Assembly (NCBI GenBank): GCA_050258555.1
Contig: JBLMZA010000094.1
Coordinates: forward strand, 19,563-83,562
DNA length: 64,000 bases
Origin: Acidobacteriota bacterium
Lineage (GTDB): Bacteria; Bacteroidota; Ignavibacteria; UBA10030; UBA8401
Direction: 5' to 3'
Made by a program: the position numbers and the translations under genes
The notes under the pieces: generated by a model
Databases searched by the model: none
What the model was told of the DNA's origin: nothing
The model's input: the letters and a program-made list of their open reading frames with translations, nothing else
Part shown: positions 1 to 64,000 of the stretch, piece after piece
How the letters are laid out: every line of letters begins with the position of its first letter
How positions within the stretch are numbered: the stretch's first letter is position 1

Positions 1-702
1 AAGACATTCCTCGGCACCGACTACGTGGGCCATGTGCTCGAAGCCGAGGGCGAGGAGAAGCTCGTCGTCAACATGCGCGCGCTGGACTGCGTCTCGTTCT
101 ATGAGAACTGTCTCGTGCTGGCGCGCTGCATCAAGATGAACGATCTGACGTTCGACGCCTACAAGAAGCAGCTGCAGTTCGTGCGCTACAGAGGCGGCGT
201 CATCAACGGCTATCCGAGCCGGCTGCACTACACGACCGACTACTGGTACGACAACGAGAAGAAGGGCGTGCTGAAGGTGGTGACGAAGCAGATCGCCGAC
301 GACAAGAACATCCAGAAGATGCCGAAGCCGATCAACTTCATGACCGAGCACCGCTCGAGCTACAAGCAGCTGGCCAACGAGGCGTTCTTCAACGAGGTGA
401 AGAAGCAGGAAGACGCGATCAACGCGCGCGAACTGGTCTTCCTTCCCAAAGGCAACGTGCACATGTTCGCCGACAAGATCAAGACGGGAAGCCTCATCGG
501 CATCACGACAAACCTGAAGGGCATGGATATCAAGCACACCGGCGTCGCCATCCGCATGGAATCGGGCGAGCTGCATTTCATGCACGCGCCGCTTGCGGGA
601 GCCAAGGTCCAGATCACACCCACCACGCTTCATGAGTATCTTGCGAAGTTCAAGGACGATACCGGCATCATCATCGCCGAAGCGCAGGAGCCCAAAGCGT
701 AA
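1..702 (+). CDS. hypothetical protein, C-terminal part of a gene that starts upstream of the window
   Basis: Frame 1 is open from nt 1 with no stop in 1-24, and the track ORF 25..702 is the same frame. The stop is TAA at 700-702. Codon usage matches neighbouring genes. I recognise no catalytic motif. Confidence 0.55.
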   Translation, partial: KTFLGTDYVGHVLEAEGEEKLVVNMRALDCVSFYENCLVLARCIKMNDLTFDAYKKQLQFVRYRGGVINGYPSRLHYTTDYWYDNEKKGVLKVVTKQIADDKNIQKMPKPINFMTEHRSSYKQLANEAFFNEVKKQEDAINARELVFLPKGNVHMFADKIKTGSLIGITTNLKGMDIKHTGVAIRMESGELHFMHAPLAGAKVQITPTTLHEYLAKFKDDTGIIIAEAQEPKA

Positions 703-721
703 TCGATTCTCGAGCGCCGTC

Positions 722-1879
722 TCAGGATCCCTGAGACGGTTCCGGAGGCGGCGCCTCGAATCCCGTGAAGAACTCCGTTTGTCCCGTCTGATAGAAGCGC
801 TTCAGGACGCGCGCCGCCGCTTTGTTGCGGCATGTGTAGTTGGTCGCTTCCGTTGCGCTTTGCGTACTCTCCCAATTCCACCAGAAGATGCCCGCGCACC
901 ACGGGCGGTTTCCGAAGTAGCGGAGGATCGCCGAATAATAGCACGCCTGCGCCGCTTCATCCTTCTTTGCCCCGGTTGATGCACCGGGCTCGTAGGCGGC
1001 CGGATTGGAGAGCGCGCCGGAAACGGACTGGCATCCGGCTTCCGTCAGGATCACCCGTCGTCCCCACCTGCTTGCCATTGCCGAGAGGCGCGCACCATGG
1101 AGATGCAGCAAACGCTCTGTTTCCGATTCCGAAGGCAGCGCGTCTGCATGCGGGCGCGAGGCGGGAAAATACCCGCTCACGCCGAGATAATCGAGCTCGC
1201 GCCAGAATCCGATCTGCTCGTATTCCCCTTCCGCACTCATCACGCCGCTCCAATTCGAGGAATAGGTCAGCATGCCGTGATAGACACTGCGGATCTTCCC
1301 AATGATCGACTGCCACTCGGAAGTATATTCGGGAACGGTTGCCGATGCGAGTTCGGTGCCGATGCAGAGCATCTCGATCCCTTCTTCCTCGGCAAAGGCC
1401 GCATAGCGCAGGATCATCGAAGCGTAGGCGTGAAACCATCGGCCGCTCGTATCAGGCCGGATCAGGCCGCGCCACTGTCCCGTATAGCAGTCGACCTGCG
1501 GCTTGAGCATGATCTTCAGCCCGTGCACGCGCGCATCGCGCACGGCCGTGCGCAGATCATCCATCGACGAGGTGGCATGCCATGCGCGTCCTGTAACGGG
1601 ATTGATGCCGGAGGCGTTCGGCGCGATATCGATGGATGCGGGCGACGACTGGAATTCGAAGACCGTCAGAGCGACCCATGTGCTTGCCGTCTGCGCGCGC
1701 AGTTCTTCGAGCGCCGAGCGTTCGGCGCCGCGCGTGAACCCGTCCGGGGCAAATGACGTATACCCGTATCCCTTGAAATACATGTCCGATTCCGGTCTGA
1801 CCGCACTGTCGACGCCGACGCACCCTGTCTCAAGAATAATGGCGGGAAAGAGAAAAAGAAGCAACACCCAAAAACGCAT
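722..1879 (-). CDS. TIM-barrel glycoside hydrolase-like lipoprotein (GH5/GH113-like)
   Basis: N-terminal signal peptide with a lipobox (LETGC). The motifs CIGTELASA, VILTEAGCQS and IFWWNWES are typical of (beta/alpha)8 clan GH-A hydrolases. The track ORF begins with GTG at 1885; the first ATG is 2 codons downstream at 1879. Confidence 0.55.
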   Translation of the reverse strand: MRFWVLLLFLFPAIILETGCVGVDSAVRPESDMYFKGYGYTSFAPDGFTRGAERSALEELRAQTASTWVALTVFEFQSSPASIDIAPNASGINPVTGRAWHATSSMDDLRTAVRDARVHGLKIMLKPQVDCYTGQWRGLIRPDTSGRWFHAYASMILRYAAFAEEEGIEMLCIGTELASATVPEYTSEWQSIIGKIRSVYHGMLTYSSNWSGVMSAEGEYEQIGFWRELDYLGVSGYFPASRPHADALPSESETERLLHLHGARLSAMASRWGRRVILTEAGCQSVSGALSNPAAYEPGASTGAKKDEAAQACYYSAILRYFGNRPWCAGIFWWNWESTQSATEATNYTCRNKAAARVLKRFYQTGQTEFFTGFEAPPPEPSQGS

Positions 1880-1982
1880 GCACACTCAAAAAGCAAAAGA
1901 AAAAGAAAACCTTTATATACAGAGATCATCGGCGTGGACTGGGAAATCTTGAGTGTGCAGCCCCCGGGGGAGGCGATCGCCG

Positions 1983-3707
1983 CTAGAGCGGAGAGGCGAC
2001 CACGGCCGATGCCTTCAGCGCGCGCAGCGATGTGCCGGCATCATCGAGCGCTTCCAGGAAAATAATATAGATGCCCATGCGCACCCGGGCGCCCGCGTCA
2101 TCGCATCCGTTCCAGATGATCGTGCCGGAGGATCCGGAGAATTCGGCGTTGGCTAAGAGCCGGACGAGCCTTCCCTGTGCATCGAAGATGCGCAGCCGGA
2201 TCGTCGATGCTCTCGAGGGCAGCATGTAACTGATCGCGCAATGATCATCCCTTCCGTCGCCGTCGGGCGAAAAGGGATTCGGCGCGCACTTGAGGGCGGC
2301 GTCGGAAGGAAGAAGCGACGCGAAGACCGAATTGGCGGCGCCCGGCGTGCCGCCCTGCGCCGAGGCCGACGTGCTCCAGCTTCGTGCATCGCAGGAGGCA
2401 AGCGACGGGTGGATCTTCTCGAGCGAGCGTCCGGCATTGTCGGATCGGCGTATATGCCATGCAGGCGAATAGCACAGACTGTCGATCACCGTTCCTTCGG
2501 CATCTGAAAGGATGATCGCTTCTCCGGTATTGGCGAGGCTGAGCGATGGCGCAACAAGCGCGAGTGCGGATGCCGCCGATCTCTCCATCTGTTCGATGAT
2601 CGCGGAATCCGATGCGATGAGGGCGTAGCCGTGCGGGGCGATGTTCCTGGCATGGGGCGCAAGCGCCACGACATGCCGGTTCTTTTTCGATGGAGGAGCG
2701 TCGGCGATCGTCCATCCTTCGAGCGAGAGGGGCAGAGAAGTCGTATTGACAAGCTCGATGTATTCGGGCCGATCGGGCGCGGGGTCGTACATGATCTCAT
2801 TGATCACAAGCGCGTGCAGGCCCGCGGAGGCCGAAAGAGTGAACGAGACGGTGTTGTTCGTCGTATCCTCATCATCGGAGGATGAAAGCCTGCAGTGCAT
2901 CCGATGCCTGCCCGGAAGAAGCGAGCGGTAGAAAAGCGTGACGGATAAGGAGTCGCCCGGATGCCCGTACGTGTGCGTGAATGTCTCTTCGGCCGCGCAC
3001 TCGTTGGCGCTCGAATCCCAGAGCATGAGCGTCGCCGTATATGCTCCGGATGAAAGCCGGCTTGTGACCGTGAATGTGCAGGCGATATCGGCTCCGGCAT
3101 CGATGCGCGAGGGAAGCGTCACAGAATCGCCGAGCGCCAGGTCGCATGCGGCGCGGAATGAGAGCGTGATCTCATCGAGCCTCAATGTGCCGGTGGAGCC
3201 CGTGCCGTTGCCGAGCGTCCGGAAGCGAAGGCGCACCGCGGATTTGTCGTCGAGCCATGAGGGAAGCGGAATCGTGCGCCGGATGTAATTCGATGACGAG
3301 GAAAGAAGCGTGAGCGTGTCGGAGAGCGGGATCCAGAGCGAGTCATCGGGCGCGAGCGCCGCTTCGATGAGCATGCCGGCATTGAAGGAGGAGCTTCTGC
3401 GCTCGTAAAATTCGAGCGCCTGCACTTTTTTTCCCGCAAAGGAAAGCACGGGAAGACCGAGCCACTGGGCGATGCGCGCATCGGTCGACATCACCGATGC
3501 CGGAGGCGAATAGGGCACCGATGTCGTCGTCTGAAAGTCGCCCGATATAAGCTTCGCCTTCGATGTGATCCAGCCTGCAGGCAAAAGCGGAACAGGCGTC
3601 GTATCGAAGGATTCATGAAACGGCTGTGCGGCGGCCTGAAGCGACAGATGGATGATCAGGCCGATGCCCGCCGCGGCCGCACGAACAATGCCCCCTGTGC
3701 GCTGCAT
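1983..3707 (-). CDS. secreted lamin-tail-domain (LTD) protein with T9SS/FlgD-Ig-like C-terminal domain
   Basis: The central segment ALVINEIMYDPAPDRPEYIELVNTT...GWTIAD has the LTD signature. The C-terminus PNPFSPDGDGRDD...IRLRIFDAQGRLVRLL...GIYII resembles a T9SS/FlgD-Ig sorting domain. There is an N-terminal hydrophobic signal. Confidence 0.6.
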   Translation of the reverse strand: MQRTGGIVRAAAAGIGLIIHLSLQAAAQPFHESFDTTPVPLLPAGWITSKAKLISGDFQTTTSVPYSPPASVMSTDARIAQWLGLPVLSFAGKKVQALEFYERRSSSFNAGMLIEAALAPDDSLWIPLSDTLTLLSSSSNYIRRTIPLPSWLDDKSAVRLRFRTLGNGTGSTGTLRLDEITLSFRAACDLALGDSVTLPSRIDAGADIACTFTVTSRLSSGAYTATLMLWDSSANECAAEETFTHTYGHPGDSLSVTLFYRSLLPGRHRMHCRLSSSDDEDTTNNTVSFTLSASAGLHALVINEIMYDPAPDRPEYIELVNTTSLPLSLEGWTIADAPPSKKNRHVVALAPHARNIAPHGYALIASDSAIIEQMERSAASALALVAPSLSLANTGEAIILSDAEGTVIDSLCYSPAWHIRRSDNAGRSLEKIHPSLASCDARSWSTSASAQGGTPGAANSVFASLLPSDAALKCAPNPFSPDGDGRDDHCAISYMLPSRASTIRLRIFDAQGRLVRLLANAEFSGSSGTIIWNGCDDAGARVRMGIYIIFLEALDDAGTSLRALKASAVVASPL

Positions 3708-3749
3708 GTCACATTCCCCCCTTCCTCACTCCTTGAATGCGTGCGCCGG

Positions 3750-5180
3750 CTACGTCCTCCAGAAGATATGCTTTTTCGTGCAGAATTGCACGAACAGTGC
3801 GAGAAGCAGCGTGATCACCGCTCCGCGCGCAAAGCCGAGCCACGGCGTCACGGCGAGCTCGGAGGACAGGCTCAAGAGCGATGTGGCCCCCAGGATCGGG
3901 ATGATGAAATTATTGACGCCGGCATAGGCGATCATCGGGTTCTGTCCGTTGTCGATCAAGAGCGAGAGCGCGCGTTTCTTTCCGAAGACGTCGATCACGA
4001 TGGAGAAGGCGATATAGAGGCAGATGGCCAGTCCCGATGTGATGAAATAATAGCTCATCGTGGCGCGGTCCTTTTTGATGCCGCCTTCATACGGTTCGAA
4101 GAAGAGTCCGAGCACGAGCCAGTAGATCGCCCAGGAAAAGAGTTCCTTGAAAAGCCGTTCAAGCGCGGTGCGCGGATTTCGGAGCAACAGCCATCCGGCT
4201 CCGCAAAGAATCATCGTGGCGATCGTGGTTTCGCCGGTCATGCGCGCCTTCATGCCCACAAGCAGCAGCGGAATGAAGGCGAGCATGAGCGCGAGCGCGG
4301 CAAGCGCCTTCAGGCGCGGCATGGCAGCAGAGGCATCCTCGGGCCGTCCCGACTCCATCCATTCCAGGAGCAGATCTCCGGCGATCATGCCGGGAATCAC
4401 GATGAAGAGGTATTGCAGGTAATAGAGCGTATAGATCCACGGGGCCGGCGTGAGCGTCCAGAAGTCATGCACCCAGCCCGGGACGGGAGCGGGCATATTC
4501 GAGAGCCGGATCGCCGCGAGGATGCCGAGCACGCCCAGGCGCAATAGCGGCCTTTGGCGCGTGAAGAGCCACAGGAGTGAGCCGAAGACCGCCATGTTCG
4601 TGAGCACGATGATGATGATATCCGATCGGGTCAGAAGAAATCCGCTTCCGTCGGGATAGCGCAGCGTGGCAAGCAAAAGGATGCCGAGTACCCATCCGAG
4701 CGCGCGCACGAGCCGTCGGCGCAGCACAGGCCACGCCTCAGGCAGGCGCATGAGCATGGGAAAGAGCAGCGCATACCCGTAGAGCGCCGTCATCCATGTG
4801 ACGAATGTCGGATGCGCCGAGATCACATGGGGACGGATGGCCATGACATAGAGCGCAAAAAATCCGAGCAGGAATCCGCGTTGAAGAATCGAGCCGGCGA
4901 CGCTCCAGACCGATGCGCCGCGCGAGAGGCGCCGGGAGAGGGCGAGCGGAAAGGCTGCGCCCATGGAAAATAAAAAGAAGGGAAAGACCAGGTCGACCCA
5001 GGTGATGCCGGGCAGCGTCGGGATGAACTGATGCAGGGGCGGCGGCACCTGTGCATGATACATCCAGTCGGGAAGCGTGTTGGTGAAAAACGGAAGCTGG
5101 CCCGAAAGAATCATCGCCAGGATTGCAAAGCCGCGCAGTGCATCGAGTGCGAAGGCGCGCGTGGAGGTGCCGGATGTCAT
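3750..5180 (-). CDS. HGSNAT/DUF1624-like membrane acyltransferase
   Basis: Multi-pass membrane protein whose N-terminus FALDALRGFAILAMIL is characteristic of heparan-alpha-glucosaminide N-acetyltransferase-like (DUF1624/DUF5009) proteins. The start was moved to the ATG at 5180 (MTSGTSTRAFALDALRG) from the track start 5369, so it no longer overlaps the divergent gene. Confidence 0.55.
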   Translation of the reverse strand: MTSGTSTRAFALDALRGFAILAMILSGQLPFFTNTLPDWMYHAQVPPPLHQFIPTLPGITWVDLVFPFFLFSMGAAFPLALSRRLSRGASVWSVAGSILQRGFLLGFFALYVMAIRPHVISAHPTFVTWMTALYGYALLFPMLMRLPEAWPVLRRRLVRALGWVLGILLLATLRYPDGSGFLLTRSDIIIIVLTNMAVFGSLLWLFTRQRPLLRLGVLGILAAIRLSNMPAPVPGWVHDFWTLTPAPWIYTLYYLQYLFIVIPGMIAGDLLLEWMESGRPEDASAAMPRLKALAALALMLAFIPLLLVGMKARMTGETTIATMILCGAGWLLLRNPRTALERLFKELFSWAIYWLVLGLFFEPYEGGIKKDRATMSYYFITSGLAICLYIAFSIVIDVFGKKRALSLLIDNGQNPMIAYAGVNNFIIPILGATSLLSLSSELAVTPWLGFARGAVITLLLALFVQFCTKKHIFWRT

Positions 5181-5321
5181 GGGTGTGTGAATGAAAAAAG
5201 GTGCACGTGGGATGAAAGGACCGTCATGGAACATTCCAGTGGAGCGGACCGTTACTATATCCAGCACCAAAATAAAATGAAAGACATGCAGAAGCAAGTG
5301 TGGAATTTTAAAGAATTCCTC

Positions 5322-5350
5322 TTGACATGGAAACAAAATCTTGCTATACT
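5322..5350 (+). promoter_or_regulatory. sigma-70-type promoter (TTGACA-17 nt-TATACT) upstream of the TonB-dependent receptor gene
   Basis: TTGACA at 5322-5327, a 17-nt spacer, and TATACT at 5345-5350. Both hexamers are at or near consensus. It lies in a 336-bp divergent intergenic region, about 165 nt upstream of the ATG at 5517. Confidence 0.45.
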
Positions 5351-5516
5351 TGCCAAGGTAGGTTTTCATACATTCCGGCCGGCAATCCCATCCCCTCAGA
5401 GCCTGTCTCTATCAACATTGCCCCGATCGACCTCGAAACCGGTGTTGCCGGCTTTCACCACACAATCGATTGTTCTTTTTTTTGTGATTCAACTATTCAT
5501 ACACAAAGGGTTCCGT

Positions 5517-8500
5517 ATGAAACGCATGGTTACTCCATTCTCGCGATGGTTTATTCTCTTTCTGCTTTTGTGTGCGGCCTCGTCCGGCGCGCTGGCGGCA
5601 AGCGGAAAGATCACCGGCCGCATCGTCGACCGTGAAACGCGCGAGCCGCTTCCGGCGGCGAACGTCGTCATCAGCCACTACATGTCGTCTTCCGGGCAGG
5701 AAGTCGCCATGGACCGTCCGCTCGGCGGTTCAAGCGACATCGAAGGATATTATTTCATCCTCAACGTGTCGCCGGGCACATACACGCTGCGCGTGAGCCA
5801 GGTTGGATATGCGCAGGTGATCAAGCGCAACATCCGCGTCGAATCGGACCGCACGATCACCGTTGACTTCGAATTGTCCTCGACGGCGATCGAAGTCAAT
5901 CAGGTCGTCGTCACCGCGCAACGCGATATCGTGAAGAAGGACGTCTCGGCCACGCAGGAAGTCGTCATTCCCACGAAGATGGAAGAGATGCCCGTCGTGC
6001 GCGTCGACGAATTCGTCGGCCGCCTCAAGGGCGTCGAGCTCGTGAGCGGTCCCGAAGGCAACGGCCTGTCGGTGCGCGGCGGCTCGATCCGCGAGACCGA
6101 CGTGCGCATGGACGGCATTTCGCTCCAGGATCCGCGCTCCGAAAATTCCTATATGGCGCTCAATTCGACGACGATCGAGGAAATTCAGGTCCTCACCGGC
6201 GGCTTCGAGGCCAAATACGGCGGCATCCGCTCCGGCCTTCTGAACGTCGTGACGAAGGACGGCTCGCGCGAGCGCTATACGATGTCGATCAAGGCCGATA
6301 TTGCGCCGGCCGGACAGCAGCGCTTCTTCGGCACCGATCCGTATTCCGATCAGTCGTGGATCTACCGGGTGTATGCGGGCGAGTATGCGATGCGCGGCAT
6401 CCGCACGCACGAGGATTCGATGGCCGTGCCGCAGGAGTTCTGGTCGTTCAAGGGCTGGACGCAGCGCATTCCGGGCACGACCAACGCCAACTTCCTGGAT
6501 TCGACGCAGAAGCGGGATCTCTGGCTCAGGACGCATCCCCAGTACAGCCACCGCCAGAAAATCGACATGTTCCTCGAGGGATCGATCACCGGTCCCTTCC
6601 CGGGCTTCGGCATCCCGATTCTGCGCGATTACGCCGATCGCACAAGCTTCATGCTCGGCTTCAAATACGAAAATTCGCAGCTGGCATTCCCGATCGGACC
6701 CCGGGACAACTATCTCGACTGGAACACGCAATTGAAGCTGACCTCGCAGCTCGCCGATAATCTGCGCCTGTCGATCAACGGCATGTATGCGAAGATCGAA
6801 TCCAATTCGGGCGGGGGCACATCGAACTACGGCGGCGCGCTCTCCGACGCATCGGCGTCGTTCAGCTACCTGAACTCGACCGAAAGCTCCGTGCGCCGTC
6901 AGGCCTCGCTTCTGGCCGGCACGGAAGGCCGCCAGCAGATGTTCAACAAGAGCCGCCTCCAGTACTACGAACAGAAATACTTCGTCGGCGGCGCGCGCCT
7001 CACGAACACCTTCTCGACGCGCGGCTTCTTCACGCTCGATTTCCAGATGGGTTACACCAATCAGGAGCTCGCGCCGTTTGCGCTCGATACGAGCCGCGCC
7101 GATGCATGGCTCACCTATACGCGCAACAACCGGACATACCGGTTTCTGAACGTGCCGGCGCTCGGCAGCCCGAACGGCTCCACGAACACGGGCACCGACG
7201 TGCTCGGCAATTACGTGCTCTACGGCGGCGCGCAGCATGCCGATTCGTCTCACTCGTACGTCTACCAGCTCAAGGGCGACATGACGATGCAGATCGGCCG
7301 CCATCATCAGTTCGAAGCCGGCTTTTCGGCGCGCCTGCAGGACATGTTCGTGTATTCCGGTTCGTGGTATCAGGCGCAGATCTCATTCACGCCCGATCTC
7401 TGGCAGTATTACAAGGCCACGCCGCTCGATATCGGCGCCTATGTGCAGGACAAGCTCGAATTCGAAGGCATGATCCTGAACGCGGGACTCCGTCTGGATT
7501 ATCTCAATCCGATGAAGAAGGGATTCCTGACCGGATTCCCCGTGACCGATGCCTATAAGAATTTTTACAACACGCTTTATCTCAACACGCCGGGCGCCTG
7601 GGGCAGCTACGAGCGCTGGCTGAATTTCCGTTCGCTCCTGGAGAATCCGCCGGGATGGCCGGAAACCGAGAACAAGGTCCAGGCCTACATTTCGCCGCGC
7701 CTGGGCGTGAGCTTCCCCATCACCGATGCAAGCAAGATGTACTTCAACTACGGACACTTCTATCAGCGTCCGCCCGCGGCCTTCATGTACAACCAGAACA
7801 TCTATATCGGCTCTGTGGCCGTGCCGACGCCGGATCTGAAGATGGCCCGCACGGTGTCCTACGAGTTCGGCTACGAGCAGATGCTCTTCAACGATTTCGT
7901 GGTGAACGTGGCGGCCTATTACAAGGATAACCGCAACGAGCCTCTGGCCCGCACGTTCGTGAACTATTACGGCGACAACACGGTGATCCAGTACTTCCCC
8001 GATGCGTATTCGGATATCCGCGGCGTCGAGCTGCGCCTGGAGCGCCCCGTGGGCACGTTCCTGACATTCTACGGCATGTACGACTATTCGCTCTATTCGG
8101 GCGGACAGTCCGGCCTTGCCAACGTGTACGAGAACCGCCTCCAGGCACGCACAGAGATCGAGACGCGTCCGGCATCGCTCTATACGAACGATCCGCGTCC
8201 GAGAGCGAACTTCACCGTCAACTTCCATACGCCCCGCGACTTCGGTCCGGAGCTCGGCGGCATGAACATTCTGGGCCGCTGGGTCTTCGATCTCTTCTTC
8301 GAGTGGCGTTCGAACGGGCGATACCTCTCGAATCCGGAAGTGTCCGATGTGAAGGACCGTATTTATATTGACGCCATCAATTACTGGAATATGGATTTCC
8401 GCGGCTCGAAGATGTTCGATATCGGCGTGGGCGAGCTCGAGCTCGTGCTGACAGTGAAGAACCTTACGAACAACAAGTGGCTCACGGTCGGCAACATGAC

Positions 8501-8657
8501 GCGCGATCAGCTCATTGCCTATAAGGCATCGCTGCAGCCGGGGGACAAGTGGGGACAGTACAAATCGGATGACAACCACATCAAGCTCGACTGGTGGGAG
8601 GCGCCCCTGTTCCTGAACCCGAGAATGATTCTGTTGGGCGCGCGCCTCAATTTCTAA
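5517..8657 (+). CDS. TonB-dependent outer-membrane receptor with N-terminal carboxypeptidase-regulatory-like domain
   Basis: Signal peptide followed by GKITGRIVD...PLPAANVVI (CarbopepD_reg-like). The plug region is ...VLTGGFEAKYGG and the barrel is long. The C-terminus ends ...LLGARLNF with a terminal Phe. The track ORF 5031..8657 has an N-terminal extension that would overlap the divergent gene; the ATG at 5517 is preceded by AAAGGG. Confidence 0.8.
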   Translation: MKRMVTPFSRWFILFLLLCAASSGALAASGKITGRIVDRETREPLPAANVVISHYMSSSGQEVAMDRPLGGSSDIEGYYFILNVSPGTYTLRVSQVGYAQVIKRNIRVESDRTITVDFELSSTAIEVNQVVVTAQRDIVKKDVSATQEVVIPTKMEEMPVVRVDEFVGRLKGVELVSGPEGNGLSVRGGSIRETDVRMDGISLQDPRSENSYMALNSTTIEEIQVLTGGFEAKYGGIRSGLLNVVTKDGSRERYTMSIKADIAPAGQQRFFGTDPYSDQSWIYRVYAGEYAMRGIRTHEDSMAVPQEFWSFKGWTQRIPGTTNANFLDSTQKRDLWLRTHPQYSHRQKIDMFLEGSITGPFPGFGIPILRDYADRTSFMLGFKYENSQLAFPIGPRDNYLDWNTQLKLTSQLADNLRLSINGMYAKIESNSGGGTSNYGGALSDASASFSYLNSTESSVRRQASLLAGTEGRQQMFNKSRLQYYEQKYFVGGARLTNTFSTRGFFTLDFQMGYTNQELAPFALDTSRADAWLTYTRNNRTYRFLNVPALGSPNGSTNTGTDVLGNYVLYGGAQHADSSHSYVYQLKGDMTMQIGRHHQFEAGFSARLQDMFVYSGSWYQAQISFTPDLWQYYKATPLDIGAYVQDKLEFEGMILNAGLRLDYLNPMKKGFLTGFPVTDAYKNFYNTLYLNTPGAWGSYERWLNFRSLLENPPGWPETENKVQAYISPRLGVSFPITDASKMYFNYGHFYQRPPAAFMYNQNIYIGSVAVPTPDLKMARTVSYEFGYEQMLFNDFVVNVAAYYKDNRNEPLARTFVNYYGDNTVIQYFPDAYSDIRGVELRLERPVGTFLTFYGMYDYSLYSGGQSGLANVYENRLQARTEIETRPASLYTNDPRPRANFTVNFHTPRDFGPELGGMNILGRWVFDLFFEWRSNGRYLSNPEVSDVKDRIYIDAINYWNMDFRGSKMFDIGVGELELVLTVKNLTNNKWLTVGNMTRDQLIAYKASLQPGDKWGQYKSDDNHIKLDWWEAPLFLNPRMILLGARLNF

Positions 8658-8721
8658 GAGTGCAATAACGGTCATCGCTTTTCATGCTGCAGCGGGGATC
8701 TTCCTGCCGCAGCATGAAGCA

Positions 8722-10125
8722 ATGAAGGCAATATTTTCAAACGAAGGGAAGAATGCCGCTGTGAAGAAAGCTTTACTCATCATGTCTGCGATCGTGCTCG
8801 TTCTGGGCGCGGGTGTGTCCCGTTTGAGCGCGCAGGCCGCAAAGAAAATGGTCGTTGGGTATTACTATCCCGGTTCGACGCCGAGCTACACCTATACGGC
8901 GATCCGCTACGACTGCCTCACGCATATCGCGCACGCGTTCATTCTGGCCACATCCACCGGCGCGCTCGATATGTCGGGTTTCACGCTCTACCCGCAGCTC
9001 AATCAGCGGGCGCATGAAAAGGGCGTGAAAGTCGTGGTCTCTGTGGGCGGATGGGGCAATGACAAGCCGTTTGCCGCCATGGCCGCCGACACCGCCGCAA
9101 GACGGAAGTTCGTGCAGAATCTGAAGAATTTCTGCGTCACGAACAATTACGACGGCGCCGATATCGACTGGGAATATCCGACCACGGCCGACAAGGCAAA
9201 CTACACCGCATTGATCCATGAGCTGCGCGCGGCGTTCAATACCGTGACGCCGCGGCTTTCGCTCTCGGCGGCCATGTCGGCCTATCCCGGATCGGGATAC
9301 GACTTCGCGGCCATCACGGGCGACTTCGACTGGATCGGCATGATGACCTACGACTTCTACGGCACCTGGACGCCGAAAGCCGGACCGAACTCACCGCTCT
9401 ACGGCACGTATGCGACGACCGACCAGGGATGGATCGACAACTCGGCCACGAACTATCTCGGCAAGGGCGTGCCGGCGTCGAAGCTTCTGATCGGCACGGC
9501 TTTCTACGGATGGAACTTCAAGACGGGCGCGCTCTATGCGGCGCAAAGCGGAGCGACACAGTCGCAATACCGGCTCTTCATCGCCAATCTGGCCAACGGC
9601 TGGACGCGCACCTGGGATGCCGCAACGCGCACACCCTATATGCAGGATGCGGCCAGGACGCAGCTCATCACATACGACGATTCGGCGTCGATCGTTGAAA
9701 AGTGCGAGTATGTGAAGGCGAAGAATTTGGCCGGAACGATCGTCTGGGCGATCGGGCAGGACTACACGTATCCGCGCGCGCCGCTGCTGGAAACCATCGG
9801 CAGAAGCTTCTTCAATGTCACAGAGGTGGCATCCGGCCAGGAAGAGGAAACGCAGGCGCCGGGCCGGTTCGAACTCGAGCAGAATTATCCGAATCCCTTC
9901 AATCCATCGACGACGATCGTCTTCGCCCTCGGCGCAAAGCAGCATGTGAAGCTGGAAATCTTCTCCGTGCTCGGAGAGAAAGTCGCCGCGCTGGTCGATG
10001 GCGAGCTGGAAGCCGGCTCGCACTCGGTCGAATGGAACGCCTCGCGCCAGCCAAGCGGAGCCTATTTCTGCCGGCTCACGGCGGGCGGATCGATGGGCGT
10101 GAAAACGATGGTGCTTCAGAAATAA
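8722..10125 (+). CDS. GH18 family chitinase-like glycoside hydrolase with T9SS C-terminal sorting domain
   Basis: Signal peptide. Canonical GH18 catalytic motif DGADIDWEYP. The C-terminal FELEQNYPNPFNPSTTIVFAL...GAYFCRL...VKTMVLQK is a Por_Secre_tail-type CTD. Confidence 0.8.
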   Translation: MKAIFSNEGKNAAVKKALLIMSAIVLVLGAGVSRLSAQAAKKMVVGYYYPGSTPSYTYTAIRYDCLTHIAHAFILATSTGALDMSGFTLYPQLNQRAHEKGVKVVVSVGGWGNDKPFAAMAADTAARRKFVQNLKNFCVTNNYDGADIDWEYPTTADKANYTALIHELRAAFNTVTPRLSLSAAMSAYPGSGYDFAAITGDFDWIGMMTYDFYGTWTPKAGPNSPLYGTYATTDQGWIDNSATNYLGKGVPASKLLIGTAFYGWNFKTGALYAAQSGATQSQYRLFIANLANGWTRTWDAATRTPYMQDAARTQLITYDDSASIVEKCEYVKAKNLAGTIVWAIGQDYTYPRAPLLETIGRSFFNVTEVASGQEEETQAPGRFELEQNYPNPFNPSTTIVFALGAKQHVKLEIFSVLGEKVAALVDGELEAGSHSVEWNASRQPSGAYFCRLTAGGSMGVKTMVLQK

Positions 10126-10243
10126 CGCGCATGCGCATGCCGTATGGCGCGCGCATGCAAGAGCAATGGAAACAAATGTGTGTCTGTTGGAAAAAAAAGT
10201 TCAAGCAATACATATTCGCACTTCACACCAGAGGGTGTTTACC

Positions 10244-12370
10244 ATGAATACTAAAAAACTACTGGCTCTTCTTGTACTGTTCGCATCGATGTCCGTTGTG
10301 GCGCAGGACCGCAAATACGATCCGCCGCCGATGCTGATGGATGTCGGCAACTTCAATCTGTCGTTCAACAAGCTCATGGGTGAAGGCGGACTGCAGACGC
10401 AGTTCAGCTGGATGCTCACGGGCGACGACCGGCAGAAGACCGAAATCTTCTACTGGCCCGCCGATCAGTGGCAGTCGAACATGCTCTATCAGATCTTCAA
10501 CCCCCTGGTGCTCGACGAAAACGGCATCATCAACCAGTTCGGCGCCAAGCGTCCGATGTATGTGTCGACGGGCAACGACGCGCTGACCAATCCGGGCACG
10601 ACCGACTGGGGGCGCGAAGTGCGCCGCTACCGTCCGCCGGTGATCACCGTCGACGGGATCCCCTTGACGCCTCCCTACAATTGGTCTGTCGACCCTTCGC
10701 TCAAGTCCGATATCAAGATCGAGTTCGAGGACGTGCTCGGACAGTTCGGCATCCGAAGCCATGTGGAAGTCTTCGCCTTCTCGACGCCGGGCTATGCCGA
10801 CTTCTTCATCTGGAAGGCGACGCACAAATTCACCGGCGAATTGAAGGTGCCGCGCCAGGCCGCGAAGACCGACTCGCTGCCCGATCAGACGATCCGCTTC
10901 TGGTGGCCGCTCGCATTCTCCTTCGGACCGTCGAAGGCCGGAGAGCGCATCGTGACGGGAAGCTTCACCTATGAGGGACAGGATGACCTGGACAGCTGGT
11001 TTTCCCGCCCCTCGCAGCTCGTGGCAAACCGTTCGCGCAACAATCTGATGGTTGCGTACTATTACGATTACAAGGCCTCGGGCGCTGCGGCTTATCCCAA
11101 CGGTTCGACCGATGATATGGGCGATCCCGACCGCGTGACCGGCATCCTGCACTCGCCCCAGGTTCCGGGCTACACGCTGCTCTATGCCGACAAGGCGTAT
11201 AACGAGAAGACGGATGATCCGGCGCAGCCCTATGCCATGCCCCATGCCGGCATTCAGGCCGATCTCTGGAACCGCCGCGATGTCGGACTGCTCCAGACCT
11301 ACAGAGGCGATGACACGCGCGGACGCTTCCCCCTGGATCCGATCACGGCCGGCCTCCTGACCAAGCCCGATTACGGTCCGATGCGCTTCATCACCGTCGG
11401 CCCGTACTCGCTCACGCTCAACCGCGCGCAGAAGCGCGCCGATTCCGTGACATTCGTCTACGCCGTGGGCGCAGGCTCGATGGGTGCGAAGATGGCCGAT
11501 TCAGTGGGACGCTTATGGATGAACAAGCAGTTGACCGATGCGCAGAAAGACACGATGTATCTCACGATGGGACGCGATTCGCTCTTCAGGGTGCTCGACC
11601 GCGCCAACCTGGCGTGGGACCGCATGAACCGCGGACTCGCGATTCCTGCCGCTCCGGCGCCGCCGGATATCGCCGTCACATCGGGTCCGGACCGCATCAC
11701 GGTTTCCTGGACGTATGATCCCGCCTACTATAAGGATGCCAACACGGGCGTCGATGACTGGTATGCCTGGAGGGTCTACCGCAAGCGCGGCGCGCTTCTG
11801 GTCAACGATCCGGCCGATCAGCGCAATGCCGACAAGTGGGAGCTCATCACGGAAATCCGCGACCGTGCAACCATGTCGTACGTCGATCAGACCGTGCAGC
11901 GCGGCGTCGATTATTATTATGCCGTCACGGCCGTGGATAACGGCACGCAGAACGACACGGGCATCGATACGGGCGTGAAGCTTGAAAGCTCGCGCTATGT
12001 GACGCGCTCGCTTCTGCCGGCTGTCTCATTCAAGCCGGGGCTTTCGGAATCGGGCAAGGTGCGCGTGGTGCCGAATCCGGCGACGATCGCCGCCGGCAGC
12101 TACAAGGGCACGGCGGGATTTTCCGGATCGGCCAACAAGATCCTGTTTGTGAACCTGCCGGTCAAATGCACGCTCCGGATCTTCACCGAGACGGGCGACC
12201 TGGTCAGGCAGTTCGAGCATTACGGCACGGCCGATGAGCAGTGGGACCAGCGCACCGACAACAACCAGTTCGTCACCTCCGGCATCTACATTCTTGCCGT
12301 GACCGACGCCCAGTCGCTCGAGGGAGCGAAGCTTGACAACCAGTTCGTGAAATTTGTGATCGTGCGCTGA
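10244..12370 (+). CDS. secreted protein with FN3-like domain and T9SS C-terminal domain (T9SS cargo)
   Basis: Signal peptide MNTKKLLALLVLFASMSVVAQ. FN3-like segment DIAVTSGPDRITVSWTYDP. The C-terminus VVPNPA...LRIFTETGDLV...WDQRTDNNQFVTSGIYIL...KFVIVR resembles a T9SS CTD. The start was moved to the ATG at 10244. Confidence 0.6.
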   Translation: MNTKKLLALLVLFASMSVVAQDRKYDPPPMLMDVGNFNLSFNKLMGEGGLQTQFSWMLTGDDRQKTEIFYWPADQWQSNMLYQIFNPLVLDENGIINQFGAKRPMYVSTGNDALTNPGTTDWGREVRRYRPPVITVDGIPLTPPYNWSVDPSLKSDIKIEFEDVLGQFGIRSHVEVFAFSTPGYADFFIWKATHKFTGELKVPRQAAKTDSLPDQTIRFWWPLAFSFGPSKAGERIVTGSFTYEGQDDLDSWFSRPSQLVANRSRNNLMVAYYYDYKASGAAAYPNGSTDDMGDPDRVTGILHSPQVPGYTLLYADKAYNEKTDDPAQPYAMPHAGIQADLWNRRDVGLLQTYRGDDTRGRFPLDPITAGLLTKPDYGPMRFITVGPYSLTLNRAQKRADSVTFVYAVGAGSMGAKMADSVGRLWMNKQLTDAQKDTMYLTMGRDSLFRVLDRANLAWDRMNRGLAIPAAPAPPDIAVTSGPDRITVSWTYDPAYYKDANTGVDDWYAWRVYRKRGALLVNDPADQRNADKWELITEIRDRATMSYVDQTVQRGVDYYYAVTAVDNGTQNDTGIDTGVKLESSRYVTRSLLPAVSFKPGLSESGKVRVVPNPATIAAGSYKGTAGFSGSANKILFVNLPVKCTLRIFTETGDLVRQFEHYGTADEQWDQRTDNNQFVTSGIYILAVTDAQSLEGAKLDNQFVKFVIVR

Positions 12371-12411
12371 CCTTGAAAGCGTGCATGCGAATAAAATTAT
12401 TGGAGACTTTT

Positions 12412-13422
12412 ATGAAACTCAGCATACGAACATGTTCTGCGGTCTTCCTGGCTTCGCTTCTGTGCGCAAGTGCGGGCGTATCGCAAATACAAAAAAAGGC
12501 GCAGGTCGGCTTCCGCTTCCTCGAAAATCCCACGGCCGCCGAAGCCGTGGGCCGGGGCGGCACCGGCATATTGACCACGATGAACTCGAACGCGCTCTTC
12601 TGGAATCCGGCTCTGACCGGCTGGCAAACGAGCGCGGTCGATCTGAGCCTGAATCACACGCGCTACATCGCCGACATCAACTACAGCGCGGGGGCGGCCA
12701 CATTCCGTCTCGGCTCATTCGGCGTCCTGGGCGCGAGCCTGCTCATGATGGATTACGGCACGTTCTACCAGACCTATGCCGTCGACAAGTCGGTCAATGA
12801 GCAGGGGTATGTGGAAACCGGCACATTCTCGCCGAAGTCGTACGCGCTCGGGCTCTCGTTTTCGCAGCAGGTGAGCGACCGCTTCAGCTACGGCGTACAA
12901 CTCAAGTACGTGGCCCAGGATCTGGGCGATGCCTGGGTGGCGCAGGATGTGAACATCGTCGAGCGCGGCTACAAGGCCAACGCCATGGCGCTCGATATCG
13001 GCGCCGTCTATGATTTCGCCTACAAGGGCATCAAGTTCGCCGCGACGATGCAGAACATCTCGAAGGAGATCCGCTATGAAAACGAATCCTTCCCGCTTCC
13101 CTTCGCCGTGAGCTTCGGCGCCTGCGTGCAGCCGCTGACGTTCATCGATGAATCGGATGCGATGAAGGCCTTGATGCTCACCGTCGAGAGCCGCCACCAG
13201 CGCGATTTCGGCGAGAAGCTCAAAGTCGGCGCCGAATACAAGGCGTACGAATTCTTTGCGCTGCGCGCCGGATACATGACGGGCTATGACGAGCGCGGAT
13301 TCACGGCCGGCCTCGGCATCACCTATCCGGTTTCGGGCGTGCCGCTCCGGGCCGACTACGCCTATGAGCCCTTCGGCGTTTTCGGCGGCGTGCATTATCT
13401 TTCGCTCGGCGTGAGCTATTAA
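12412..13422 (+). CDS. FadL/PorV-like outer-membrane beta-barrel protein
   Basis: Signal peptide. The N-terminal hatch-like segment ...AEAVGRGGTG...SNALFWNPALTGW carries the NPA motif typical of FadL/TodX/PorV-family barrels. The sequence has the alternating amphipathic pattern of beta strands and a C-terminal aromatic residue. It is a paralog of the protein at 45286..46236. The start was moved to the ATG at 12412. Confidence 0.5.
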   Translation: MKLSIRTCSAVFLASLLCASAGVSQIQKKAQVGFRFLENPTAAEAVGRGGTGILTTMNSNALFWNPALTGWQTSAVDLSLNHTRYIADINYSAGAATFRLGSFGVLGASLLMMDYGTFYQTYAVDKSVNEQGYVETGTFSPKSYALGLSFSQQVSDRFSYGVQLKYVAQDLGDAWVAQDVNIVERGYKANAMALDIGAVYDFAYKGIKFAATMQNISKEIRYENESFPLPFAVSFGACVQPLTFIDESDAMKALMLTVESRHQRDFGEKLKVGAEYKAYEFFALRAGYMTGYDERGFTAGLGITYPVSGVPLRADYAYEPFGVFGGVHYLSLGVSY

Positions 13423-13453
13423 GGGCGCACGCCCCGCTGTGCTGCATATTGAA

Positions 13454-13506
13454 TGTGACAGCTTTCTTCTGTATCATTGAAGGAATAAGGCTGTCACATT
13501 TTTTTT
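13454..13506 (+). terminator. rho-independent terminator candidate
   Basis: TGTGACAGC (13454-13462) pairs with GCTGTCACA (13490-13498); the loop contains an inner CTTC/GAAG pairing. An 8-nt T run follows at 13499-13506. Confidence 0.5.
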
Positions 13507-13523
13507 GTCGCCCGTGTGCTTTC

Positions 13524-14609
13524 ATGCGCCTACTTTTACGATCCATTCAAACGTATCCCCTGCGCTATCTGGCCCTTGTCGTTGCGGCGGCCTTCGCCCT
13601 GACGCTCTATCCCTTCAATTTTTTTCAGCGCAACCAGGTATCCTTTTCCGACGGCATGACATTCGCGCTTCCGGGCACGGCCTACACGCTCCATGCCCAC
13701 GAGGCGCTCTCGTTTCTCTATCAGTTCACCTTTTTTCTCCGTGTGACGCCGGCACTGGACGACGCCCCCCGCGTCATGCGCATCATGGGCTCGGGCCCGG
13801 ATTTCTACAATCAGAATTTCTCGATCGGACAGTACAGAAACCAGCTCGTCATCCAGTTCTTCAGCCGCGATTCGAAGCAGTTCAATGAAATCACCGTGCC
13901 CGAGGTGTTCCGGGAGAAGGAGCCCGTGTGGATCGCGCTCACATTCAACGGCACGACCGTGCGCTGCTATGTGGACGGAAGGAAGAAGGCCGAGCGCCGG
14001 ACCGGTCCCATGGCGCTCACGCAGTGGGATTCGACCTATCCGATCGTCTTCGGCACCGATCCGGCCGGGCTTCTGCAATGGGAAGGCACGGTGCATACGG
14101 CCGCGATTTACGACCGCGCCTTCAAGGCGTCGGAGGTGCGGAGGCCCGACTTGATTTTTAGAAAATATTCTTCTATCATCCACTATCACTTCGGCCGTCG
14201 CACAGGACAGTATGTGGCATCGCGGGGCACGGATCGTGATTCGGTGTTCGTGCCGGCGCTTTTCAAGCCCTACAACCGGAGCACACTGTTTGATCCATTT
14301 CGATTATTGGGGAGGCAGCGTTTGTATGTTCGCGATATCGTTGCCAATATTATTTTCTTCCTGCCTGTTGGATTATTTTCGGCATTGGCGCTCAGGCGCA
14401 GCATTACCAGGTTCGTCGTCGTCCTCCTGCTCTCGGCGGCAGCGGGCATGGCGTTGAGCATCAGCGTTGAGACGCTGCAGATATTTCTGTCAAGCCGTTT
14501 CTCGAGCATCGTCGATGTGCTGAGCAATACCGCCGGCACGGTCATCGGCGCGTGCATCACGCTTGTTCTTCCCCGGCGTGCGGGCTTCGGCGCTGAAGAA
14601 AAAAAATAA
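13524..14609 (+). CDS. membrane protein: N-terminal ConA-like/LamG lectin domain fused to C-terminal VanZ-like domain
   Basis: N-terminal transmembrane helix. The LamG-like signature is WIALTFNGTTVRCYVDGRKK...WEGTVHTAAIYDRAFKASEV. The C-terminus RDIVANIIFFLPVGLF...ETLQIFLSSRFSSIVDVLSNTAGTVIG matches the VanZ family. The start was moved to 13524 (MRLLL), downstream of the terminator T-run. Confidence 0.55.
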   Translation: MRLLLRSIQTYPLRYLALVVAAAFALTLYPFNFFQRNQVSFSDGMTFALPGTAYTLHAHEALSFLYQFTFFLRVTPALDDAPRVMRIMGSGPDFYNQNFSIGQYRNQLVIQFFSRDSKQFNEITVPEVFREKEPVWIALTFNGTTVRCYVDGRKKAERRTGPMALTQWDSTYPIVFGTDPAGLLQWEGTVHTAAIYDRAFKASEVRRPDLIFRKYSSIIHYHFGRRTGQYVASRGTDRDSVFVPALFKPYNRSTLFDPFRLLGRQRLYVRDIVANIIFFLPVGLFSALALRRSITRFVVVLLLSAAAGMALSISVETLQIFLSSRFSSIVDVLSNTAGTVIGACITLVLPRRAGFGAEEKK

Positions 14610-14721
14610 CGAGAAAAGAGACGTCACTCAGGCACCATTGACGCATGATTGTGTGTTAGAGACAGAGCGGAACGAGCATCACCGCCATCATCCAATCACA
14701 GCAGAAGGAACCAGGAAGCCT

Positions 14722-15741
14722 ATGATGACAAGCAGGGAAGTGCTGATGATCGATGCGGAACGCGAGATCGAACGGATCGCCCATACGATCAGAACAACCG
14801 TCCGCCAGAGTGTCCGGCGAAGAGGCGCCGTTGTCGGCGTCTCCGGAGGGATCGACAGCGCAGTCTGCGCGGCGCTCTGCGTGCGCGCCTTCGGCAGCGC
14901 CAATGTGCTGGCGCTGCTGATGCCGGAACGCGATTCGAGCGAGACCTCGAAACGGCTGGGCAGGGAGCTCGCCGAACGGTTTTCCATCCCGTGCATCGAG
15001 GAGGATATCACGCCCGTGCTCGAGGGCGCCGGATGCTACAGGCGCCAGCTTGAAGCGATCCGCAAAGTCTTTCCGGACTACGGCGAAGGATGGAAAAACA
15101 AAGTGGTGCTGCCGTCCATTCTGGACGGCGACCGGCTCAACGTGTCGCGCCTCACGGTGCAATCGCCCGACGGATCGTTCAGGACGGAGCGGCTGCCGAT
15201 GGATGAATATCTGCAGCTCATTGCCGCCACGAACTTCAAACAGCGCATCCGCGCGATGATGGAATACTATCATGCCGACCGGCTCAACTACGCCGTGTGC
15301 GGCACGCCCAACCGGCTTGAATACGACCAGGGTTTCTTCGTCAAAGGCGGCGACGGGCTCGCCGATTTCAAGCCGATTGCCCACCTCTATAAAACGCAAG
15401 TCTACCAGCTCGGCGCGGCGCTCGGCATTCCGGAGGGCATCCTGAAGCGCACACCCACCACCGACACGTATTCGCTTGAGCAGACGCAGGAGGAATTCTA
15501 CTTTGCGCTGCCCTATGAAAAGATGGATCTCTGCCTGTATTCCTATAACAACGACGTCGGTCCCGGCGAAGCGGCCGAAGCGCTCGGTCTTTCTTCCGAA
15601 CAGGTGCTGCGCGTCTACAGGGATATCGAAGCGAAGCGGCGCGCGACATTGGCGCTGCATCTTCCGGCTTTGACGATGGAGCCGGTCGAACCGATCACAT
15701 CCATGATCGAGGAGAGCAAGAAGGCGGTCTTCGCTTCCTGA
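14722..15741 (+). CDS. NadE-like PP-loop ATP pyrophosphatase (NAD synthetase family, putative amidating enzyme)
   Basis: The PP-loop motif VVGVSGGIDSAVCAAL (SGGxDS) is present and the overall layout is NadE-like. The start was moved to the ATG at 14722 (RBS AGGAAG), which removes the overlap with the upstream gene. Confidence 0.6.
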   Translation: MMTSREVLMIDAEREIERIAHTIRTTVRQSVRRRGAVVGVSGGIDSAVCAALCVRAFGSANVLALLMPERDSSETSKRLGRELAERFSIPCIEEDITPVLEGAGCYRRQLEAIRKVFPDYGEGWKNKVVLPSILDGDRLNVSRLTVQSPDGSFRTERLPMDEYLQLIAATNFKQRIRAMMEYYHADRLNYAVCGTPNRLEYDQGFFVKGGDGLADFKPIAHLYKTQVYQLGAALGIPEGILKRTPTTDTYSLEQTQEEFYFALPYEKMDLCLYSYNNDVGPGEAAEALGLSSEQVLRVYRDIEAKRRATLALHLPALTMEPVEPITSMIEESKKAVFAS

Positions 15742-15797
15742 GTTCCACGTTGATCCGATAGACAATCCATTCCAGACTATTTTTCATAAGGACCGGT

Positions 15798-16058
15798 ATG
15801 ATACAAGAACATGTGCGAGAACAGGTGCAGCAGTTCATACAGAAGAATTTCACGTTCGATGATACGCGCACGATCGACGGCTCGACGTCGCTTCTGGGCT
15901 CGGGCATCATCGATTCGACCGGCATTCTTGAACTCATCGGATTTCTGGAGACGACATACGGACTCAAATTCCAGGACAACGAGCTTGTGGGCGACAACTT
16001 CGATTCGATCGATCGGATCGTGCAGTTCCTTTCCACGAAAATGAACGGGACCCATTAA
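15798..16058 (+). CDS. acyl carrier protein / peptidyl carrier protein
   Basis: 86 aa. It carries the phosphopantetheine-attachment motif LGSGIIDSTGILELIGFLE, with the Ser in a DS context. Confidence 0.7.
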   Translation: MIQEHVREQVQQFIQKNFTFDDTRTIDGSTSLLGSGIIDSTGILELIGFLETTYGLKFQDNELVGDNFDSIDRIVQFLSTKMNGTH

Positions 16059-16173
16059 GGCGCGGGCCCGGCGGCGGCGTACAGAAGACGGATCACAAAG
16101 AAAAGAAACGAAGCGAAGGCGTACGGCAATCCAGCGGGCGGTGCATTCATTTTTTTTGGAAGGGATCTTGTCG

Positions 16174-17685
16174 ATGCTGATACATGAATACCTCTCACAA
16201 GCGGCCGAACGCATGCCGGAAAAAACGGCGCTGGTCTGCGGCAAGATGCGCGCCTCCTACCGCATGCTTCATGAGCGCGCGAAAAACTTCGCCGCATTCC
16301 TGCGCACGCAGGAGCTGGAAAAAGGCGACCGCGTGGCCGTCTATATCGATACGAGCATCGAAACGGTGACGGCGATCTTCGGCATTCTGGAAGCGGGAGG
16401 CTGCCTGGTGATCGTCAACCCCTCGACGCATTCCGAACGGCTCGGATTCATTCTCAACGACGCCGGAGCGAAGTTCGTCATTGCCTCGGTCGACAAGCTT
16501 GCCGTCGTCGAGCAGGCGGTCAAGCAGTGCCAGACATCGCCCGGGCTGATCCTGACCGGTCCGGTCGAAGACGACGACCGCTATATGAGCTTCGAGCAGG
16601 CCACCAATACGCTGCTTCCCTTCACGCCCGTCAAGGTGATCGACAACGATCTGGCGGCGATCATCTACACCTCCGGCTCGACAGGCAAGCCCAAGGGCGT
16701 CACGCATCTGCACCGCACGATCAACGTCGTGGTGGAAACCGTGGCCGACTACCTCTGCCACAGTGAAGAGGATGTGGTGCTCGGCGTGCTTCCGCTCTCA
16801 TCGAGCTACGGGCTCCTTCAGGTGCTCGTCACATTCTACACGTGCGGCAGGATCGTGCTCGAGCGCGGCTTCGGCTATCCGTATGAAATCATACAGCGCA
16901 TGAAGGAGGAAGGCGTCACCGGCTTTGCCGGCGCGCCGACGGTCTATGCGATCATCCTGAAGCTCGAGGGGCTCGAGCGCGAGGATTTTTCGCGCCTGCG
17001 CTACATCACCAATGCCGCGGCCGCGATGCCGGCGCCGTTCATTCCGCAATTGCGCAGGATCTTTCCTTCCACGAAGATCTACCTGATGCACGGGCTCACC
17101 GAATGCCTGCGCACGACATTCCTTCCGCCCGATGAAATCGACGCGAAGCCGACGTCCGTCGGGTGCGGCATGAAGAACGTCGAGTTGTGGCTCGAGGATC
17201 AGGCGGGCAACCGCGTGGCGAAGGGGCAGGTCGGCGAAATGATGGTGCGCGGATCGAACATCATGCAGGGCTACTGGAACGATCCCGAAGGCACATCCAG
17301 GGTCCTGAAGCCGGGCCGCTATCCATGGGAGAAGGTCTTGCGCACGCGCGATCTCTTCATCGAGGATGAGGAAGGGTACTTCCATTTCGTCTCGCGCGAG
17401 GATGAGCTCATCAAGAGCCGGGGCGAAAAAGTCTCTCCGGTCGAAGTCGAGGACGTGCTCTACCGGCTCGATGCGGTGCAGGAAACGCGCGTGATCGGCG
17501 TGCCCGACGGCGTGCTCGGGCAGGCAATCAGGGCCGAAATCGTGCTGAAGGAACATCACACGCTCACCGCCCAGGAAGTGAAGGCGCACTGCAGGAAGAA
17601 CATCGAGGATTTCAAGGTGCCGCACCACATCGAGTTCGTCCAGTCGCTGCCGAAGACGCAGGGAGGAAAGATCAAGCGCTCCTGA
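16174..17685 (+). CDS. AMP-dependent synthetase/ligase (acyl-CoA/acyl-ACP synthetase family)
   Basis: AMP-binding motif IIYTSGSTGKPKGV, plus the conserved YGLTE and ...GEK... C-terminal motifs. The start was moved to the ATG at 16174 (GGAAGGGA RBS). Confidence 0.8.
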   Translation: MLIHEYLSQAAERMPEKTALVCGKMRASYRMLHERAKNFAAFLRTQELEKGDRVAVYIDTSIETVTAIFGILEAGGCLVIVNPSTHSERLGFILNDAGAKFVIASVDKLAVVEQAVKQCQTSPGLILTGPVEDDDRYMSFEQATNTLLPFTPVKVIDNDLAAIIYTSGSTGKPKGVTHLHRTINVVVETVADYLCHSEEDVVLGVLPLSSSYGLLQVLVTFYTCGRIVLERGFGYPYEIIQRMKEEGVTGFAGAPTVYAIILKLEGLEREDFSRLRYITNAAAAMPAPFIPQLRRIFPSTKIYLMHGLTECLRTTFLPPDEIDAKPTSVGCGMKNVELWLEDQAGNRVAKGQVGEMMVRGSNIMQGYWNDPEGTSRVLKPGRYPWEKVLRTRDLFIEDEEGYFHFVSREDELIKSRGEKVSPVEVEDVLYRLDAVQETRVIGVPDGVLGQAIRAEIVLKEHHTLTAQEVKAHCRKNIEDFKVPHHIEFVQSLPKTQGGKIKRS

Positions 17686-17702
17686 TGCGGCCTTTGGCGG
17701 CG

Positions 17703-18074
17703 TTATTGGTTCGGCGTCGGCTCGGCGATCGATGTGATGAGGTTGATGAGCGTCTTGATCTCGAACGGCTTTTCCAGAAACGCGTAGGCTCCTTTCTCCT
17801 TCGCTTCGGTGACGACGGCCGGCGCCGTGTAGCCGGAGATCATGATGACCTTCGCGCCCGCATTGATCTTGCGCACCTCACCGAGCACGTCCATGCCGCT
17901 GGTGGTGGGCAGTCCGAGATCGAGAATGACGACATCGGGACGATGCTCCTTGTAGAGTTCGATGCTCCGGGGGCCGTCGGCGGTAATGAAAAGTTCGTGT
18001 CCCGCATGATGGAGTACATTGCTCAATGCGTTGAGCACGAGTTCGTCGTCGTCGATGATCAATATCTTTGCCAT
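17703..18074 (-). CDS. single-domain CheY-like response regulator receiver
   Basis: 123 aa. The sequence KILIIDDDELV...DVVILDLGLP...KVIMISGY...KPF contains the conserved Asp and Lys positions of receiver domains. Confidence 0.75.
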   Translation of the reverse strand: MAKILIIDDDELVLNALSNVLHHAGHELFITADGPRSIELYKEHRPDVVILDLGLPTTSGMDVLGEVRKINAGAKVIMISGYTAPAVVTEAKEKGAYAFLEKPFEIKTLINLITSIAEPTPNQ

Positions 18075-18141
18075 GGCAGTCGTTCCTTGGTCGTCTTGAT
18101 TGGTGTAGAAATATCTTCGTTCAAACGTTCCTCTCTCCTTC

Positions 18142-19374
18142 TCAGCGTTCCTCCATTTCGCGCGCGGTGCGCACCCATTCTCCCGAGCGTTCCTGGCGCG
18201 CCAGTTTCAGATACAGCTTCGCCTTCCACCAGACATACTGCGGAATCGTCGAAAGCGTGCGCGCCAGCGACGGATCTTCCGAGACCTTCACGCCTCCGCT
18301 CACATGCAGGATGCCCGAAAGCATCGCCGCACTCCAGGCAATCGTCCACCACAGCAGGCTCTGACTTCCGCCTGAGGCCCAGGCAAGAAGCGACAGGAGG
18401 GCGAGCGTGATCGATCCGGCCATCATCGTGACGAATGCCGGCATCACAAGGTCGATGAATGCGTCGCCGAGCACCCAGGAGCGCCGAAGAAGCGCCGCAG
18501 AAAGCAGCACACGGGCGTAGCGGCGGATCACCGGCAGGCGTCCGCCTTCCCAGCGCGCGCGCTGGCTTTCGGCGTTCGACGCCTCTTCCGGCATGACGGC
18601 AAGCGCGCATGCGCCGGGCACAAACACCGGCGCGTATCCCGCAAGAAGCATCTGCAAGCCGTATTCGAGATCCTCGGCCTTTGAAAACGCGCGCCACGGC
18701 ACATGTTCCATCGCCTGGCGTGTGAAGCACATGCCGTTTCCCTTCAACCCGGCGGAGAGTCCCATGGCTTTGCGCCCGAGCGGCCGCACATAATTATGGA
18801 GCACGAAGCTCAGGCGCAATGCCTCGGCTGTCCAGGATCCGGTGCGCGAGGGAGCCGCAAGGTCGCTCGTTTGCATCACGTGTGCGCCGCTTTCTATTGC
18901 AACATTGAGCATGGCCAGATAGTTGCCCGAAACAATCGTATCGGCATCGATCACGATGAGCGCGTCGAAATCCGCGGCAGAGGAGGCGCCAAGCAGACGC
19001 TCGAATGCCCAGCGCAGCGCGTGGCCCTTGCCCCGCTGCGCCGCGTCCGTGCGCTCCATGACGCGCGCGCCTTCCTCGCGTGCAAGCGCTGCGGTCGCAT
19101 CGGTGCAGTTATCGGCGATGACGACGCGCTCAAAAAGATGCCGGGGATAGTCGACCGATGCGAGGCTGCGAAGCGTCGTCCTGATCGATGAGGCTTCATT
19201 ATGCGCCGGCACAAGAAAGAGAAATTTCCTCAGACACCGTGTCTCCGGTTCGGCGGCCGCATTGCGGCTGCGACGTTTCTGAAACAGCGCGGCACCGGTG
19301 AGAAATGCCAGATACAGAAGCGGCATTCCGAAGAGGAGGAAGAAGATACCTTGGAATGTATGAACGATGAACAT
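18142..19374 (-). CDS. membrane-bound family 2 glycosyltransferase
   Basis: N-terminal transmembrane helix. GT2 motifs FLVPAHNEASSI, DADTIV and the RARWEGG region (QxxRW-like) are present. The start was moved to the ATG at 19374. Confidence 0.65.
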   Translation of the reverse strand: MFIVHTFQGIFFLLFGMPLLYLAFLTGAALFQKRRSRNAAAEPETRCLRKFLFLVPAHNEASSIRTTLRSLASVDYPRHLFERVVIADNCTDATAALAREEGARVMERTDAAQRGKGHALRWAFERLLGASSAADFDALIVIDADTIVSGNYLAMLNVAIESGAHVMQTSDLAAPSRTGSWTAEALRLSFVLHNYVRPLGRKAMGLSAGLKGNGMCFTRQAMEHVPWRAFSKAEDLEYGLQMLLAGYAPVFVPGACALAVMPEEASNAESQRARWEGGRLPVIRRYARVLLSAALLRRSWVLGDAFIDLVMPAFVTMMAGSITLALLSLLAWASGGSQSLLWWTIAWSAAMLSGILHVSGGVKVSEDPSLARTLSTIPQYVWWKAKLYLKLARQERSGEWVRTAREMEER

Positions 19375-19387
19375 GCGTCTCTCGTGC

Positions 19388-21076
19388 TTAATCGTGAGAA
19401 ATCTGTTGCCTGGTACTGTCATGCAATGCGAACGCCTGATCGGGGAGCGCGCGGACATAGAGCACAAAGTCCCCGACATGTTCCTTTGCCCGGTAATCGC
19501 GCATTTCCTCCTGGATGAAGCCCGAATGCAGAAAGTAGTCGTGCATCCGGAAGCCTTCGGGCATGGCCGAGCAGTGTTCGCCGTCGTGTATGAAGACGAG
19601 CGCCGGCTTCATCGTTTCGATGTCGGATCCGAGTTCGGAAAGAAACCGCCGCTCCTCATCGGGCATCGCTCGGCGGTCCCGATAGGGAAACGTGCCCGTC
19701 TCGGCGCTGCCGTAATAAAAGCCGGCCAGCGGAAAGCTCGTCAGGTAGCGGCTTGCCGAGCGCCGCCCGGTCTGTATGAGCGTGGGATAGGCCGGAAAGA
19801 GGACCGTGTTGATGAACAGCACGCGGTCTTCTTGCGCGGAATATGAGCGGATCGCCTGCCGGTACATGCGGAAGGATTCATACGTGACATAGGAGCGGTC
19901 GGCGATGAATGCGCGCACGGTCAGCGTGAAGAGTCCCAGAAGAATGAGAATCGATGCCGAGACGGCCCAAAGCTTCCGCGCGCGCACCTGTTCGCGCCGG
20001 TGCATGATTTCCTCATACAGCCAGAGCGCGGCAAAGAGCGAGAGCATGACAAACGAGATTTTGGCCGGAAGCGCATGATAGGAATATCCCTTCTGCTGCA
20101 TCCAATAGGAAAGGAACGACCCGATAAAGAGTCCCGTGAGCATCTCCAGGCGGAGCGAGGAGATGCCGCGCCGCCGAACGATGACGAAGGCGAGCACCGC
20201 GCCGAATACGAGCGAGACACTGCCGGCGATGACCGCGGGCTGCGTGAACATGTAATGGAAGAGATTCAGGTTGATCGTTCCGTAGTAATGCATGAAAAAC
20301 GGCATCCACCGCCCGAAAAGTTCCGCATGCACACGCTCGGGAAGAAACAGGAAATGCAGCGCATAGGACAGAGTGAACGCGCATGCGCTCAGCATTTCAG
20401 GCGCGACGAGCACGCGAGCGCGCCGTGTGCGCACCAGGGCGATCGCTTCGGGAATCAGAACGAGAAGGAAGAAGTACGGCTTCAGGCTGAGTCCGATGCC
20501 GGTCATGATGCCGATCACCATGGACGGCGCGGGCCGGACCCGGTCCCCGTAATAGCGGATCACGCGCACGATCACGAACGGAAAGACCATGATGATCACC
20601 AGATAATCGCGCTGCCCGAAATCGCCCGTCGCATAGACGAACAGCGAAGAGACGATCCATCCCGCAAGCAGCGCGGCGCGCGCCGCGGGCTTCAGGTTCA
20701 ATTCGCGCATGCGAAAAAGTGAAAACAGAAGAACGCTCGAGACAAGCAGCTGTCCGGCCACAAAGAGCGAAAAGGCCTGGGGCAGCAGGAGCCCGGTCGC
20801 CTTCGACACATAGACGGGCGCCATATTCATATAGAAGATCAGGGGCGGATTGATGTCGATGAAGTCGACATAGGGCAATCCGCCTTCGGTCAGAATCCGG
20901 GCGCACTCCAGCACATAGGCGCAGTCGTGGTTGATCTGCAAAGGCGAGCGCAGGATCATCCAGGCCAGCGGCAGAAAAAGCGCAAAGGGAAGGGCGTCGA
21001 TCCATGCATGCGGGACCGGCCCGGCCGTGTGGGGCGCCTTGATCGGCGCGCCGTATTCAGAGCCCGTGCGCATCAT
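19388..21076 (-). CDS. GT-C fold membrane glycosyltransferase (ArnT/PMT-like, polyprenyl-phosphate-sugar dependent)
   Basis: About 12 transmembrane segments and a large C-terminal soluble domain. The layout is typical of GT83/GT39 enzymes. The start overlaps the stop of the upstream polyprenyl-phosphate GT2 gene by 4 nt. Confidence 0.55.
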   Translation of the reverse strand: MMRTGSEYGAPIKAPHTAGPVPHAWIDALPFALFLPLAWMILRSPLQINHDCAYVLECARILTEGGLPYVDFIDINPPLIFYMNMAPVYVSKATGLLLPQAFSLFVAGQLLVSSVLLFSLFRMRELNLKPAARAALLAGWIVSSLFVYATGDFGQRDYLVIIMVFPFVIVRVIRYYGDRVRPAPSMVIGIMTGIGLSLKPYFFLLVLIPEAIALVRTRRARVLVAPEMLSACAFTLSYALHFLFLPERVHAELFGRWMPFFMHYYGTINLNLFHYMFTQPAVIAGSVSLVFGAVLAFVIVRRRGISSLRLEMLTGLFIGSFLSYWMQQKGYSYHALPAKISFVMLSLFAALWLYEEIMHRREQVRARKLWAVSASILILLGLFTLTVRAFIADRSYVTYESFRMYRQAIRSYSAQEDRVLFINTVLFPAYPTLIQTGRRSASRYLTSFPLAGFYYGSAETGTFPYRDRRAMPDEERRFLSELGSDIETMKPALVFIHDGEHCSAMPEGFRMHDYFLHSGFIQEEMRDYRAKEHVGDFVLYVRALPDQAFALHDSTRQQISHD

Positions 21077-22056
21077 AATGAATGGACCCTGCAGGAGGAA
21101 ACATCATAGACGGCACCGGTGTCGTCGTCATCGAAGCCGAGGGTCTGCTTCACAAGAAAGATCGGGCGCTTTCTCACCTCATCCAGGACGCGCCAGAGAT
21201 ATTCGCCGATGATGCCGATGCCGATGAGCTGGGCCCCGGAGGCGATCAGGACGACGACCATGAGCGAAGACCAGCCCTCGATCGCCACGCCGTGCACCAG
21301 GCGCAGTCCGATGATAAAGAGCGCGTAGAGAAGGCCGAACGCCGCAATGGTGAAGCCCATGCTGCTGACCACGCGCAGCGGAAAATACGAGAACGCCGTG
21401 AAGGAATCGATGAAGAGCTTGATCTTCTTGGCCACTGACCAGCGGGAGCGGCCCGCGGCCCGCGCCCGGCGCTCATAGGCGATGAGCTTGCGCTCATAGC
21501 CCGTCCAGAGCACCTGGATGATGAGATGGGAATTCTTTTCCTCCATCTTGAGAATCGCGTCGATCACTTTCCGGTCGATGAGCCCGTAGTCGCACCCGCC
21601 TTCGGGAATATTCTTCACGCCGAAGCGCCGCATGAGCCGGTAGAAGAGCGAAGCGAGCACTTTCGTCGCCCAGGGATCCTTGCGCGAGGAGCGCACGGCG
21701 AGCACGGCCGGGAAGCCTTCTTTCCATCCCCGGTAGAGTTCGTGGATGAGCGAGGGCGGATCCTGCAGATCGGCGCTGATGATGACGGCGCAGTCTCCCG
21801 TGGCATACGAAAGCCCGGCGAAGACGGCGATGCCCGAGCCGTGGTTTTTCGAGAGCTGCACGAGCTTCACTCGGCTGTCCTTCTTGGCGAAGCCCGCAAT
21901 GATCTCCGCCGAGTGATCGCCCGAGCCGTCATCGACGAAGATGAATTCGGCGTCTGCCGTATCGAGTATCCGCATCACATGGCGGAATTCCTCGTACAAG
22001 GCCGGCAGCGTCGGGGCATTGTAATAGACCGGAACAATGATCGAGAGTTTATCCAC
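21073..22056 (-). CDS. polyprenyl-phosphate glycosyltransferase (GT2; ArnC/DPM1/GtrB-like)
   Basis: Motifs LSIIVPVYYNAPTLP, FVDDGSGD and DADLQDPP, plus two C-terminal transmembrane helices as in ArnC/GtrB. The start was taken as the GTG at 22056 with an AAGGAG RBS 7-8 nt upstream; the track ORF extends to 22452. Confidence 0.65.
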   Translation of the reverse strand: MDKLSIIVPVYYNAPTLPALYEEFRHVMRILDTADAEFIFVDDGSGDHSAEIIAGFAKKDSRVKLVQLSKNHGSGIAVFAGLSYATGDCAVIISADLQDPPSLIHELYRGWKEGFPAVLAVRSSRKDPWATKVLASLFYRLMRRFGVKNIPEGGCDYGLIDRKVIDAILKMEEKNSHLIIQVLWTGYERKLIAYERRARAAGRSRWSVAKKIKLFIDSFTAFSYFPLRVVSSMGFTIAAFGLLYALFIIGLRLVHGVAIEGWSSLMVVVLIASGAQLIGIGIIGEYLWRVLDEVRKRPIFLVKQTLGFDDDDTGAVYDVSSCRVHSL

Positions 22057-22112
22057 AGCGGCACCTGCTCCTTTTCGTTCGCACTCTGCGTGTATTGTGT
22101 GTCGGCAACGGT

Positions 22113-23084
22113 TCAGTTGAGCACCTTCCGGAAGACGAACTCCGTCTTTCCCAGATGAAATCCCAAATGTTCGCACACCTTGATGATGCGGATGTTGGTG
22201 GCCTGCGTCGAGAAGAAGAGATGCTCGGCGCCTGCCTCCGCAAAATGATAAATGAGTTCCGAAAGCATCTTGACGGCCCATCCCTGAAGGGCGCCCGAAC
22301 TGGCGCCGAGCACCAATTGACTGATGGGACGCTCCCACGTCTGCCAGTCCTTTTTGAGATACCGCCCGGTGGCGACGGCCGTCGGCGCTCCGGGAAGATC
22401 GGGCACCATGACGATATCCGAGAACTCCTTCGAGAGCGAGACGCGTATCCACTGTTCCATAAGCCGGTCGGCATCCTCTCTGGAAATGAACGGATCGGCA
22501 TGGAAGCGGTCATAGATGTTGACCGTATCGCGCACCACCCCGGTGATCGAGGGAAGATCCTCGGGCCGGGCTTCGCGCGTCGGATAGCGCTTGATGTATT
22601 CAAAGTCGCAGATGGCGCGGTGGTAATACAAGCGCGGCTCGATCAGGCAGAAGCCGGCTTCGCCGAGCGCGCGCATGAGCGAGAGATCCCTCGGATCGAC
22701 CTGGGCAAACATGTAGCGGATGCCGTGCTCGCGCGCCTTCTGTTGCACGGCGCTGACGGCCGCGGCCAGCTCGGCGAAGGGACGGTATCCCGGCTGGGCC
22801 AGCGGATAAATGCCGTGGAGCCTGGCGATGCCGTAGCCGAAGAAGGCGCTGTCCCACGGGAGCTTCTCGGCCATGACGGCCAGCGGGCCTTCCTTCGGAT
22901 CTTCGAGAATGAAGCGCAGATCGTCCGCCTCGTCGATCACACGGCAGAGCGTATCGAGGAGGAGCTTTTTATCGCCCTCGGACGAGATGCCGCGGATGTA
23001 ATCGAGCGGCGACCAGGGCAGCGTCGATGCCAGGGCCTGCCGCACGTCCTCGTTCACTGCCGTAAAGTCTCTGATGCATTCCAT
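22113..23084 (-). CDS. WecD-like two-domain GNAT N-acyltransferase (nucleotide-amino-sugar acetyltransferase family)
   Basis: The segment KLPWDSAFFGYGIARL resembles the WecD/RffC N-terminus (..LTWENAFFG..). The C-terminus has a GNAT fold (Q/R..G.G motif). The start is the ATG at 23084 with an AAGGAGA RBS. Confidence 0.55.
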   Translation of the reverse strand: MECIRDFTAVNEDVRQALASTLPWSPLDYIRGISSEGDKKLLLDTLCRVIDEADDLRFILEDPKEGPLAVMAEKLPWDSAFFGYGIARLHGIYPLAQPGYRPFAELAAAVSAVQQKAREHGIRYMFAQVDPRDLSLMRALGEAGFCLIEPRLYYHRAICDFEYIKRYPTREARPEDLPSITGVVRDTVNIYDRFHADPFISREDADRLMEQWIRVSLSKEFSDIVMVPDLPGAPTAVATGRYLKKDWQTWERPISQLVLGASSGALQGWAVKMLSELIYHFAEAGAEHLFFSTQATNIRIIKVCEHLGFHLGKTEFVFRKVLN

Positions 23085-23122
23085 GGGATTCTCCTTCGTC
23101 TTCGATCTCTCTTGTTCCCCAT

Positions 23123-23911
23123 TCACTGCCAATAATATTCCGGGCGCCGGTCTGCAAAGAGATGGTTGCGCTCGGTCACGAATTTGTTGTCCGCCGCCTC
23201 CGGAATGATCTCGCACACGGCCGCTTCAACGGCGTCCGAAGACGAGCGGTGCAGGACGTCTCCGCGCGGAGAGGTGATCTGGCTCCGGCCGATGAATGTG
23301 AGCGGTCCGCCGGCCCGGTCCTCGGTGCCGATGCGGTTGGCCGTGGCGGCAAAGACGCGGTTTTCAAGCGAGCGCACGGGCATGGCCATCGGACAGTGGG
23401 GAAGCACGAGATTCGACGGATGGGCGATCACCTGCGCGCCCTTGAGCGCGAGCGTTCTGGCGCTTTCGGGAAAATACCAGTCGAAGCAGATCATCATGCC
23501 GATCCTGCCGCAGGGCGTTGCTTCGACGCGAAAGCCGAGATTGCCCGGCGTGAAGCATTCCTTCTCCCGGTCGAAGAGGTGTGTCTTTCTGTAGAGCGAT
23601 GCGAAACCGTCGTAGCCGATCAGGGCCGCGGAGTTATACAGCGTGCCGTTGTCGTCTTCGGCGAAGCCGAAGGCGATGAAGCAGTGCGCCTCCCGGGCGA
23701 AGTCGAAGAGCCTGGAGAATGTGGGGCCGGTCCGGAAGGCCTCCGAAAGCGATCGGGCCTCTTCGGCTGTTTCGAAATTATATCCGGAGGCGAAGAGCTC
23801 CGGCAGCACATAAAGATCGGCCGGCGCCTGGCGCATGAGCTCGAGGGCCTGGATGCAGTTGGCGTCCTTTTCCCCGAAGACGGGATCGGTTTGTATGGTG
23901 GCAAGTTTCAT
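23123..23911 (-). CDS. carbon-nitrogen hydrolase (nitrilase superfamily)
   Basis: The Glu-Lys-Cys catalytic triad context is present (YVLPELF, YRKTHLF, MMICFDWYFPE). The start was moved to the ATG at 23911, giving a 4-nt overlap with the upstream LmbE gene. Confidence 0.7.
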   Translation of the reverse strand: MKLATIQTDPVFGEKDANCIQALELMRQAPADLYVLPELFASGYNFETAEEARSLSEAFRTGPTFSRLFDFAREAHCFIAFGFAEDDNGTLYNSAALIGYDGFASLYRKTHLFDREKECFTPGNLGFRVEATPCGRIGMMICFDWYFPESARTLALKGAQVIAHPSNLVLPHCPMAMPVRSLENRVFAATANRIGTEDRAGGPLTFIGRSQITSPRGDVLHRSSSDAVEAAVCEIIPEAADNKFVTERNHLFADRRPEYYWQ

Positions 23912-24558
23912 AGGACAAGCTTTCGTGTGTAAAATGCCTCGGCATACCGGCTGCCGCCCGATTCCATGCCGCGGATGCGCAGCACCGAGCGAAGCAGGTC
24001 CTCGGTGAGCCAGTGCTTCGAGACTTGCGAGGCGAATGTCTCCATGATCGTCTGGCATTTGAACGCGGTCTCGGCCTCATCGAGCGTGACAAAGAGATTG
24101 GGCGAACCGAAGTCGCCGTCGTATTTCGGGATCTCGTATTCCCAGATGAGATGGCTCCGGAACGTGTTCCATGTGAGGTCCGAAATCACGCGGTGATCCT
24201 GATGGCGGTCCGACCGGGAATGCGTGAAGATGAGATCGGGAGCGATGCGGGCCTTGAGCGATTCGAAATATTCCTTGATCGCTGCCGCTTCGTACGGGAA
24301 GAATCCGTCTCTGAACTCCAGAATTTCGATGCGGGCATCACCGGCGCTCTGCGTGAAGGCGGATGCGCCTTTGCGCGCTTCGTCGATGCGGCTGCCATTG
24401 GCGCTGAAGACGATCCAGGTGATGCGGGTCCCGGGATGCCGGGAGAGGAGCTTCAGGATCGCGCCTCCGCATCCGATTTCAATATCGTCCGAATGCGCTC
24501 CCAGACAAAGGATGGAAAGCGGCCGGCCGGCGGGAATGTCAAGTGAACATGTGAGCAT
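23908..24558 (-). CDS. PIG-L/LmbE family deacetylase
   Basis: N-terminal ILCLGAHSDDIEIGCGG (AHPDDE-type zinc site), and HRSDRHQDH downstream. Confidence 0.75.
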   Translation of the reverse strand: MLTCSLDIPAGRPLSILCLGAHSDDIEIGCGGAILKLLSRHPGTRITWIVFSANGSRIDEARKGASAFTQSAGDARIEILEFRDGFFPYEAAAIKEYFESLKARIAPDLIFTHSRSDRHQDHRVISDLTWNTFRSHLIWEYEIPKYDGDFGSPNLFVTLDEAETAFKCQTIMETFASQVSKHWLTEDLLRSVLRIRGMESGGSRYAEAFYTRKLVL

Positions 24559-24566
24559 GTGTGCAT

Positions 24567-25781
24567 TTATCGTTTCGGTGATGAAAAGACATCGTCGAAC
24601 TGTTCAACGACCTCAGTATAATAGCGCTTGAATATTCCGGTGTCAAGCCTCCACGCGCACGAAGCACGCTCGGCTTCGAGACGCTCGAATGCGCATTCGA
24701 GCGCCTCGGGCGTGATCGTTCTGATTTCCATGACGTGTCTGCCTTGTCCGGCGCGCTCCATCAGATCGTCGATCTTGGGATGATAGGAGAGCGCCACAAC
24801 CGGCTTTCCCTTCAGAAGCGAAAAAAGGACCGCATGAAAGCGCGAAGCGACCACAAGATCGAGCGAGGCGATATGTTCCATCAGCTCGTCGGGTGAAGCG
24901 GCGCTCAGCGTCGTCGGCATGGCCCCGCCCGCTGAATGCGCCGCCATGATCGCGCGGATATCGTCATCCAGGCGTTCATCGCCCAGCTGGCTGTGGAAGA
25001 AGACGACCTCGATCTTCTTCCGGCACAGAAAGAGACAGAACTCCGCCATGATGCGGATATACGCTTCGTAGCTCATCGTCCGGGCGTCGAAGCGCGTCGA
25101 CCATTCGTGGCGCGGCAGGGGATTGATGCCGACTCTCCGCAGGCGGCTCTTTGCGGCGCCGGCATGCAGCCCGGAAGCCGAGGGCAGAAGAGCGAATGCC
25201 ATGTCGGGGCACAGGCGTGATGCTTTCCGCATGCCGATTTTCTTCATCCACGCAAGCGACGCTTCGTCCCTGAACGAGCGATAGGAGGCGCGCGAGAGCG
25301 AGAAGCGGAAGAACCATTTTCCGAGTTCGGTCACGAAGGGGCCCGCCCCGACGCTCAGATACATCATGCGCGTGCCGGTCAGGGCGCAGAGCGCCGCCCA
25401 GCGGAAATGCGTGAAGGGATAGGTCCAGGGCCCGTGCTCTTTGTCGTAGATGCCGCCCGAGCCGGCCACCACCAGAAGCGTGATCGAGCGAAGGGCGCGG
25501 TAGGACTTCCAGAGAAAGGCGATTTCCGCGGGCGCGGCTTCGAGCGCTTTGCGGAATCGCGAGCGGCCGGATTTCGACGAGCCCGTGCGGCGGATCGGGA
25601 TCGCTTCGATGCCGTGGCGCTTCATTGTCTCGTCGGGATTGAGCGAAATGCCGAGAAGCTTCGCTTCGGGCATGCGGCGACGGATCTCGCGAGCCAGGAG
25701 CGAGACGACCGCTTCATCGCCCAGATTGCCTGCGCCGTAATACCCGAAGAGCGCGATTGTCTGTGGAAGAGCCTGCTTCAT
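24567..25781 (-). CDS. polysaccharide pyruvyl transferase (CsaB/WcaK family)
   Basis: N-terminal GYYGAGNLGDEA signature and a C-terminal glycosyltransferase-B-like fold (VVASRFHAVLFS). Confidence 0.65.
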   Translation of the reverse strand: MKQALPQTIALFGYYGAGNLGDEAVVSLLAREIRRRMPEAKLLGISLNPDETMKRHGIEAIPIRRTGSSKSGRSRFRKALEAAPAEIAFLWKSYRALRSITLLVVAGSGGIYDKEHGPWTYPFTHFRWAALCALTGTRMMYLSVGAGPFVTELGKWFFRFSLSRASYRSFRDEASLAWMKKIGMRKASRLCPDMAFALLPSASGLHAGAAKSRLRRVGINPLPRHEWSTRFDARTMSYEAYIRIMAEFCLFLCRKKIEVVFFHSQLGDERLDDDIRAIMAAHSAGGAMPTTLSAASPDELMEHIASLDLVVASRFHAVLFSLLKGKPVVALSYHPKIDDLMERAGQGRHVMEIRTITPEALECAFERLEAERASCAWRLDTGIFKRYYTEVVEQFDDVFSSPKR

Positions 25782-27127
25782 CGCTGTCCGATGCCTGCTT
25801 CGTGTGATGCCGGGTGTGTGTTGTATGTCCGGAAGACCGGCTGAACCGGGCGTCCGATGAGATAGCCGTCAATGCCTTGCTCGAGCGCGCGTGCATAGAT
25901 CTCCAGACTCTCATCGATCGCCTCGATCGTGCGGTCGATGTCGTCCTCGGTATGGGAATAACTCACCACAAGCGAAGGGGCGATGATGCCGCGCTTCAGA
26001 AGCTCCTGCAAAAAGAGCGTGCGGAAGGGCTGCGACGGCTTCTTTTCCCCGTCGCGCGTGCCGAAGACGAGGCAGGCCGGCCTGCCGAGCACCGAGACGT
26101 AGTCTGTGAGCCCGTAGGCGCGGATGGCCGCTTCGAAGCCGCGTTTGAGGCGCTCGCCGCGGATGCAGAGCGTTTCGATCACGGGCTCACGCTTGTAAAT
26201 ATTCATGACGGCGATGCCGGCGGCCAAGGCGTGATTTTCGGCGCCGTGCGTGGTCGAATTCAAAAAGACGCGCGGCCGTGCGGTCTGCGTCAGTCCGCCG
26301 AGCTCCATGATCTCGCGCTTTCCTGCAAGCGCTGAAAGCGAGAAGCCGTTCGAGAGCGCCTTGCCGAATGTCGAGAGATCCGGATCGAGTCCGTACATCG
26401 TCTGCGCCCCGTTCAGGTGCCAGCGGAAGCCCGTGATCATCTCGTCCAGAATGAAGAGCGCGCCTTCCTGGCGGCAGAGCGCCTGAAGCTCCTGGAGGAA
26501 ATTGTTCAGGGGCGGCCGTTCCTTTTCCGCTTCAAGAATGACGCAGGCGATCTTTTTCGGATGCTTGGCAAACATCATCCGCGCGCTTTCGATGTCGTTG
26601 TAGCGGAATTTCAGCGTGAGGCATTTGACCGATTCCGGGATGCCCGCATCCATCGCCGTGGTGCCCATGAACCAGTCGTCGACCGAAAAGAAGGGCTGAT
26701 CGCCGCAGACGGCCACCAGGTCGCGTCCGGTCCAGGCCCGTGCGAGCTTCACGGCGCCATTGTTGGCATCGGAGCCGTTCTTGGCGAATTTCACCATCTC
26801 GGCCCCGGGGATGAGCGAGAGGAATTCTTCGGCCGCCTCGAGTTCGATCACGCCCGGCCGCGCATAGTTGGAGCCCTTGAGCATCTGGGCTACGGCCGCT
26901 TCGATGACCGGCTGATAGGCATGCCCGAGCGTGACGGCGCGAAGTCCCATGCCGTATTCGATGAATTCATTTCCGTCGGCATCCCAGACATGGCACCCTT
27001 TCCCGTGCGTGATATAGGGCGGCATGAATTCCGGATACTGGTCGTCTCCCTTGGCGTAGGTGTGCGAACCGCCCGGGATGAGCTCGTGGAATTTCTTCTG
27101 CAGCTGAAGCGATCGTTCGAATGTCAT
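25778..27127 (-). CDS. class III (GSA/HemL-like) PLP-dependent aminotransferase
   Basis: The aminotransferase-III PLP Lys context is present (GSDANNGAVKLAR, ILDEMITGFR, DLSTFGKALSNG). There is a 4-nt overlap with the flanking genes. Confidence 0.75.
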   Translation of the reverse strand: MTFERSLQLQKKFHELIPGGSHTYAKGDDQYPEFMPPYITHGKGCHVWDADGNEFIEYGMGLRAVTLGHAYQPVIEAAVAQMLKGSNYARPGVIELEAAEEFLSLIPGAEMVKFAKNGSDANNGAVKLARAWTGRDLVAVCGDQPFFSVDDWFMGTTAMDAGIPESVKCLTLKFRYNDIESARMMFAKHPKKIACVILEAEKERPPLNNFLQELQALCRQEGALFILDEMITGFRWHLNGAQTMYGLDPDLSTFGKALSNGFSLSALAGKREIMELGGLTQTARPRVFLNSTTHGAENHALAAGIAVMNIYKREPVIETLCIRGERLKRGFEAAIRAYGLTDYVSVLGRPACLVFGTRDGEKKPSQPFRTLFLQELLKRGIIAPSLVVSYSHTEDDIDRTIEAIDESLEIYARALEQGIDGYLIGRPVQPVFRTYNTHPASHEAGIGQR

Positions 27128-27939
27128 ATATGCTCCGCAAGAATGTGTTTCGGCGCGCGGCCGTTGGAATGCTTCCAGACTTCCCAGGGCGCGTTGCCCT
27201 GGCTGTCCATATCCGAAAGTTCCTGCTGCTCCTTGAACGTGTCCATGGCCCAGTACCGGTCGTAGCGGTAGCCCATGAGCTGGTTTTCGGCGATGAGGCG
27301 CCGGAAGGGCTCGATCACGAGCTCCTCGCCCGGACGCATATAGTCGAAGATCTGTTTGCGGAAGACGAAGAAGCCGCCGTTGACGACGATGCCCGCATCG
27401 CGCACGTACTGGATATCGGTGACGCGGTTTTCGCCGTCGAATTTGACCACATGAAAGCTCTGCGAGGGCACGGGACAGATCATCGAGGCGATCTTGCCGC
27501 TTTCTGTGAAGGCGTCGATCATCTCGGGAAGCTTCATGTCGGTCAATCCGTCCGAGTAATTGGCAAGGAACATTTCTTCGCCTTCAAGCAGGTGGCGCAC
27601 CTTCATCAGGCGTTCTCCGATATTCGAGTGCAGCCCGGTGTCGACAAACGTGATCTTCCAGTCGTCGATGTCGCTTTTGAGAAGCTGGAGATCCTTGCCG
27701 CCTCTGGAGTAGACGAAATCGTTCGATGTGTACTCGTTGTAGTTGAGGAAATAATTCTTGATCATATCCGCCTTGTAGCCCAGGCAGAGAATGAAATCCT
27801 TGTGCCCGAAGTGGGCATAGTATTTCATGACATGCCACAGGATGGGCCTGTAGCCGATGTTGACCAGGGGCTTCGGAATGTGTTCGGAATATTCCCTGAG
27901 CCTGGTTCCCATGCCTCCGCAGAAAATGACGACCTTCAT
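27124..27939 (-). CDS. rfbF: glucose-1-phosphate cytidylyltransferase
   Basis: MKVVIFCGGMGTRLREYSEHIPKPLVNIGYRPILWHVM... is a near-textbook RfbF/DdhA sequence of 271 aa. Confidence 0.85.
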   Translation of the reverse strand: MKVVIFCGGMGTRLREYSEHIPKPLVNIGYRPILWHVMKYYAHFGHKDFILCLGYKADMIKNYFLNYNEYTSNDFVYSRGGKDLQLLKSDIDDWKITFVDTGLHSNIGERLMKVRHLLEGEEMFLANYSDGLTDMKLPEMIDAFTESGKIASMICPVPSQSFHVVKFDGENRVTDIQYVRDAGIVVNGGFFVFRKQIFDYMRPGEELVIEPFRRLIAENQLMGYRYDRYWAMDTFKEQQELSDMDSQGNAPWEVWKHSNGRAPKHILAEHI

Positions 27940-27958
27940 GGCGTGTGTCTCCCTTCTC

Positions 27959-29233
27959 TCAAAGTGTCTGCTGTTCGTTCCACAGTTGGTCGATGAGACG
28001 GCCCGAGGGGAGCGTCACATCCGAAAATGTAATCGGCGTATCTTTGCTGATTCTGTGCCGCGTGCGGCATCCTTCCGAAAGCCCCATGGGAAGAAGCCCT
28101 TCGCCGCGCGCCGGGCCGGCATTCTCGATCACGCCGTATGTGCAAAAGCCTCCGACGCCGTCCAGGAAATCGCCCTCGTTCAGATCCTTCTTCGCCACCG
28201 TGACGACTTCCGTGACGGGCGCGCCCAGGGGCGATGTGGTCGCATCGGCAAAGAGCGCCGCGCGCGCCACCGAGCCCGCCAGCTGGATGTGGGGCAGATG
28301 GTACGGCGTATAGAACACATAGAAGGGGCCGCTGCCCATCTTCAGATAGGCAAGATGCTTCTGCTTGACCGGGTGCGGCTCATGCACGATGACGAAGGCG
28401 CCCGTGTGCGGCTCTGCCCCGAGCGCATAGTCGACAAGCCCGTGCGCAAGCAGCTGTTCGGAGGGAAGGAGCGAGGCGATTTCGCGCACGTGCGTGCAGC
28501 GCGGGCCGTACATGCCGCGCTTTCCGACGGCGAAGCCCGTGGCATTCGAAAGGATCGCGGCTTCCATGGCGAGCTTGGTGCCGTCGGCGAAGCTGGTGAC
28601 GATCGCGGAATTCTGCCCGTACTGGTCGGCAAAGGCCTGCTGCGTGGTCGGCGTGCGGTACGGATCGATCATGCCTTTGAGATTGCCGGCGCCCACAGGA
28701 TTGAGGCCGAGCGAGCGCACATAGCGCAGAAGGTTCATGGCCACGCCGGGCTCGTCTCCGTCCACATTCGTCACGACGACGCCGGCCTTGTCCGCATGGA
28801 ATTTCAGAATGGGGCCGAGCGTCGAATCCAGTTCGGCGTTGATCAAGACGACATGCTTGCCGTGCCTGATCGCATCCATCGCCGTGCGGGCTCCGTATTC
28901 GAGCGAGCCCGTGGCTTCGATGATCACATCGATCTCCTCCGACCGGCACAAGAGCGCCGGATCGTCCGTGACGGCGGCGCGGCCGCGCCGGACGGCTTCA
29001 TCGAGCTGCAGGACGGAGCAGACATTCTGGATATCGGTGATGCCGTTTTCCTCGAACGCCCGGCGGGCCTTTTCGATTGTCCGGTTGGCAATTGCGCCCA
29101 GGCGCATGCCCGGAAGCGGCGTGAGCATCTGCAGCGCGATCATGCGTCCCATGACGCCCGAGCCCGAGAGTCCGATTCTGATCGGGCGGCGGGATGCTTC
29201 GCGCTCTTCCAATTTTTTGTCGACAATCACCAT
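27959..29233 (-). CDS. NAD(P)-binding oxidoreductase with C-terminal SAF domain (COG4091, homoserine-dehydrogenase-like family)
   Basis: N-terminal Rossmann motif IGLSGSGVMG. Length and layout match predicted homoserine-DH-like SAF-domain proteins. The assignment is by resemblance only. Confidence 0.45.
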   Translation of the reverse strand: MVIVDKKLEEREASRRPIRIGLSGSGVMGRMIALQMLTPLPGMRLGAIANRTIEKARRAFEENGITDIQNVCSVLQLDEAVRRGRAAVTDDPALLCRSEEIDVIIEATGSLEYGARTAMDAIRHGKHVVLINAELDSTLGPILKFHADKAGVVVTNVDGDEPGVAMNLLRYVRSLGLNPVGAGNLKGMIDPYRTPTTQQAFADQYGQNSAIVTSFADGTKLAMEAAILSNATGFAVGKRGMYGPRCTHVREIASLLPSEQLLAHGLVDYALGAEPHTGAFVIVHEPHPVKQKHLAYLKMGSGPFYVFYTPYHLPHIQLAGSVARAALFADATTSPLGAPVTEVVTVAKKDLNEGDFLDGVGGFCTYGVIENAGPARGEGLLPMGLSEGCRTRHRISKDTPITFSDVTLPSGRLIDQLWNEQQTL

Positions 29234-29239
29234 TGTCTC

Positions 29240-29794
29240 CTATATCCTTTCTTTCGTCATGGTAAGCGGTGTGTACAAGGGCCAGGAGCTGTCCGCTTCG
29301 GAGATCACCGAGACCGGCAGCGGCCACTCGATAGAGAATGCCGGATCATCGAAGCGCACGCCCGAGGCATAGAGCGGCGCATACATCTGCGAGACCTGAT
29401 AGGTCAGTTCCGCATGGTCCGTCAGGGACTGAAAGCCGTGCGCGAATCCTTCGGGCACATAGAGCGCGCGGTGATTGTCTTCGCTCAAATGCTCTGCGAC
29501 CCACTGCATGTATGTGGGCGATTCCGGCCGGAGATCGATCATGACATCGAGAATTTCTCCGCGCGTGCAGCGCACGAGCTTCGCTTCCTCGTACGGGGCG
29601 GTTTGAAAATGCATGCCGCGCACGGTGCCTTTTTTGTGATTGAGCGACACATTCGACTGCCGCACGCAGGGATTGAGTCCGTGCGAGGTGAATTCATCGG
29701 CGCAGAAGGACCGGGCAAAGAATCCGCGTTCATCCGCATGCGGCGCTAGTTCGATCAGATAGGCGCCTGTGAGGCGCGTTTCATGGAAGATCAT
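29240..29794 (-). CDS. NDP-4-keto-6-deoxyhexose 3,5-epimerase (RmlC-like cupin)
   Basis: 184 aa. The motifs GAYLIE...DERGFF...RGMHFQ...KLVRCTRGEILDV...YVPEGFAHGF are RmlC-family. Confidence 0.7.
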   Translation of the reverse strand: MIFHETRLTGAYLIELAPHADERGFFARSFCADEFTSHGLNPCVRQSNVSLNHKKGTVRGMHFQTAPYEEAKLVRCTRGEILDVMIDLRPESPTYMQWVAEHLSEDNHRALYVPEGFAHGFQSLTDHAELTYQVSQMYAPLYASGVRFDDPAFSIEWPLPVSVISEADSSWPLYTPLTMTKERI

Positions 29795-30864
29795 GGATGC
29801 TCCAATAGTTCGTAGCGCGTGATGTGCAGCTCGGTCAGATCGCGCACATCATGCTTGTGATAATAGGCTTTGTACCACTCGACGACGAATTCCAATGTCT
29901 GCGCCAGGCGCATGCGCGGCTTCCAGTCCAGGTGCGTTCTTGCCTTCGATGAATCAAGCCGGAGCATGCCGGCTTCGTGCACGCGTTGGGCCTCCGCCGC
30001 CTCGAGCCTCCAGGAAGCGTCATCGCCCCAGAAGCGCGTGAGCGTGTCGGCGATCCAGGAGACCGGCCTGGCATCATCGTCTGCCGGGCCGAAATTCCAT
30101 GCCTGCGAAAAGCGCGCAGGCTCGTGATAGAGACGTTCGGCCAATGTCAGGTAGCCCCTGAGCGGTTCGAGCACGAACTGCCAGGGCCGCACCGCATGCG
30201 GATTGCGGATGACGACCGCCCGGCGTTCCATGAAGCCGCGCATGATGTCGGGCACGAGCTGGTGCGTGGTCCAGTCGCCGCCTCCGAGCACATTGCCCGC
30301 TCTGGCCGTGGCGATGCCGATGCCGCCGGCGCGCGTGGAAAAGAAGGACTGACGGTAGGCCGATGTGACGAGTTCCGAGCAGGCCTTCGAGTTCGAATAG
30401 GGATCGTAGCCGCCGAGCGCATCGGTTTCCCGGTAGGCCCATTCCCATTCCCTGTTCTCGTAGCACTTGTCTGTGGTGACGTTGACCACGGCGCGCACGC
30501 TGTCTGTCCGGCGCACGGCTTCAAAGAGATTGACCGTGCCCATGACGTTCGTCTCGTAGGTCTCGAACGGAGCGTCGTAGCCTGTGCGCACGACGGTCTG
30601 CGCCGCCATATGGATGATGATCTCGGGCCGGGCCTCGCGCACGGCGCGAAGGAAGGCTTCGCCGTCGCGCACGTCTCCATGGAGCGAGCGCACGGCATCT
30701 TCCGCATGAGCCAGATGAAAAAGGCTGGGCGATGTCGGCGCCTCGAGCGCAAAGCCCGTCACATCGGCGCCGAGCCTGGAAAGCCAGAGGCAGAGCCAGC
30801 TGCCCTTGAATCCGGTGTGCCCCGTCACGAGCACGCGCTTCGATTTCCAGAAATCTGCATTCAT
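29791..30864 (-). CDS. rfbG: CDP-glucose 4,6-dehydratase
   Basis: N-terminal VLVTGHTGFKGSWL, the YDPYSNSKAC catalytic YxxxK context, and a length of 357 aa. Confidence 0.8.
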   Translation of the reverse strand: MNADFWKSKRVLVTGHTGFKGSWLCLWLSRLGADVTGFALEAPTSPSLFHLAHAEDAVRSLHGDVRDGEAFLRAVREARPEIIIHMAAQTVVRTGYDAPFETYETNVMGTVNLFEAVRRTDSVRAVVNVTTDKCYENREWEWAYRETDALGGYDPYSNSKACSELVTSAYRQSFFSTRAGGIGIATARAGNVLGGGDWTTHQLVPDIMRGFMERRAVVIRNPHAVRPWQFVLEPLRGYLTLAERLYHEPARFSQAWNFGPADDDARPVSWIADTLTRFWGDDASWRLEAAEAQRVHEAGMLRLDSSKARTHLDWKPRMRLAQTLEFVVEWYKAYYHKHDVRDLTELHITRYELLEHP

Positions 30865-31793
30865 GGTTTTTCAATGAGTGTGAGAGGCCGCGGCGCGCGA
30901 ACGACTTCGCCTTTGACGATCATGCCGAGCACATCGATGATGTTCCATGCAAAGCTCTTCCAGTACCAGCTGCACCAGCGAACGACGAGTCCGTAGCAGG
31001 CCATGCGTTCCTTCAGGGGAAGGGGGAACATGCCCACGGTCCGGAAAAATTCGGCGGCCATGCGCCAGCGCGGAAAGACGATCGATCCCTGCTTCGAGGG
31101 ATCGAGGAAATAAATGTATCCTCTGTATGTCCGGAACTGATAATGCCCGCGGCTCTTGTGATCGCGATTGTAATACAGCGGCTCCGGAATCCGGTGGATT
31201 CTGCCGAGCATGCCCAGACGCGCCAGAAGCACGCCGTCGGCGTGTCCGTAGACGGGCAGCAATGGCTTCGGCATCCGGTCCAGGGCCGATTTGCGTATGA
31301 CGGCGAACAGATCGTAGCACTTCGTGTTGTTCAAGAGCGCATAGAAACGCTTGCGCGGGCTTGAAGAATCGGCGTCGATATCCTCATGGCTTTCGCCGGT
31401 GACCGTGCCTTCTTCATCGATAATGAGGAAGCGCGACGAGCAGGCGACCGTGTCCTGATCGCGCTCGAGCACGTCGACGCAGCGCTCGATGAACGAAGGG
31501 TCGTAGAGATCGTCGTGCGGCGAAAACTTGAAATAGGTGCCGAGTGCAAGCTCATACACGCGGTTGAAGTTCTTCAACAGCCCCTGGTTCGTCTCGAACC
31601 GGTAATAGCGGATGCGGCTGTCGAGCGCGCCATGGCGCTCGCAGATTTCGCGCGTGCGGTCCGTCGAGCCGTTGTCGGAAATGACGATCTCAAGATCGCC
31701 GTATGTCTGCGTGCGCGCGCACGTGAGCGCCTCTTCCAGATAGGCCTCTCCGTTGTAGACCGGTATGCCGATTGTGACCATGGGTGTCTTCAT
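30861..31793 (-). CDS. family 2 glycosyltransferase
   Basis: VTIGIPVYNGEAYL...ISDNGSTD...GT2 DxD context. 4-nt overlaps on both sides. Confidence 0.7.
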   Translation of the reverse strand: MKTPMVTIGIPVYNGEAYLEEALTCARTQTYGDLEIVISDNGSTDRTREICERHGALDSRIRYYRFETNQGLLKNFNRVYELALGTYFKFSPHDDLYDPSFIERCVDVLERDQDTVACSSRFLIIDEEGTVTGESHEDIDADSSSPRKRFYALLNNTKCYDLFAVIRKSALDRMPKPLLPVYGHADGVLLARLGMLGRIHRIPEPLYYNRDHKSRGHYQFRTYRGYIYFLDPSKQGSIVFPRWRMAAEFFRTVGMFPLPLKERMACYGLVVRWCSWYWKSFAWNIIDVLGMIVKGEVVRAPRPLTLIEKP

Positions 31794-32920
31794 CGCGTGT
31801 GCCTTCCATTCTGTCCGTCAGCGGCCTGTTTCAGGTATTTGATCGTCCGTTCGATATTCGGGCGGAGGCTGAAGCGTTCTTCCACGATCTTTCGGCCCCT
31901 GAGACCGAACTCGCGCCGCATCATGCAGTTGTCTGTGAGCTCGAAGAGTCTTCCTGCGAACGCCGCTTCGTCATCCACCGGAATGATGAAGCCCGAAGCT
32001 CCGTGCTCGACGATCTCGCGCATCGCGCCCACATCGGTCGTGATCACCGGCAGCTGCATGGCCATCGCCTCCAGATTCACCCACGAGTGGAAGTCGGCGC
32101 GCGTCGGCAGCACGAAGATATCGGCGTCATGATAGAGCGCGATCATCTCGGGGCTGTTGGGCGCGATATCATGGTGGACCGTGACATTGGGCGGCAATTC
32201 CGTGAGCGCCGTTTGCGTCACGATGTCGAACCGGCACTGGGCGAACTGCGGTCGCTGTGCCGCACGCAGCACGAGATCTCCGCCTTTGCGCAAAAAATGT
32301 CCGCCCACAAAGAGGATCCGCAACGGGCGCGAAGCGTTCACCGGTCGGAGGCCGTTGTTCCAGAATTCGAGATTGATGCCCGGAGGCACGACCTCGATGC
32401 GCGTTTCGCTGATGCCGTAATCCCGGATGAGCGATTGCTTCACCCAATCGGAAAAGGGAAGGATGAAGCTGGCATCGTTGAAGACCGCGCGCGTGAGCAG
32501 CTTCTTTGCCTGGCGGATGAACGGGTATGCCCGGTTGAGCTTCTTTTCATACCAGCGCGCGTAACGGTCATGCAGCACGGGCGTGGCATCGGTCGTGATC
32601 ACCATCGGCACGCGCTTCCGGAATCCGAAGAGCCAGAGGGGCAGCATCTGGTGATGGAAGAGCGCCGCATCGAAGCGCATGCCCGAGCGCTCGAGGGCCT
32701 GCACACGCCGGCGCGTGACGACTCCGCCTTTGACGCTCCAGTTGAGCGACAGGGGCCAGAACCGGGCATACCACTCTTTCGGTTCCCACTCGATGGGCAG
32801 CCACACGGCATCGATCTCCTCCATCGATGAGACGATATCGTAGAGGTTCTTGTAGTATGTCGCGTTGCCGCTGAACATGGCTACAGAAAATAACAACCGG
32901 TATTTTTTCGTCTCCGACAT
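31790..32920 (-). CDS. family 4 (GT-B) glycosyltransferase
   Basis: C-terminal EAMAMQLPVITTDVGAMREIVEHGASGFI is the GT4 EX7E region. Confidence 0.7.
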   Translation of the reverse strand: MSETKKYRLLFSVAMFSGNATYYKNLYDIVSSMEEIDAVWLPIEWEPKEWYARFWPLSLNWSVKGGVVTRRRVQALERSGMRFDAALFHHQMLPLWLFGFRKRVPMVITTDATPVLHDRYARWYEKKLNRAYPFIRQAKKLLTRAVFNDASFILPFSDWVKQSLIRDYGISETRIEVVPPGINLEFWNNGLRPVNASRPLRILFVGGHFLRKGGDLVLRAAQRPQFAQCRFDIVTQTALTELPPNVTVHHDIAPNSPEMIALYHDADIFVLPTRADFHSWVNLEAMAMQLPVITTDVGAMREIVEHGASGFIIPVDDEAAFAGRLFELTDNCMMRREFGLRGRKIVEERFSLRPNIERTIKYLKQAADGQNGRHTR

Positions 32921-32962
32921 GGATTTGTTGTCCCCCTATAGTGCTGCTTTGAACATTCGGCA

Positions 32963-33904
32963 TCAGCGCTGAGCGCGCACTTCCAGTGCTTCGCGCGCGG
33001 CGATGCCGTGCCGCTCCAGAAGCGAAAGCGTCGTATCCATCACCTGCTCGAAGCCGATGCAGGTCACGGCCTCTTCTTCGAACCCTTTGCCGAAGAAATA
33101 CCGCTCGAGCTTCGGCGAGACGATCTTTGTGAGCAGTCCGTAATCGAAAATTTCCCAGGGACTCGTGCACGGGAAAATCGCCAGACAGGGCTTCGAGAGC
33201 CCGAGCGCCAGGTGCATCGGCAGGCTGTCGGGCGCGATCACGAACCGGTGATTGCGGATATCGGCCAGGTGCTCGATGAGCGTGGGACGCACCGGAAGCA
33301 CATTCACTTTGTAGGAGCCTGAAAGCTCGTCCACAAGCGCCTGCATGGCATACCAGTTTTTCATGGGCCAGCGTTTGCCGGCCGTGAGCGCCACGGCGAT
33401 GTCGCCTTCGAGCGCCGACGGCGGAATCTCATCGGGCATCACATAGGGCTCGCCCTGAAACGTGAGGCCGAGTCCCTCGAAGATGATCTCCTGATAGGAG
33501 CGGTGGTTGGCGTACTTCAGCCGGTTGGCCTCCTGGATTCCATAGCGGCTGATGAGCCCCATATCGAACCAGCCGGAGGCGCTGTCGGTATAGTGAAGCC
33601 TTCCGTCTTGATCGGGATAGGCGCCGAAGATCGCATCGTAGCGGATATGCGCCATTGCGCGCACGAGATAGTCCGCATCGTCCTCGAGAGAAATGACAAG
33701 ATCGTAGCGGCGGGCACCGAGCGCTTCTGGCTCCTCATAGATCGAACGGAGGCGGGACTCGGGAAGCAGCATCCGGTTTTCTTTCGAAACGAGCCAGTCG
33801 ATTTCCCACCCGGAAAAAGGATGGAGGAGCGTCGTGGTGCGCACGACGTCTCCGGCGGCGCCGCATTTGATGATCAGTACTTGGTTCATAGTCTGTCTGC
33901 TCAA
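32963..33904 (-). CDS. family 9 glycosyltransferase (heptosyltransferase-like)
   Basis: N-terminal VLIIKCGAAGDVVRTT matches the GT9 K..GA.GDV signature, and the fold is GT-B. Confidence 0.6.
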   Translation of the reverse strand: MSRQTMNQVLIIKCGAAGDVVRTTTLLHPFSGWEIDWLVSKENRMLLPESRLRSIYEEPEALGARRYDLVISLEDDADYLVRAMAHIRYDAIFGAYPDQDGRLHYTDSASGWFDMGLISRYGIQEANRLKYANHRSYQEIIFEGLGLTFQGEPYVMPDEIPPSALEGDIAVALTAGKRWPMKNWYAMQALVDELSGSYKVNVLPVRPTLIEHLADIRNHRFVIAPDSLPMHLALGLSKPCLAIFPCTSPWEIFDYGLLTKIVSPKLERYFFGKGFEEEAVTCIGFEQVMDTTLSLLERHGIAAREALEVRAQR

Positions 33905-33942
33905 TCTGTGTGTAGTGATGGATGAATGTGTGTGTGTGACTG

Positions 33943-35157
33943 TTACGATGCTTCTTCTATCGGAAGCTGCATGCCGGAAGCCTCGAGCAGCACCGCTTCG
34001 AGCGCCTCGCCCTTGGCGCGCCAGTTGTTTTCCTTCGAGACTGTCTGGTAGGCGTTCAGCGCGAGCTGCGTCCTGAGCGTCGCATCAGAGAACAGGCGCA
34101 CAACCGCGTCGGCAAACGCCTCGGGTGTATCGGCGATGAGGGCCGAATGCCCGTGCGTGAGATTGATGCCTTCCACGCCGATCGCGGTCGAGACGATCGG
34201 ACAGCGCATCGCCATCGCTTCAAGCGCCTTGCCGCGCACGCCCCCGCCGATCTGCAGCGGGATGATGAAGACGCTTGAGCGCGCGATGAAGGGCCGCACG
34301 TCCTCGACAAAGCCGGTCACCGTGACGCGATCTGATCGGAAGGCCTGCAGCCGCGCGCTCGGATTCTTTCCCACCACATACACATGCGCATCGGGCACGC
34401 GCGCCGTGATCAGCGGGAAGATTTCTTCCAGGAAATAGAGTATGCCCGTATCGTTCGGATGATAGGACATGAGCCCGGTGAAGACCATGGCATGAGGCTC
34501 GGGCGATGCATCGAGGTGTTCGAAGAACACCGGGTCGACGCCGTTCTGGATCACGCTCACCGGCGTTGAGGGAAGCCATGCGCGCAGAATGGCCGCATCG
34601 CGCTCGGTCGTGGCCGTCATGGCGCTGAAGCGCCGGCAGTTGCGCTTTTCGTCGCGTTCGCCGTAGCGGTAGGCCAGATAGTGAAACAGCTTCCAGAATC
34701 CGGGGCCCGTGTTCCGATACGTCCTGTAGATGAGATCGCTTTCCACATTGTGGGCGTCGCTCACGACCGGCACGCCCGAGGGGAAGCGGAAAAATCCGAA
34801 GCCCTGGGTCGTGCAGTAGATCACATCGAAGCGCTTCTGACGGGCAAGGCGCGTGAGCGCCTGCTGCATCGGCTTTCTATAGAGCTGCCGGAACGTGCTG
34901 CGGCCCGTGGCAAGCAGCCAGAAGGCTTCGAAGGCATGGAAGATCCTCGGGCGGCGCTTGTCGATGAACGTCACGCTCTCGCACAGGTGTCCGTAGTGGG
35001 CGCGGAAGAGCCGCTCCTCGTCGCTTGTGCCGTAGGAAAGCACGGTCACCCGGTGGCGCCGGGCAAGCTCGCGGAAGAGCGGAAGGTTGCGCTTCGTTCC
35101 CCCCAGGTCGTAGGGAGGAGGAAGCGGGGCATAGGGAAACATCATCAGTATATTCAT
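33943..35157 (-). CDS. family 4 glycosyltransferase
   Basis: GGT.R...L...G in the N-terminal part and EAMAMRCPIVSTAIGVEG in the C-terminal part. Confidence 0.7.
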   Translation of the reverse strand: MNILMMFPYAPLPPPYDLGGTKRNLPLFRELARRHRVTVLSYGTSDEERLFRAHYGHLCESVTFIDKRRPRIFHAFEAFWLLATGRSTFRQLYRKPMQQALTRLARQKRFDVIYCTTQGFGFFRFPSGVPVVSDAHNVESDLIYRTYRNTGPGFWKLFHYLAYRYGERDEKRNCRRFSAMTATTERDAAILRAWLPSTPVSVIQNGVDPVFFEHLDASPEPHAMVFTGLMSYHPNDTGILYFLEEIFPLITARVPDAHVYVVGKNPSARLQAFRSDRVTVTGFVEDVRPFIARSSVFIIPLQIGGGVRGKALEAMAMRCPIVSTAIGVEGINLTHGHSALIADTPEAFADAVVRLFSDATLRTQLALNAYQTVSKENNWRAKGEALEAVLLEASGMQLPIEEAS

Positions 35158-36266
35158 TGAGCCAGTCGTGGTTGTGTCGTATGTGTGTGTGAAGCCGGAC
35201 GGACCGCATGGCGCTCGATCGCGCTTTCCACGATCGACTTCACGCGCGAGACCCAGTCTTCAAGCTTGTGATATTGCCGTGCATGCTCGAGCGCGGCGCG
35301 GCCCATGCGCTCGGCGACATCGGGATTGTTCCACAGGTATTCGATCGCTTCGCGCATCGCGCGCTCATCGTTCACCGGCACGAACAGTCCCGTTTTCCCG
35401 TGCTCGATGATGTCGACCTGCCCCTTCGTCTTCGAACAGATGACGGGCTTTCCCATGGCCATCGCTTCCAGAATGCTCGTCGAGCCGTTGTCGGTATCGG
35501 TCGAAAGCACGGGCATCACAAGAAAGCGGGACCGTGCATAGAGCTCTCTGAGCGCGCAGAAGTCCTTCTTCCCGGCCGTGATCAGGGGATACCGGCTCTG
35601 CGCATCGCGCAGTGTGTCGATCCAGGGGTCGTGCTTGCCCTGGACGATATTGGCGGCGATATGCAGCCGGATGCCCGTGGGCGCCGCGGCGCGGATGAGC
35701 GTTTCATAGTCGCGCATCTCGCGGCCGACCGAGCAGATCATATCGGTGGAAGCCTGCGGCATCGGACGCCAGAACGCGGTATCGACCGGCCAGCGCAGAA
35801 GCGGCACTTTCTCCTCCGGAATGCCGAGCACGGATGCGGCATGCTCGCGCTGCACGCTCGACATGAGGATGATCGCATCGAAGTGCGACTGTGCCAGAGA
35901 CAGGAGCCGGGAGGTTTTCGGCTTCGAGATCCAGGAGAAGATGCCGACATGCGGCATGCGCACGCCTCGCGCCTTCTGGAGGGCGGCAAAGGGAATGCCG
36001 ATCTTTTCATTCCAGGAGATGACGGCATCGTAGCGCCGCGCGATCGCGAGGGCTTCAACGAGCTGCGATGTCCACACGGGCATCGTCCGGTAGAGCGTCC
36101 GGCGAAAGGCCGGCGCGCGATCGAGGCAGCGCTCGTTCAGAAGCTCCGTTTCGAGCTCGCGGTTGAAGAACGATGCCCGCGGATGCCGGTCCTCTTTCTC
36201 CAGACGCACGAGCTCATCCCATTCCGGACGCAGCTGATGTGCGCCGACCAGCGTCAGTGTTCTCAT
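35154..36266 (-). CDS. family 4 glycosyltransferase
   Basis: C-terminal ILEAMAMGKPVICSKTKGQVDIIEHGKTGLFV. The start was moved to the ATG at 36266 (GGGAGA RBS); the track ORF extends to 36404. Confidence 0.65.
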   Translation of the reverse strand: MRTLTLVGAHQLRPEWDELVRLEKEDRHPRASFFNRELETELLNERCLDRAPAFRRTLYRTMPVWTSQLVEALAIARRYDAVISWNEKIGIPFAALQKARGVRMPHVGIFSWISKPKTSRLLSLAQSHFDAIILMSSVQREHAASVLGIPEEKVPLLRWPVDTAFWRPMPQASTDMICSVGREMRDYETLIRAAAPTGIRLHIAANIVQGKHDPWIDTLRDAQSRYPLITAGKKDFCALRELYARSRFLVMPVLSTDTDNGSTSILEAMAMGKPVICSKTKGQVDIIEHGKTGLFVPVNDERAMREAIEYLWNNPDVAERMGRAALEHARQYHKLEDWVSRVKSIVESAIERHAVRPASHTHTTQPRLAQ

Positions 36267-37198
36267 GTTCCTGTCTCCCGATGTTCCATCTGATAGTGAA
36301 CGTCCTCGGGCGCCTCGGGCGCCTGAGCGGTGCGTGCGCCGCCGTGCATCCTGCGCCGGAAGGCATGAAGCGTGCCCTGCAGCGCCTTCTTCATGAGCCA
36401 CCACAGCCAGCGGTAATGCACATAGACCGACTGCAGCTGGAACCAGAAGGCGATCCGGCTTTTCGAATCGTTCATCCGGATGCGCCGCACTTCCAGGTGA
36501 TCGCTTCCGAAAATCGGCGGACCGGTGAAGGCGCCGCAGGCGATCGTGTAGCCCGCATCGCGCGCCATCTGCTTGATAGCCTCATTGGCCAGTCCGTAGG
36601 GATAGGAAAGCGTCCGCACGGGCGCATTGAGCAGAATCTCCAGCCCGATGCGCGCTTCGTACAATTCGTTCCAGGATTCCGATTCGGCAACGCCGGTGAG
36701 CCGCACATGGTGCATGGAATGGGCGCCGATTTCAAAGCCGGCTTCATGGAGCTCCAGAATCTCTTCCTCGCGCAACAGCTCGTAGACAGGAGAGATGCCG
36801 CGGTCCCATTCATTCGTCCTGATCGAGCGGCTGCCGAGCACGAAGACCACGCCGCGCATGCCGAACTCCCTCATCACCGGATAGGCGTATGTGAACACGT
36901 CGCGGTAGCCGTCGTCGAACGTGATGATGACGGGCTTGCGCGGAAGGCTCAGGGCGCCCTGGCAGTAGAGCGCGTAGTCCTGGAATGTGATCGTGCTGTA
37001 GCCCCACTGCTCCAGGAGTTCCAGGTGCCGGCGGAATGTGTCACGGGCGATCGTGACGCCGGTCGTTTCGCAGGCCGGACGCTCCGGTCCGATCCGGTGA
37101 TAGAAGAGCACGCGGATGTTATCCGGATCTCCGTTGCGCGGATGCTGCGCGCGTGCGGGAAGCATGTCCTTCCTGTATGTCTCCATAGAGTTCTTCAT
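36263..37198 (-). CDS. polysaccharide deacetylase (CE4/NodB homology)
   Basis: VIITFDDGYRDVFTYAYP...GVVFVLG..., with the His-His-Asp metal site context. Confidence 0.75.
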   Translation of the reverse strand: MKNSMETYRKDMLPARAQHPRNGDPDNIRVLFYHRIGPERPACETTGVTIARDTFRRHLELLEQWGYSTITFQDYALYCQGALSLPRKPVIITFDDGYRDVFTYAYPVMREFGMRGVVFVLGSRSIRTNEWDRGISPVYELLREEEILELHEAGFEIGAHSMHHVRLTGVAESESWNELYEARIGLEILLNAPVRTLSYPYGLANEAIKQMARDAGYTIACGAFTGPPIFGSDHLEVRRIRMNDSKSRIAFWFQLQSVYVHYRWLWWLMKKALQGTLHAFRRRMHGGARTAQAPEAPEDVHYQMEHRETGT

Positions 37199-37206
37199 GC
37201 CGGTGC

Positions 37207-38697
37207 CTACGATTCGGCGCGGGAGAATCCCGGCCGCAGATTCACACGGCCGATGATCGAGCGCGCCAGCGCCTTATCAGAAGCCGTAAATGTTTTCATG
37301 AGCAGGAGCGAGACCGCATACGAGGCCGTCGCCAGTGCAGCCGAGGCGACCCACGTGACCGATGCGAGTGCAAGCAGCTCAAGGATGATGATCATCACCA
37401 CGCCCGAGGCGAGCGTCTTCACCTGCGCTCCGATGCGCGCATGTTCAAAGAGGCGCGACGGAATGAGCGCGAGCATGTTGATCATGACAAAGAGCTCGGT
37501 GATGAGCGTGGCGATGGCGGAGCCGATGCCGCCGTTGCCTGCCGAGTGCTGTGCAAAGGGGATGAGAAGATAATTCAATCCCACATTGACGAAGATGGCC
37601 AGGAACGCCGTGCGCGACATCGCTTTCTGCTTGTCCGACGAGAGAAGCACCGTTCCCAGCACGAAATCGATATAGAGCAGCACGACGCCCACAGAAAATA
37701 TTTTCAGGATGAGCACCGAGGGCTCATAGGAGCTGCGTCCGAAAAACAGATGGATGATCTCGGGCGCGAACGAGAAGGCGCCGATGGCCATCGGGACGGC
37801 GGTCATCATGATCGCATCCAGGCTTTTCTGCAGCATGAGGCTCTCGGCCTGGCTGTCGGTGTTCCATTTCCTGCTCATGACCGGAAAGACCGCCACGGTG
37901 AAGATCACCGGCACGACCATGAGCGAATCGAAAAAGCGGTAGGCCGCCGCATACCAGCCCACGACCTGTTCGGGCGTCATGAGCGAGAGCATCACGGTGT
38001 CGATCCGGTAATAGATGACGCCGAAGACGGTGTTGAGAAAATACGGCAGCCCTTCCTTCAGGAGCACGACGGCCTTCTTCCAGTCCACCTTCGGCATCGA
38101 ATCAAAAAGCGCCGGCCGAAAGCGCGTCATCACGAGTGAGGCGCTCACGGTGCCCGAGACGGCGATGAGGGCATAGCCCACGGGACCGACGCCGAAGAGG
38201 AGCGCCGCAATGCCCACGGCCGCAGTCAGCACGGTTTCAGAGACCGCGCCGTAGGACGGATACTTCATGAGATCGGCCCCGCGGTAGCAGTTGCCGATCA
38301 CGCTGTTGTAGCCGCTGGCAAGCGTGCCGAGTCCGAAGATCGCAACGATGAGAATCACCTCCGCCGGATAGCCGACGGCGAAGGCATACCCGAGCATGAG
38401 CGTGAAGGAGGCGGCCCAGAGGAATGCGCGCGCGCCGAGCGAGTTCACGTAGATCGATGCGGTCTCTTCGGGATTTTTGGCCACGGCCTTCATGATCGAA
38501 TAATTGCCGCCGAATTCGATCAGCAGCGCGAAGATGCCGGCTATCGACTGTCCCAGGTAGAGCCGCCCGTAGCCCACCGCTCCCAGACAGCGCGGAAGGA
38601 ACATCATCAGGACCAGCGTGGATGATGTCGTAATGACGCGCGTGAATGAAAGCACCGCCACGTTCTTTGTTACGGATTTTGCCGCCGTGCTGACCAT
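37207..38697 (-). CDS. wzx: Wzx-like polysaccharide flippase (MOP superfamily)
   Basis: About 12-14 transmembrane helices. The N-terminal KNVAVLSFTRVITTSSTLVLMMFL is typical of the polysaccharide biosynthesis protein family. Confidence 0.7.
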   Translation of the reverse strand: MVSTAAKSVTKNVAVLSFTRVITTSSTLVLMMFLPRCLGAVGYGRLYLGQSIAGIFALLIEFGGNYSIMKAVAKNPEETASIYVNSLGARAFLWAASFTLMLGYAFAVGYPAEVILIVAIFGLGTLASGYNSVIGNCYRGADLMKYPSYGAVSETVLTAAVGIAALLFGVGPVGYALIAVSGTVSASLVMTRFRPALFDSMPKVDWKKAVVLLKEGLPYFLNTVFGVIYYRIDTVMLSLMTPEQVVGWYAAAYRFFDSLMVVPVIFTVAVFPVMSRKWNTDSQAESLMLQKSLDAIMMTAVPMAIGAFSFAPEIIHLFFGRSSYEPSVLILKIFSVGVVLLYIDFVLGTVLLSSDKQKAMSRTAFLAIFVNVGLNYLLIPFAQHSAGNGGIGSAIATLITELFVMINMLALIPSRLFEHARIGAQVKTLASGVVMIIILELLALASVTWVASAALATASYAVSLLLMKTFTASDKALARSIIGRVNLRPGFSRAES

Positions 38698-39488
38698 CGG
38701 AGCGTTTCTTCTGTGTGTGTGAAAAATTTCTCGCGAACGATTGCGAATGCGAATTCAGGAAGCGTGAGCATGCGCTTCCAGCGTTTCGGCTCGCGCATGA
38801 GCCTGTAGAGCCATTCCAGACCCGCTCGCTGCATCCAGAGCGGAGCGCGTCTGGCCTTCCCGGCAATGAAGTCGAACGTGCCGCCGACGCCGATGGCCAG
38901 CGGCATCATAAGACGCGACTGCGTGCGGGCGATCCACAGGTCCTGCTTGGGCGGACCGTAGGCGACCAGCAGCACCTGCGCGCCCGAACGCTCGATCATG
39001 CCGCAGATCTCGTCTTCTTCCTCCACAGCGGGGGATCCGGCATAGGTCCCGGCGATCACAAGGCCGGGATTGCGCTCGGTGAGTATCCTCGCCGCTTCCT
39101 CGGCCACGCCGGGCGCGGCGCCAAGGAGGAAGAACCGGATGCCGTGCCGCGCGGCAAGCGAGGCAAAGCGCGGGATCGAATCCGATCCCGTGATGCGCTC
39201 TGCGACCGGCCTGCCCAGGATCCGCGAGCCCCAGAGGATGCCCATGCCGTCGGCCACGCAGAGCGAGGCGCGGCGCAGCACCGAGAAGAACTCGGGATTC
39301 TTCCGCGCGATCATGATGAATTCCGGATTCACGGTCATCACATGATGGGGTGAGCCGCTTAAGGCCATCTCGACAAAGAGGTCCATCGTCTCTTCCATCG
39401 AGACGTCATGGATCGGGATGCCAAGAATGTCGACGGCCCTGACCGAGGCCGCGCGCGAACGAGTCTGTGTACGCAGGGCGTTGTTCAT
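38670..39488 (-). CDS. WecB/TagA/CpsF family glycosyltransferase (GT26)
   Basis: ILGIPIHDVSMEETM...VNPEFIM...GPPKQDLWI...EWLYRLMREPKR are WecG/TagA signatures. The start was moved to the ATG at 39488; the track ORF extends to 39713. Confidence 0.7.
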   Translation of the reverse strand: MNNALRTQTRSRAASVRAVDILGIPIHDVSMEETMDLFVEMALSGSPHHVMTVNPEFIMIARKNPEFFSVLRRASLCVADGMGILWGSRILGRPVAERITGSDSIPRFASLAARHGIRFFLLGAAPGVAEEAARILTERNPGLVIAGTYAGSPAVEEEDEICGMIERSGAQVLLVAYGPPKQDLWIARTQSRLMMPLAIGVGGTFDFIAGKARRAPLWMQRAGLEWLYRLMREPKRWKRMLTLPEFAFAIVREKFFTHTEETLRWSARRQNP

Positions 39489-39492
39489 TGTC

Positions 39493-40194
39493 TTATGCCG
39501 CGTGTTTGTTTTTCTGAAGGATGATGCAGAATGCCGCCGCCTCATCCGTTCCGATCCTGCCGAATGTGAGCGCGCTGAAGAGCCGGTCGACGGCGCTCCA
39601 GACGGCGTAGAACACGACGCGCCGCTTTTCCGGATGATCGAAGCCGAACGTCTTCGACGACACGACCGACATGCCATGCTTGCGCGCCAGGCGCTCGATG
39701 CGCTTCGGGGCAATCGCCCAGCGGTGAAATGTCACAAACGGATAATTCTCATCCTGTCCCGCCCAGTCGTATCCGGCGATCTTCCGGGCGTAGAAGACGT
39801 GGAACCAGTGCGGCGTGAATTTCGTGATGAGTCCCCGAAGCGTGAACACGTTCGGCGAAGCCATCAGGACGATGCCGCCTTCGTTGACGGTGCGGAAGAA
39901 GTTGATGAGCGCCTTCTCGGGCTCGGGCAGATGCTCGAGCACGTCCCAGCAGACGACCATGTCGTAGGCGTTCTCCGGAAGCCGGTAGGTCTGGATGTCA
40001 CCGACGATCTTCTCGTGCATGTGCGAGTTGCGCTCGAGCTGCTTCAGCGAAATGTCGATGCCGCTTAAGATCGTGCCTTCGGGAAATTGGATGTGGCTTG
40101 CGGAGCCGCAGCCCGCTTCGAGCACGCGCCGGGGATTGCGTCCCGCAAGCAACTGGTCGATGCGCTGTTCGAGTTCAGGGTTGCCTTCGTTCAT
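39493..40194 (-). CDS. class I SAM-dependent methyltransferase
   Basis: Motif I VLEAGCGSA, plus DMVVCWDVLEHL. The start was moved to the ATG at 40194. Confidence 0.7.
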   Translation of the reverse strand: MNEGNPELEQRIDQLLAGRNPRRVLEAGCGSASHIQFPEGTILSGIDISLKQLERNSHMHEKIVGDIQTYRLPENAYDMVVCWDVLEHLPEPEKALINFFRTVNEGGIVLMASPNVFTLRGLITKFTPHWFHVFYARKIAGYDWAGQDENYPFVTFHRWAIAPKRIERLARKHGMSVVSSKTFGFDHPEKRRVVFYAVWSAVDRLFSALTFGRIGTDEAAAFCIILQKNKHAA

Positions 40195-41771
40195 GAGCGT
40201 GTATCCTTTCGTCGGTTGAAAAATGAGTGAACGGTTGTATGCACTTTCTCCTTGGACCACCGGTCGAGAATCTGGATCACTCCCATGAGCGTGCCGAGCA
40301 CGATCATATTGCGGCTGAATGTGAGCTGCATATCGACATAGGAGACGACCATCTGGTTGATGACCGAGATGACGCACATGGCCGAGACGGCCTTCAGGTA
40401 CGGATCATCCATCCGGTGAAAGACAATCGAGCCCTGCGCCACGAGCGCATTGAAGAAAAACCAGAAGAAAAATCCGCCGACGGCCCCCGATTTCACGAAG
40501 ATCCAGAAAATCTGGTTGTGCGGAATGTATTCCGAGAGCGGGAAATCCCCACCCCACGGCCTGAGCGGACGGTCATAGGCCTGGCCGAAGCCGATGCCGC
40601 TGAAGGGCGCGCGGCGGAATGTGACGGCGAGATTGTAATTCTCGGCTTTCCGGTACATCGTCGATTCGACATCCTTGCCGCCTCTGACGCCGGGCTCATC
40701 CATCACGGTGGACTTGAACTGCTGGGCCACATAGCCCAGGCGGCTGTAGCTGTTCCAGAACGCGGCCGTGTAGAGTGAAAAGAGCACGAGAAAGAGCGCC
40801 AGAAACTTCACTGCCGCACGAAGCGGCCCGGAGGGAAGCAGAAACAGCACGCCGACGGCCGAAGCCATTCCGGAGGCGTATGTGGCCCGGCGCTGTCCGG
40901 CAATGAATCCGACAACCAGCGGCAGGAATGCGGCCAGGAGCGCCGTTTTCTGGCGGCTCTTCACTCCCAGCACGAGGAATGTGCCCAGAAGAATGAAAAG
41001 CAGCACCATGAAGAGCGGATCCTCGTGATTGGTGAATGTCTCGATGATCGCAGGCCAGACGCCGAATGAGAAACCGTTTGCGGCATAGTAGGCGGCGCCC
41101 TGGACGGCCTTGATCGTGATGCCCGCAATCAGGACGCCCACGAGCACTTCAAGCTGTGAGCGCGTGCGGATCACCTGCGGCGTGAACCAATAGAGAATCG
41201 CCAGATACAGAAGCGCCCGCACTTCCCAGACGACGACGATCGGATCGGCGCCCGAGGCCAGACCGTGCACGGAGGCCGCAAGAAGCGATGCGAAGCCGAG
41301 CACGGCCGGCACCTTCATGGGAACCGGCATGAAGCCGTATTCGGGATCGACTGCCGCGCGCACCGCCCAGACAAGCACGACGAATGCGATGTGCAGCTCC
41401 ATGAGCGAGACGATCATATAGCGCGGCATGCCGGGAATGAGATTGATGTTGGCGAAATAATTCGCGGCGCCGGTGAAGGGCATGACGTACTTCACGCTGT
41501 GCTGATCGAAAAAGAGCACCGCAAAAATCACGATGTAGAATCCCCACTCGATGCGGAAGAGTGTGAGCGAGAGCACCGCATAGACAAGCACGAGGGCCGC
41601 GCCGGCGGCGACATTGCCGTCTGTCACGATCAGCGTCACGGCAAGCAGGCACGAGAGCACGAGCGAGAGCGCGAGCCAGAGCGAATGCACGAGCCGCTCG
41701 GCGCGCGCATTGGGCGAAAGAAGCCGCCCTGCGGCAATCGAAGAGGAAGATGTCAGTGTGCCTGATGCCAT
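40191..41771 (-). CDS. O-antigen ligase/polymerase family membrane protein (Wzy-like)
   Basis: About 10-12 transmembrane helices with a large periplasmic loop in the Wzy_C position. It lies between the flippase and PCP genes. The track start at 41813 is TTG; the first ATG is at 41771. Confidence 0.55.
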   Translation of the reverse strand: MASGTLTSSSSIAAGRLLSPNARAERLVHSLWLALSLVLSCLLAVTLIVTDGNVAAGAALVLVYAVLSLTLFRIEWGFYIVIFAVLFFDQHSVKYVMPFTGAANYFANINLIPGMPRYMIVSLMELHIAFVVLVWAVRAAVDPEYGFMPVPMKVPAVLGFASLLAASVHGLASGADPIVVVWEVRALLYLAILYWFTPQVIRTRSQLEVLVGVLIAGITIKAVQGAAYYAANGFSFGVWPAIIETFTNHEDPLFMVLLFILLGTFLVLGVKSRQKTALLAAFLPLVVGFIAGQRRATYASGMASAVGVLFLLPSGPLRAAVKFLALFLVLFSLYTAAFWNSYSRLGYVAQQFKSTVMDEPGVRGGKDVESTMYRKAENYNLAVTFRRAPFSGIGFGQAYDRPLRPWGGDFPLSEYIPHNQIFWIFVKSGAVGGFFFWFFFNALVAQGSIVFHRMDDPYLKAVSAMCVISVINQMVVSYVDMQLTFSRNMIVLGTLMGVIQILDRWSKEKVHTTVHSFFNRRKDTRS

Positions 41772-41809
41772 ACGAGTATGAGAGTTCCTGTCGTTTAACA
41801 GTGTGCCGG

Positions 41810-41977
41810 TCAAAAGCCCGGCGGCTTTTCCATCATGTAGAATGCCGTGATGAAGACGGCGAGCTGCGCCAGCGTCAGCAGCGTGACGATCATATATTCC
41901 TTCATGCCCATGTGCGTGCTGCGCTTTCCGATGAAGATGCCGAATGCCATGAGCATCACGACCGCAAGAATCGTCAT
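41810..41977 (-). CDS. small 55-aa two-helix membrane protein (not in ORF track; below size cutoff)
   Basis: The ATG at 41977 is preceded by a strong SD GAGGAGG with an 8-nt spacer. The product MTILAVVMLMAFGIFIGKRSTHMGMKEYMIVTLLTLAQLAVFITAFYMMEKPPGF has two hydrophobic helices. The stop is TGA at 41810-41812. It sits between the BY-kinase-like and Wzy-like genes on the operon strand. Confidence 0.35.
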   Translation of the reverse strand: MTILAVVMLMAFGIFIGKRSTHMGMKEYMIVTLLTLAQLAVFITAFYMMEKPPGF

Positions 41978-42004
41978 GTGTGCCGCCTCCTCGAGAAAAA
42001 ACGT

Positions 42005-42826
42005 CTATAACAGATTATGCTTATCCACGCGGTTGAAGACGAATCCGAGCACCTGGCTCTCGTTGAGCGTCGAAAGAAGCCGCTCGACTTCCCGCTCCTT
42101 CGTCTTGCCGGCGTTGACCACGACGATCACGCCGCCGAGCGCGGAGGTGAAGAGCGTCGGTATGGCCGATTCGGTGATCGAGGGAAGATCGACGATCACA
42201 AGCTCGTACGCGTTCTCGAGCGAGAAGAGCACGTTGCGGAATTCCGTCAGCTGCTCGAGGCCCACCGTCGGCTTCAGCGCCTGGGGTGAGGCCGACTTCA
42301 TGCTGTTGATGCGCATCGATTCAAGCGCGTTGTCGGCCGCGCTTCCTGCCGAGAGCACATGCAGATGGTTGATGCGCGTTTTGGCCACGGTGATCTTCGG
42401 CTGATAGAGACTCTCCAGCAGCCCCGGCGCCAGCGGCGTGCCGAAGATCTCGTGGCACTTCGGGCGGCGGATGTTGAGATCGATGAGGAGCGTTTCGCGC
42501 TGATTGGCCATGGCCAGCGATGCGGCCAGATTGGCCGCCACGAGCGTCTTGCCTTCCCCGGGATTGGGACTGGTGATGCCGATCGTCAGCTTCCCGTGCG
42601 AATATTCCTTCGGCAGAAGCGAATACTTGAAGTGATCGTAGAACTGATGATTCACCGTCGAGGCGTCGATCTTGCGCCCGGTGACATGGGAATACACAAT
42701 GGACTTTTCCAGACGCACCAGGCTCCGCGGAATCGCTTCGGCTTCCGCGGCCGGGTTCTCCTCGAAAGCCGCTTCGGACGCAGTCCCTTCGGGCTGTATG
42801 TAGGCATCGAATGGTTTCATGGACAT
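42005..42826 (-). CDS. BY-kinase-like P-loop ATPase (CpsD/Wzc C-terminal domain homolog) lacking a C-terminal tyrosine cluster
   Basis: Walker A ITSPNPGEGKTLVAANLAASLA, Walker A' LLIDLNIRRP and Walker B LVIVDLPS are present. The C-terminus ...NRVDKHNLL has no Tyr residues. Confidence 0.7.
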   Translation of the reverse strand: MSMKPFDAYIQPEGTASEAAFEENPAAEAEAIPRSLVRLEKSIVYSHVTGRKIDASTVNHQFYDHFKYSLLPKEYSHGKLTIGITSPNPGEGKTLVAANLAASLAMANQRETLLIDLNIRRPKCHEIFGTPLAPGLLESLYQPKITVAKTRINHLHVLSAGSAADNALESMRINSMKSASPQALKPTVGLEQLTEFRNVLFSLENAYELVIVDLPSITESAIPTLFTSALGGVIVVVNAGKTKEREVERLLSTLNESQVLGFVFNRVDKHNLL

Positions 42827-42842
42827 GGATTCTCTTTCCTTC

Positions 42843-44252
42843 TCATTCTTTCAGGCGCGAGCGTTCGGGCAGAAACGCGATAATGGGCTTCTGATAGATC
42901 TCGATGGCGCGCGTTGTGCGGATCGTCGTATCAAAGAGTTCGGATAAAATCGCCGTGATGATTCCCAGCAGCAGTCCAAGGCCGACTCCGCCGCCCACAA
43001 TGAGCGCCCGGCTCGGCTTCGAGGGCTGCAGCGGAAGAAGCGGCGGGTCGATGATCGTGAACTGATTGTTGGCCGACTTGCCGATGGCCTGCTGTATCTG
43101 CGCCTCTTCAAGCTTCACCTTCATGCCGTCATAGAGCCGCTGGTAGACGGCGACATCGGACTCTTTTTCCTGTCCCGATGTGCGCGAGGCCCCCAAAATC
43201 TCGCTCATCATCTGCGTGCGCGTGCGGCGCAGATCGGCGGTATGGTTGTCCTGTTTCGCGATTTCCGTCTGCAGTCCGCCGATCATGCGCTCGAGCATTT
43301 CCATGATCGAGGCCTGGACTTTCGCCACTTCCGGATGCTGCATCGTGTAGCGCTCGAGTGCGTCGTCATGCCGCGTGACAAGCGTGCGCAGCTCGCCCGC
43401 ATACGGGATGTCGAGCCTGGAGAGTTCGAAAAGCGTCTGGCGAGCGGACTTCGAGCCCAGGTCTTCGGGCAGCTCGCGGATCATCGCAAGGTCGTGCTTC
43501 AATTCCTTCGTGCGTCCGTCGCTTTCCCGCATCTGGCGCTCGACGTCGTTCAGATAGGCGTTCGCTCCCGGAGTGTCCTGCATCCGGTCGCGCAGTTTCG
43601 GCATCAATTGCTCCTGGCTCTGCTCGAGCTTCTGCCGGAATTCCTCGAGCTTCTGCTCATAGAAGCGCACGGTCACTTCATTGCGCTGATTGTTCGCGAG
43701 CGAGGTGGCCTGGATGAAGAGATCGGCCAGGACCGCTGCGCCGCGCTGCGCGCGGGCAGGATCGTTGTCGGCATAGACGATCGAAAATGATTCGCGCGCC
43801 TGGCGCTGAATCTTGATATTGGACGTGCGGTCATCCACCAGTTTGCGCCGGGAGCGTTCGCTCAGGTTCCGGTATTCGACGCCCAGACTGTCCATGAGCA
43901 TCTCGATTGTCTTGCGGCTGAAGATGATCTCATCGATGAAGCGCAGCGGATCATCCTCCATCTGGTAGACGGGAGCGGCCGATGTCATGCCGCTGATCGG
44001 ATTGGCCACTTCATTGCGCTGCACGAGAATCGACGTCGAGGATTCATACATCCTGGGCAGCTGGAATGCGGCGCCGACGGCGAGCGCCGTCACGACAAGC
44101 GGCGGAATCACCAGAAGCTTGATGCGCCGCCGGATGAGTCCGGAAATGTCACGAAGCGAAAACTGGGATGTCTGCACGATGGATTGTTCCTTTGCGAATA
44201 AATTCTTTTGTATGGCTGCGTTGTGTGAAGACAGTACGCCCAACCTGACCAC
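42843..44252 (-). CDS. polysaccharide co-polymerase (PCP; Wzz/GumC/Wzc N-terminal periplasmic domain) protein
   Basis: N-terminal transmembrane helix (LLVIPPLVVTALAVGAAF), a long coiled-coil periplasmic region, and a C-terminal transmembrane helix (ALIVGGGVGLGLLLGIITAIL). The start is GTG or TTG and is uncertain. Confidence 0.7.
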   Translation of the reverse strand: MVRLGVLSSHNAAIQKNLFAKEQSIVQTSQFSLRDISGLIRRRIKLLVIPPLVVTALAVGAAFQLPRMYESSTSILVQRNEVANPISGMTSAAPVYQMEDDPLRFIDEIIFSRKTIEMLMDSLGVEYRNLSERSRRKLVDDRTSNIKIQRQARESFSIVYADNDPARAQRGAAVLADLFIQATSLANNQRNEVTVRFYEQKLEEFRQKLEQSQEQLMPKLRDRMQDTPGANAYLNDVERQMRESDGRTKELKHDLAMIRELPEDLGSKSARQTLFELSRLDIPYAGELRTLVTRHDDALERYTMQHPEVAKVQASIMEMLERMIGGLQTEIAKQDNHTADLRRTRTQMMSEILGASRTSGQEKESDVAVYQRLYDGMKVKLEEAQIQQAIGKSANNQFTIIDPPLLPLQPSKPSRALIVGGGVGLGLLLGIITAILSELFDTTIRTTRAIEIYQKPIIAFLPERSRLKE

Positions 44253-44541
44253 TGTCGTTCAATTAGTATGCCAAAGCGCGGAAGGACGCCGGCGCTCGTG
44301 AATTCACGGGAAATGCGCGGATCATCATCGGCACGCATGCCGTGATGTGTGTAAAAAGGAAGCAGCTTCGTGCGGCGCGTGTGTAGAATCGGGACAGACC
44401 GGGCCTGCGCACGGCGCCGAAAGCACGGAAGCCGGGCCGGAAATCTGTTTGGCACATTTCTTGAACAGCTTCAGTCATGTGCTTCAAGCCACCGCCATCG
44501 ATGTTTCTCTCACTCATGTGTTTTTTTAGAAAGGTGCGAGC

Positions 44542-45252
44542 GTGCAACAGTATCGACAGTCTCTGCGTACGGCAATCTTCATGCTTCTTCTGGCGCTGTT
44601 CCTGACCGGCTGCTTCAGCCGCAGCGCGGTGCAGGATGAAGCCCTGTTGAAGGCGAATCAATCGCAGTCCGCCAATATCCTCTCCGGCTCCTATGTGCTC
44701 AGGCAGGGAGACCAGGTGAAGCTCTGGGTGATCGAGTATCCCGAATTTGATACGACGGCCGTGATCAGCGAGACGGGCACGATTCCGGTGAAACTGCTCG
44801 GCGAGGTGCATCTGGAGGGATTGACCAAAAACGAGGCGATCGCCATGCTGCGCGAGCGCATCGGCGTCTATGCCCGCAGCCGCAGCCTGAGCCTGGGGAT
44901 GACCGTGCTGACCGGGACGAGCGCGAAGCTCGTCATTCTGGGCGCTGTGGCGCGACAAGATACATTCGCGCTCACATCTCCCATTTCGCTGCTTGAGGCG
45001 ATTGCCGCCTCGGGCGGCACGCAGCCCGATTCCGATCTCCGGCGCATCAAGGTCTTCCGGCGTGATTCGGATGCGGGCCCGGTCGAGGTCGATCTGACGC
45101 GCTATTTTGCCACGGGCAATATTCGGGAAGTGCCCACCATCGGTCCCGGCGACATTGTGTATGTGCCGCGGGAGGAGAATTTCATCCGCGAGTTTTCGGG
45201 ATATCTGCGCGATACGCTTTTCCTCTTCGGGTTATTTTCGATTTCGCGCTAG
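44542..45252 (+). CDS. short Wza-like outer-membrane polysaccharide export (OPX) lipoprotein lacking the C-terminal OM-spanning helix
   Basis: Lipobox LTGC. Poly_export motif YVLRQGDQVKLWV. SLBB-like segment PGDIVYVP. Only 236 aa (E. coli Wza is 379 aa). GTG start at 44542 with an AAAGG RBS. Confidence 0.7.
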   Translation: MQQYRQSLRTAIFMLLLALFLTGCFSRSAVQDEALLKANQSQSANILSGSYVLRQGDQVKLWVIEYPEFDTTAVISETGTIPVKLLGEVHLEGLTKNEAIAMLRERIGVYARSRSLSLGMTVLTGTSAKLVILGAVARQDTFALTSPISLLEAIAASGGTQPDSDLRRIKVFRRDSDAGPVEVDLTRYFATGNIREVPTIGPGDIVYVPREENFIREFSGYLRDTLFLFGLFSISR

Positions 45253-45285
45253 CGCGTGTGTATGCGGACGACAGGAGAACAATCA

Positions 45286-46236
45286 ATGTATTCGAAGCTC
45301 AGACCATTCATGCGACTGCGGTGTTCAATCAGACAGGCGGCAATGCTCCTGTGTATCTCATGGTGTGTAAATTTGCTCCATGCGCAGGAAGCCTCCGAGC
45401 TCTCATTCCGCTACGGGCTGGCGTCGGCGCGCAGCGTCGCGCTCGGAGAAGCCCTGGTGGCCGATACGCGCGATCTTTCAAGCGCGATCGCCAATCCCGC
45501 CAGTCTGCTCTTTCTGGAGCGCCTTTCGGTCTCCGCCACCGCCGGCATGAGGACCGATAACCGATCGCTGCGTTCGGCCGTCTCGATGCCGATAGCGGCC
45601 ACAGACCGCTTTGTGCTGGCCATTGGAGGCGAGGGGGCATTTTTCGATGCCGATGACTGGTCGGCGCAGAAAGGGAAGATGGCGGGCTTTGAAGCGTCCT
45701 CTGCCGTGCGGCTCTTCGGAGCATTCAGCTTCGGCATGATCTATGACTTCCGCTACACCGAATTCGGCGCCACGCGCCTTTCCAGCCACTCGGGCGGCAT
45801 GGGACTGATGTATTCGGTCCTTCCTGCGCTTTCCTACGGGGTTTCATTCACGGGATTCGGCTCGGGCATCCAATTGAAGCGCGCCGCGGACGGCGCTCCC
45901 TTCCTGGTGAAGGAATCGAATATCCCGCGCTCGGTCACATTCGGCGCGTCGTGGCGATATCCGGCCACGTATGGAAGGAAACTCGTTGAAGTGCATCTCT
46001 CGAACCAGAGCATCAGCGGGGTGGAGCGCCTGGTCTACCGCCTTGGCGCCGAATTTTTCCCGTGGAAATTTCTTGTCGTGCGCGGAGGCATCGTCTCCGG
46101 ACCCGTGACGGCCATGGGCCGCGCGGGCATCGGCATACACACGGGCGTCGTTGATATCGATTACGGTGTGGCCTCCAGCACGGCCGCCGAGCGTCTGCAT
46201 GTGCTGAGCATTGTTGTACCGCTGGAATTCCCTTGA
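45286..46236 (+). CDS. FadL/PorV-like outer-membrane beta-barrel protein (candidate polysaccharide-export porin)
   Basis: Signal peptide. The N-terminus ...ALGEALVADTRDLSSAIANPASLLF has a hatch-like NPA motif, and the sequence shows the amphipathic beta-strand pattern. It is a paralog of 12412..13422 (shared RAG..G..AG.GI...DY...H.LS..V C-terminus). The ATG at 45286 has a GGAGA RBS. Confidence 0.5.
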   Translation: MYSKLRPFMRLRCSIRQAAMLLCISWCVNLLHAQEASELSFRYGLASARSVALGEALVADTRDLSSAIANPASLLFLERLSVSATAGMRTDNRSLRSAVSMPIAATDRFVLAIGGEGAFFDADDWSAQKGKMAGFEASSAVRLFGAFSFGMIYDFRYTEFGATRLSSHSGGMGLMYSVLPALSYGVSFTGFGSGIQLKRAADGAPFLVKESNIPRSVTFGASWRYPATYGRKLVEVHLSNQSISGVERLVYRLGAEFFPWKFLVVRGGIVSGPVTAMGRAGIGIHTGVVDIDYGVASSTAAERLHVLSIVVPLEFP

Positions 46237-46275
46237 ACGAGCGACATTCACTCTACGCCACTATATCCGGCACTT

Positions 46276-47070
46276 ATGGAATCCATACATTCAATCGTCG
46301 ATCAGGATCTTGATATCGTCCGCAGCGCCGCCATGCAGGAAGTGCTCAGGACGATGGAACGCATTGCAGCCAGCGACCTTTCCGTCATCATCGTCGGAGA
46401 ACAGGGAACAGGAAAGGAGTGGGCCGCGCGCTTCATTCACCGCATCAGCAGCCGCGCGCACGGACCGTTTTTGCCGTTCGATTGCGGTGCGCTCTCGGCC
46501 GAAGCGATGGAAAAGGAACTCTTCGGGTACGAGGCCGTCACGCGCGATGGCGTGATCTACCGGCGCGGCGCCTTGGAGGAAGCCGACGGCGGCACGCTGC
46601 TCGTCAATGAGCTCTCCTCGCTGCCCCTGCCGGCACAGATGAAGATGGCCCGCGCGCTCGAATACCAGACCATGACGCGCGTGGGGGGCGATGCGATCAT
46701 ACACATCCATACGCGCATCATCGGAACGCTCTCGCGCCACCCGGAAGCGCTCATGGAAGAAGGCGCGCTCATGAAGGACATGTATTACCGCATCAGTCCG
46801 ATCGTCATCGAACTGCCGGCCCTCAGGGACCGAAGAGAGGATATACCGCTTTTGATCAGAAAATTTTTGCGCGAACTGCGCACGCGCTACAATTCTCCGG
46901 TCGTGGGCATCGCGCCCGATGCCGCCGAGCTCTGCCAGGCCTACAACTGGCCCGGCAACATCCGGCATCTGAAAAATGCGATCGAATACGCCGCGGTGAT
47001 GTCGTCCGGAAAATGGATTGAAGCCGAGCATCTGCCGGCGTATCTGCGGCAGGCGAAAGACGGAGTTTAA
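46276..47070 (+). CDS. sigma-54-activator-like AAA+ protein, degenerate (no GAFTGA, Walker B D-to-N, no HTH, no receiver)
   Basis: Walker A GEQGTGKE. ELFGYEAVTRDG replaces ELFGHEKGAFTGA. GGTLLVNEL replaces GGTLFLDEI. PGNIRHL is retained. The protein ends at 264 aa with no Fis-type HTH. Confidence 0.6.
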   Translation: MESIHSIVDQDLDIVRSAAMQEVLRTMERIAASDLSVIIVGEQGTGKEWAARFIHRISSRAHGPFLPFDCGALSAEAMEKELFGYEAVTRDGVIYRRGALEEADGGTLLVNELSSLPLPAQMKMARALEYQTMTRVGGDAIIHIHTRIIGTLSRHPEALMEEGALMKDMYYRISPIVIELPALRDRREDIPLLIRKFLRELRTRYNSPVVGIAPDAAELCQAYNWPGNIRHLKNAIEYAAVMSSGKWIEAEHLPAYLRQAKDGV

Positions 47071-47106
47071 GAACATTCTAATCGAAATTAGAAACTTCTA
47101 ATTTGC
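47071..47106 (+). repeat. 36-bp AT-rich palindromic element, copy A (GAACATTCTAATCGAAATTAGAAACTTCTAATTTGC)
   Basis: Immediately after the stop of 46276..47070 and 172 nt upstream of the ATG at 47278. It contains the 18-bp perfect palindrome AATTAGAAACTTCTAATT. 34 of 36 positions match the reverse complement of copy B. Confidence 0.8.
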
Positions 47107-47130
47107 ATCGCCCGGGGAATTCGTCTAAGT

Positions 47131-47161
47131 TGGTGCTGTCGAAACATGTACGACAGCACCA
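47131..47161 (+). promoter_or_regulatory. perfect 11-bp inverted repeat TGGTGCTGTCG-N9-CGACAGCACCA (candidate operator/UAS)
   Basis: Arms at 47131-47141 and 47151-47161. It resembles the NtrC-type TGCACC/GGTGCA half-site logic. It lies 117 nt upstream of the wecA-like start. Confidence 0.4.
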
Positions 47162-47277
47162 TAGAGAATTCATGCGGCAGCGTCGGCAACCACCAGAAAG
47201 AGGCGACACGTCAAGGGCTTCTTTTTTTTCGCGTTCGGGGGGCGGGCTGTTGGTATCGTGTCAATGAGGAGGGTGTG

Positions 47278-49302
47278 ATGGTCATGCATTTGTTGATTGC
47301 CTTTGCGGCATCGGTTGTGATGTCGCTCGTGCTGACGCCGGCAGTGATGAAGCTTGCCTCGGCAGTCGGAGCGATGGATTATCCCAACGCGCGCAAGGTC
47401 CACACGACGGCGATGCCGAGGCTGGGCGGCGCCGCCATCTGCGCGAGCTTCTTCATTTCGTTTTTCGTGCTGGCGGTGATCGAGCCCGCGGTCTTCCTCG
47501 ACTCCTGGCTCTCGACGGCCGAAGGCATCTCGCTTGCCGCCGTGCTGCTTCTGGTGCTCTCGCTCGGCATCTGGGATGATATCGAGCCGCTCATGCCCTC
47601 GCAGAAATTCGTCGTGCAGCTGCTCTTGAGCACGATCATCTATCTGGCGGGATTCCGCATCTCCGTCATCAGCCTTCCTCTGGTGAGCGAGCCCGTGGCG
47701 GTCGGCTTCCTTGATTATCCGCTGACGATGATGTGGATGATCGGCATCACCAATGCCATCAATCTCATCGACGGGCTGGACGGCCTGGCCAGCGGCGTCT
47801 CCACCATCGCCTTTCTCACGGTCTTTCCCATTGCCATGTTCAATGGCGATATGGGCACCGCCTGCATGGCGCTTCTGCTTTCGGGCGCGCTTCTGGGCTT
47901 CCTGCGCTACAACTTCAATCCCGCGCGCATCTTCCTGGGCGACTCGGGAAGCCTCTTCCTGGGCTTTGCGCTGTCGGTGCTTTCCATACACAGTTCGACC
48001 AAGGGATCGGCCGCGTTCGCCATTGTCGTGCCGATTCTCGCGCTCGGACTGCCGATCATGGACACGTTCTTATCGATGGCGCGCCGGCTCCTGCGCTCGT
48101 TCCTTCCCGATCAGCCGAAGACCGAGTCGCTCGTGCATAAGCTGAAGTCGATGTTCCAGCCGGATAAAAGCCACATCCATCACCGCCTCATTGCGCGCGG
48201 ACTCTCGCACCGCAACGCCGTGCTGGTGCTCTACGCGATCTCGTGCGCGCTCGGACTGGGCGCCTTTTTGCTCACGGTCTCGAGCAGCCGCATTGCCGGC
48301 TTCGTGCTGGCGGCCGTCGGCGCCGCCACGGTGATCGGCGTGCGCCAGCTGCGCTACAAGGAGATGGCCGTGCTCCAGAACGGCGTCCTCCTTCCGCTCT
48401 ATGACAGGCCGATCATGAACCGGGAGGCGCTCCTGGTGTTTTTCGATGTGGCGTTCATCGTCGTCTCCTTCGGCGCTTCGAGCTATATTGCCGGAAAGCT
48501 CTATGCCATCCCGCAGTCCGACGCCGCGTTCATGGAACTGACGGCCGGCGTCACCATCGTGCAGCTGGCGATCTTCTGGGCCTCGGGCCTCTACCGCGGC
48601 ACATTCCGGCTCATCGGACTCGGCGATGTGCTCCGCACAATGAAAAGCACGTCGCTTGCCGCGCTTGGGACCGGCTTTGGCATCTGGATGCTGTCGGCGC
48701 CGCTGAGGGCCGATCAGGTGGTGATGCTGGTGCTCGATTTTTATTTCCTCATGACGTTCGTCGTGGGATTCCGCGTGTCGTTCCGCGTGCTGCAGTATCT
48801 GTCGCATCAGGATATCCGGGAAGGCCGCCATGTGCTGCTCTACGGCGCAGATCAGAGCGGCATCGTGACGCTCGAGCGGATTCTGGATTCGAATGCGACG
48901 ACCGATACGCCGATCGGATTTCTGGATGATGACACGACGCTCGAGGGCAAATCGCTCAACGGGTATCCGATCTTCGGAGGCCATTGGAAGCTCCCGTATC
49001 TCATGCGCACCATCGGCGTCGATGAGATCGTGCTGTGCTCCGATTCGATCAAGGAGGAGTCGCTCCGGCGGCTTCGCGCCGCGGCCGGAGAATACCGCAT
49101 TCCGATCAAGCGGCTTCGCATCCTGATCGAGGAATACCATGCCGAGGAGCGCAAAGGCGCGGTCGGGCAGACAGCCGCCATTGTGGTTGGTCCGGAGGCG
49201 GATGCGCGCGAGGACGAGGCGCATGCGGGCGTGACGGAGCAGCGGGTGCATCGGCTTGGAAAAGGCGTGAAGGTGCCGCACATGAAATCGAAATTCGCAT
49301 AG
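47278..49302 (+). CDS. polyprenyl-phosphate N-acetylhexosamine-1-phosphate transferase (WecA/MraY family) fused to a C-terminal 4TM + Rossmann-like (CoA_binding_3-type) module
   Basis: The WecA signatures NAINLIDGLDGLA and DKSHIHHRL are in the first ~350 aa. Four more transmembrane helices follow, then RHVLLYGADQSG...PIGFLDDD...GYPIFGG, which resembles the non-catalytic N-terminal module of WbaP/CapD-type proteins. The ATG at 47278 has a GGAGGG RBS. Confidence 0.65.
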   Translation: MVMHLLIAFAASVVMSLVLTPAVMKLASAVGAMDYPNARKVHTTAMPRLGGAAICASFFISFFVLAVIEPAVFLDSWLSTAEGISLAAVLLLVLSLGIWDDIEPLMPSQKFVVQLLLSTIIYLAGFRISVISLPLVSEPVAVGFLDYPLTMMWMIGITNAINLIDGLDGLASGVSTIAFLTVFPIAMFNGDMGTACMALLLSGALLGFLRYNFNPARIFLGDSGSLFLGFALSVLSIHSSTKGSAAFAIVVPILALGLPIMDTFLSMARRLLRSFLPDQPKTESLVHKLKSMFQPDKSHIHHRLIARGLSHRNAVLVLYAISCALGLGAFLLTVSSSRIAGFVLAAVGAATVIGVRQLRYKEMAVLQNGVLLPLYDRPIMNREALLVFFDVAFIVVSFGASSYIAGKLYAIPQSDAAFMELTAGVTIVQLAIFWASGLYRGTFRLIGLGDVLRTMKSTSLAALGTGFGIWMLSAPLRADQVVMLVLDFYFLMTFVVGFRVSFRVLQYLSHQDIREGRHVLLYGADQSGIVTLERILDSNATTDTPIGFLDDDTTLEGKSLNGYPIFGGHWKLPYLMRTIGVDEIVLCSDSIKEESLRRLRAAAGEYRIPIKRLRILIEEYHAEERKGAVGQTAAIVVGPEADAREDEAHAGVTEQRVHRLGKGVKVPHMKSKFA

Positions 49303-49303
49303 C

Positions 49304-51241
49304 ATGAACACCTTTAACACCATAGTGCTGCATGTGGCGGCCTTCTTTGCGCTGTGCGCGGCGCCGTTCGAGGTCTCCGCACAGGCACGCCCGATGTGGA
49401 TCACGGCCTATTATCCCTGGTGGTACTACAACCAGATGCCGGTCGAAGAGGTGGATTTCTCGCTCATGACGCATGTCGTGGTCTTCTCGGCCAATCCCTC
49501 GCGCACGCCGCCCTATCTTGACGTGCTTGTGAATGCACGCGACAGCGCCAATGTCGTCAACGGCGTCGACTGCGGACGTCCGGGCGATTATCTGCGGCAG
49601 CTTGTCCGGCGCGCGCACGAGAAGGGCGTCAAGGTCGTGCTCTCGGTGGGCGGCATCTGGGGGGAAGGCGCCGATGCCATGCATTACATCGCCGGCGATG
49701 ACGCGCGCATCGAGACATTCGTGCGCGCCTCGTGCGCGTTTGCCCGGCGCTGGAATCTGGACGGCATCGAACTCGACTGGGAATTTCCGCAGTTTGCCGA
49801 CAAGTGGCGCCACAACAAACTCATCTACCGCTTCCGCTCGGAACTCGATGGGTGGACTCCGCGCGGGATCTTCATCGCCGCCGTCCACGAGTCCCCGCTT
49901 CCGGCATACGACAAAAATGCGATGTGCGCGGCCTTCGACCAGATCAATCCGATGACCTATGAACTCTACCGGGGCGATTACTCCAAGAACCTCACCGGAT
50001 ACAACGGTCCCATCGAGCAGTCGTCGCGCTACGCGCCGTATATCGGCACCTCGATCAACCAGAAGGGACACGGTCCGCGCTCATGGATCGACGATGGCTA
50101 TCCGGCATCGAAGATCGGGCTGAGCGTCTCGTTTACGACGACCGTCTTCACGGGCGTCGAGCCTCCGGTCGAACCCTCGCGCCCCTACAAGGAACATCAA
50201 TGGGGCAATGTGCGCGACATTCCGCGGCGCGGCCGCCACTGGGATCACTCGTCACAGGTCCCATGGTTCGCCGACGGAACGACATTCATTTCCTATGAAG
50301 ACACGGCGAGCTCACGGCTCAAAGTCGAGTATGCCAGAGCGCTCGGTCTCGGCGGCGTCATGGTCTACGAACTCGGAGCGGGCTATCTTCCTTCCGAAAA
50401 ACCGGGCCGAAGGGACGTGCTGCTCCAGGCCGTTTCGCGCGCGGCACGCTCAACGACCCGGCCGCTCGGCGATCTCACGCCCAAGACCGCCGACCGCGAG
50501 GCGCCGAAGGTCTCGATCCTGTCTCCCAAAGACCGGGCGCGCGTCACCGGTCCGGTCACATTCAAAGCCGACGCGAAGGATAACCGCGGCGTTGCCGCGC
50601 TGCGTTTCTTCATAGACGGCGTCGCCTACGGATCCGTCTCTGAAGATGTGCCCGCGGTCTCGCCGCCTCTGAACACATGGAGACTCTCCAACGGCACGCA
50701 CACGATCCGCGCTGAGGCGGTCGATGATGCGAATAACAAGGGCAGTGCGCAGATCACGATCACAGTCGCCAATTCTGGCGCGCCGCCCTCGTTCGAGGAC
50801 CTCGTCGTGTATGACGAGAAACTCCGCGCTCCGTTTATCGATGCCTCCTGGGGCGTGAAGAATTCATTCGCCGATGTGTCGCATGCGCGGACGGGAAGCC
50901 GCGCCATCAAAGTCGAATACGGAGCGCACGGCGCGCTCTGGCTCCAGTATGGCGCCTGGGGAGAGGAACAGAAACTCTATCCGACCGACTATACCGAATT
51001 GGCGTTCGACGCCTTTCCTTCGGAATCGTTCACGCTCGAGATTGTCTTTTCCAACAACACGTCTGAGACGCTGAGGCTTGAAGCCGGAAAGTGGAATTCG
51101 TGCGCGGTGCCGGTCACGGGCTCCGGAGCGTTCACGAAATTCTACTTCCGGCGCGATCTTCCCGGCAGCGCGACCGTGTATTATGACAACATCCGGCTGA
51201 AAGCCGCTCAGCCGTTGACACATGCCGCACGGGGAAAATAA
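49304..51241 (+). CDS. secreted GH18-family protein with variant catalytic motif (DGIELDWE) plus Ig-like and C-terminal beta-sandwich domains
   Basis: Signal peptide. GH18 (beta/alpha)8 motifs SVGGIWG...LDGIELDWEFP...MTYELY. A Big-like segment follows, then a galactose-binding-like C-terminus. The start is 2 nt after the upstream stop. Confidence 0.7.
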   Translation: MNTFNTIVLHVAAFFALCAAPFEVSAQARPMWITAYYPWWYYNQMPVEEVDFSLMTHVVVFSANPSRTPPYLDVLVNARDSANVVNGVDCGRPGDYLRQLVRRAHEKGVKVVLSVGGIWGEGADAMHYIAGDDARIETFVRASCAFARRWNLDGIELDWEFPQFADKWRHNKLIYRFRSELDGWTPRGIFIAAVHESPLPAYDKNAMCAAFDQINPMTYELYRGDYSKNLTGYNGPIEQSSRYAPYIGTSINQKGHGPRSWIDDGYPASKIGLSVSFTTTVFTGVEPPVEPSRPYKEHQWGNVRDIPRRGRHWDHSSQVPWFADGTTFISYEDTASSRLKVEYARALGLGGVMVYELGAGYLPSEKPGRRDVLLQAVSRAARSTTRPLGDLTPKTADREAPKVSILSPKDRARVTGPVTFKADAKDNRGVAALRFFIDGVAYGSVSEDVPAVSPPLNTWRLSNGTHTIRAEAVDDANNKGSAQITITVANSGAPPSFEDLVVYDEKLRAPFIDASWGVKNSFADVSHARTGSRAIKVEYGAHGALWLQYGAWGEEQKLYPTDYTELAFDAFPSESFTLEIVFSNNTSETLRLEAGKWNSCAVPVTGSGAFTKFYFRRDLPGSATVYYDNIRLKAAQPLTHAARGK

Positions 51242-51263
51242 TCATGTTCAGAAAGGATATGCC

Positions 51264-53579
51264 GTGACAGTGTTGCGCCCCCGCGTTCTGACCCTGCTGA
51301 TGTGTACCCTCTGCCTGCTGCCGCAACCGGAGACGCTTTCGGCCGAGGGCAAATGGTTTACCACGTATTATTCGACCTGGTCGATGATGCCTTTGGGCAC
51401 ATCCGAACTCGCGCTGCCGCCGTGGGAAATCGACTGGACGGGGCTCACGCATGTCGTGCTCTTTGATAACGGCAATGTGACGAAGTCTCCGCCCTATTGG
51501 GCGTACATGTTCGGTCCGCCTCCGAAGCGTCCTTCGGATACGGAATCCGATTCGGTCTCGGTCGAGTTCAACGGCGTCGCTTTCCCCGGAAGCGGCGCGG
51601 TGCATTATATGGACTCGCTTGTGGCGATCGCGCACCGGCGCGGGGTGAAGGTCGTGATCACGATCCAGGCTGTGAATCCCGTCAACCTGAATTACGTCGC
51701 GGCGGATTCGCTCCGCACGGAAGTGTTCGTCAATACGGTCGCCTCCTGGGCCGAGCGCAAAGGCTTCGACGGCGTCGAGCTTGATTGGGAAGGGTGGGCT
51801 TCGCCGCTGCCTCCGGCCTCGACGGTGAACCGCTTTGTGCGCATGCTCTACCGGCGCATCCATTCGATGAAAACCCGATCGGGCGCGCCCGGGCTGATCA
51901 TGATTTCCGCCGGAAGCGGCCATGAGGACCTCTATGATCCGTCGCAGGACTTTATGGTCGACCAGTTCAACCTTCAGCTCTATGATTATTCCTATGCCTG
52001 GTATGCGAAGATCGGATCGAACGCCTCATGGTATCTGGCGCCGCTGCACAGAGGCACGGTCGATCCGACATTCGAGGGACAGGCCTACGACACGCGCGGC
52101 CCGCTGCAGTGGGTGGCGGCGGGACATGACGCGAAAAGGATCGGCCTCGGCGTTCCGATCTTCGGAACGATCCTCAGGAATGTGGACGGGCTCTTTCAGA
52201 AGATGGCGTCCGACGGCGATTACGGCAATGCGCACTATCAGACCGTGGAAGCGCTGAAGGAAATCGGCGGCGTCGAGGAATGGGATGATGCGCGCAAGGT
52301 GCATTCGATACGCGGCACGGCGCTGCGCTCGAACGGGCGCCCGGTCTATTATCAGTCGGACGGAGTGAATGCCGGACAAAAATTCTTTGCATCGGGCGAG
52401 ACGCCCATGAGCCTGCGCGAGAAGATCAGCTGGATGAACCAGAATAATTTCGGCGGCATCATGACGTATGAGTTCGTCTCGGACCTCGACTGGAGGCAGA
52501 CGCTCGCCTCGGGAAAACGGCATCCGCTGCACCGCGTGATCGCATCGTCGCTGAGTTCGGGACCGCAGCATGTTCCGCCCTCGGGCGTGATCGAGGCGCT
52601 TCCGGCGCATCTTCCGTCCTCGGGCGGCGAGGTGACGCTGAAGTGGAATTCCACTGATGCCGTCTCGGCTGCGATCGATCAGGGGGTGGGCGTTGTCGCA
52701 CTCAACGGGTCGCGCACCGTCAGCGTCACGCAGACGACGACGTTCACGCTCATGCTTGCCGGTGGCGCAGGCGCGTCTGCGCGTGCTAGCGCTGCCGTGA
52801 CCGTCAGTGCGCCTCCTCCGGTCGGCATGCTGCGCTGCGAGCCCGCCGCGCTTTCGGCGGGAGGCGGGAAGGTGACGCTCGTATGGACATCGACCGACGC
52901 CGTGCGGGCGTCGATCGATCACGGGATCGGCGACGTGGCGGTGAACGGATCTCTTTCCGTTTCCGTAAAGTCGTCGACCGACTTCACGCTCACGCTCGCG
53001 AATGCGGACGGCATGACGAGCCAATACCGCGCCTCGGTGCGTGTCGACACGATCGCCGTCCATACCGTCGGGCTTCTTCGCGGATGGAACATGATCTCCA
53101 GTTATGTGCTGCCGGACAGCGTGCAGCTCGCGCGCATCGGCATGGAGCTGGACAGCACACAGTGTGTGCTCAAGGACGGTCAAGGCGGCGTCTATTGGCC
53201 GCGCTATGCAATCAATACGCTCGGCTCCTGGGATCCGCGCAAAGGCTATCTTTTTTTTACGGAGACCGACCGCCAGCTGAAGCTGAGCGGGACGCTCATC
53301 GATCCGGTCTCGCATCCGCTGGCGCTCTCGCGCGGCATGAACATGGTGCCGTATCTGAAGAGAACTCCGATGGATGCGCTGTCAGCCTTCGGCATGCTCT
53401 CCGACTCTCTCATCATCGTTTCCGATATGCGCGGACGGCTCTATTGGCCGTCGAAGAAGATCTTCACGCTCGAGACGCTCATGCCGGGTGAGGCCTATCT
53501 TGTCTATGTCTCGGCGCCGGCCACGTTTATCTATCCGGAAGACGCGCTGCCTTCGGCATCGGTCGGGAGGGAGCGATAA
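51264..53579 (+). CDS. secreted GH18-family protein with variant catalytic motif (DGVELDWE), two tandem Ig-like repeats and a C-terminal domain
   Basis: GTG at 51264 with an AAAGGA RBS gives the signal peptide VTVLRPRVLTLLMCTLCLL. The protein repeats ...GGEVTLKWNSTDAVSAAIDQGVG...NGS.TVSV...TFTL (about aa 430-560). Confidence 0.7.
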   Translation: MTVLRPRVLTLLMCTLCLLPQPETLSAEGKWFTTYYSTWSMMPLGTSELALPPWEIDWTGLTHVVLFDNGNVTKSPPYWAYMFGPPPKRPSDTESDSVSVEFNGVAFPGSGAVHYMDSLVAIAHRRGVKVVITIQAVNPVNLNYVAADSLRTEVFVNTVASWAERKGFDGVELDWEGWASPLPPASTVNRFVRMLYRRIHSMKTRSGAPGLIMISAGSGHEDLYDPSQDFMVDQFNLQLYDYSYAWYAKIGSNASWYLAPLHRGTVDPTFEGQAYDTRGPLQWVAAGHDAKRIGLGVPIFGTILRNVDGLFQKMASDGDYGNAHYQTVEALKEIGGVEEWDDARKVHSIRGTALRSNGRPVYYQSDGVNAGQKFFASGETPMSLREKISWMNQNNFGGIMTYEFVSDLDWRQTLASGKRHPLHRVIASSLSSGPQHVPPSGVIEALPAHLPSSGGEVTLKWNSTDAVSAAIDQGVGVVALNGSRTVSVTQTTTFTLMLAGGAGASARASAAVTVSAPPPVGMLRCEPAALSAGGGKVTLVWTSTDAVRASIDHGIGDVAVNGSLSVSVKSSTDFTLTLANADGMTSQYRASVRVDTIAVHTVGLLRGWNMISSYVLPDSVQLARIGMELDSTQCVLKDGQGGVYWPRYAINTLGSWDPRKGYLFFTETDRQLKLSGTLIDPVSHPLALSRGMNMVPYLKRTPMDALSAFGMLSDSLIIVSDMRGRLYWPSKKIFTLETLMPGEAYLVYVSAPATFIYPEDALPSASVGRER

Positions 53580-53580
53580 G

Positions 53581-54615
53581 ATGAAGATGACTGTGCAGTT
53601 AATCGTGCTGGCCGCGGCGGCCGCGTTTTCCGGGGCGGAGGTCATCGCGCAGACGGCGCACTATTCCTTCGCGAAGAATACGGGACTCTATGCGACGGTG
53701 GCCATTCCTGCTTCGATCGCGCCCACATGCGACGGCATGCCGCTTGCGATCGGAGACGAGATCGGCGTCTTCACGGCATCGGGCGTCTGCGCCGGCGCGT
53801 CGGTCTGGACCGGTTTGAATATCGCGCTCAATGTCTGGCCGGACGACCCCTATACGCCGGCTGTCGACGGCATGCAGGCGGGGGAAGAGATGGCATACCG
53901 CATCTGGCGGAAGGGCTCCAATACGGAATACCCGATCGCGCAGGCTTCGTATCAATCGGGAGGCGGCGCGTTTTCGTTCAACGGATTGTATGTGCTGGCG
54001 TCGCTCGCGGCGTACTCCTCCGTGCTGCCGAATGCGCCCACGCTGCGTTCGCCCGCAGACGGGGCGACGGGCGTGCCGCTCACGGCGGTGCTCCAATGGG
54101 ATGCGGTCGATGGCGCGACGGAGTATCTCGTGCATCTTTCAGCAGACTCGGCCTTTGCATCGCTGCTCGATCCGGCTATCGTGTCTGAGACGCAGAAGCG
54201 CACGCCGCCGCTTCAATCCGGATCCACGTATTACTGGCGCGTAAGAAGCGGAAATATGGCCGGTGTGAGCGCATTTTCAGGCACCTTCAGGTTTTCAACG
54301 CTGACGGTGACCGGACTCTCGGACGAGGATCGGGCGACGAGGCGTCAGGCACGCGAATTCCGGCTCGAGCAGAATTATCCCAATCCCTTCAATCCGGAAA
54401 CGCAGATCGCGTTTTCCCTTCCGCGGAGCGTGCAGGCGAAGCTTTCCATTTATGACGTGCTGGGGCGCGAAGTGGCGGTGCTCATCGATGCGCGGCTCGA
54501 TGCGGGATGGTATACGATCGGGTGGAATGCCTCCGGGCGCGCAAGCGGGGTCTACCTCTGCAGGCTCCGCGCCGGCACATACACCTCCGTGCGCATGATG
54601 ATGCTCGCGCGGTAG
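53581..54615 (+). CDS. secreted FN3-like protein with T9SS C-terminal sorting domain
   Basis: The ATG at 53581 has a GGGAGGGAG RBS. Signal peptide. The FN3-like segment is PNAPTLRSPADGATGVP...YYWRVRS. The C-terminus FRLEQNYPNPFNPETQIAFSLP...GVYLCRL...MMMLAR is Por_Secre_tail-like. Confidence 0.6.
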   Translation: MKMTVQLIVLAAAAAFSGAEVIAQTAHYSFAKNTGLYATVAIPASIAPTCDGMPLAIGDEIGVFTASGVCAGASVWTGLNIALNVWPDDPYTPAVDGMQAGEEMAYRIWRKGSNTEYPIAQASYQSGGGAFSFNGLYVLASLAAYSSVLPNAPTLRSPADGATGVPLTAVLQWDAVDGATEYLVHLSADSAFASLLDPAIVSETQKRTPPLQSGSTYYWRVRSGNMAGVSAFSGTFRFSTLTVTGLSDEDRATRRQAREFRLEQNYPNPFNPETQIAFSLPRSVQAKLSIYDVLGREVAVLIDARLDAGWYTIGWNASGRASGVYLCRLRAGTYTSVRMMMLAR

Positions 54616-54653
54616 CCCCTTCCGTTGCAGCGCGGCTCTTTCCCGGCGCACGC

Positions 54654-55691
54654 TCAGGAAATATTGAGCGCGTTCAGTTTGTTGTGCAGCGTCTTGCGGC
54701 TGATGCCGAGAATCTTGGCTGCGGCCGATTTGTTCTGCTCGACCGAAGCGAGCGTCTGATTGATCACGATGCGCTCCACGGTTTCAAGCGATGTGCCCAG
54801 GGGGATCGAGACGGTGAGCGGCCGCGGCTTGTTCTTCGAGATGCGCTCGGGCAGGTGCCGGATGGAAATCATGCGTTCGGGGCACATGAGCACGAGTCCT
54901 TCGATGAGGTTGCGCAGTTCGCGCACATTGCCCGGCCAGTCGAAGTTCGAGAGCATCTCCATCGCCTCGGGAGCGATGCTCTTGCGCGGCTGCTCGTATT
55001 TTTTGCCGAAGTAGGAAAGGAAGTGATTGGCAAGCAGCGGCACATCTTCCCTGCGGGCGCGAAGGGGCGGCACCACCAGTTCGATCACGCTCAGACGGTA
55101 GAAGAGGTCCTCCCTGAATTCGCCCGCTTCGATCGCCCTGGGGATATCCTTATTGGTGGCGGCCACGACACGCACATCGACCGTGACTTCCTCTTTGCCG
55201 CCGAGGCGCCGGAAGGCCTTGGTCTCGATGGCGCGCAGGAGCTTCGCCTGCGTCTGCGGATGCATCTCGGCGATCTCATCGAGAAAGAGCGTGCCGCCGT
55301 CGGCAAGCTCGAAGCATCCGGATTTCTTTGAGATGGCGCCTGTGAAGGCTTCCTTCTCATGGCCGAAGAGCTCGTTGTCGATCACGTCCTTGGGAAGCGC
55401 TGCGGCGTTGATGGCGATAAAGGGGGCGCCGGCCCGGTTGCTGGCGGCATGGATGTACTGGGCGATCACTTCCTTGCCCGAGCCGCTTTCGCCCGTGACG
55501 AGCACCGATGCCGGCGAGTTGGCGATCAGTTCGATTGTCGAGATCATGTCGCGGATCACCGGGCTTTCCGAGAGGAACACGGGCAGTGAACGATCGGAAG
55601 CCGGGACGCCCTGCGCCTGGCGCGTGGCGGAGAGCTCGTGATGCATCATGGGAGCGCCTTTCCGCATTTGAAGAGGTGATTGTGCACTCAT
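54654..55691 (-). CDS. sigma-54-dependent transcriptional activator (AAA+ plus Fis-type HTH, no N-terminal sensory/receiver domain)
   Basis: GESGSGKE, ELFGHEKEAFTGA, GGTLFLDEIAEM and GNVRELRN are all present. The C-terminal HTH is AAKILGISRKTLHNKL. The start was taken as the ATG at 55691; the track start at 55712 is TTG. Confidence 0.8.
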   Translation of the reverse strand: MSAQSPLQMRKGAPMMHHELSATRQAQGVPASDRSLPVFLSESPVIRDMISTIELIANSPASVLVTGESGSGKEVIAQYIHAASNRAGAPFIAINAAALPKDVIDNELFGHEKEAFTGAISKKSGCFELADGGTLFLDEIAEMHPQTQAKLLRAIETKAFRRLGGKEEVTVDVRVVAATNKDIPRAIEAGEFREDLFYRLSVIELVVPPLRARREDVPLLANHFLSYFGKKYEQPRKSIAPEAMEMLSNFDWPGNVRELRNLIEGLVLMCPERMISIRHLPERISKNKPRPLTVSIPLGTSLETVERIVINQTLASVEQNKSAAAKILGISRKTLHNKLNALNIS

Positions 55692-55761
55692 ATATCCGGA
55701 ACCTGGTTTCAAGAAACATGTGTATACGGCGCGCGCTGCTCGGCCCTGTGAACGACGGCTC

Positions 55762-56496
55762 TTAGTGATCCATCGCCTCGGTATGCTCGCGCTGTATGGA
55801 TTTGATCTTGTTCTGCATTTCCTCTTCGATTGTGCGCGTATCCCCTGCTCTCTTGAAGCGTTCCACCATCACATTCGACAACTCGATGAGAGACCTGCTG
55901 ACTAAAGAAATGAGATTGTATTCCTGTTTCAGTTCGCTGTTGGCTTTCTCCAGATAGGCTCTGCCTTCTTCATTGCTGATGAAGCCCTGGAGCTCGTGCG
56001 TGCGCTCGTCGATGTTGAGCGAGATGACCGAAAGGTTCGTGTTGACGATGTGCGCAATCGATGTGACCGTATCGCGCAGCATCTCCAGCGAGGGGATCTG
56101 CCTGTCCTTCTCCCTGCGAAAGAGCGAGCGCTCATAGACGCCCTCGATCACCACCGGCAAGTGGGCTTCGCTGAAGGAATCCTTGCGCACGTAATCGTAG
56201 GCGCCGAGCGTGAGCGCCTCGAGCGCCGATGCTTCCATCTCCGGGCGGTTCACCAGAAGCACCACGGGCACATCGGCCATGCGCTCCTGCATCCACTCGA
56301 AGAGGCTCATGCCGTTGCCGGCGGCCATGGAGTGATCCAGAAGCACGACATCGGCGTGCGTCTCCGGCAGCAGTGCGAGCGCTTCGGCGCCCGACGTGCA
56401 GAGCTCGACACGGTAACCCTTGGTTGTGAGTGCGTGCTGACAGTGCCGGCGAAACTCTTCGTCGTCATCGATCAGCAGCACATGGAGTGACGGCAT
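55762..56496 (-). CDS. response regulator: receiver domain plus uncharacterized ~110-aa C-terminal helical domain
   Basis: Receiver: HVLLIDDDEEF...DVVLLDHSM...VVLLVN...KDSF. No recognised output domain can be identified in the C-terminal part. Confidence 0.65.
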   Translation of the reverse strand: MPSLHVLLIDDDEEFRRHCQHALTTKGYRVELCTSGAEALALLPETHADVVLLDHSMAAGNGMSLFEWMQERMADVPVVLLVNRPEMEASALEALTLGAYDYVRKDSFSEAHLPVVIEGVYERSLFRREKDRQIPSLEMLRDTVTSIAHIVNTNLSVISLNIDERTHELQGFISNEEGRAYLEKANSELKQEYNLISLVSRSLIELSNVMVERFKRAGDTRTIEEEMQNKIKSIQREHTEAMDH

Positions 56497-56546
56497 CCAG
56501 TATTCCCTTTATCTACATGAAATGATAACGAGAATCGGACGGCCAG

Positions 56547-56582
56547 GCAAATTAGAAGTTTCTAATTTGAATTAGAATGTTC
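56547..56582 (-). repeat. 36-bp AT-rich palindromic element, copy B (reverse complement of copy A with 2 mismatches)
   Basis: On the plus strand it reads GCAAATTAGAAGTTTCTAATTTGAATTAGAATGTTC. It lies 51-86 nt upstream of the RR gene start at 56496, in the same orientation relative to that gene as copy A is to the wecA-like gene. Confidence 0.8.
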
Positions 56583-56603
56583 TAAACATGAAGAGGGGAA
56601 GGG

Positions 56604-59600
56604 TCAGAGCGCGTCCGTGGAAAGCGGACAATCGAGCGGAAGCAGAATGCGGAATGTCGTGCCCTTGCCGGGCACGCTTTCAACCGAGATCGAACCCTGA
56701 TGGAGTTCAACGATCCATTTCACGAGCGTGAGTCCGAGTCCGATGCCGTCCGTCTTGTACTGGTCGGAGCCGGCACGGTAATAGGGATCGAAGATGCGGG
56801 CGAGTTTTTCGGGCGGAATGCCTTCTCCGGTATCCTCGAAATACAGCCGCGCCGTCGCTGCCTCGAGCGTATAGCCGAAGCGGATCTGCCGGTGCGCCGG
56901 CGTGTGCTTCAGCGCGTTATCCAGGAGATTGAAGAGCACCTGGCGCAGACGCGGCACATCGGCCATGATGAAGGCCTTCGGGCACTTCCGAAGGACGATC
57001 GTGATGTCCTTCGGGCGCGTCAGAAAGAGCGCTTCGTCGTAGAATTCCTGCATGATCGTATGGAGCGCGGTGCGCGCCGGACGGAGTTCGAACGAGCCGG
57101 CCTGCATTTTGCTCAGATTCAGCAGGTCTCCCACAATGTTCGTGAGGTTGAGCATTTCGTCGTAGACCGAGGCGATCGTCTGGCGGAGCTTCTTGGGCGG
57201 CGTGCCCTGCGTGAGCGTCTCTTCGAGCTGGTTGCGGATCACCGCCAGCGGCGTTCGGAGCTCGTGTGCGGCAAGCGTCGAAAATTTCAGCGCGTTGTTC
57301 ATCGATGTGCGCAGCGCCTCTTCGGCTTCCTTGCGCTTCTTGATCGAGCGCACGCTGACAAAGAAATATTCCACATCGCCGAATTCCATGCGGTTGATTG
57401 TGGCTTCGACCGGGATGTGCTCGCCGCTTTTGGTGCGCTGCACGGTGTCGAAGTTCAGCGCGTTTTCGCCGCAGGCCTCGCAGGCGCGCCATTGCTCCCA
57501 GAGATGCTCGATGGAGGCGCCGGGCTCGATGTCGCCGAGCGAGAGCGAAAGGAATTCTTCGCGCGTATAGTCCAGCTGACGGCAGGCGGCGTGGTTGACG
57601 TAGACGAACGAACCCGTGTTGCTGATCCAGAAGACCGAATCGGAGGAGTGATCGACCGAGAACTGCGTCAATTGCAGCGAATGCTCCGTGCGCTTGCGCT
57701 CGGTGATGTCCTGCAGGATGCCCTCGTAATGTGTCACTTCCCCGGTCGAGTTGCGGATGATATTGGTGCGGTTGTTGACCCAGCGCGTCTCGCCCGTCTT
57801 GCACAGGATGCGGAAGTCGCCGCTCACGTGGTAGTGACCGAGCGAGGTATGCTTCGAGACCGTATCGAGCACGGCCTTCACGTCCTTCGGATGGATGATC
57901 GAGAGAAAGCTGATGGCGCCGCCCATGAGTTCGCTTTGCGTGTAGCCGAAGATCGTGATGTTGTTCGACACGTATTCGACCGCGAAGTCGCGCGACGGAT
58001 TCCAGATGAAGATCACCGTATTCGTGTTCTCGATGACGAGATTGGCGCGGCGCATCTGCTCGATCGAACGCCGGCGTTCGGTATTGTCGCGGTTGACGCC
58101 CACAAGGCCGATGATGGCGCCCGAGGCGTCATGAAGGGGATATTTGGAAATCAGGATCGAGCGCTGGATGAGCCCGGTCTCCGGATGATACCGGTTGATT
58201 TCGACGTTCAAGAGCGGAATGCCGGTGGCGATGATCTTCTGCTCCTCGCGCAGGTGCTGCTCGGCCAGGGGCGTCTTGAAGAGATCGACGTCCGTCTTGC
58301 CCAGGATGTCGTCGACCGAATGCACGCCGCACATCCTGAGCGCCGTCTTATTGGCAAGGATCATCCGGCAGTCGCGGTCCTTCACATAGACCTCGTCCGG
58401 AATGGCTTCGATGATCGTGCGCAAGAGATTGCGCTCCCGGTAGAGCGCCTCTTCGGCTTTCTTGCGCTCGGTGATGTCGAAGGCGACGCCGAGCGTGCCG
58501 ATCGTGCGCGCCTGCTTATCCCTGAGGGGCTCGACGTGCGCTTCAAAGGTCCGGCCGTTGATCGTGACGTCGTAATTGAGGCTCTCGCCCTGCAGCGCCC
58601 GGCGGTGCGCCGCAATGGGGGGATAGTTCGGGTCGCTCGTGTTGAAGAATTCCTGGATGGCAAGGCCGTCCAGCTGATGGGGCTCGACGCCGATGGTGCG
58701 GAAGCCGACCCCCTGCATCGATGTGAAGCGCAGATCCAGATCCGTCGTCCACAATTGCGCGGGCATCTGCGTGACCACGAGCCGGTAGCGCTCCTCGCTC
58801 TGGCGCAGCGCATCCTCGGCGCGCTTCTTCTCCGTGATGTCGCGCATGATGACGGTGAAATAGCGCCGCCCCTCGGCGATCGTCTTCGAGACCGAGGCCT
58901 CGAAGGGGAATTCTTCGCCCGTGGCGCGCAGCGCGCGCGCCTTGGTCATCATGCCGTTGAAGTGCTGAAATTCGTCGCCGAGCGCATCGAAGGCGCGTAT
59001 GTAGCCGTCGTGCTTCTCGCGCAGCGGGGCGGGAATGAAGCGGTTGATCGACTGGCCGATCACCTCCTGCGCGCTGCACTTGAAGATGTGCTCGGCCGAC
59101 TGATTGAAGAGCACGATGCGCTGCTGTTCATCGATCGTGATGATGGCGTCCATGGCCGAGGCGATGACGCTCGAGAGCTGCGCCTGGCTCCGGTGCATCC
59201 GCTCCTCGGCCTCATGCTTCGCGGTGATGTCGCGCGATCCGACGACGGCGCCGATCGTGTCGCCCCTCATCCCGGCGATGCGGCTGATATTGCACTCGAG
59301 CCAGATCTGGCGCCCGGAGCGGCTGCGGAAGCGCACTTCGACGGTGACGCGCTTTCCCTCGGTGAGTGCGCGCGCAAGCGCGGGCTTCAGGCGCTCGACG
59401 TCCTCCGGATGCACGAACTCATAGGCGCTTCGGCCCAGAAGCTCCGATACTTCGTAGCCGAGCACGGCGGTGTGCGAGGGACTCACGTAGCGGAACGTGC
59501 AGTCCGGGTCGACCTCCCCGACCATATCGAGCATGCTTTCGGTGATCAGGCGCAGCCGGCGCTCGCTCTCCTTGAGCCGGCGCTCCATGCCGTGCTTGTA

Positions 59601-59963
59601 GAGCGCCATCTCGATGGTGGTGTGCAGCTCTTTGGGCTCGAAGGGCTTGAGCAGATAGCCGTAGGGGGTGGTTTCTTTGGCGCGCTGCAGCGTGGTCTCA
59701 TCGGAAAATGCGGACACGAAGATGACCGGAATGTCGTAGCGGCGCATCACCTGCTCGGCCACCTCGATGCCGTCGGTCTGCCCGCTCAGTTTGATGTCCA
59801 TCAGGATGACATCGGGAGCCAGCGCCGAGACCGCTTCGAGCGCCGCTTCGGACGAGCGCGCGATGCCCGAGACCGCGTAGCCGAAGCTTTTCAGGTCCGA
59901 TTCGATCTCTTTGGCGACGATCAGTTCATCTTCGACGATGAGTATGTGGGCGCGTTCGATCAT
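56604..59963 (-). CDS. hybrid sensor histidine kinase: N-terminal receiver, PAS/PAC array (about 5-6 domains), HisKA, HATPase_c
   Basis: Receiver: ILIVEDE...DVILMDIKL...KPF. The PAS domains are separated by linkers repeating the ERR..E/SE.RYR pattern. H-box LAAHELRTPL. N/G boxes NLLDNALKHT...DTGEGIP...GLGLTLV. Confidence 0.8.
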   Translation of the reverse strand: MIERAHILIVEDELIVAKEIESDLKSFGYAVSGIARSSEAALEAVSALAPDVILMDIKLSGQTDGIEVAEQVMRRYDIPVIFVSAFSDETTLQRAKETTPYGYLLKPFEPKELHTTIEMALYKHGMERRLKESERRLRLITESMLDMVGEVDPDCTFRYVSPSHTAVLGYEVSELLGRSAYEFVHPEDVERLKPALARALTEGKRVTVEVRFRSRSGRQIWLECNISRIAGMRGDTIGAVVGSRDITAKHEAEERMHRSQAQLSSVIASAMDAIITIDEQQRIVLFNQSAEHIFKCSAQEVIGQSINRFIPAPLREKHDGYIRAFDALGDEFQHFNGMMTKARALRATGEEFPFEASVSKTIAEGRRYFTVIMRDITEKKRAEDALRQSEERYRLVVTQMPAQLWTTDLDLRFTSMQGVGFRTIGVEPHQLDGLAIQEFFNTSDPNYPPIAAHRRALQGESLNYDVTINGRTFEAHVEPLRDKQARTIGTLGVAFDITERKKAEEALYRERNLLRTIIEAIPDEVYVKDRDCRMILANKTALRMCGVHSVDDILGKTDVDLFKTPLAEQHLREEQKIIATGIPLLNVEINRYHPETGLIQRSILISKYPLHDASGAIIGLVGVNRDNTERRRSIEQMRRANLVIENTNTVIFIWNPSRDFAVEYVSNNITIFGYTQSELMGGAISFLSIIHPKDVKAVLDTVSKHTSLGHYHVSGDFRILCKTGETRWVNNRTNIIRNSTGEVTHYEGILQDITERKRTEHSLQLTQFSVDHSSDSVFWISNTGSFVYVNHAACRQLDYTREEFLSLSLGDIEPGASIEHLWEQWRACEACGENALNFDTVQRTKSGEHIPVEATINRMEFGDVEYFFVSVRSIKKRKEAEEALRTSMNNALKFSTLAAHELRTPLAVIRNQLEETLTQGTPPKKLRQTIASVYDEMLNLTNIVGDLLNLSKMQAGSFELRPARTALHTIMQEFYDEALFLTRPKDITIVLRKCPKAFIMADVPRLRQVLFNLLDNALKHTPAHRQIRFGYTLEAATARLYFEDTGEGIPPEKLARIFDPYYRAGSDQYKTDGIGLGLTLVKWIVELHQGSISVESVPGKGTTFRILLPLDCPLSTDAL

Positions 59964-60002
59964 GCGTATTGTGTCTGCCAGCGTTCTCTCTATAATAGTG
60001 GA

Positions 60003-61133
60003 TCAGCGGACCGGAATCATGATCCGGTAGGCCGTGCCCGAGCCGGATGGCCCGCACTCGAGGGTGATCGAGGCGCCGAGCTGCTGACCGAGCATCGAGA
60101 TGAGCTGCAGGCCGAGCGTTTCGGCCCGATCGAGCCTGGTGCCCTCCGGCATGCCGCATCCGTCGTCGCTGATGCAGAGTGTGACGCTCCCGCCTTCCGG
60201 TGTCTGCCCGGCGCTGAGGTGAATCGTCCCCGGCCTCTCGCCGGAGAATGCATGCTTGAGCGAATTGGTGACGATCTCGTTGATGAGCAGGCCGAGATGA
60301 ATCATGACGTCGATGTCGAGCGTGATCTCGCCCAGCTCGTGCGTGAAGCGCACGTTGTTTGCCCGGGGGCCAAGCGAGCCGATCAGATGGCCGATGAGCG
60401 TGACAAGGTAATCCGGAACGTCGATGCGCGCGAGGCCTTTCGACTGATAGAGCTTCTCGTGTATGAGCGCCATGCTCTTGATGCGGTTCTTCGATTCGCG
60501 GAAGATCTTCGCCACCGATTCGTCATGGATGTGGTGCGCCTGAAGCCCGAGCATGCTCGAGATGAGCTGGAGGTTGTTCTTGACGCGGTGATGAATCTCC
60601 TTGATGAGCGTCTCTTTTTCGCGGAGCGAGGCGCGGAAGAAGGCTTCCATGCGCACGCGCTCGGTGATGTCGTGCGCGTTGACGATGATGCCCTGCAATC
60701 CCGGATCGGTCAGACAATTGGTGACGGTGCCTTCCATGTGCTGATAGCGCCCGTCCATGCGCCGGATCCGGAACTCGCGGTGGATCGTGGCGCCGGGCCG
60801 CTCAAGGAACATGGCGATCGAGCGCAGGACGCGCTTCCGGTCGGAGGGATGGAGGAATGAGCGGAAGTTCTTCCCGATGATGTCCTTGAGCTCGTAGTCG
60901 AGCACGCGCTCCCATGCGGGACTGCAGTACTCGATGTCGCCCCGCCGGTTCATCACCGCGATCACGTCGCTGGCATGTTCGATCAGGCTCCGGAAATGGC
61001 GCTCGCTGATTTTCAGGCTGCGGCACTCGATCTCGAGCTGCGCGACTTTCGCCTGCAGCGCGGCGGCCGACTGATAGAGATCGGGCAGCGCGGAGGCCGG
61101 GGACGGATGTATCGTCGTGCGGATCTCCATCAT
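60003..61133 (-). CDS. sensor histidine kinase, PAS-PAS-HisKA_2-HATPase_c (HWE/HisKA_2-type H-box)
   Basis: H-box EIHHRVKNNLQLISSML. HATPase: LLINEIVTNSLKHAF...DDGCGMPEG...LGLQLISML. 4-nt overlap with the upstream OmpR-family gene. Confidence 0.75.
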   Translation of the reverse strand: MMEIRTTIHPSPASALPDLYQSAAALQAKVAQLEIECRSLKISERHFRSLIEHASDVIAVMNRRGDIEYCSPAWERVLDYELKDIIGKNFRSFLHPSDRKRVLRSIAMFLERPGATIHREFRIRRMDGRYQHMEGTVTNCLTDPGLQGIIVNAHDITERVRMEAFFRASLREKETLIKEIHHRVKNNLQLISSMLGLQAHHIHDESVAKIFRESKNRIKSMALIHEKLYQSKGLARIDVPDYLVTLIGHLIGSLGPRANNVRFTHELGEITLDIDVMIHLGLLINEIVTNSLKHAFSGERPGTIHLSAGQTPEGGSVTLCISDDGCGMPEGTRLDRAETLGLQLISMLGQQLGASITLECGPSGSGTAYRIMIPVR

Positions 61134-61828
61134 TCCTCTTTGATGATGAAGCCTTCGCCGCGGACCGTGTGAATTAACTTCTTGGAAAAGTCCTTGTCGA
61201 TCGAATCGCGCAGATAGCTCATATACACATCGACGATGTTGGTGCCGGTTTCAAACTTGTAGCCCCAGACCTGCTCGGCGATGCGCTTGCGGGTCAGGAT
61301 CGTGTTCTTGTTGCGCAGGAAAAATTCGAGAAGCGCAAACTCCGTCTGCGTCAGCGAGATGACCTTGTCGCTGCGCTTGACGACGCGCTTGATCACATCC
61401 ATGGTCAGATCGCCGGCCTGGAGGATGTTCGTCCTCAAGAGGCCCGAGCGGCGGAGGATCGCCTGTATGCGCGCAAAGAGCTCGCCCGAATCGAACGGCT
61501 TCGTGAGGTAGTCGTCGGCGCCGATTTCGAGTCCCTGAATGCGGTCGTCGATGCCGTCGCGCGCCGAGAGAATCAGCACGGGCGTCGTATAGGATTGCGC
61601 GCGCAGCTCGCGCAGCACTTCCAGCCCCGATTTCTGCGGAAGGTTCAGATCGAGCAGCACCAGATGGAATTCCCGCGAGGTGATCATCTGCGATGCCGTC
61701 ACGCCGTCAAATGCAAGGTCCACATCGTAGCCCGCACGCACCAGCTGCCGTTCCACCGAGCGGGCGAGCCGCTTTTCGTCTTCAACCAGCAGGATGGAAA
61801 TATTCAGTTTTGTCGGTGTGTTTGCCAT
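61130..61828 (-). CDS. OmpR/PhoB-family response regulator (receiver plus winged-helix DNA-binding domain)
   Basis: ILLVEDE...LVLLDLNLP...LILSARD...YLTKPF in the receiver. LTQTEFALLEFFLRN...VWGY...VDVYMSYLRDSIDK is the Trans_reg_C domain. Confidence 0.85.
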   Translation of the reverse strand: MANTPTKLNISILLVEDEKRLARSVERQLVRAGYDVDLAFDGVTASQMITSREFHLVLLDLNLPQKSGLEVLRELRAQSYTTPVLILSARDGIDDRIQGLEIGADDYLTKPFDSGELFARIQAILRRSGLLRTNILQAGDLTMDVIKRVVKRSDKVISLTQTEFALLEFFLRNKNTILTRKRIAEQVWGYKFETGTNIVDVYMSYLRDSIDKDFSKKLIHTVRGEGFIIKEE

Positions 61829-62018
61829 GAAGTCCTTCCCCTTGTGAAGAAATTATGAATTCTTCTTCCGCCTCTTCGTCATGCAGCTTCCCATCCCCTC
61901 TGTCGCACGTACTTAAAATGATAGCAAAGTTGGAGAAAAGAAACAAGTCGGTTTTTCCCATTCGGCATGCCTTCCGTTTCCGGACAAGGGGCCGGAGGCA
62001 TCCGATGCGCTCACGCAA

Positions 62019-62091
62019 ATCCCGCAATTGATCCCTGCGGCGCAATCAGGCCGCCGGTACGGTCACGAAAAATCCGCAGTTTATCCCGCAA
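62019..62091. promoter_or_regulatory. cluster of direct repeats ATCC(C)GCA(A), four copies in two pairs spaced 11-12 bp, in a divergent intergenic region
   Basis: ATCCCGCAA at 62019-62027; ATCCCTGCGG at 62031-62040; ATCCGCAG at 62072-62079; ATCCCGCAA at 62083-62091. Confidence 0.4.
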
Positions 62092-62167
62092 CGGTGCCAT
62101 CCGTCCCAAAATTGTTTTGAAAGGCTGCAGGAGGCCGTATTTTACGATTGTAATAATCCACACATTG

Positions 62168-62196
62168 TTGATCATATTTTTTTTTCAGCGTATAAA
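62168..62196 (+). promoter_or_regulatory. sigma-70-like promoter (TTGATC-17 nt-TATAAA) for the CI-like HTH gene
   Basis: TTGATC at 62168-62173, a 17-nt T-rich spacer, and TATAAA at 62191-62196. The ATG at 62224 has a GGAGGAA RBS. Confidence 0.4.
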
Positions 62197-62223
62197 ATTT
62201 TTTTTTGCGACTTGGAGGAATGA

Positions 62224-62568
62224 ATGAACGGCCCTGATAAAAAAGAAGTGGCTCGGAAATTACGCGCATTCGGTATCGCGAAGTACGGATCGATCAAGGA
62301 TTTTGCCGCCGCGCTTGGAATGAATCCCGTGACACTGCAGTCGGGATATCTGAACAGCCGCAGCCTGCCCGGTGCGGGCCTGCTCCTGAAGCTGATGCAT
62401 CTCGGATGCGACATCCACTGGCTTCTTGCCGGCGAGAATCGAAGTCCCGCCCGATGGGTCGAACAGGAGCGCACGCGCAGGCTCGAAGAAGAAAATGCAA
62501 GACTCAGATCGGTCGTGCGCGGATCGATCTCGAGGTTTTCACAAGTACTGGATAATCCGCCGGGGTGA
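62224..62568 (+). CDS. phage CI-repressor-like helix-turn-helix DNA-binding protein
   Basis: 114 aa. The N-terminus KDFAAALGMNPVTLQSGYLNSRSLPGAGLLLKLMHLGCDIHWLLAGE matches the Phage_CI_repr-type HTH (the ...WLLTGE signature). A coiled-coil tail follows. Confidence 0.55.
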   Translation: MNGPDKKEVARKLRAFGIAKYGSIKDFAAALGMNPVTLQSGYLNSRSLPGAGLLLKLMHLGCDIHWLLAGENRSPARWVEQERTRRLEEENARLRSVVRGSISRFSQVLDNPPG

Positions 62569-62585
62569 CCGCAGAGACACAGCAC

Positions 62586-62605
62586 AGCGGCACTCCGCTC
62601 TTTTT
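62586..62605 (+). terminator. weak rho-independent terminator candidate
   Basis: AGCGG-cact-CCGCT forms a 5-bp GC stem, followed by CTTTTTC. Confidence 0.3.
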
Positions 62606-62661
62606 CACACATGGGATCCTGACACACACGCATCCCGTTAAGCCCCCCCTCTGGAGGATCT

Positions 62662-64000
62662 ATGCATGAACATCAACGCTTGATACCACGCCTCATATTG
62701 ATCTGCCTCGTGCTTGCGGCATTCTGTGCGCCGCAGCTGAAGGCGGCGCCGGAAGCCGGCGAGATCCGCGGCTCGGTCGTCGACGCCGCCACCGGCGAAA
62801 GCCTTCCCGGCGTCAACGTGCTGGTCGCCGGCACGACGCGCGGCAGCATCACCGACATCAACGGCAACTTTGTCATCGGGAACATGCCCCTTGGCACCTA
62901 TACGGTCACGGTCAGCTTTGTGGGCTATAAGCCGACGTCGAAGCAGACCACGCTCGGCGCCGGCAGGAACCTTCCCCTGGATTTCCGGCTTGCCGCATCG
63001 AGCGTGCAGATGAACACCGTCATCGTCACCGGACAGGGCGTGGCCACCGAAAAGCGGAAGCTCGCCTCGACGGTCGAGACCGTCTCGGCCCGCGAGATCG
63101 AAGCCGCGCCGGTCCGTTCCGTGGACCAGCTCCTGCAGGGACGCGTGCCCGGCATGACGTCCTTCTCGCCCTCGGGTATGCCCGGCAGCGGCGCGCGCAT
63201 GGCCACACGCGGCGTCAAAAGCGCGCTCTCGGCCACCACGCCCGTCATCTACGTCGACGGCATCCGCCTCGATAACCGGGAGAACTACCGGCTCTCCTTC
63301 GGCACGGGCGGACAGGTCACCTCGTCGCTCGCCGATATCGTCACCGGAGAAATCGACCGCATCGAAGTCCTGAAGGGAGGAGCGGCCTCGACGCTCTACG
63401 GATCGGAAGCCGCCAACGGCGTGATACAGATCTTCACGAAGAAAGGCATTCCGGGGCCGCCGCGCTGGCGCTTCAACGCCACAAGCGGGTATGATGCGGC
63501 CGATATGAAGTTCATCACGTATCAGTACACGAAGGACCATGCCTTCCAGAACGGACTCTATCAATCCTATAGCGCCAATGTCACCGGCGGATCGGACATC
63601 ATCACATACACGGCCTCCGGACGCGTCTCGCAGGGACTGGGCACCGTTCCGCACGATAAGCTGAAGGACCAGCAGTATGTGCTGGCTTCCGGCGTGCGCG
63701 CACTCCTCTCGAACGAATCGAACCTCGAACTCTCGGCAAGCTATTCGCACAGCCTCTATAGCCGCATGATCAACGACAACGCCGGAGGAGCGCTCTTGAG
63801 CGATTTGGAGATCGAAGGGTATTTCGATCCCGCCGAGACGTCGAATCCCGACAGCCTCCTGAGATACTATTTCATGCCGGATCTGACCGAGCGTTCGAAC
63901 CGCTTCATCAACGCCATCAACTTCAACTATGCGCCGAGCGCCGGATGGAACAACAAGTTCACGCTCGGCATCGATTACCGCAAGAGCGAAGACCGGCAGC
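62662..64000 (+). CDS. TonB-dependent receptor, SusC/RagA-like (N-terminal part; continues beyond window)
   Basis: The ATG at 62662 is preceded by GGAGGA. Signal peptide. CarbopepD_reg-like segment GEIRGSVVDAATGESLPGVNVLVAGT...TYTVTVSFVGY. Plug domain segment IEVLKGGAASTLYGSEAANGVIQIF. The frame stays open to the window end. It is missing from the track because it has no in-window stop; the track ORF 62638..63750 (minus) is its antisense shadow. Confidence 0.75.
   Translation, partial: MHEHQRLIPRLILICLVLAAFCAPQLKAAPEAGEIRGSVVDAATGESLPGVNVLVAGTTRGSITDINGNFVIGNMPLGTYTVTVSFVGYKPTSKQTTLGAGRNLPLDFRLAASSVQMNTVIVTGQGVATEKRKLASTVETVSAREIEAAPVRSVDQLLQGRVPGMTSFSPSGMPGSGARMATRGVKSALSATTPVIYVDGIRLDNRENYRLSFGTGGQVTSSLADIVTGEIDRIEVLKGGAASTLYGSEAANGVIQIFTKKGIPGPPRWRFNATSGYDAADMKFITYQYTKDHAFQNGLYQSYSANVTGGSDIITYTASGRVSQGLGTVPHDKLKDQQYVLASGVRALLSNESNLELSASYSHSLYSRMINDNAGGALLSDLEIEGYFDPAETSNPDSLLRYYFMPDLTERSNRFINAINFNYAPSAGWNNKFTLGIDYRKSEDRQ

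Follow-up and report, generated by a model that had tools for sequence, protein, structure and literature searches.

The closest described system to the locus analysed here is an operon on the pSymB megaplasmid of Sinorhizobium meliloti, the organism in which this type of cassette was first noticed; described in 2009, it comprises asnB (smb20652), an acyl carrier protein (ACP) gene (SMb20651), a ligase gene (SMb20650) and nadE1 (smb20649) (Ramos-Vega et al. 2009, Microbiology 155:257; Pech-Canul et al. 2020, PMC7232532). SMb20651 is converted to holo-ACP with AcpS and becomes acylated when SMb20650 is co-expressed (PMC7232532). The ligase gene smb20650 does not complement fadD. The acyl groups found on SMb20651 are reportedly C12:0 and C18:0. 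A strain without pSymB, and therefore without asnB, is not an asparagine auxotroph. S. meliloti, Sorangium and Anaeromyxobacter each also have a fused glutamine-dependent NadE (PMC3376133, Table S3). Likewise, Azospirillum brasilense possesses two other NadEs in addition to its plasmid cassette. A literature search on NadE-like enzymes with carrier proteins found none.

The window, by which we mean the whole 64-kb stretch of DNA that was analysed, contains three adjacent plus-strand genes for a NadE-family PP-loop enzyme, a carrier protein and an AMP-forming ligase (Table 1). They lie at the coordinates and on the strand that the initial annotation had given for this trio, and independent gene calls on four Logan contigs reproduce the boundaries of all three open reading frames (ORFs). 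Judged by sequence comparison, the cassette and the S. meliloti pSymB operon are orthologous, so that the statement that no characterized precedent exists for this combination has to be given up: one has been known since 2009. The NadE-like protein is 56-58% identical to its S. meliloti and S. medicae counterparts over more than 320 residues (54-61% across rhizobial plasmid NadE proteins), the ligase is 42% identical to SMb20650-type ligases, and the ACP, which shares the serine motif IIDSTG, is 36-39% identical to SMb20651 of S. meliloti and S. medicae and 36-47% identical to the ACPs that this operon encodes in Sinorhizobium and Mesorhizobium. In both systems the ACP and ligase genes are adjacent and co-directional. 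Unlike the S. meliloti operon, the window cassette has no AsnB-like gene, runs in the order nadE-ACP-ligase, has a LamG-VanZ gene directly upstream and abuts a Wzx/Wzy polysaccharide locus and genes for type IX secretion (T9SS) cargo; its host, moreover, is Bacteroidota/Ignavibacteria-like and not alphaproteobacterial.

Table 1. The cassette and its nearest neighbours, with positions in the window
Feature	Position	Strand	Evidence
LamG + VanZ membrane protein, 361 aa	13524..14609	+	Pfam VanZ 1.4e-14, Laminin_G_3 1.3e-12; hydropathy TM segments
NadE-family PP-loop enzyme, 339 aa, PRK00876/NF002048 subfamily, NadE1 (smb20649) orthologue	14722..15741	+	Pfam, NCBIfam, AF2 fold
Stand-alone acidic carrier protein, 86 aa, predicted phosphopantetheine Ser in IIDSTG, SMb20651 orthologue	15798..16058	+	Weak NCBIfam ACP matches, identity
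AMP-forming (ANL) ligase, 503 aa, predicted loader of the carrier protein, SMb20650 orthologue	16174..17685	+	Pfam, NCBIfam, identity
Single-domain response regulator, convergent with the cassette	17703..18074	-	Pfam Response_reg 2.4e-25
GT2 glycosyltransferase (EpsU-like), last gene of the polysaccharide locus	18142..19479	-	Glyco_tranf_2_3 3.6e-27; EpsU 267 bits, cut-off 700

The carrier protein (pI 4.4) has no Pfam match, and its NCBIfam ACP matches are weak, the best being to the OlsHI ACP of ornithine-lipid synthesis (1.7e-10). The ligase carries the Pfam domains AMP-binding (5.8e-79) and AMP-binding_C, and its best NCBIfam match is TIGR03098. Its PDB neighbours do not point to a substrate, as LgrA owes its apparent top rank (263 bits) to the addition of two A domains, and single-domain scores (LgrA 161, oxalate-CoA ligase 187 and VinN 186 bits) do not discriminate. 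The only firm point about the substrate, as read from the protein sequence, is that the alpha-amino-binding Asp of nonribosomal peptide synthetases (NRPS) is missing, with a Ser at its position. That the ligase and carrier are something other than an ordinary fatty-acid activation pair, a possibility the initial annotation had raised against itself, is supported by the inability of SMb20650 to replace FadD.

Three other systems invite comparison. The XrtA/PEP-CTERM set likewise combines a ligase, a stand-alone ACP and an AsnB-type amidotransferase beside polysaccharide genes; TIGR03098 is the model of its acyl-CoA ligase, and TIGR03108, that of its amidotransferase, is the second match of the AsnB-like partner in related loci. 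The scores nevertheless fall under the cut-offs (ligase 432 against 592 bits, AsnB-like proteins 387-443 against 817), no exosortase was found among the approximately 45 window ORFs scanned with Pfam, and to our knowledge the exosortase-associated set has not been described as including a NadE-like protein. In the DltA/DltC system, a stand-alone ANL ligase similarly loads a small dedicated carrier for an envelope polymer, with a membrane protein encoded alongside. However, the window ACP scores 18 bits against DltC, whose cut-off is 68, no MBOAT protein (DltB) was found among the window ORFs scanned, nor DltD, the ligase is without the alpha-amino-binding Asp, and Dlt has no PP-loop enzyme. 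CtaC, the closthioamide thioamide synthetase, is a PP-loop (adenine nucleotide alpha-hydrolase) ATP-pyrophosphatase that modifies an acyl chain on a stand-alone carrier protein. It is an example of a PP-loop enzyme in partnership with a carrier protein, but it belongs to a different PP-loop family and performs other chemistry, namely thioamidation.

The three genes keep company well beyond the window. Most of 80 related loci, which span about ten phyla, have them side by side, a grouping far beyond chance. Of these relatives, 53 have flanks of 5 kb or more in both directions and come from Myxococcota, Acidobacteriota, Planctomycetota, Actinomycetota, Nitrospirota, Bacteroidota/Ignavibacteria, Pseudomonadota and others; an AsnB-like gene is present in 51 of the 53, the ligase in 49, the ACP in 43 and all three in 41. 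The ACP family gathered by jackhmmer is present in 72 of 91 loci, a total that includes duplicates of the window. Relatives of the cassette occur in at least 355 species-level genomes, and a word-index search, which takes in more distant NadE relatives, returned at least 8000 NadE-family homologues. Given the frequency of the AsnB-like gene, the idea that a NadE-like enzyme stands in for the asparagine-synthase type of amidotransferase cannot be maintained, as the two co-occur nearly everywhere and only the small clade of the window is without AsnB. No match to an AsnB-like protein was obtained by tblastn at E < 0.01 anywhere in the 64 kb, and the gene is also absent from the closest relatives (L005/L085, L006 and L007), in all of which a LamG-VanZ gene lies directly 5' of the NadE-like gene. 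The window and these relatives are a derived variant, without AsnB and with LamG-VanZ upstream.

Domain fusions point in the same direction as co-location, and together they bear out the proposal that the three genes form a functional unit. The ligase is fused to the NadE-like protein in P0124 (on L097), the NadE-like protein to an AcpS-type phosphopantetheinyl transferase (PPTase) in P0123 (on L096), and the NadE-like domain to AMP-binding_C and PP-binding domains in P0128, which is found on two independent contigs beside an Sfp-type PPTase. The first two, each seen on a single contig, may be sequencing-error read-throughs of adjacent genes. Seven other long candidates (P0133, P0209, P0237, P0238, P0185, P0155 and P0267) resemble read-throughs caused by frameshifts, containing Arg-rich junk, and so were left out of the fusion evidence.

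The surroundings of the cassette in the window match what had been described from the sequence. Upstream on the plus strand are a GH18 protein with a Por_Secre_tail domain, another protein whose CHU_C match is weak and below threshold, and a member of the PorV/PorQ family; on the minus strand a full Wzx/Wzy polysaccharide locus extends from 17.7 to 44.9 kb, convergent with the cassette, and includes a CN_hydrolase gene (23123-23911) and a pyruvyl transferase gene (24567-25781) at the positions previously assigned to them. The LamG-VanZ protein has an N-terminal transmembrane segment, an extracytoplasmic concanavalin-like domain and C-terminal VanZ transmembrane helices, and VanZ genes adjoin the cassette in four further loci (L009, L012, L090 and L091). 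The response regulator keeps its position in L085/L086 and L007, and L089 has a response-regulator fusion close to its cassette; this gene recurs as a neighbour and is at most a candidate member of the system. A counterpart of the GT2 glycosyltransferase follows the cassette in L085/L086 and L089, making it a recurrent neighbour in the phylum, and in L085 and L089 the cassette has GT2, response-regulator and DUF418 genes next to it. In an acidobacterial locus the adjoining genes encode an LMW-PTP, FemAB-like transferases and a GT2 enzyme. Wzx flippases and hexapeptide acyltransferases recur in cassette flanks; the latter are heterogeneous (CysE/EpsC-like and WbbJ/WcaF-like) and therefore are not one conserved partner. 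Neither a second nadE nor a PPTase was detected among the roughly 45 window ORFs scanned with Pfam. At the nucleotide level, the sole match to an RNA element 5' of the cassette was a sub-threshold miRNA, to be ascribed to chance and not to a riboswitch, and promoter and terminator scans at the cassette were uninformative.

The most likely role of the cassette is an ATP-dependent activation or amidation of a carboxylate linked to the carrier protein. The whole explanation, which we consider somewhat probable, is that the cassette is an accessory biosynthetic unit outside NAD metabolism, in which an acyl group is loaded on the carrier, activated or amidated by the NadE-like enzyme and delivered to the envelope. 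The ligase would adenylate a carboxylic acid and load it as a thioester on the carrier phosphopantetheine, as shown for the S. meliloti orthologues. The NadE-like enzyme may then adenylate, at the expense of ATP, a carboxylate that belongs to the carrier-bound intermediate or is due to be added to it. A nitrogen nucleophile would displace the adenylate: ammonia, as it does in NadE, or perhaps a carrier-held amine or thiol. The outcome would be either an amide or a new acyl linkage. A second amidation would be contributed in most lineages by a glutamine-dependent AsnB-like amidotransferase, whose gene the clade of the window has lost. Finally, and most tentatively, the product might pass to the cell envelope as an acyl or amide substituent on a glycan or lipid, a destination suggested because LamG-VanZ is conserved upstream and the cassette is repeatedly accompanied by polysaccharide genes.

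Not every such cassette has this envelope context. The Sinorhizobium operon lies among unrelated genes, the cassette of L087 follows argS, and the operons of Mesorhizobium and Azospirillum, like that of Sinorhizobium, are outside polysaccharide loci. The cassette might instead make a diffusible or membrane small molecule (an N-acyl amide, an amino lipid or a short amide natural product), with its adjacency to polysaccharide genes incidental, and the acylation of SMb20651 in E. coli (PMC7232532), the weak preference of the ACP for the ornithine-lipid model and the L098 variant, which resembles a small thiotemplate pathway with its GDSL lipase, two alpha/beta hydrolases and Sfp PPTase, are all consistent with this. 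We regard it as unlikely, in that cassettes of several phyla are repeatedly found next to VanZ, GT2, Wzx, FemAB-like and sugar O-acyltransferase genes, and no lipid or metabolite phenotype has been reported.

That the PP-loop protein is in truth an NH3-dependent NAD+ synthetase, perhaps a paralogue adding to the NAD supply under conditions of cassette expression, and no more than an operon neighbour of the other genes, is distinctly unlikely, yet family assignment and fold give this explanation its footing. The protein has the Pfam domain NAD_synthase (4.5e-50) with the motif VSGGIDS, passes the broad TIGR00552 nadE domain model (158 bits against a cut-off of 64) and is annotated by PGAP as NAD(+) synthase; De Ingeniis et al. 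(PMC3376133) included such genes among the type-N NAD synthetases. Its AF2 model (pLDDT 88.5) has the NadE fold, the best Foldseek matches being 2E18, 1XNG and 3FIU (E down to 6e-18), with target-normalised TM scores of 0.82-0.87 to small archaeal and epsilon-proteobacterial NadEs. Fold, SGGxDS PP-loop and ATP/Mg/PPi ligands are shared with the NadEs of B. subtilis (1NSY/1KQP), P. horikoshii (2E18) and H. pylori (1XNG), as is, with NH3-dependent NadE, the lack of a glutaminase domain. When residues were mapped across 38 family members including the window protein (B. subtilis NadE numbering), the ligands S46, D50, S51, R139, T157, E162, K186, P207 and T208 were invariant or nearly so. Also conserved are N133, R137, Y144, F167, F168, K170, D173 and K258, which we take to line the NaAD site in the B. 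subtilis structures; with so many of these residues invariant, real NAD synthase activity may persist. A literature search for published roles of NaAD-site residues yielded nothing usable.

Against these stand features that set the protein apart. The initial annotation had proposed asking whether the NaAD-binding residues are retained, and although most are, Thr169 is Val in all members, Tyr171, the aromatic after Lys170, is replaced by Gly, Gln or Asn, and Tyr32 and His257 vary. Near the substrate site lies a conserved insert, a beta-hairpin of about 60 residues (104-160 of the window protein), and identity to solved NadEs is about 25%, as against 60-70% between phyla within the family, a very strong conservation. 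Apart from TIGR00552, the only listed NadE NCBIfam model passed is that of its own subfamily, NF002048/PRK00876 (508 bits, cut-off 313); those missed, mostly equivalog-level, include PRK13980 (173 of 255), PRK00768 (86 of 250) and PRK13981 (86 of 479). A clean score gap between the subfamily and canonical NadE was not obtained, scores declining continuously in a library of 50%-identity representatives, partly owing to fragments. Further, linkage to and fusion with genes for carrier-protein enzymes persist across about ten phyla. In S. meliloti, Tn-seq shows the chromosomal nadE (smc00161) to be essential although nadE1 is present, so that the orthologue does not replace it; this could reflect absent nadE1 expression in culture, and not absent activity. 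With its own subfamily, its distance from solved NadEs and an orthologue that provides no backup, the protein is not a typical housekeeping NadE, as had been supposed. That the PRK00876/NadE1 subfamily is no NAD synthetase at all but a carrier-protein-dependent adenylating enzyme, with an activity new to the NadE fold, is plausible while falling a little short of probable: it would either amidate a carboxylate of an acyl group tethered to the ACP or join an adenylated acid to a carrier amine or thiol. The architecture NAD_synthase + AMP-binding_C + PP-binding suggests the coupling option, because in P0128-type proteins the PP-loop domain takes the place of the A-domain core.

Very improbable, lastly, is a split glutamine-dependent NAD synthetase in which the nitrilase at 23123-23911, which the initial annotation had considered as the glutaminase partner, gives ammonia to the NadE-like protein as in the two-subunit enzyme of Thermus thermophilus: such systems exist (PMC3376133) and a CN_hydrolase gene occupies a matching relative position in the window and L085, but the protein is closer to nitrilase NF040852 (293 bits) and AguB (130) than to the fused-NadE model PRK13981 (53), its gene lies 7.4 kb away on the opposite strand between PIG-L and GNAT genes of the polysaccharide operon, and no CN_hydrolase was found within 10 kb of the cassette in L006, in the gene calls of the other loci inspected or among the 25 commonest flank families in a Pfam census of 142 flank ORFs.

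Genome pipelines name the product of the PP-loop gene NAD(+) synthase and that of the AsnB-like gene asparagine synthase, and metabolic models therefore treat both as isozymes, a prediction contradicted by the S. meliloti Tn-seq data. If the subfamily is no NAD synthetase, the name NAD(+) synthase is wrong for thousands of genes in at least ten phyla, and these would point to a hitherto unrecognised pathway that decorates envelope glycans or lipids with amide-bearing acyl groups, of which the window would be a minimal, AsnB-less version coupled to VanZ. The real activity of the enzyme, once shown, would correct a systematic mis-annotation and could add a reaction type to the NadE fold. The variant in the window, with no AsnB-like gene, VanZ attached and a polysaccharide locus beside it, offers a simpler system and a hint at the destination of the product.

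Checks of open reading frames, Pfam and NCBIfam bore out, in every particular, the three cassette genes described in the initial annotation, and their boundaries are identical in independent gene calls (four short public contigs with an identical locus). Against the NCBIfam subfamily NF002048 (PRK00876, "NAD(+) synthase") the NadE-like protein scores 508 bits with a cut-off of 313, and it exceeds the cut-off of the broad TIGR00552 domain model; none of the remaining NadE models among the NCBIfam matches listed, most of them equivalog-level, reaches its cut-off (PRK13980, 173 of 255 bits; PRK00768, 86 of 250; PRK13981, 86 of 479).

Features of the window and of related loci (window coordinates unless a locus is named)
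Feature	Position	Strand	Remarks
GH18 protein	8722-10125	+	T9SS sorting tail; upstream of cassette, same strand
734-aa protein		+	upstream of cassette; weak, sub-threshold CHU_C (T9SS C-terminal) match
PorV/PorQ-family outer-membrane protein	12373-13422	+	upstream of cassette
LamG + VanZ membrane protein	13524-14609	+	361 aa; upstream of cassette
NadE-like PP-loop protein	14722-15741	+	339 aa; VSGGIDS; Pfam NAD_synthase 4.5e-50
Carrier protein	15798-16058	+	86 aa; acidic, pI 4.4; IIDSTG; no Pfam match, weak NCBIfam ACP matches
ANL ligase	16174-17685	+	503 aa; best NCBIfam match TIGR03098 (exosortase-A-associated ligase), 432 bits, below the 592 cut-off
Wzz/GNVR, Wzy-like protein, WecG/TagA, Wzx flippase	within 17703-44958	-	polysaccharide locus
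Polysaccharide deacetylase, several GT4 enzymes, GT2	within 17703-44958	-	polysaccharide locus
Cytidylyltransferase, CDP-glucose 4,6-dehydratase, DRL-type oxidoreductase, class-III aminotransferase (PRK06209-type, 716 bits)		-	polysaccharide locus, CDP-sugar branch
Pyruvyl transferase	within 17703-44958	-	polysaccharide locus
PIG-L deacetylase, WecD-like GNAT	within 17703-44958	-	polysaccharide locus
Response regulator	within 17703-44958	-	polysaccharide locus
EpsU-like GT2	18142-19479	-
Multi-pass membrane protein	19388-21076	-	562 aa; no Pfam or NCBIfam match
ArnC/PgfS-like polyprenyl-phosphate GT2	21073-22452	-
CN_hydrolase	23123-23911	-	between PIG-L and WecD-like GNAT
Sigma-54 activator AAA+ protein	46276-47070	+	264 aa
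GH18 (chitinase-like) protein	49304-51241	+
GH18 (chitinase-like) protein	51222-53579	+
Por_Secre_tail protein	53374-54615		413 aa
Sigma-54 activator AAA+ protein	54654-55712	-
Embedded HemK/PrmC-like methyltransferase	L025 10679-11362; L030 12547-13374; L032 6241-7197; L048 15578-16390		related loci

The family to which the cassette belongs is broad. Screening GTDB with a single genome per species yielded 355 relatives of the NadE-like protein; partner genes were sought with tblastn and with a jackhmmer profile of the ACP in the best 80 of these 355 loci and in later loci, and counted in the 53 that extend 5 kb or more to each side of the NadE-like gene. An AsnB-like glutamine amidotransferase of 645-680 aa (GATase_7 and Asn_synthase domains, an N-terminal MCG, 518 bits to TIGR01536) adjoins the NadE-like gene in 51 of them; the ligase is present in 49, a small ACP in 43, and all three partners together in 41. 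These loci are spread over Myxococcota, Acidobacteriota, Planctomycetota, Actinomycetota, Nitrospirota, Bacteroidota/Ignavibacteria, Verrucomicrobiota, Desulfobacterota, Pseudomonadota and candidate phyla, and between phyla the NadE-like protein retains an unusually high 60-70% identity; across 38 sequences, 91 alignment columns are invariant. Given that the NadE-like and AsnB-like genes normally co-occur, the suggestion that a NadE-like enzyme here stands instead of one of the asparagine-synthase type does not describe the family. The only full-flank loci without the AsnB-like gene are L005 (assembly GCA_035298825.1) and L006, which with L007 are the window's closest relatives (79-84% identity), and tblastn finds no such gene anywhere in the 64-kb window, which is a member of a small, derived clade from which AsnB has been lost. 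Throughout this clade a LamG-VanZ gene lies directly upstream of the cassette; the T9SS-cargo genes farther upstream are not conserved, and in L085, the contig of the window's closest relative, the neighbour is on the opposite strand. L085 also encodes (2239-4761) a replicative helicase DnaB of 840 aa interrupted by an intein that includes a LAGLIDADG homing endonuclease, and the L006 orthologue, at 471 aa, is without intein.

Nor does the statement that no characterized precedent exists hold. By tblastn against PLSDB the NadE-like gene is found, at 54-61% identity, on 116 plasmids of Sinorhizobium, Ensifer, Mesorhizobium, Shinella and Azospirillum. The operon order is asnB - acyl carrier protein - AMP-binding protein - nadE on an annotated S. 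medicae megaplasmid and nadE - asnB - AMP-binding - ACP - SAM methyltransferase on a Mesorhizobium plasmid, and asnB, ACP, ligase and nadE are consecutive on pSymB of S. meliloti 2011. Window and Sinorhizobium proteins are 56-58% (NadE), 42% (ligase) and 36-39% (ACP) identical, and the counterpart there is the orthologous operon asnB-SMb20651-SMb20650-nadE1 studied by Ramos-Vega et al. (2009, Microbiology 155:257). As that study is related in PMC7232532, smb20650 and the ACP gene smb20651 are co-transcribed, AcpS converts SMb20651 to its holo form, and acylated SMb20651 appears in E. coli upon co-expression of SMb20650. In neither S. meliloti nor E. coli does smb20650 complement fadD, as it rescued neither growth on oleate, free-fatty-acid accumulation nor survival (PMC7232532, 2020); consequently, it is not a long-chain acyl-CoA synthetase. 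A 2017 paper lists the function of SMb20651 as still unresolved.

One alternative is that the NadE-like protein is what its annotation says, a NAD synthetase. The AlphaFold model (pLDDT 88.5) has the NadE fold and superposes on the small NH3-dependent NadEs 2E18, 1XNG and 3FIU with TM-scores of 0.82-0.87 on target length at ~25% identity. When the family is aligned to B. subtilis NadE (sequence identical to PDB 1EE1), every ATP, Mg and PPi ligand is invariant, as are N133, R137, Y144, F167, F168, K170, D173 and K258 (B. subtilis numbering), which line the NaAD site in the B. subtilis structures. However, Thr169 is replaced by Val in 38 of 38 family sequences, the aromatic residue after Lys170 has become Gly, Gln or Asn, neither Tyr32 nor His257 is kept, and a conserved insert of ~60 residues (window residues ~104-160), carrying invariant K125, K127, R138 and R157, is predicted to form a beta-hairpin subdomain next to the substrate site. 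Further, cassette-bearing organisms have canonical NadE enzymes as well: single-domain and fused glutamine-dependent NadEs are both listed for S. meliloti 1021, Sorangium cellulosum So ce56 and Anaeromyxobacter (De Ingeniis et al., PMC3376133 Table S3), and A. brasilense has two glutamine-dependent NadEs (PMC7196632) besides its plasmid-borne cassette. The most telling counter-evidence comes from the S. meliloti Tn-seq study of diCenzo et al. (PMC5929573), in which the chromosomal nadE (smc00161) is essential despite nadE1, although a metabolic model had called it dispensable because smb20649 (nadE1) was treated as its isozyme. Likewise, a strain without pSymB, and therefore without the asnB gene smb20652, is not an asparagine auxotroph (PMC5929573 supplement). 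Taken together, the essential chromosomal gene and the prototrophic strain mean that "NAD synthase" and "asparagine synthase" misdescribe what these genes contribute in culture; another possible reading of the same genetics is that the cassette genes are simply unexpressed under those conditions.

Domain fusions, found when 1.84 billion cluster representatives were searched exhaustively with HMMER, and confirmed by Pfam and on contigs, bear on what the enzyme may do instead. P0128 (510 aa, 47% identical), a reproducible fusion present in two independent assemblies (L098 and L099), joins NAD_synthase to AMP-binding_C and PP-binding, the PP-loop domain occupying the usual place of the adenylation-domain core directly before the A-domain C-terminal subdomain and the thiolation domain. 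In both assemblies (L098 6207-12594) an AMP-binding + PP-binding (A-PCP) protein comes before it, and a GDSL lipase, two alpha/beta hydrolases and an Sfp-type PPTase come after, a small thiotemplate-like cluster resembling the exosortase-A set of ligase, ACP, hydrolase 1 and hydrolase 2; the NadE-like domain of P0128 is divergent. P0124 (849 aa, L097) unites AMP-binding, AMP-binding_C and NAD_synthase downstream of an AsnB-like gene and an 85-aa ACP, and P0123 (479 aa, L096) unites NAD_synthase with ACPS, an AcpS-type phosphopantetheinyl transferase, downstream of a ligase; each is known from a single contig and may reflect a read-through error between adjacent genes, and even so both document gene adjacency. 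Given these fusions and the conservation of the operon, a carrier-protein-linked role is the best-supported reading of the NadE-like enzyme. Separately, a called gene on the single contig L100 (2775-4172), in which a NadE-like domain reduced to its C-terminal two thirds is joined to a GT2 and downstream of which lies a hexapeptide transferase, could be a true fusion or a read-through.

In such a carrier-linked pathway, the ligase would load its dedicated ACP, as shown for the S. meliloti orthologues, where the ligase is not FadD; the acyl groups found in E. coli were reportedly C12:0 and C18:0. The window ligase has the A3 and A10 motifs and a Ser at the position of the alpha-amino-binding Asp of NRPS A domains, and is therefore of the acyl, aryl or dicarboxylate type and not a classical activator of amino acids. 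The carrier protein has the conserved serine (Ser39, within IIDSTG), and the adenylation site of the NadE-like enzyme is intact. That enzyme would adenylate a carboxylate on, or destined for, an ACP-bound intermediate, and the adenylate would then be attacked by a nitrogen nucleophile: ammonia, or an amine or thiol tethered to the carrier. An amide product is hinted at by the AsnB-type glutamine-dependent amidotransferase as the usual partner and by the HemK/PrmC-like methyltransferase within some cassettes, which may N-methylate a carboxamide. The HemK/PrmC family methylates glutamine's amide nitrogen. In cassettes of Polyangiaceae and Sandaracinaceae such an N5-glutamine methyltransferase is embedded between ligase and ACP, its place being taken in Bacteroidota-type cassettes by a ~205-aa DOT1-like methyltransferase (L012, L089, L090, L091). 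The CN_hydrolase gene that had been put forward as glutaminase partner does exist, although no evidence was found for that role: against the nitrilase model NF040852 the protein reaches 293 bits, against AguB 130 and against the fused-NadE model only 53. The gene is kept at the corresponding place in L085, but within 10 kb of the L006 cassette there is none, and neither the gene calls looked at in other loci nor the most frequent families of the flanks include one. The cassette is not a split glutamine-dependent NadE, nor is it a Dlt system.

The weakest step of the proposal is the destination of the product, which may be the cell envelope. Consistent with this are the LamG-VanZ gene of the window's clade and the VanZ genes adjoining the cassette in L009, L012, L090 and L091; the group of response regulator, EpsU-like GT2 and DUF418 that comes after it in L085/L086 and L089; an acidobacterial locus in which the genes after the cassette encode an LMW tyrosine phosphatase, a GT2 and two FemAB-like transferases; and a census of 142 flanking ORFs from 34 diverse loci, with hexapeptide acyltransferases in 8 loci and also SAM methyltransferases, sigma-54 activators, Wzx flippases and VanZ. 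Against an envelope target, the cassette neighbours in Sinorhizobium and L087 are unrelated housekeeping or transport genes.

Within the window, a complete polysaccharide locus of the Wzx/Wzy type, running on the minus strand from ~44.9 kb to 17.7 kb, converges on the ligase from downstream. Its 562-aa membrane protein, placed between the EpsU-like and ArnC/PgfS-like GT2 genes and kept in L085 as a 547-aa counterpart, may be a GT-C-type transferase or polymerase that has gone unrecognised and uses the lipid-linked sugar. Farther along, the second and third of three GH18 proteins are followed by a separate Por_Secre_tail protein, and this second GH18 group is flanked by two sigma-54 activators, in the shorter of which an HTH_8 DNA-binding domain was not seen. 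In five acidobacterial loci (L016, L035, L038, L053, L082) the cassette likewise has sigma-54 activators next to it.

Set beside known systems, the window has three of the four defining parts of the S. meliloti operon type, the AsnB-like gene being missing, and its genes are not members of the exosortase-A ligase and amidotransferase families, since their scores fall below cut-off and no exosortase is seen among the ORFs scanned. What is new in the window is an AsnB-less, VanZ-coupled version that adjoins a polysaccharide locus and occurs in a bacterium with a T9SS. More interesting than the window is the family: a very widespread and highly conserved NadE paralogue, annotated everywhere as NAD(+) synthase, for which a function other than NAD synthesis, exercised with a carrier protein, is the reading best supported by genomic, fusion and genetic evidence.

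Follow-up and report, generated by a model that had tools for sequence, protein, structure and literature searches.

A short OPX lipoprotein with a conserved C-terminal tail is coupled to a predicted FadL/PorV-fold barrel in a Bacteroidota exopolysaccharide locus

How polysaccharides pass the outer membrane (OM) when the OPX protein has no Wza-type pore is a current question, for which only two worked examples exist so far: the 18-stranded porins of Myxococcus and the barrel that PslD makes by itself. The locus analyzed here lies in a 64-kb window (the whole stretch of DNA that was analyzed) and encodes a short OPX lipoprotein next to an OM beta-barrel. The original prediction held that this OPX protein has no OM-spanning helix, that it therefore needs a porin, and that with the adjacent barrel it is a good candidate for a two-protein secretion channel of the kind known from Myxococcus. 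Our main finding is that the functional pairing of the two proteins is strengthened by the strict adjacency of their genes, by the missing Tyr110 loop of the OPX protein and by its conserved Phe-rich C-terminus. The locus adds a third kind of partner to those already described, namely a small barrel of the FadL/PorV fold whose gene strictly accompanies that of an OPX protein with a distinctive tail.

Judged by Pfam and NCBIfam gene content, a complete Wzx/Wzy pathway surrounds the OPX-barrel pair in the window:

37207..38697, minus strand: Wzx-type flippase (Pfam Polysacc_synt, Polysacc_synt_3, MurJ)
40191..41813, minus strand: Wzy-type polymerase (Pfam Wzy_C; NCBIfam Wzy_EPS, 76.8 bits)
41810..41977, minus strand: hydrophobic small ORF of 55 aa between the kinase-like gene and wzy (ORF call)
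42005..42826, minus strand: BY-kinase-like P-loop ATPase, a separate gene (NCBIfam pepcterm_TyrKin, 105 bits, and eps_fam, 79 bits, both below cutoff)
42843..44252, minus strand: polysaccharide co-polymerase, Wzz + GNVR (Pfam Wzz, GNVR; NCBIfam pepcterm_ChnLen, 154.7 bits, below cutoff)
44450..44464, plus strand: sigma-54-type -24/-12 promoter element TGGCACATTTCTTGA, about 80 nt 5' of the OPX start
44542..45252, plus strand: OPX lipoprotein, 236 aa (Pfam Poly_export, SLBB_2, SLBB)
45286..46236, plus strand: FadL/PorV-fold OM barrel, 316 aa (AF2 model, Foldseek, NCBIfam)
46276..47070, plus strand: AAA+ protein, sigma-54-activator-like (Pfam Sigma54_activat and AAA_lid_14 only)
47146..49302, plus strand: initiating phosphoglycosyl transferase (PGT), a fusion of WecA/MraY-type GT4 and CoA_binding_3 (Pfam Glycos_transf_4, 135 bits; NCBIfam ECA_wecA, 120 bits)
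54654..55712, minus strand: complete sigma-54 activator, AAA+ with EAFTGA loop and HTH_8 (Pfam; alignment)
55762-56496: response regulator adjoining this activator (Pfam)

The co-polymerase and OPX genes are divergently transcribed. The sequence of the 55-aa ORF suggests two transmembrane segments, and a gene of 55-56 aa is found at the matching place in three related loci (L001, L008 and L010). The promoter preceding the pair is conserved and, by sequence, of the sigma-54 type: the element TGG[CT]A[CT]-N5-TTG precedes the OPX gene in the window, and 19 of 20 related loci have it there too. Two genes of the sigma-54 activator type are found in the locus. One of them is the AAA+ gene directly 3' of the barrel gene, a placement kept across related loci; its product has neither receiver domain, HTH nor GAFTGA loop, and in an alignment it shows 'YEAVTRDGV' opposite the 'HEKEAFTGA' of the second activator. 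The possibility that another OPX protein accompanies the short one was checked, and none was found to be encoded across the 64-kb window.

The OPX protein is composed of the following parts:

44611-44613: lipobox Cys24, with the signal peptide
44689-44880: D1/PES
44893-45171: D2/SLBB
45175..45249, plus strand: C-terminal tail ENFIREFSGYLRDTLFLFGLFSISR, 25 residues (homologue conservation, helix prediction)

Its predicted domain content, Poly_export plus one SLBB, is borne out by Pfam scores above the cutoffs: Poly_export (PF02563) reaches 46.3 bits (cutoff 28) and is followed by a single SLBB, for which SLBB_2 reaches 36.2 bits (cutoff 27). The protein also has the lipobox Cys of the OPX family (LTG/C24), G23-C24 being invariant among 21 homologues. 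In Foldseek, the AF2 model of the monomer (pLDDT 81) has WzaB (9n9a) and Wza (2j58) as top matches, the Class-3 OPX protein WzaB being the best among solved structures. The OPX profile matches Wza 2j58 with E = 1.7e-41, and the D1-D2 regions of the two proteins are homologous (hhalign probability 99%). The alignment to Wza contains an 11-residue deletion, situated exactly at the Tyr110 gating loop ('TPAGQYRSSSD' in Wza). The protein therefore does not have the beta1-beta2 loop with its Tyr110 gating ring that marks Class-1 (Wza-like) proteins, and it does have the truncated gating loop of Class 3, which according to Mellouk et al. 2026 (PMC12819527) implies that a partner barrel does the gating. 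A further Class-3 trait, a genomically paired OM beta-barrel, is seen in the window as well as in all related loci for which sequence is available.

The claim that the protein has no OM-spanning helix was not confirmed. Neither Wza_C nor GfcC is detectable by Pfam in the OPX protein, but 25 conserved helical residues trail the SLBB, and AF2 predicts a helix over residues 214-235 (pLDDT 65-74), immediately behind the final strand of the SLBB. Given this conserved, predicted C-terminal helix of 22-25 residues, the premise that a missing helix creates the need for a porin is wrong in that form. The tail stands where Wza has its D4, with a predicted helix of 22 residues compared to about 34-35 aa for Wza_C/D4 (2J58 residues 326-359); after 'VYV', it is 28 residues long versus 35 in Wza, that is, 7 shorter. 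A Pfam search with the isolated 29-residue tail gave zero matches at E<=10, Wza_C included, and hhalign, comparing the OPX profile with E. coli Wza, left the tail unaligned to D4. The tail is the best-conserved stretch of the OPX protein, down to 35% overall identity, with N213, R216, E217, S219, R223, D224, F229 and F232 invariant among homologues. Its first half is amphipathic, and its final 12 residues are strongly hydrophobic and Phe-rich: the last 9-residue windows have a mean hydrophobicity of 2.0-2.6 versus at most 1.2 in Wza D4. Because of this difference, the tail looks more like an anchor or docking element than like the lining of a water-filled pore. Its conserved Phe-rich end recalls, by analogy, the porin-docking motif Phe203-Phe204 of WzaB, which is needed for WzpB binding and for secretion (PMC12819527).

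The coupling of the two genes was followed from both sides. The barrel gene is directly 3' of the OPX gene in all loci found via the barrel (L001-L005), with a gap of at most 81 bp or an overlap, and likewise in every locus found via the OPX protein (L006-L010). When 185,579 GTDB species genomes were searched with patterns based on the tail, no more than 14 OPX relatives came up; where downstream DNA was available, the barrel was next to the OPX gene in 13 of 13 species, a cultured Gracilimonas among them. A more distant OPX protein in which the motif is absent (P0033) has no such barrel nearby. The pair is distributed over Ignavibacteria, Balneolales and other Bacteroidota, and identity across loci goes down to 31-39% for the OPX protein and 23-27% for the barrel.

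The barrel protein can be divided as follows, its start most likely being the ATG at 45286, which comes after GGAG, in an ORF that opens at GTG 45256:

45286-45387: signal peptide
45388-45525: N-terminal hatch
45493-45501: NPA motif
45526-46221: barrel body

The adjoining gene had been taken to encode a FadL-like barrel with an NPA hatch, and structure prediction agrees. In the AF2 monomer (pLDDT 83, pTM 0.77), the DSSP elements across residues 81-312 are read as 14 strands, so that a generic 8-stranded OmpA-like protein is not what the model depicts, and the N70-P71-A72 motif is invariant and lies inside a 45-residue N-terminal segment. The top Foldseek matches are FadL, TbuX and TodX (E = 3e-9 to 1e-7) and PorV (6h3i_F and 8gl6_F; TMq 0.62; E about 1e-8), PorV having the best TM-score (0.62) among solved structures. 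PgaA (4y25) comes at rank 48 with a TM-score of 0.37, and AlgE is absent among the 50 matches listed. The predicted model is thus that of a 14-stranded barrel with an NPA hatch, as in the FadL/TodX family, and not that of a 16-18-stranded, hatchless AlgE/PgaA-like porin of the Wzp/EpsX/ExoB type. The parallel drawn with the Class-3/Wzp pairs of Myxococcus is consequently only half right: the OPX protein shares their loop loss and their barrel pairing, but since the barrel is a plugged 14-stranded FadL/PorV-fold one and not an 18-stranded AlgE/PgaA-like one, the label 'Class-3 OPX + Wzp porin' is here an analogy, not membership.

At the level of families, the window barrel has no Pfam match, and it scores 31.4 bits with NCBIfam PorV_fam (NF033709), below the curated cutoff of 90. 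PorV_fam was nevertheless matched at E<0.01 by all 33 family members sampled (best 3.7e-27), and Pfam Toluene_X by 14 of the 33, the window protein not among them. An exhaustive search retrieved 804 related cluster representatives, 174 of them at E<=1e-10. The conserved parts of the broad family are the hatch and strands S7 and S10-S14; the periplasmic turns, considered as a docking surface, were dropped, as they are not where conservation lies.

We propose that the OPX protein and the barrel make up one OM complex at the end of a sigma-54-controlled Wzx/Wzy exopolysaccharide pathway, a reading that we favor at slightly less than even confidence. The OPX lipoprotein would form a periplasmic D1-D2 ring atop the co-polymerase, without a Tyr-ring gate of its own. 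Its C-terminal helix would anchor the ring in the outer membrane and dock onto the 14-stranded FadL/PorV-fold barrel, as an enlarged counterpart of the Phe-Phe tail with which WzaB docks to WzpB. The barrel would be the stable partner that spans the membrane, gated by its conserved N-terminal NPA hatch. We infer the physical interaction of the two proteins, their oligomeric state, and the exit of the polymer through the barrel or under its control. The original idea of a two-protein channel is thus retained as regards the pairing, for which adjacency, gating-loop loss and the Phe tail all speak, and abandoned as regards its no-helix premise. Several observations run counter to the composite model. 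Known polysaccharide porins are 16-18-stranded and hatchless, while the present barrel is 14-stranded with a conserved plug, and the tail, with its 22 helical residues, is long enough to cross the membrane core. The adaptor role of related barrels, the make-up of the putative lumen, the pore of PslD and the proposal of Schwabe et al., all taken up below, weigh against it too.

The OPX protein might instead be self-sufficient, an explanation that we regard as doubtful, though serious. Eight tails would then insert into the outer membrane and form the exit pore, be it a short helical barrel of the Wza kind or a strand barrel such as that of PslD, and the adjacent barrel would be a dedicated adaptor, or an assembly, stabilizing or gating subunit, rather than the conduit. 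Helix 214-235 does trail the SLBB strand 'DIVYVP...' as D4 trails 'DVVYVT...' in Wza, and the invariant pairs R216-E217 and R223-D224, one heptad apart, are compatible with parallel helix-helix packing. Moreover, Schwabe et al. proposed that 535 short helix-ended OPX proteins, mostly from Bacteroidetes, are Wza-like (PMC9601211), and the short C-terminus of PslD forms an OM pore by itself (PMC13434223). An adaptor role for the barrel also finds a precedent in BamG, a FadL-family barrel that is a structural adaptor for a lipoprotein, and would agree with the retention of the conserved plug. The tail itself argues the other way. Its distal part, LFLFGLFSI, is uniformly hydrophobic and offers no clean polar face to a hydrophilic channel; the tail as a whole is shorter than Wza D4, unalignable to it and unmatched by Wza_C; and it is nearly invariant, whereas the sequences of D4 helices reportedly differ a good deal (PMC9603273). 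The absence of the protein's own Tyr-ring gate likewise fits poorly with self-sufficiency.

It seems to us unlikely that the Wzx/Wzy polysaccharide leaves through the plugged 14-stranded FadL/PorV-fold barrel itself, as a gated channel that the Phe-rich helices of the OPX ring would open. The FadL-fold barrels PorV, PorQ and BamG of Bacteroidota are adaptors, not substrate channels (PMC12611786), which counts against the barrel as a channel. The residues that putatively face its lumen are for the most part small, Gly and Ser among them, and no cationic lumen or net charge suiting an anionic (pyruvylated) polymer was found, K+R being roughly equal to D+E across the family; small residues without net charge fit a permanently plugged barrel. 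If the barrel were nonetheless the exit, the three architectures of OM polysaccharide translocons (the helical barrel of Wza, the pair of Class-3 OPX protein and 16-18-stranded porin, and the barrel of parallel strands made by PslD) would be joined by a fourth, and the FadL superfamily would gain a class of substrates that is new to it and not lipid.

It is more improbable still that the barrel works outside polysaccharide export and is merely co-expressed with the OPX protein, be it as a FadL-type channel for a hydrophobic lipid carrier product or signal, or as a PorQ/PorV-like T9SS anchor, for example for GH18. Such roles would suit a member of the FadL/PorV superfamily in an organism that uses T9SS, as attested by the type-A CTD on the GH18 protein at 8722-10125 and by a second PorV-family barrel, and GH18 genes are conserved in the OPX-barrel operon. 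However, the coupling of the barrel in all loci is specific to the OPX gene (0-81 bp), whereas the GH18 genes vary in position and strand between loci, and the GH18 proteins of the locus showed no T9SS sorting domain. More generally, the operon partners of the barrel are OPX, AAA+, PGT and GH18 proteins, with no CTD detected, and not the T9SS component or CTD-bearing partner that goes with PorV or PorQ. As for a PorV-like role in particular, the loops assigned as extracellular in the barrel model are short (2-9 residues) and not conserved. In structure 6H3I, as we read it, an extended PorV loop reportedly engages SprA, and the shortness of the present loops argues against such a role. Finally, a distant PorV-like relative outside the clade (P0009, Elusimicrobia) has no adjoining OPX gene, which makes the OPX link a property of this barrel clade.

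The same window contains the second PorV-family barrel:

10166-12370: protein with a weak T9SS-type C-terminal domain, 5' of the second barrel
12373..13422, plus strand: second barrel, canonical PorV/PorQ-family (NCBIfam PorV_fam, 169 bits, cutoff 90; Pfam PorV, 25.8 bits, and PorP_SprF, 23.4 bits)

By sequence, both barrels of the window belong to the PorV/PorQ superfamily: the family profile of the OPX-linked barrel finds the second one at 7e-16, and the two proteins share 25% identity over 167 aa (pairwise E = 4e-5). The second barrel had been described as a clear paralog, and one barrel family had been seen in two secretion contexts; the second barrel is instead a distant superfamily relative, and the remark on two contexts holds only for the superfamily. 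The further view of 10166-13422 as a type-B CTD (TIGR04131/CHU_C) cargo with its PorP/SprF partner was rejected. The C-terminal domain shows weak likeness to T9SS sorting domains, those of PorZ (1e-6), PorU and type A, with CHU_C at 0.0055 (16.6-17.2 bits, cutoff 27), all below cutoffs, and the barrel is matched far better by PorV_fam than by PorP_SprF.

As to the adjacency of OPX and barrel being due to chance or to an annotation error, with no functional barrel gene, this is extremely improbable: the window barrel has no Pfam match and L017 and L024 have the barrel ORF broken into two, but the barrel model is confident, the related cluster representatives number 804, synteny is kept across Ignavibacteria, Balneolales and other Bacteroidota, and the OPX gene of L024 is split too, which points to assembly frameshifts.

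Our literature searches (open-access papers and preprints, an earlier description being possible) found no link of PorV/FadL barrels to OPX export, and within the open-access literature this type of barrel has probably not been linked to polysaccharide export before. The screen of Schwabe et al. removed barrels with fewer than 16 strands (PMC9601211), so that pairs like the present one were counted among the barrel-less short OPX proteins; the dichotomy described there, in which a barrel and a helix do not occur together, may thus be partly an artefact of this filter. The complex proposed here would possibly give a fourth job to the FadL-fold adaptor barrels of the phylum, beside those of PorV, PorQ and BamG, and the existence of a cultured carrier, Gracilimonas amylolytica LA399, with the locus on NZ_PQBS01000040, renders the hypothesis testable.

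Among known systems, the Myxococcus xanthus translocons WzaB-WzpB, EpsY-EpsX and ExoA-ExoB (PMC9601211, PMC9603273, PMC12819527) share with the present one a short D1-D2 lipoprotein OPX, the missing Tyr-ring gating loop, a barrel gene immediately downstream, a Wzx/Wzy context with a co-polymerase, and a conserved aromatic (Phe) OPX C-terminus. They differ by their 16-18-stranded porins (18 strands and AlgE/PgaA-like for Wzp/EpsX) where we find a 14-stranded FadL/PorV-fold barrel with an NPA hatch, by the bare Phe-Phe end of WzaB where we find a conserved helical tail of 25 residues, and by their lineage, the present one being of the FCB group. E. coli Wza (Class-1, 2J58) is likewise a lipoprotein with homologous D1-D2, and its last SLBB, too, leads straight into a C-terminal helix. 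Unlike Wza, the present OPX protein has neither D3 nor the Tyr110 loop, and its tail is shorter and far more hydrophobic distally; no FadL-like barrel adjoins E. coli wza.

The barrel has its closest counterparts in PorV and PorQ of T9SS and in BamG of the Bacteroidota BAM, which have the FadL fold and are each thought to serve a partner without a membrane domain of its own. In contrast to these, it is smaller (about 280 mature residues), has very short loops in the model, scores far below the PorV_fam cutoff, and sits in an EPS operon by the OPX gene, not with T9SS or BAM genes. PslD of Pseudomonas aeruginosa (PMC13434223; 256 aa, two periplasmic domains) is also a short OPX protein in which a C-terminal segment other than D4 handles the outer membrane; its tail, however, makes a parallel beta-barrel, with no partner barrel reported, whereas the present tail is predicted to be helical and the barrel gene is always there. 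The short Bacteroidetes OPX proteins of Schwabe et al. (PMC9601211) match the present one in length class (<=280 aa), phylum-level lineage and presence of a C-terminal helix; what sets the present clade apart from them is its strict coupling to a barrel, one of fewer than 16 strands.

The analysis supports a strict coupling between a short polysaccharide-export (OPX) lipoprotein and a FadL/PorV-type outer-membrane barrel, both encoded where the original prediction had placed them, in a roughly 35-kb Wzx/Wzy locus.

Features discussed (window positions)
10166-12370, plus strand: 734-aa protein; C-terminal domain weakly like the retained PorZ and PorU sorting domains and the type-A domain
12373-13422, plus strand: second barrel, a genuine member of the PorV/PorQ family (169 bits)
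44450-44464: sigma-54-type -24/-12 element, TGGCAC-N5-TTG, ~80 nt upstream of the OPX gene
44542-45252, plus strand: OPX gene, 236 aa; lipoprotein signal LTG/C24; Pfam Poly_export and SLBB_2/SLBB
45286-46236, plus strand: barrel gene, 316 aa; frame opens at GTG 45256, start ATG 45286; signal peptide ending ...LHA/Q
46276-47070, plus strand: AAA+ protein resembling a sigma-54 activator, directly 3' of the barrel
49304-51241 and 51222-53579, plus strand: GH18 (chitinase-like) proteins inside the EPS operon
Wzx/Wzy locus, minus strand: glycosyltransferases, pyruvyl transferase, aminotransferase, epimerase, Wzx, WecG, Wzy, BY-kinase-like ATPase, co-polymerase
Wzx/Wzy locus, plus strand: OPX, barrel, AAA+ protein, WecA-type phosphoglycosyl transferase, two GH18 proteins

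The barrel, whose start at ATG 45286 is favoured because of homologues and an upstream GGAG, had no Pfam hit and scored 31 bits against NCBIfam PorV/PorQ, below the cutoff of 90. Residues 35-80 carry the motif SARSVALG-A-VAD...NPASL, and N70-P71-A72 is invariant in every alignment made. Modelled by AlphaFold2 on ten sequences (pLDDT 83, pTM 0.77), the barrel has short helices over residues 48-76 and strand elements over 81-312; the DSSP string suggests 14 strands if 182-199 and 205-224 are read as one long hairpin. Its putative lumen is Gly/Ser-rich. The top Foldseek matches in the PDB were E. coli FadL, TbuX/TodX and T9SS PorV (6h3i_F, 8gl6_F), with a best TMq of 0.62 and E from 3e-9 to 1e-7. 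An exhaustive HMMER search with the barrel family returned 804 cluster representatives at E<=1e-3, of which 174 also passed E<=1e-10, and almost all have 300-330 aa; NCBIfam PorV_fam matched 33/33 sampled members and Pfam Toluene_X 14/33. The Foldseek, family-profile and hatch-motif results therefore bear out the predicted FadL/PorV-like barrel with an NPA hatch. It does not resemble OmpA, nor does it fall into the 18-stranded Myxococcus Wzp/EpsX type; the polysaccharide porin PgaA (4y25) reached a TM of only 0.37.

The OPX protein exceeds the gathering thresholds of Pfam Poly_export (46.3 bits) and SLBB_2/SLBB. In an AlphaFold2 model (pLDDT 81), which among solved structures comes closest to the Class-3 OPX WzaB (9n9a) and to Wza, domains D1 and D2 span residues 50-113 and 118-210. 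Profile comparison with Wza gave an alignment confined to D1-D2; 11 residues are missing from the OPX precisely where Wza has the loop TPAGQYRSSSD with its Tyr110 gate. Mellouk et al. (PMC12819527) see in the loss of this loop the hallmark of Class-3 OPX proteins and take it to imply gating by a partner barrel. No second OPX was found anywhere in the 64-kb window.

The OPX had been thought to lack a C-terminal helix; in fact the SLBB domain is followed by a conserved 25-residue tail, ENFIREFSGYLRDTLFLFGLFSISR, modelled as a helix at 214-235 (pLDDT 65-74). No other part of the protein is as well conserved as this tail in homologue alignments, down to 35% overall identity; N213, R216, E217, S219, R223, D224, F229 and F232 are invariant, and Pfam gave the tail no match. 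It starts right behind 'DIVYVP', as Wza D4, the outer-membrane helix, starts right behind 'DVVYVT', but it is 7 residues shorter and not alignable with D4. Amphipathic character is strong over its first 13 residues; in the last 12, hydrophobicity over 9-residue windows reaches 2.0-2.6, far above any part of D4 (<=1.2).

Close barrel homologues number only about nine in an index of 5.8 billion proteins, and every contig carrying one has the order OPX, barrel, sigma-54-type AAA+ gene. A Gracilimonas MAG and metagenome contigs yielded OPX homologues at 35-43% identity within the same cassette, and 3' of them lies an unannotated protein of ~320 aa, 23-27% identical to the window barrel, hatch motif included. 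When 185,579 species, one genome each, were queried with two OPX tail motifs, 14 loci were recovered, in Bacteroidota MAGs, an Ignavibacteria MAG, Balneolaceae and Balneola MAGs, a Chitinophagaceae MAG and Gracilimonas amylolytica LA399, a cultured carrier in which the pairing is testable. A barrel-family ORF lies directly 3' of the OPX in all 13 loci with downstream sequence. It is split in two of them, L017 (6690-7572) and L024 (5980-7580), probably by assembly frameshifts, because the OPX is also split in L024; pseudogenisation is conceivable. As controls, no barrel of this kind lay near a more distant OPX lacking the tail (P0033), and no OPX near P0009, a distant PorV-like protein of Elusimicrobia. 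Chance adjacency is excluded. The cassette relatives are all Bacteroidota, Ignavibacteria or Balneolales, and the window has T9SS features; an NCBI OPX 100% identical to ours (P0010) is labelled 'MAG: Acidobacteriota bacterium', a bin label that may be wrong.

The sigma-54-type element is kept at the equivalent site in 19/20 related loci, and the export operon therefore appears, from its promoter sequence, to depend on RpoN. The AAA+ protein has neither receiver domain nor HTH, and the GAFTGA loop is missing too (YEAVTRDGV versus HEKEAFTGA in the locus's complete activator, 54654-55712); this degenerate form is kept in all aligned relatives and may modulate the true activator. The GH18 proteins, together with the WecA-type initiating enzyme, hint at a polymer that contains GlcNAc and has trimming enzymes of its own; their genes are kept in Gracilimonas and other relatives, and a third GH18 (8722-10125) has a clear T9SS type-A sorting domain. 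The initiating transferase (47146-49302, plus strand) is 645-718 aa long in every relative. It unusually joins a GT4 domain of the WecA/MraY type to a CoA_binding_3 region at the C-terminal end, a region usually at home in WbaP/WcaJ-type transferases. The BY-kinase-like ATPase (42005-42826, minus strand) is separate from the co-polymerase and has a Walker A motif, GEGKT; because its last 18 residues contain no tyrosine, it may function, much like PslE, as a pseudokinase-like regulator. Between its gene and wzy lies a 55-aa hydrophobic ORF (41810-41977, minus strand) with two putative transmembrane segments by appearance; gene calls of 55-56 aa occupy this position in three related loci (L001, L008, L010).

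The second barrel, predicted to be a clear paralog of the first, does belong to the PorV/PorQ family, but the two share only 25% identity over 167 residues. Upstream, the C-terminal domain of the 734-aa protein had no type-B match, and the proposed analogy to type-B cargo with a PorP/SprF partner is therefore unsupported; judged from domain resemblance, a PorZ-PorQ-like anchor pair is the better guess for 10166-13422. Directly 3' (13449-14609, plus strand) lies a fusion of Laminin_G_3 (concanavalin-like) and VanZ-like membrane domains.

Strict gene coupling, the missing OPX gate, the near-invariant tail and its Phe-rich, non-amphipathic distal part lead us to favour, tentatively, a physical complex of OPX and barrel, with the tail as anchor or docking element; the polymer could then pass through the hatch-gated barrel. 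The somewhat less likely alternative is a pore built by the OPX tails with the barrel as adaptor: the barrel's plug, small size and lumen composition speak for such a role, the hydrophobic tail and absent gate for the barrel as conduit or gate. Bacteroidota FadL-fold barrels repeatedly serve as adaptors; one example is BamG, which holds the lipoprotein BamH (PMC12611786). A barrel function unrelated to export is improbable.

Published work offers three solutions for a short OPX at the outer membrane. In WzaB-WzpB, a Phe-Phe motif at the C-terminus of the OPX docks it to a porin of 18 strands (PMC12819527), PslD tails themselves make a parallel strand barrel (PMC13434223), and a Wza-like helix was proposed for short Bacteroidetes OPX proteins that carry a helix at the C-terminus but are not coupled to a barrel (Schwabe et al., PMC9601211). 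That screen discarded barrels with <16 strands; neither it nor Saidi et al. (PMC9603273) mentions FadL or PorV, and our text searches of open-access papers found no link between FadL/PorV-type barrels and OPX export. The composite OPX/barrel idea is already known, and an OPX paired with a FadL/PorV-type barrel is a variant of it.

Follow-up and report, generated by a model that had tools for sequence, protein, structure and literature searches.

A conserved AAA+-only, GAFTGA-less relative of sigma-54 activators encoded at the end of a predicted polysaccharide export operon, with a possible role in feedback on transcription

The window, a 64,000-nt stretch of DNA analysed here as a whole, carries a Wzx/Wzy-type polysaccharide cluster from ~21 kb to 55 kb. 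Lying inside this cluster is a gene for a small protein resembling the core of a sigma-54 activator, and Pfam bore out the first-pass annotation in placing EPS export genes upstream of it. The genes and regulatory features discussed below are as follows, where L numbers refer to related loci:

40191..44252, minus strand: divergent operon for a Wzz/GNVR co-polymerase, a BY-kinase-like ATPase, a 55-aa membrane peptide and a Wzy polymerase (Pfam, NCBIfam)
44259..44273, minus strand: divergent sigma-54-type promoter TGGCATACTAATTGA, facing the Wzz/GNVR chain-length gene (motif)
44450..44464, plus strand: sigma-54-type promoter TGGCACATTTCTTGA, 78 nt 5′ of the Poly_export gene; predicted start of the OPX/barrel/AAA+-only operon (motif)
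44542..45252, plus strand: Class-3-type OPX protein with Poly_export and SLBB domains only, 236 aa (Pfam)
45256..46236, plus strand: putative outer-membrane beta-barrel partner, listed ORF of 326 aa, weakly PorV/PorQ-like (NCBIfam, synteny)
46276..47070, plus strand: AAA+-only, GAFTGA-less, Walker-B-degenerate paralog of the enhancer-binding proteins (bEBPs), 264 aa (ORF, Pfam, 65-cluster family, AF2 model)
47067..47112, plus strand: 46-nt element, copy A, overlapping the stop codon of the 46276 gene and 5′ of the priming glycosyltransferase gene (sequence; conserved in L001 and L022)
47278..49302, plus strand: WecA-like priming glycosyltransferase, Glycos_transf_4 and CoA_binding_3 (Pfam, NCBIfam)
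54654..55712, minus strand: canonical bEBP without a sensory domain, made of AAA+ (EAFTGA, DE), lid and HTH_8; candidate partner (Pfam)
55762..56496, minus strand: stand-alone receiver, REC with a helical tail of 135 aa, first gene of the REC-bEBP operon (Pfam; ortholog in L008)
56541..56586, minus strand: 46-nt element, copy B, 5′ of the REC-bEBP operon (sequence; conserved 5′ of the REC gene in L008)

To place the gene in its context, the window was set beside nine related loci, giving ten in all, with family members down to 44% identity. In all ten the AAA+-only gene lies directly 3′ of a putative barrel gene of ~305 aa, and in nine of them a short Poly_export/SLBB gene lies directly 5′ of the barrel gene; the gene order of the divergent operon is also the same in related loci. 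OPX proteins with the Class-3 architecture pair with a beta-barrel porin in Myxococcus (PMC9603273). The product of 45256..46236 has no Pfam family and matches the NCBIfam model PorV_fam over nearly its full length with a score under the cut-off (E = 1.4e-7), while orthologs in L001, L003, L004, L006, L007 and L008 are 26-56% identical, and we regard it as a putative outer-membrane barrel. In the window, no terminator-like site was found between the OPX, barrel and AAA+-only genes, and nothing exceeded background when 44200-47400 was scanned for sigma-70 promoters and terminators. The glycosyltransferase gene that follows probably starts at the ATG at 47278 and not at the listed 47146, as the N-terminus from 47278 agrees with that of the L008 ortholog (53.5% identity).

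Plus-strand sites equivalent to the one at 44450 are found in L001, L003, L004, L006, L007, L008 and L022, and minus-strand sigma-54-type sites are conserved in L001, L003, L004, L006, L007 and L023. In the rearranged L008, the barrel/AAA+-only pair has a site of its own, AGGCACAAGAATTGA, ~70 nt upstream. The divergent regulatory region makes up 2% of the sequence of eight loci, yet contains 11 of their 13 strict matches to TGGCAY-N5-TTGH, and each of these points toward its flanking gene; the binomial enrichment (P ~1e-17) overstates independence, since the loci are related and the pattern was picked after the site in the window had been seen. Taken together, the synteny, the promoter motifs and the lack of an intervening terminator-like site lead us to predict that the AAA+-only gene is the last cistron of a sigma-54-dependent export operon. 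The stretch between the two promoters (44274-44449) also contains GTGTGTAAAAAGG and GTGTGTAGAATCGG repeats. No rpoN was found within the window; Pfam scans of 40 other long ORFs showed nothing beyond EPS, glycosidase, TonB-receptor and two-component genes. The window further encodes T9SS sorting domains and PorV-like proteins.

The 264-aa protein consists of a Sigma54_activat domain (residues 15-178, E = 2.9e-43) and an AAA_lid_14 domain (residues 184-262, E = 8.7e-27), and the Pfam scan found no receiver domain, no other N-terminal domain and no HTH_8 in it. Its NCBIfam matches are all partial, covering the central region of named activators and scoring far under the cut-offs. The motifs were read off the sequence and from residue-by-residue alignment to the solved FlrA, ZraR, NtrC1 and FleQ domains:

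46396..46419, plus strand: Walker A GEQGTGKE, residues 41-48 (sequence)
46516..46554, plus strand: L1 hairpin ELFGYEAVTRDGV, in which the GAFTGA tip is replaced (alignments)
46588..46614, plus strand: Walker B GGTLLVNEL, with N111 at the Mg-coordinating Asp site; canonical GGTLFLDEI (sequence, alignment)
46789..46791, plus strand: R172, the 'YYR' arginine, a putative trans-acting arginine finger that is kept (family conservation)
46951..46971, plus strand: sensor II PGNIRHL, with R230 (sequence)

Compared with the canonical ELFGHEKGAFTGA, the L1 segment is shorter by one residue and reads AVTRDG at the GAFTGA position. Two further changes had gone unmentioned in the first-pass annotation: sensor I has changed from AATN to GTLS, and FREDLYYR has become MKDMYYR, in which the first Arg is now Lys and the second is R172. 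Set against the features of a functional sigma-54 activator, the protein therefore has the AAA+ core with its lid, Walker A, the arginine finger and sensor II, and lacks the F-T of L1, the hhhhDE of Walker B (here LLVNE), the sensor I Asn, the first Arg of FREDLYYR and HTH_8. A C-terminal HTH_8 that binds an upstream activating sequence is usual in bEBPs, though not universal. An AF2 model computed from an alignment of the family has very high confidence (pLDDT 90.8, pTM 0.84), includes the L1 beta-hairpin (E84-89/E92-97) at high confidence, and finds its closest structural matches in the AAA+ domains of FleQ, ZraR and NtrC1 (TM 0.86-0.87). By its domains and its modelled fold, then, the protein belongs to the bEBP clade of AAA+ proteins, which rules out membership of another AAA+ clade. 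It matches FlrA (E = 1.6e-55) better than VpsR (E = 4.8e-40), so it has no specific affinity to VpsR. We also considered a c-di-GMP site of the FleQ type, which in FleQ is formed by R144, R185, N186, E330 and R334 (PMC8335546). These residues align with D11, R52, F53, K196 and E200 here, and with R52 alone of the five kept this candidate was rejected.

The first-pass annotation had described the protein as keeping Walker A and sensor II, as having lost GAFTGA and the Walker B Asp, and as lacking both a sensory N-domain and an HTH, and all of this agrees with the sequence, the alignments and the HMM search. It had also called the protein truncated, and the decay that this word implies does not fit what was found in its relatives. 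A homolog search placed the protein in a family of 65 clusters (the target and 64 further 90%-identity clusters) of 239-303 aa, built of AAA+ core and lid only, with a common end point and 20 invariant columns; below the family the homolog list changes abruptly to full-length REC-AAA-HTH proteins at no more than about 45% identity. None of the 65 clusters exceeds 303 aa or carries an HTH, and in a neighbour-joining tree of AAA+ cores that also held the 56 closest canonical bEBPs, the 65 sequences group as a single clade. The L1 F-T pair is present in 0/65 family sequences vs 56/56 canonical neighbours. Walker B reads NE in 37 of the 65, DE in 8 and other, non-acidic pairs, including NH, KG, RS and SG, in 20, vs DE in every one of the canonical neighbours.

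Conservation within the family is not uniform. Among 51 aligned members, which are 44-85% identical to the target, G41, E42 and E48 of Walker A do not vary, while each of G44, T45, G46 and K47 is present in 50. R172 is likewise Arg in 50/51, where the upstream Arg of FREDLYYR has given way to Lys or varies; in sensor II, G227 and N228 are invariant and R230 is found in 47/51. Other well kept positions are W49, directly after Walker A (47/51), and C70 (50/51). In place of the GAFTGA tip, the family has a motif of its own, (A/S)-(I/L/V)-(T/S)-(W/R)-(E/D/N)-G, with an aromatic Trp or basic Arg at the tip in 41 of the 51 and G92 in 48. Selection is thus asymmetric, as Walker A, R172 and R230 are kept and the cis-catalytic residues drift. 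We conclude that the 46276 protein is a member of a conserved, monophyletic family under selection.

The identical protein has been deposited as MGE5314920.1 and is present on 7 contigs. All named members of the family stem from MAGs of uncultured bacteria, which carry the label Bacteroidota or, in the case of this window, Acidobacteriota. A scan of GTDB species genomes with the target protein returned canonical bEBPs only, at ≤44% identity, and no family members. In a profile search of a representative library, whose top ranks were multi-domain proteins with several AAA+ stretches summed, only ~14 single-domain clusters of 260-300 aa (50% identity) stood above the canonical plateau, and on this account the family is small.

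A frameshift or assembly error in a full-length activator, or a decaying pseudogene, would explain why several canonical motifs and both flanking domains are missing. With 65 clusters of similar length sharing an end point, invariant columns and a conserved replacement motif, the same exact protein on 7 contigs, a very confident AF2 model, and a conserved regulatory element and the next gene directly after the stop codon, we consider that explanation effectively excluded.

The intact, HTH-bearing activator that had been reported nearby is real. It lies on the minus strand as ORF 54654..55712, the end given earlier, 55691, being its first ATG, and it is 37% identical to the 46276 protein and 62.5% identical to an ortholog that stands beside the AAA+-only gene in L008. 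The activator and the stand-alone receiver, whose C-terminal 137 aa have no Pfam match even at E = 10, form a pair 7.6 kb downstream of the AAA+-only gene. The pair occupies the same relative position in L001, and in L008, despite the rearrangement, it is immediately beside the AAA+-only gene. Overall, a canonical AAA+-HTH activator lies <10 kb from the AAA+-only gene in 3/10 loci, several contigs ending early, vs 10/10 for the outer-membrane export pair, which is its closest association. A reverse scan of 80 metagenome loci holding relatives of the activator, mostly ~50%-identical non-orthologs on short contigs, found no AAA+-only genes near them.

The repeated element that had been noticed beside the gene also proved real, and it is 46 nt long. 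Copies A and B match at 89% in inverted relative orientation, and in each a pair of TTAGAA-N2-TTCTAA-type palindromes, set 21 bp apart, precedes a TAATTTG. The element was considered as a sigma-54 promoter and rejected, having no GG at -24. It looks like an operator, one that may overlap a Bacteroidetes-type -7 box.

What the family does we infer from its context. The reading we tentatively favour is that the 46276 protein, derived from a sigma-54 activator, serves as a subunit with neither catalytic activity nor DNA binding, and that by co-assembling with a canonical activator it exerts feedback on EPS transcription. The protein would probably still bind ATP, since Walker A and sensor II are conserved, and would probably still supply the trans-acting arginine to a neighbouring subunit, but it probably does not hydrolyse ATP itself, since the Walker B Asp is lost; in some of the members that keep DE (8/65), hydrolysis may persist. 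With its altered tip, it would not be able to engage sigma-54 via a canonical L1 loop. Nucleotide-binding residues and a trans Arg that are kept while cis-catalytic residues drift are the pattern expected of a ring subunit that serves its neighbour's active site. We therefore picture mixed rings of the 46276 protein and a canonical enhancer-binding protein, the 54654-55712 activator being the top candidate, although at 37% identity ring compatibility is not guaranteed. Such rings would alter the output of the activator at EPS promoters, most probably damping it more the more export machinery is made, which would place the export genes under feedback from their own expression. The anatomy of the protein, the conservation in its family, the synteny and the promoter motifs are observed; that it binds ATP without hydrolysing it, mixes into rings and damps the activator we infer, and the data leave the sign of the effect, brake or co-activator, unconstrained.

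Several known systems make this plausible. FleT of Rhodobacter (Cereibacter) sphaeroides has neither an N-terminal domain nor an HTH; its gene lies in an operon that depends on FleQ and sigma-54, and the protein hetero-oligomerises with FleQ (PMC10084136, PMC7277832). In PspF, heterohexamers of L1 variants and wildtype subunits form and have ~55% activity (PMC3467059), and inactive forms of RedR inhibit active ones through hetero-oligomers. The proposal that the protein acts in trans on the intact activator thus remains plausible, given the conserved sigma-54-type promoters on its own and the divergent operon, the activator ortholog near it in two other genomes, and the FleT precedent. The analogy first drawn with HrpV-type arrangements does not carry over, because HrpV does not belong to the AAA+ proteins; better analogues are FleT and VpsR.

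FleT also raises the alternative of an obligate positive co-activator, in which the mixed ring is the active form at a subset of promoters and ATP-locked subunits stabilise it. Besides the precedent itself, with fleT likewise in a sigma-54-dependent operon, the kept arginine finger agrees with such a role, and the position of the gene in the operon would give a feed-forward switch. However, FleT is among the EBPs that pass the GAFTGA filter of Francke et al. (PMC3162934), whereas here the L1 tip and Walker B are both degenerate, and engineered mixtures of this kind show lower output, so we think a co-activator rather improbable. Homo-oligomers might instead bind to E-sigma54 or promoter DNA but leave it unremodelled, thereby keeping the true activators out. 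The L1 hairpin scaffold kept in the AF2 model and the Trp or Arg common at its tip are compatible with a decoy of this kind, as is the behaviour of ATP-locked Walker B variants of bEBPs (PspF E108, NtrC1 E239), which trap sigma-54 complexes. Nevertheless, the F-T pair for contact with sigma-54 region I is absent in all members, the loop is shorter and there is no DNA-binding domain to concentrate the protein at promoters, which makes this very doubtful.

It is also possible, though unlikely, that the protein acts after transcription, as a nucleotide-sensing adaptor in which an exapted bEBP AAA+ core uses its remodelled L1 to bind a cytoplasmic part of either the co-polymerase/BY-kinase pair or the priming glycosyltransferase of the assembly machinery, with ATP or another nucleotide gating polymer synthesis or export. 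The firmest conserved association of the family is indeed with export and assembly genes, in 10/10 loci, and not with a transcription factor; the hydrolysis residues drift where Walker A is kept, and the new loop motif is conserved, suggesting a new partner. That conservation, with G92 in nearly every member, hints at a positive new binding function and not simple loss, and counts against the mixed-ring subunit. With that said, the adjacent gene products are periplasmic or outer-membrane proteins out of reach of a cytoplasmic protein, so the adjacency more likely reflects co-expression. The mapping to FleQ, with R52 alone of the five c-di-GMP residues conserved, also speaks against an adaptor of this type. 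To our knowledge, no bEBP-type AAA+ domain acts outside transcription, and this lack of a precedent for a non-transcriptional role counts further against it. A more specific form, in which the (T/S)-(W/R)-(E/D)-G hairpin has given up contact with sigma-54 and binds the Wzx/Wzy machinery from the cytoplasm, at the co-polymerase, the BY-kinase-like ATPase or the priming transferase, so that an ATP-bound, non-hydrolysing ring gates synthesis or export directly, we hold to be slightly less probable.

Returning to the mixed-ring subunit, its likeness to known proteins is in each case partial. FleT shares with it a central AAA+ domain only and a gene in a sigma-54-dependent operon (by predicted promoters in our case), and works through hetero-oligomers with a full-length bEBP, where mixed rings are only proposed here. 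FleT is nonetheless a functional sigma-54 activator (Francke class Ic) from a flagellar operon, whereas the protein from this EPS export operon lacks the F-T, has the shorter loop and N for D, and is altered in sensor I and the first Arg. VpsR of Vibrio cholerae, TyrR, PhhR, HupR, NtrX and HsfA are likewise bEBP-type AAA+ proteins without GAFTGA, and VpsR, a regulator of exopolysaccharide genes, also shares the N in place of the Walker B Asp, reading ND where DE is usual (PMC6158489). These atypical EBPs, however, have retained a DNA-binding domain and work directly at sigma-70 promoters, unlike the present protein, which has no such domain and an operon with sigma-54-type promoters. In HrpR/HrpS and RedR1/RedR2, rings are built from paralogous AAA+ subunits and can be made less active by an inactive one, but those partners are close paralogs with intact GAFTGA, ATPase motifs and HTH, in contrast to the 37% identity seen with the candidate partner here. 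FleQ, among the best structural matches (TM 0.87), has a bEBP AAA+ domain that controls the Pel/Psl polysaccharide genes in response to c-di-GMP, but it has GAFTGA, DE, HTH and the c-di-GMP site, all four of which are missing in our protein.

In the literature searched, the GAFTGA-less bEBP-like proteins described all still bind DNA, and we found nothing equivalent to a natural dominant-negative bEBP. The DNA-free bEBPs that have been described, FleT, FlgR and CtcC, still have the sigma-54 contact. Nor did that search yield a description of a conserved family in which four losses come together, of DNA-binding domain, sensory domain, sigma-54 loop and catalytic acid, while the residues for nucleotide binding and the arginine finger are kept. 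Should the mixed rings prove true, the family would be a natural counterpart of the 'doped hexamer' experiments by which PspF was dissected, and a built-in governor that ties sigma-54-driven EPS transcription to how much export machinery there is, in poorly known, uncultured Bacteroidota-like bacteria. Public annotations name family members 'DNA-binding NtrC family response regulator' or 'sigma 54-interacting transcriptional regulator'. Having neither a DNA-binding nor a receiver domain, they are misannotated, which inflates the counts of sigma-54 activators in such genomes.

Two transcription units, that of the WecA-like priming glycosyltransferase (GT4) and that of the stand-alone receiver and canonical AAA+-HTH activator (the REC-activator operon), are each preceded by a 46-nt element, an arrangement kept across genomes in the window and in the related loci L001, L022 and L008. 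The copies lie as follows:

47067-47112 (+), window
56541-56586 (-), window
~8866-8910, L001
~10866-10910, L022
~13190-13240, L008

The element is built of two palindromes of the TTAGAA-N2-TTCTAA type at a spacing of 21 bp, followed by TAATTTG(C). The 64-kb window has six TTCTAAT half-sites, every one of them inside the two copies. In L008 a single copy heads one operon made up of the priming glycosyltransferase and REC-activator genes. The element resembles an operator and promoter that the two units share.

The receiver protein of the REC-activator operon contains an H-box-like stretch, SIAHIVNTNLSVI, and ends in a helical tail that had no match in Pfam. The arrangement, which we call "split NtrC", places a REC-only gene immediately 5′ of a sensor-less AAA-HTH activator gene, and was found in several unrelated metagenome loci from the scan with the canonical activator, one of which (L088) is listed here with the window genes:

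55762-56496 (-), stand-alone receiver protein, REC plus 135-aa tail
56604-59963 (-), REC/multi-PAS/HisKA/HATPase hybrid kinase, upstream of the receiver gene
9584-10918, L088, split NtrC example

Between the two divergent sigma-54-type promoters is a repeated motif, GTGTGTAAAAAGG / GTGTGTAGAATCGG (44347-44359 and 44379-44391), that is also present in the intergenic regions of the related loci L001, L022 and L007, with the core GTGTAAAA common to the four loci. The activator may use this repeat as its enhancer (UAS). The listed starts of the Wzz/GNVR gene (GTG, 44252) and the GT4 gene (ATG, 47146) are probably too far upstream. The former is just 7 nt from the end of the minus-strand sigma-54-type promoter, and the N-terminal alignment of GT4 with its L008 ortholog begins at the ATG at 47278. 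A perfect 9-bp hairpin (47133-47159) spans the listed GT4 ATG, and with a start at 47278 it would fall in a leader of ~175 nt.

The window and six related loci carry, among the divergent assembly genes, a 55-60-aa hydrophobic ORF that separates the BY-kinase-like gene from Wzy:

42005-42826 (-), window, BY-kinase-like ATPase, 273 aa
41810-41977 (-), window, hydrophobic ORF
3212-3382, L001, same ORF
3300-3470, L004, same ORF
3653-3835, L006, same ORF
3486-3656, L007, same ORF
5617-5784, L022, same ORF
5348-5515, L023, same ORF

No family could be assigned to this ORF, and it is absent from the gene calls of L003 and the P0037 locus. The closest match of the BY-kinase-like ATPase, below the cut-off, is an XrtA-associated tyrosine autokinase. 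The ATPase has a Walker A motif but no obvious tyrosine cluster at its C-terminus, and it may be a pseudokinase, which is how EcpK of M. xanthus has been described.

The public names of the AAA+-only family (P0002-P0065) are "DNA-binding NtrC family response regulator", "two-component response regulator HydG" and "sigma 54-interacting transcriptional regulator"; contrary to these names, its members have neither a receiver nor a DNA-binding domain. In the representative library, the best scores against the family profile came from proteins of 500-1000 aa with two to three tandem bEBP-type AAA+ stretches (P0121-P0138), which could be genuine tandem-AAA+ proteins or gene-call fusions.

GH18 (chitinase-like) genes repeatedly adjoin the EPS locus (window, L001, L008, L022 and the P0037 locus). 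In the window, these and neighbouring genes are:

8722-10125 (+), GH18 with a T9SS sorting domain
12373-13422 (+), second PorV-like outer-membrane gene, PorV match sub-threshold
49304-53579 (+), GH18 pair
53374-54615, separate T9SS-tailed protein, after the GH18 pair

The second PorV-like gene is preceded by a 734-aa ORF without a family, and a T9SS-tailed GH18 gene and a TonB-dependent receptor are nearby. The GH18 genes, the T9SS tails and the WecA-like priming enzyme jointly hint at a polymer that contains GlcNAc and undergoes extracellular trimming. The source MAG bears the label Acidobacteriota, but its T9SS/PorV features and its relatives point to Bacteroidota.
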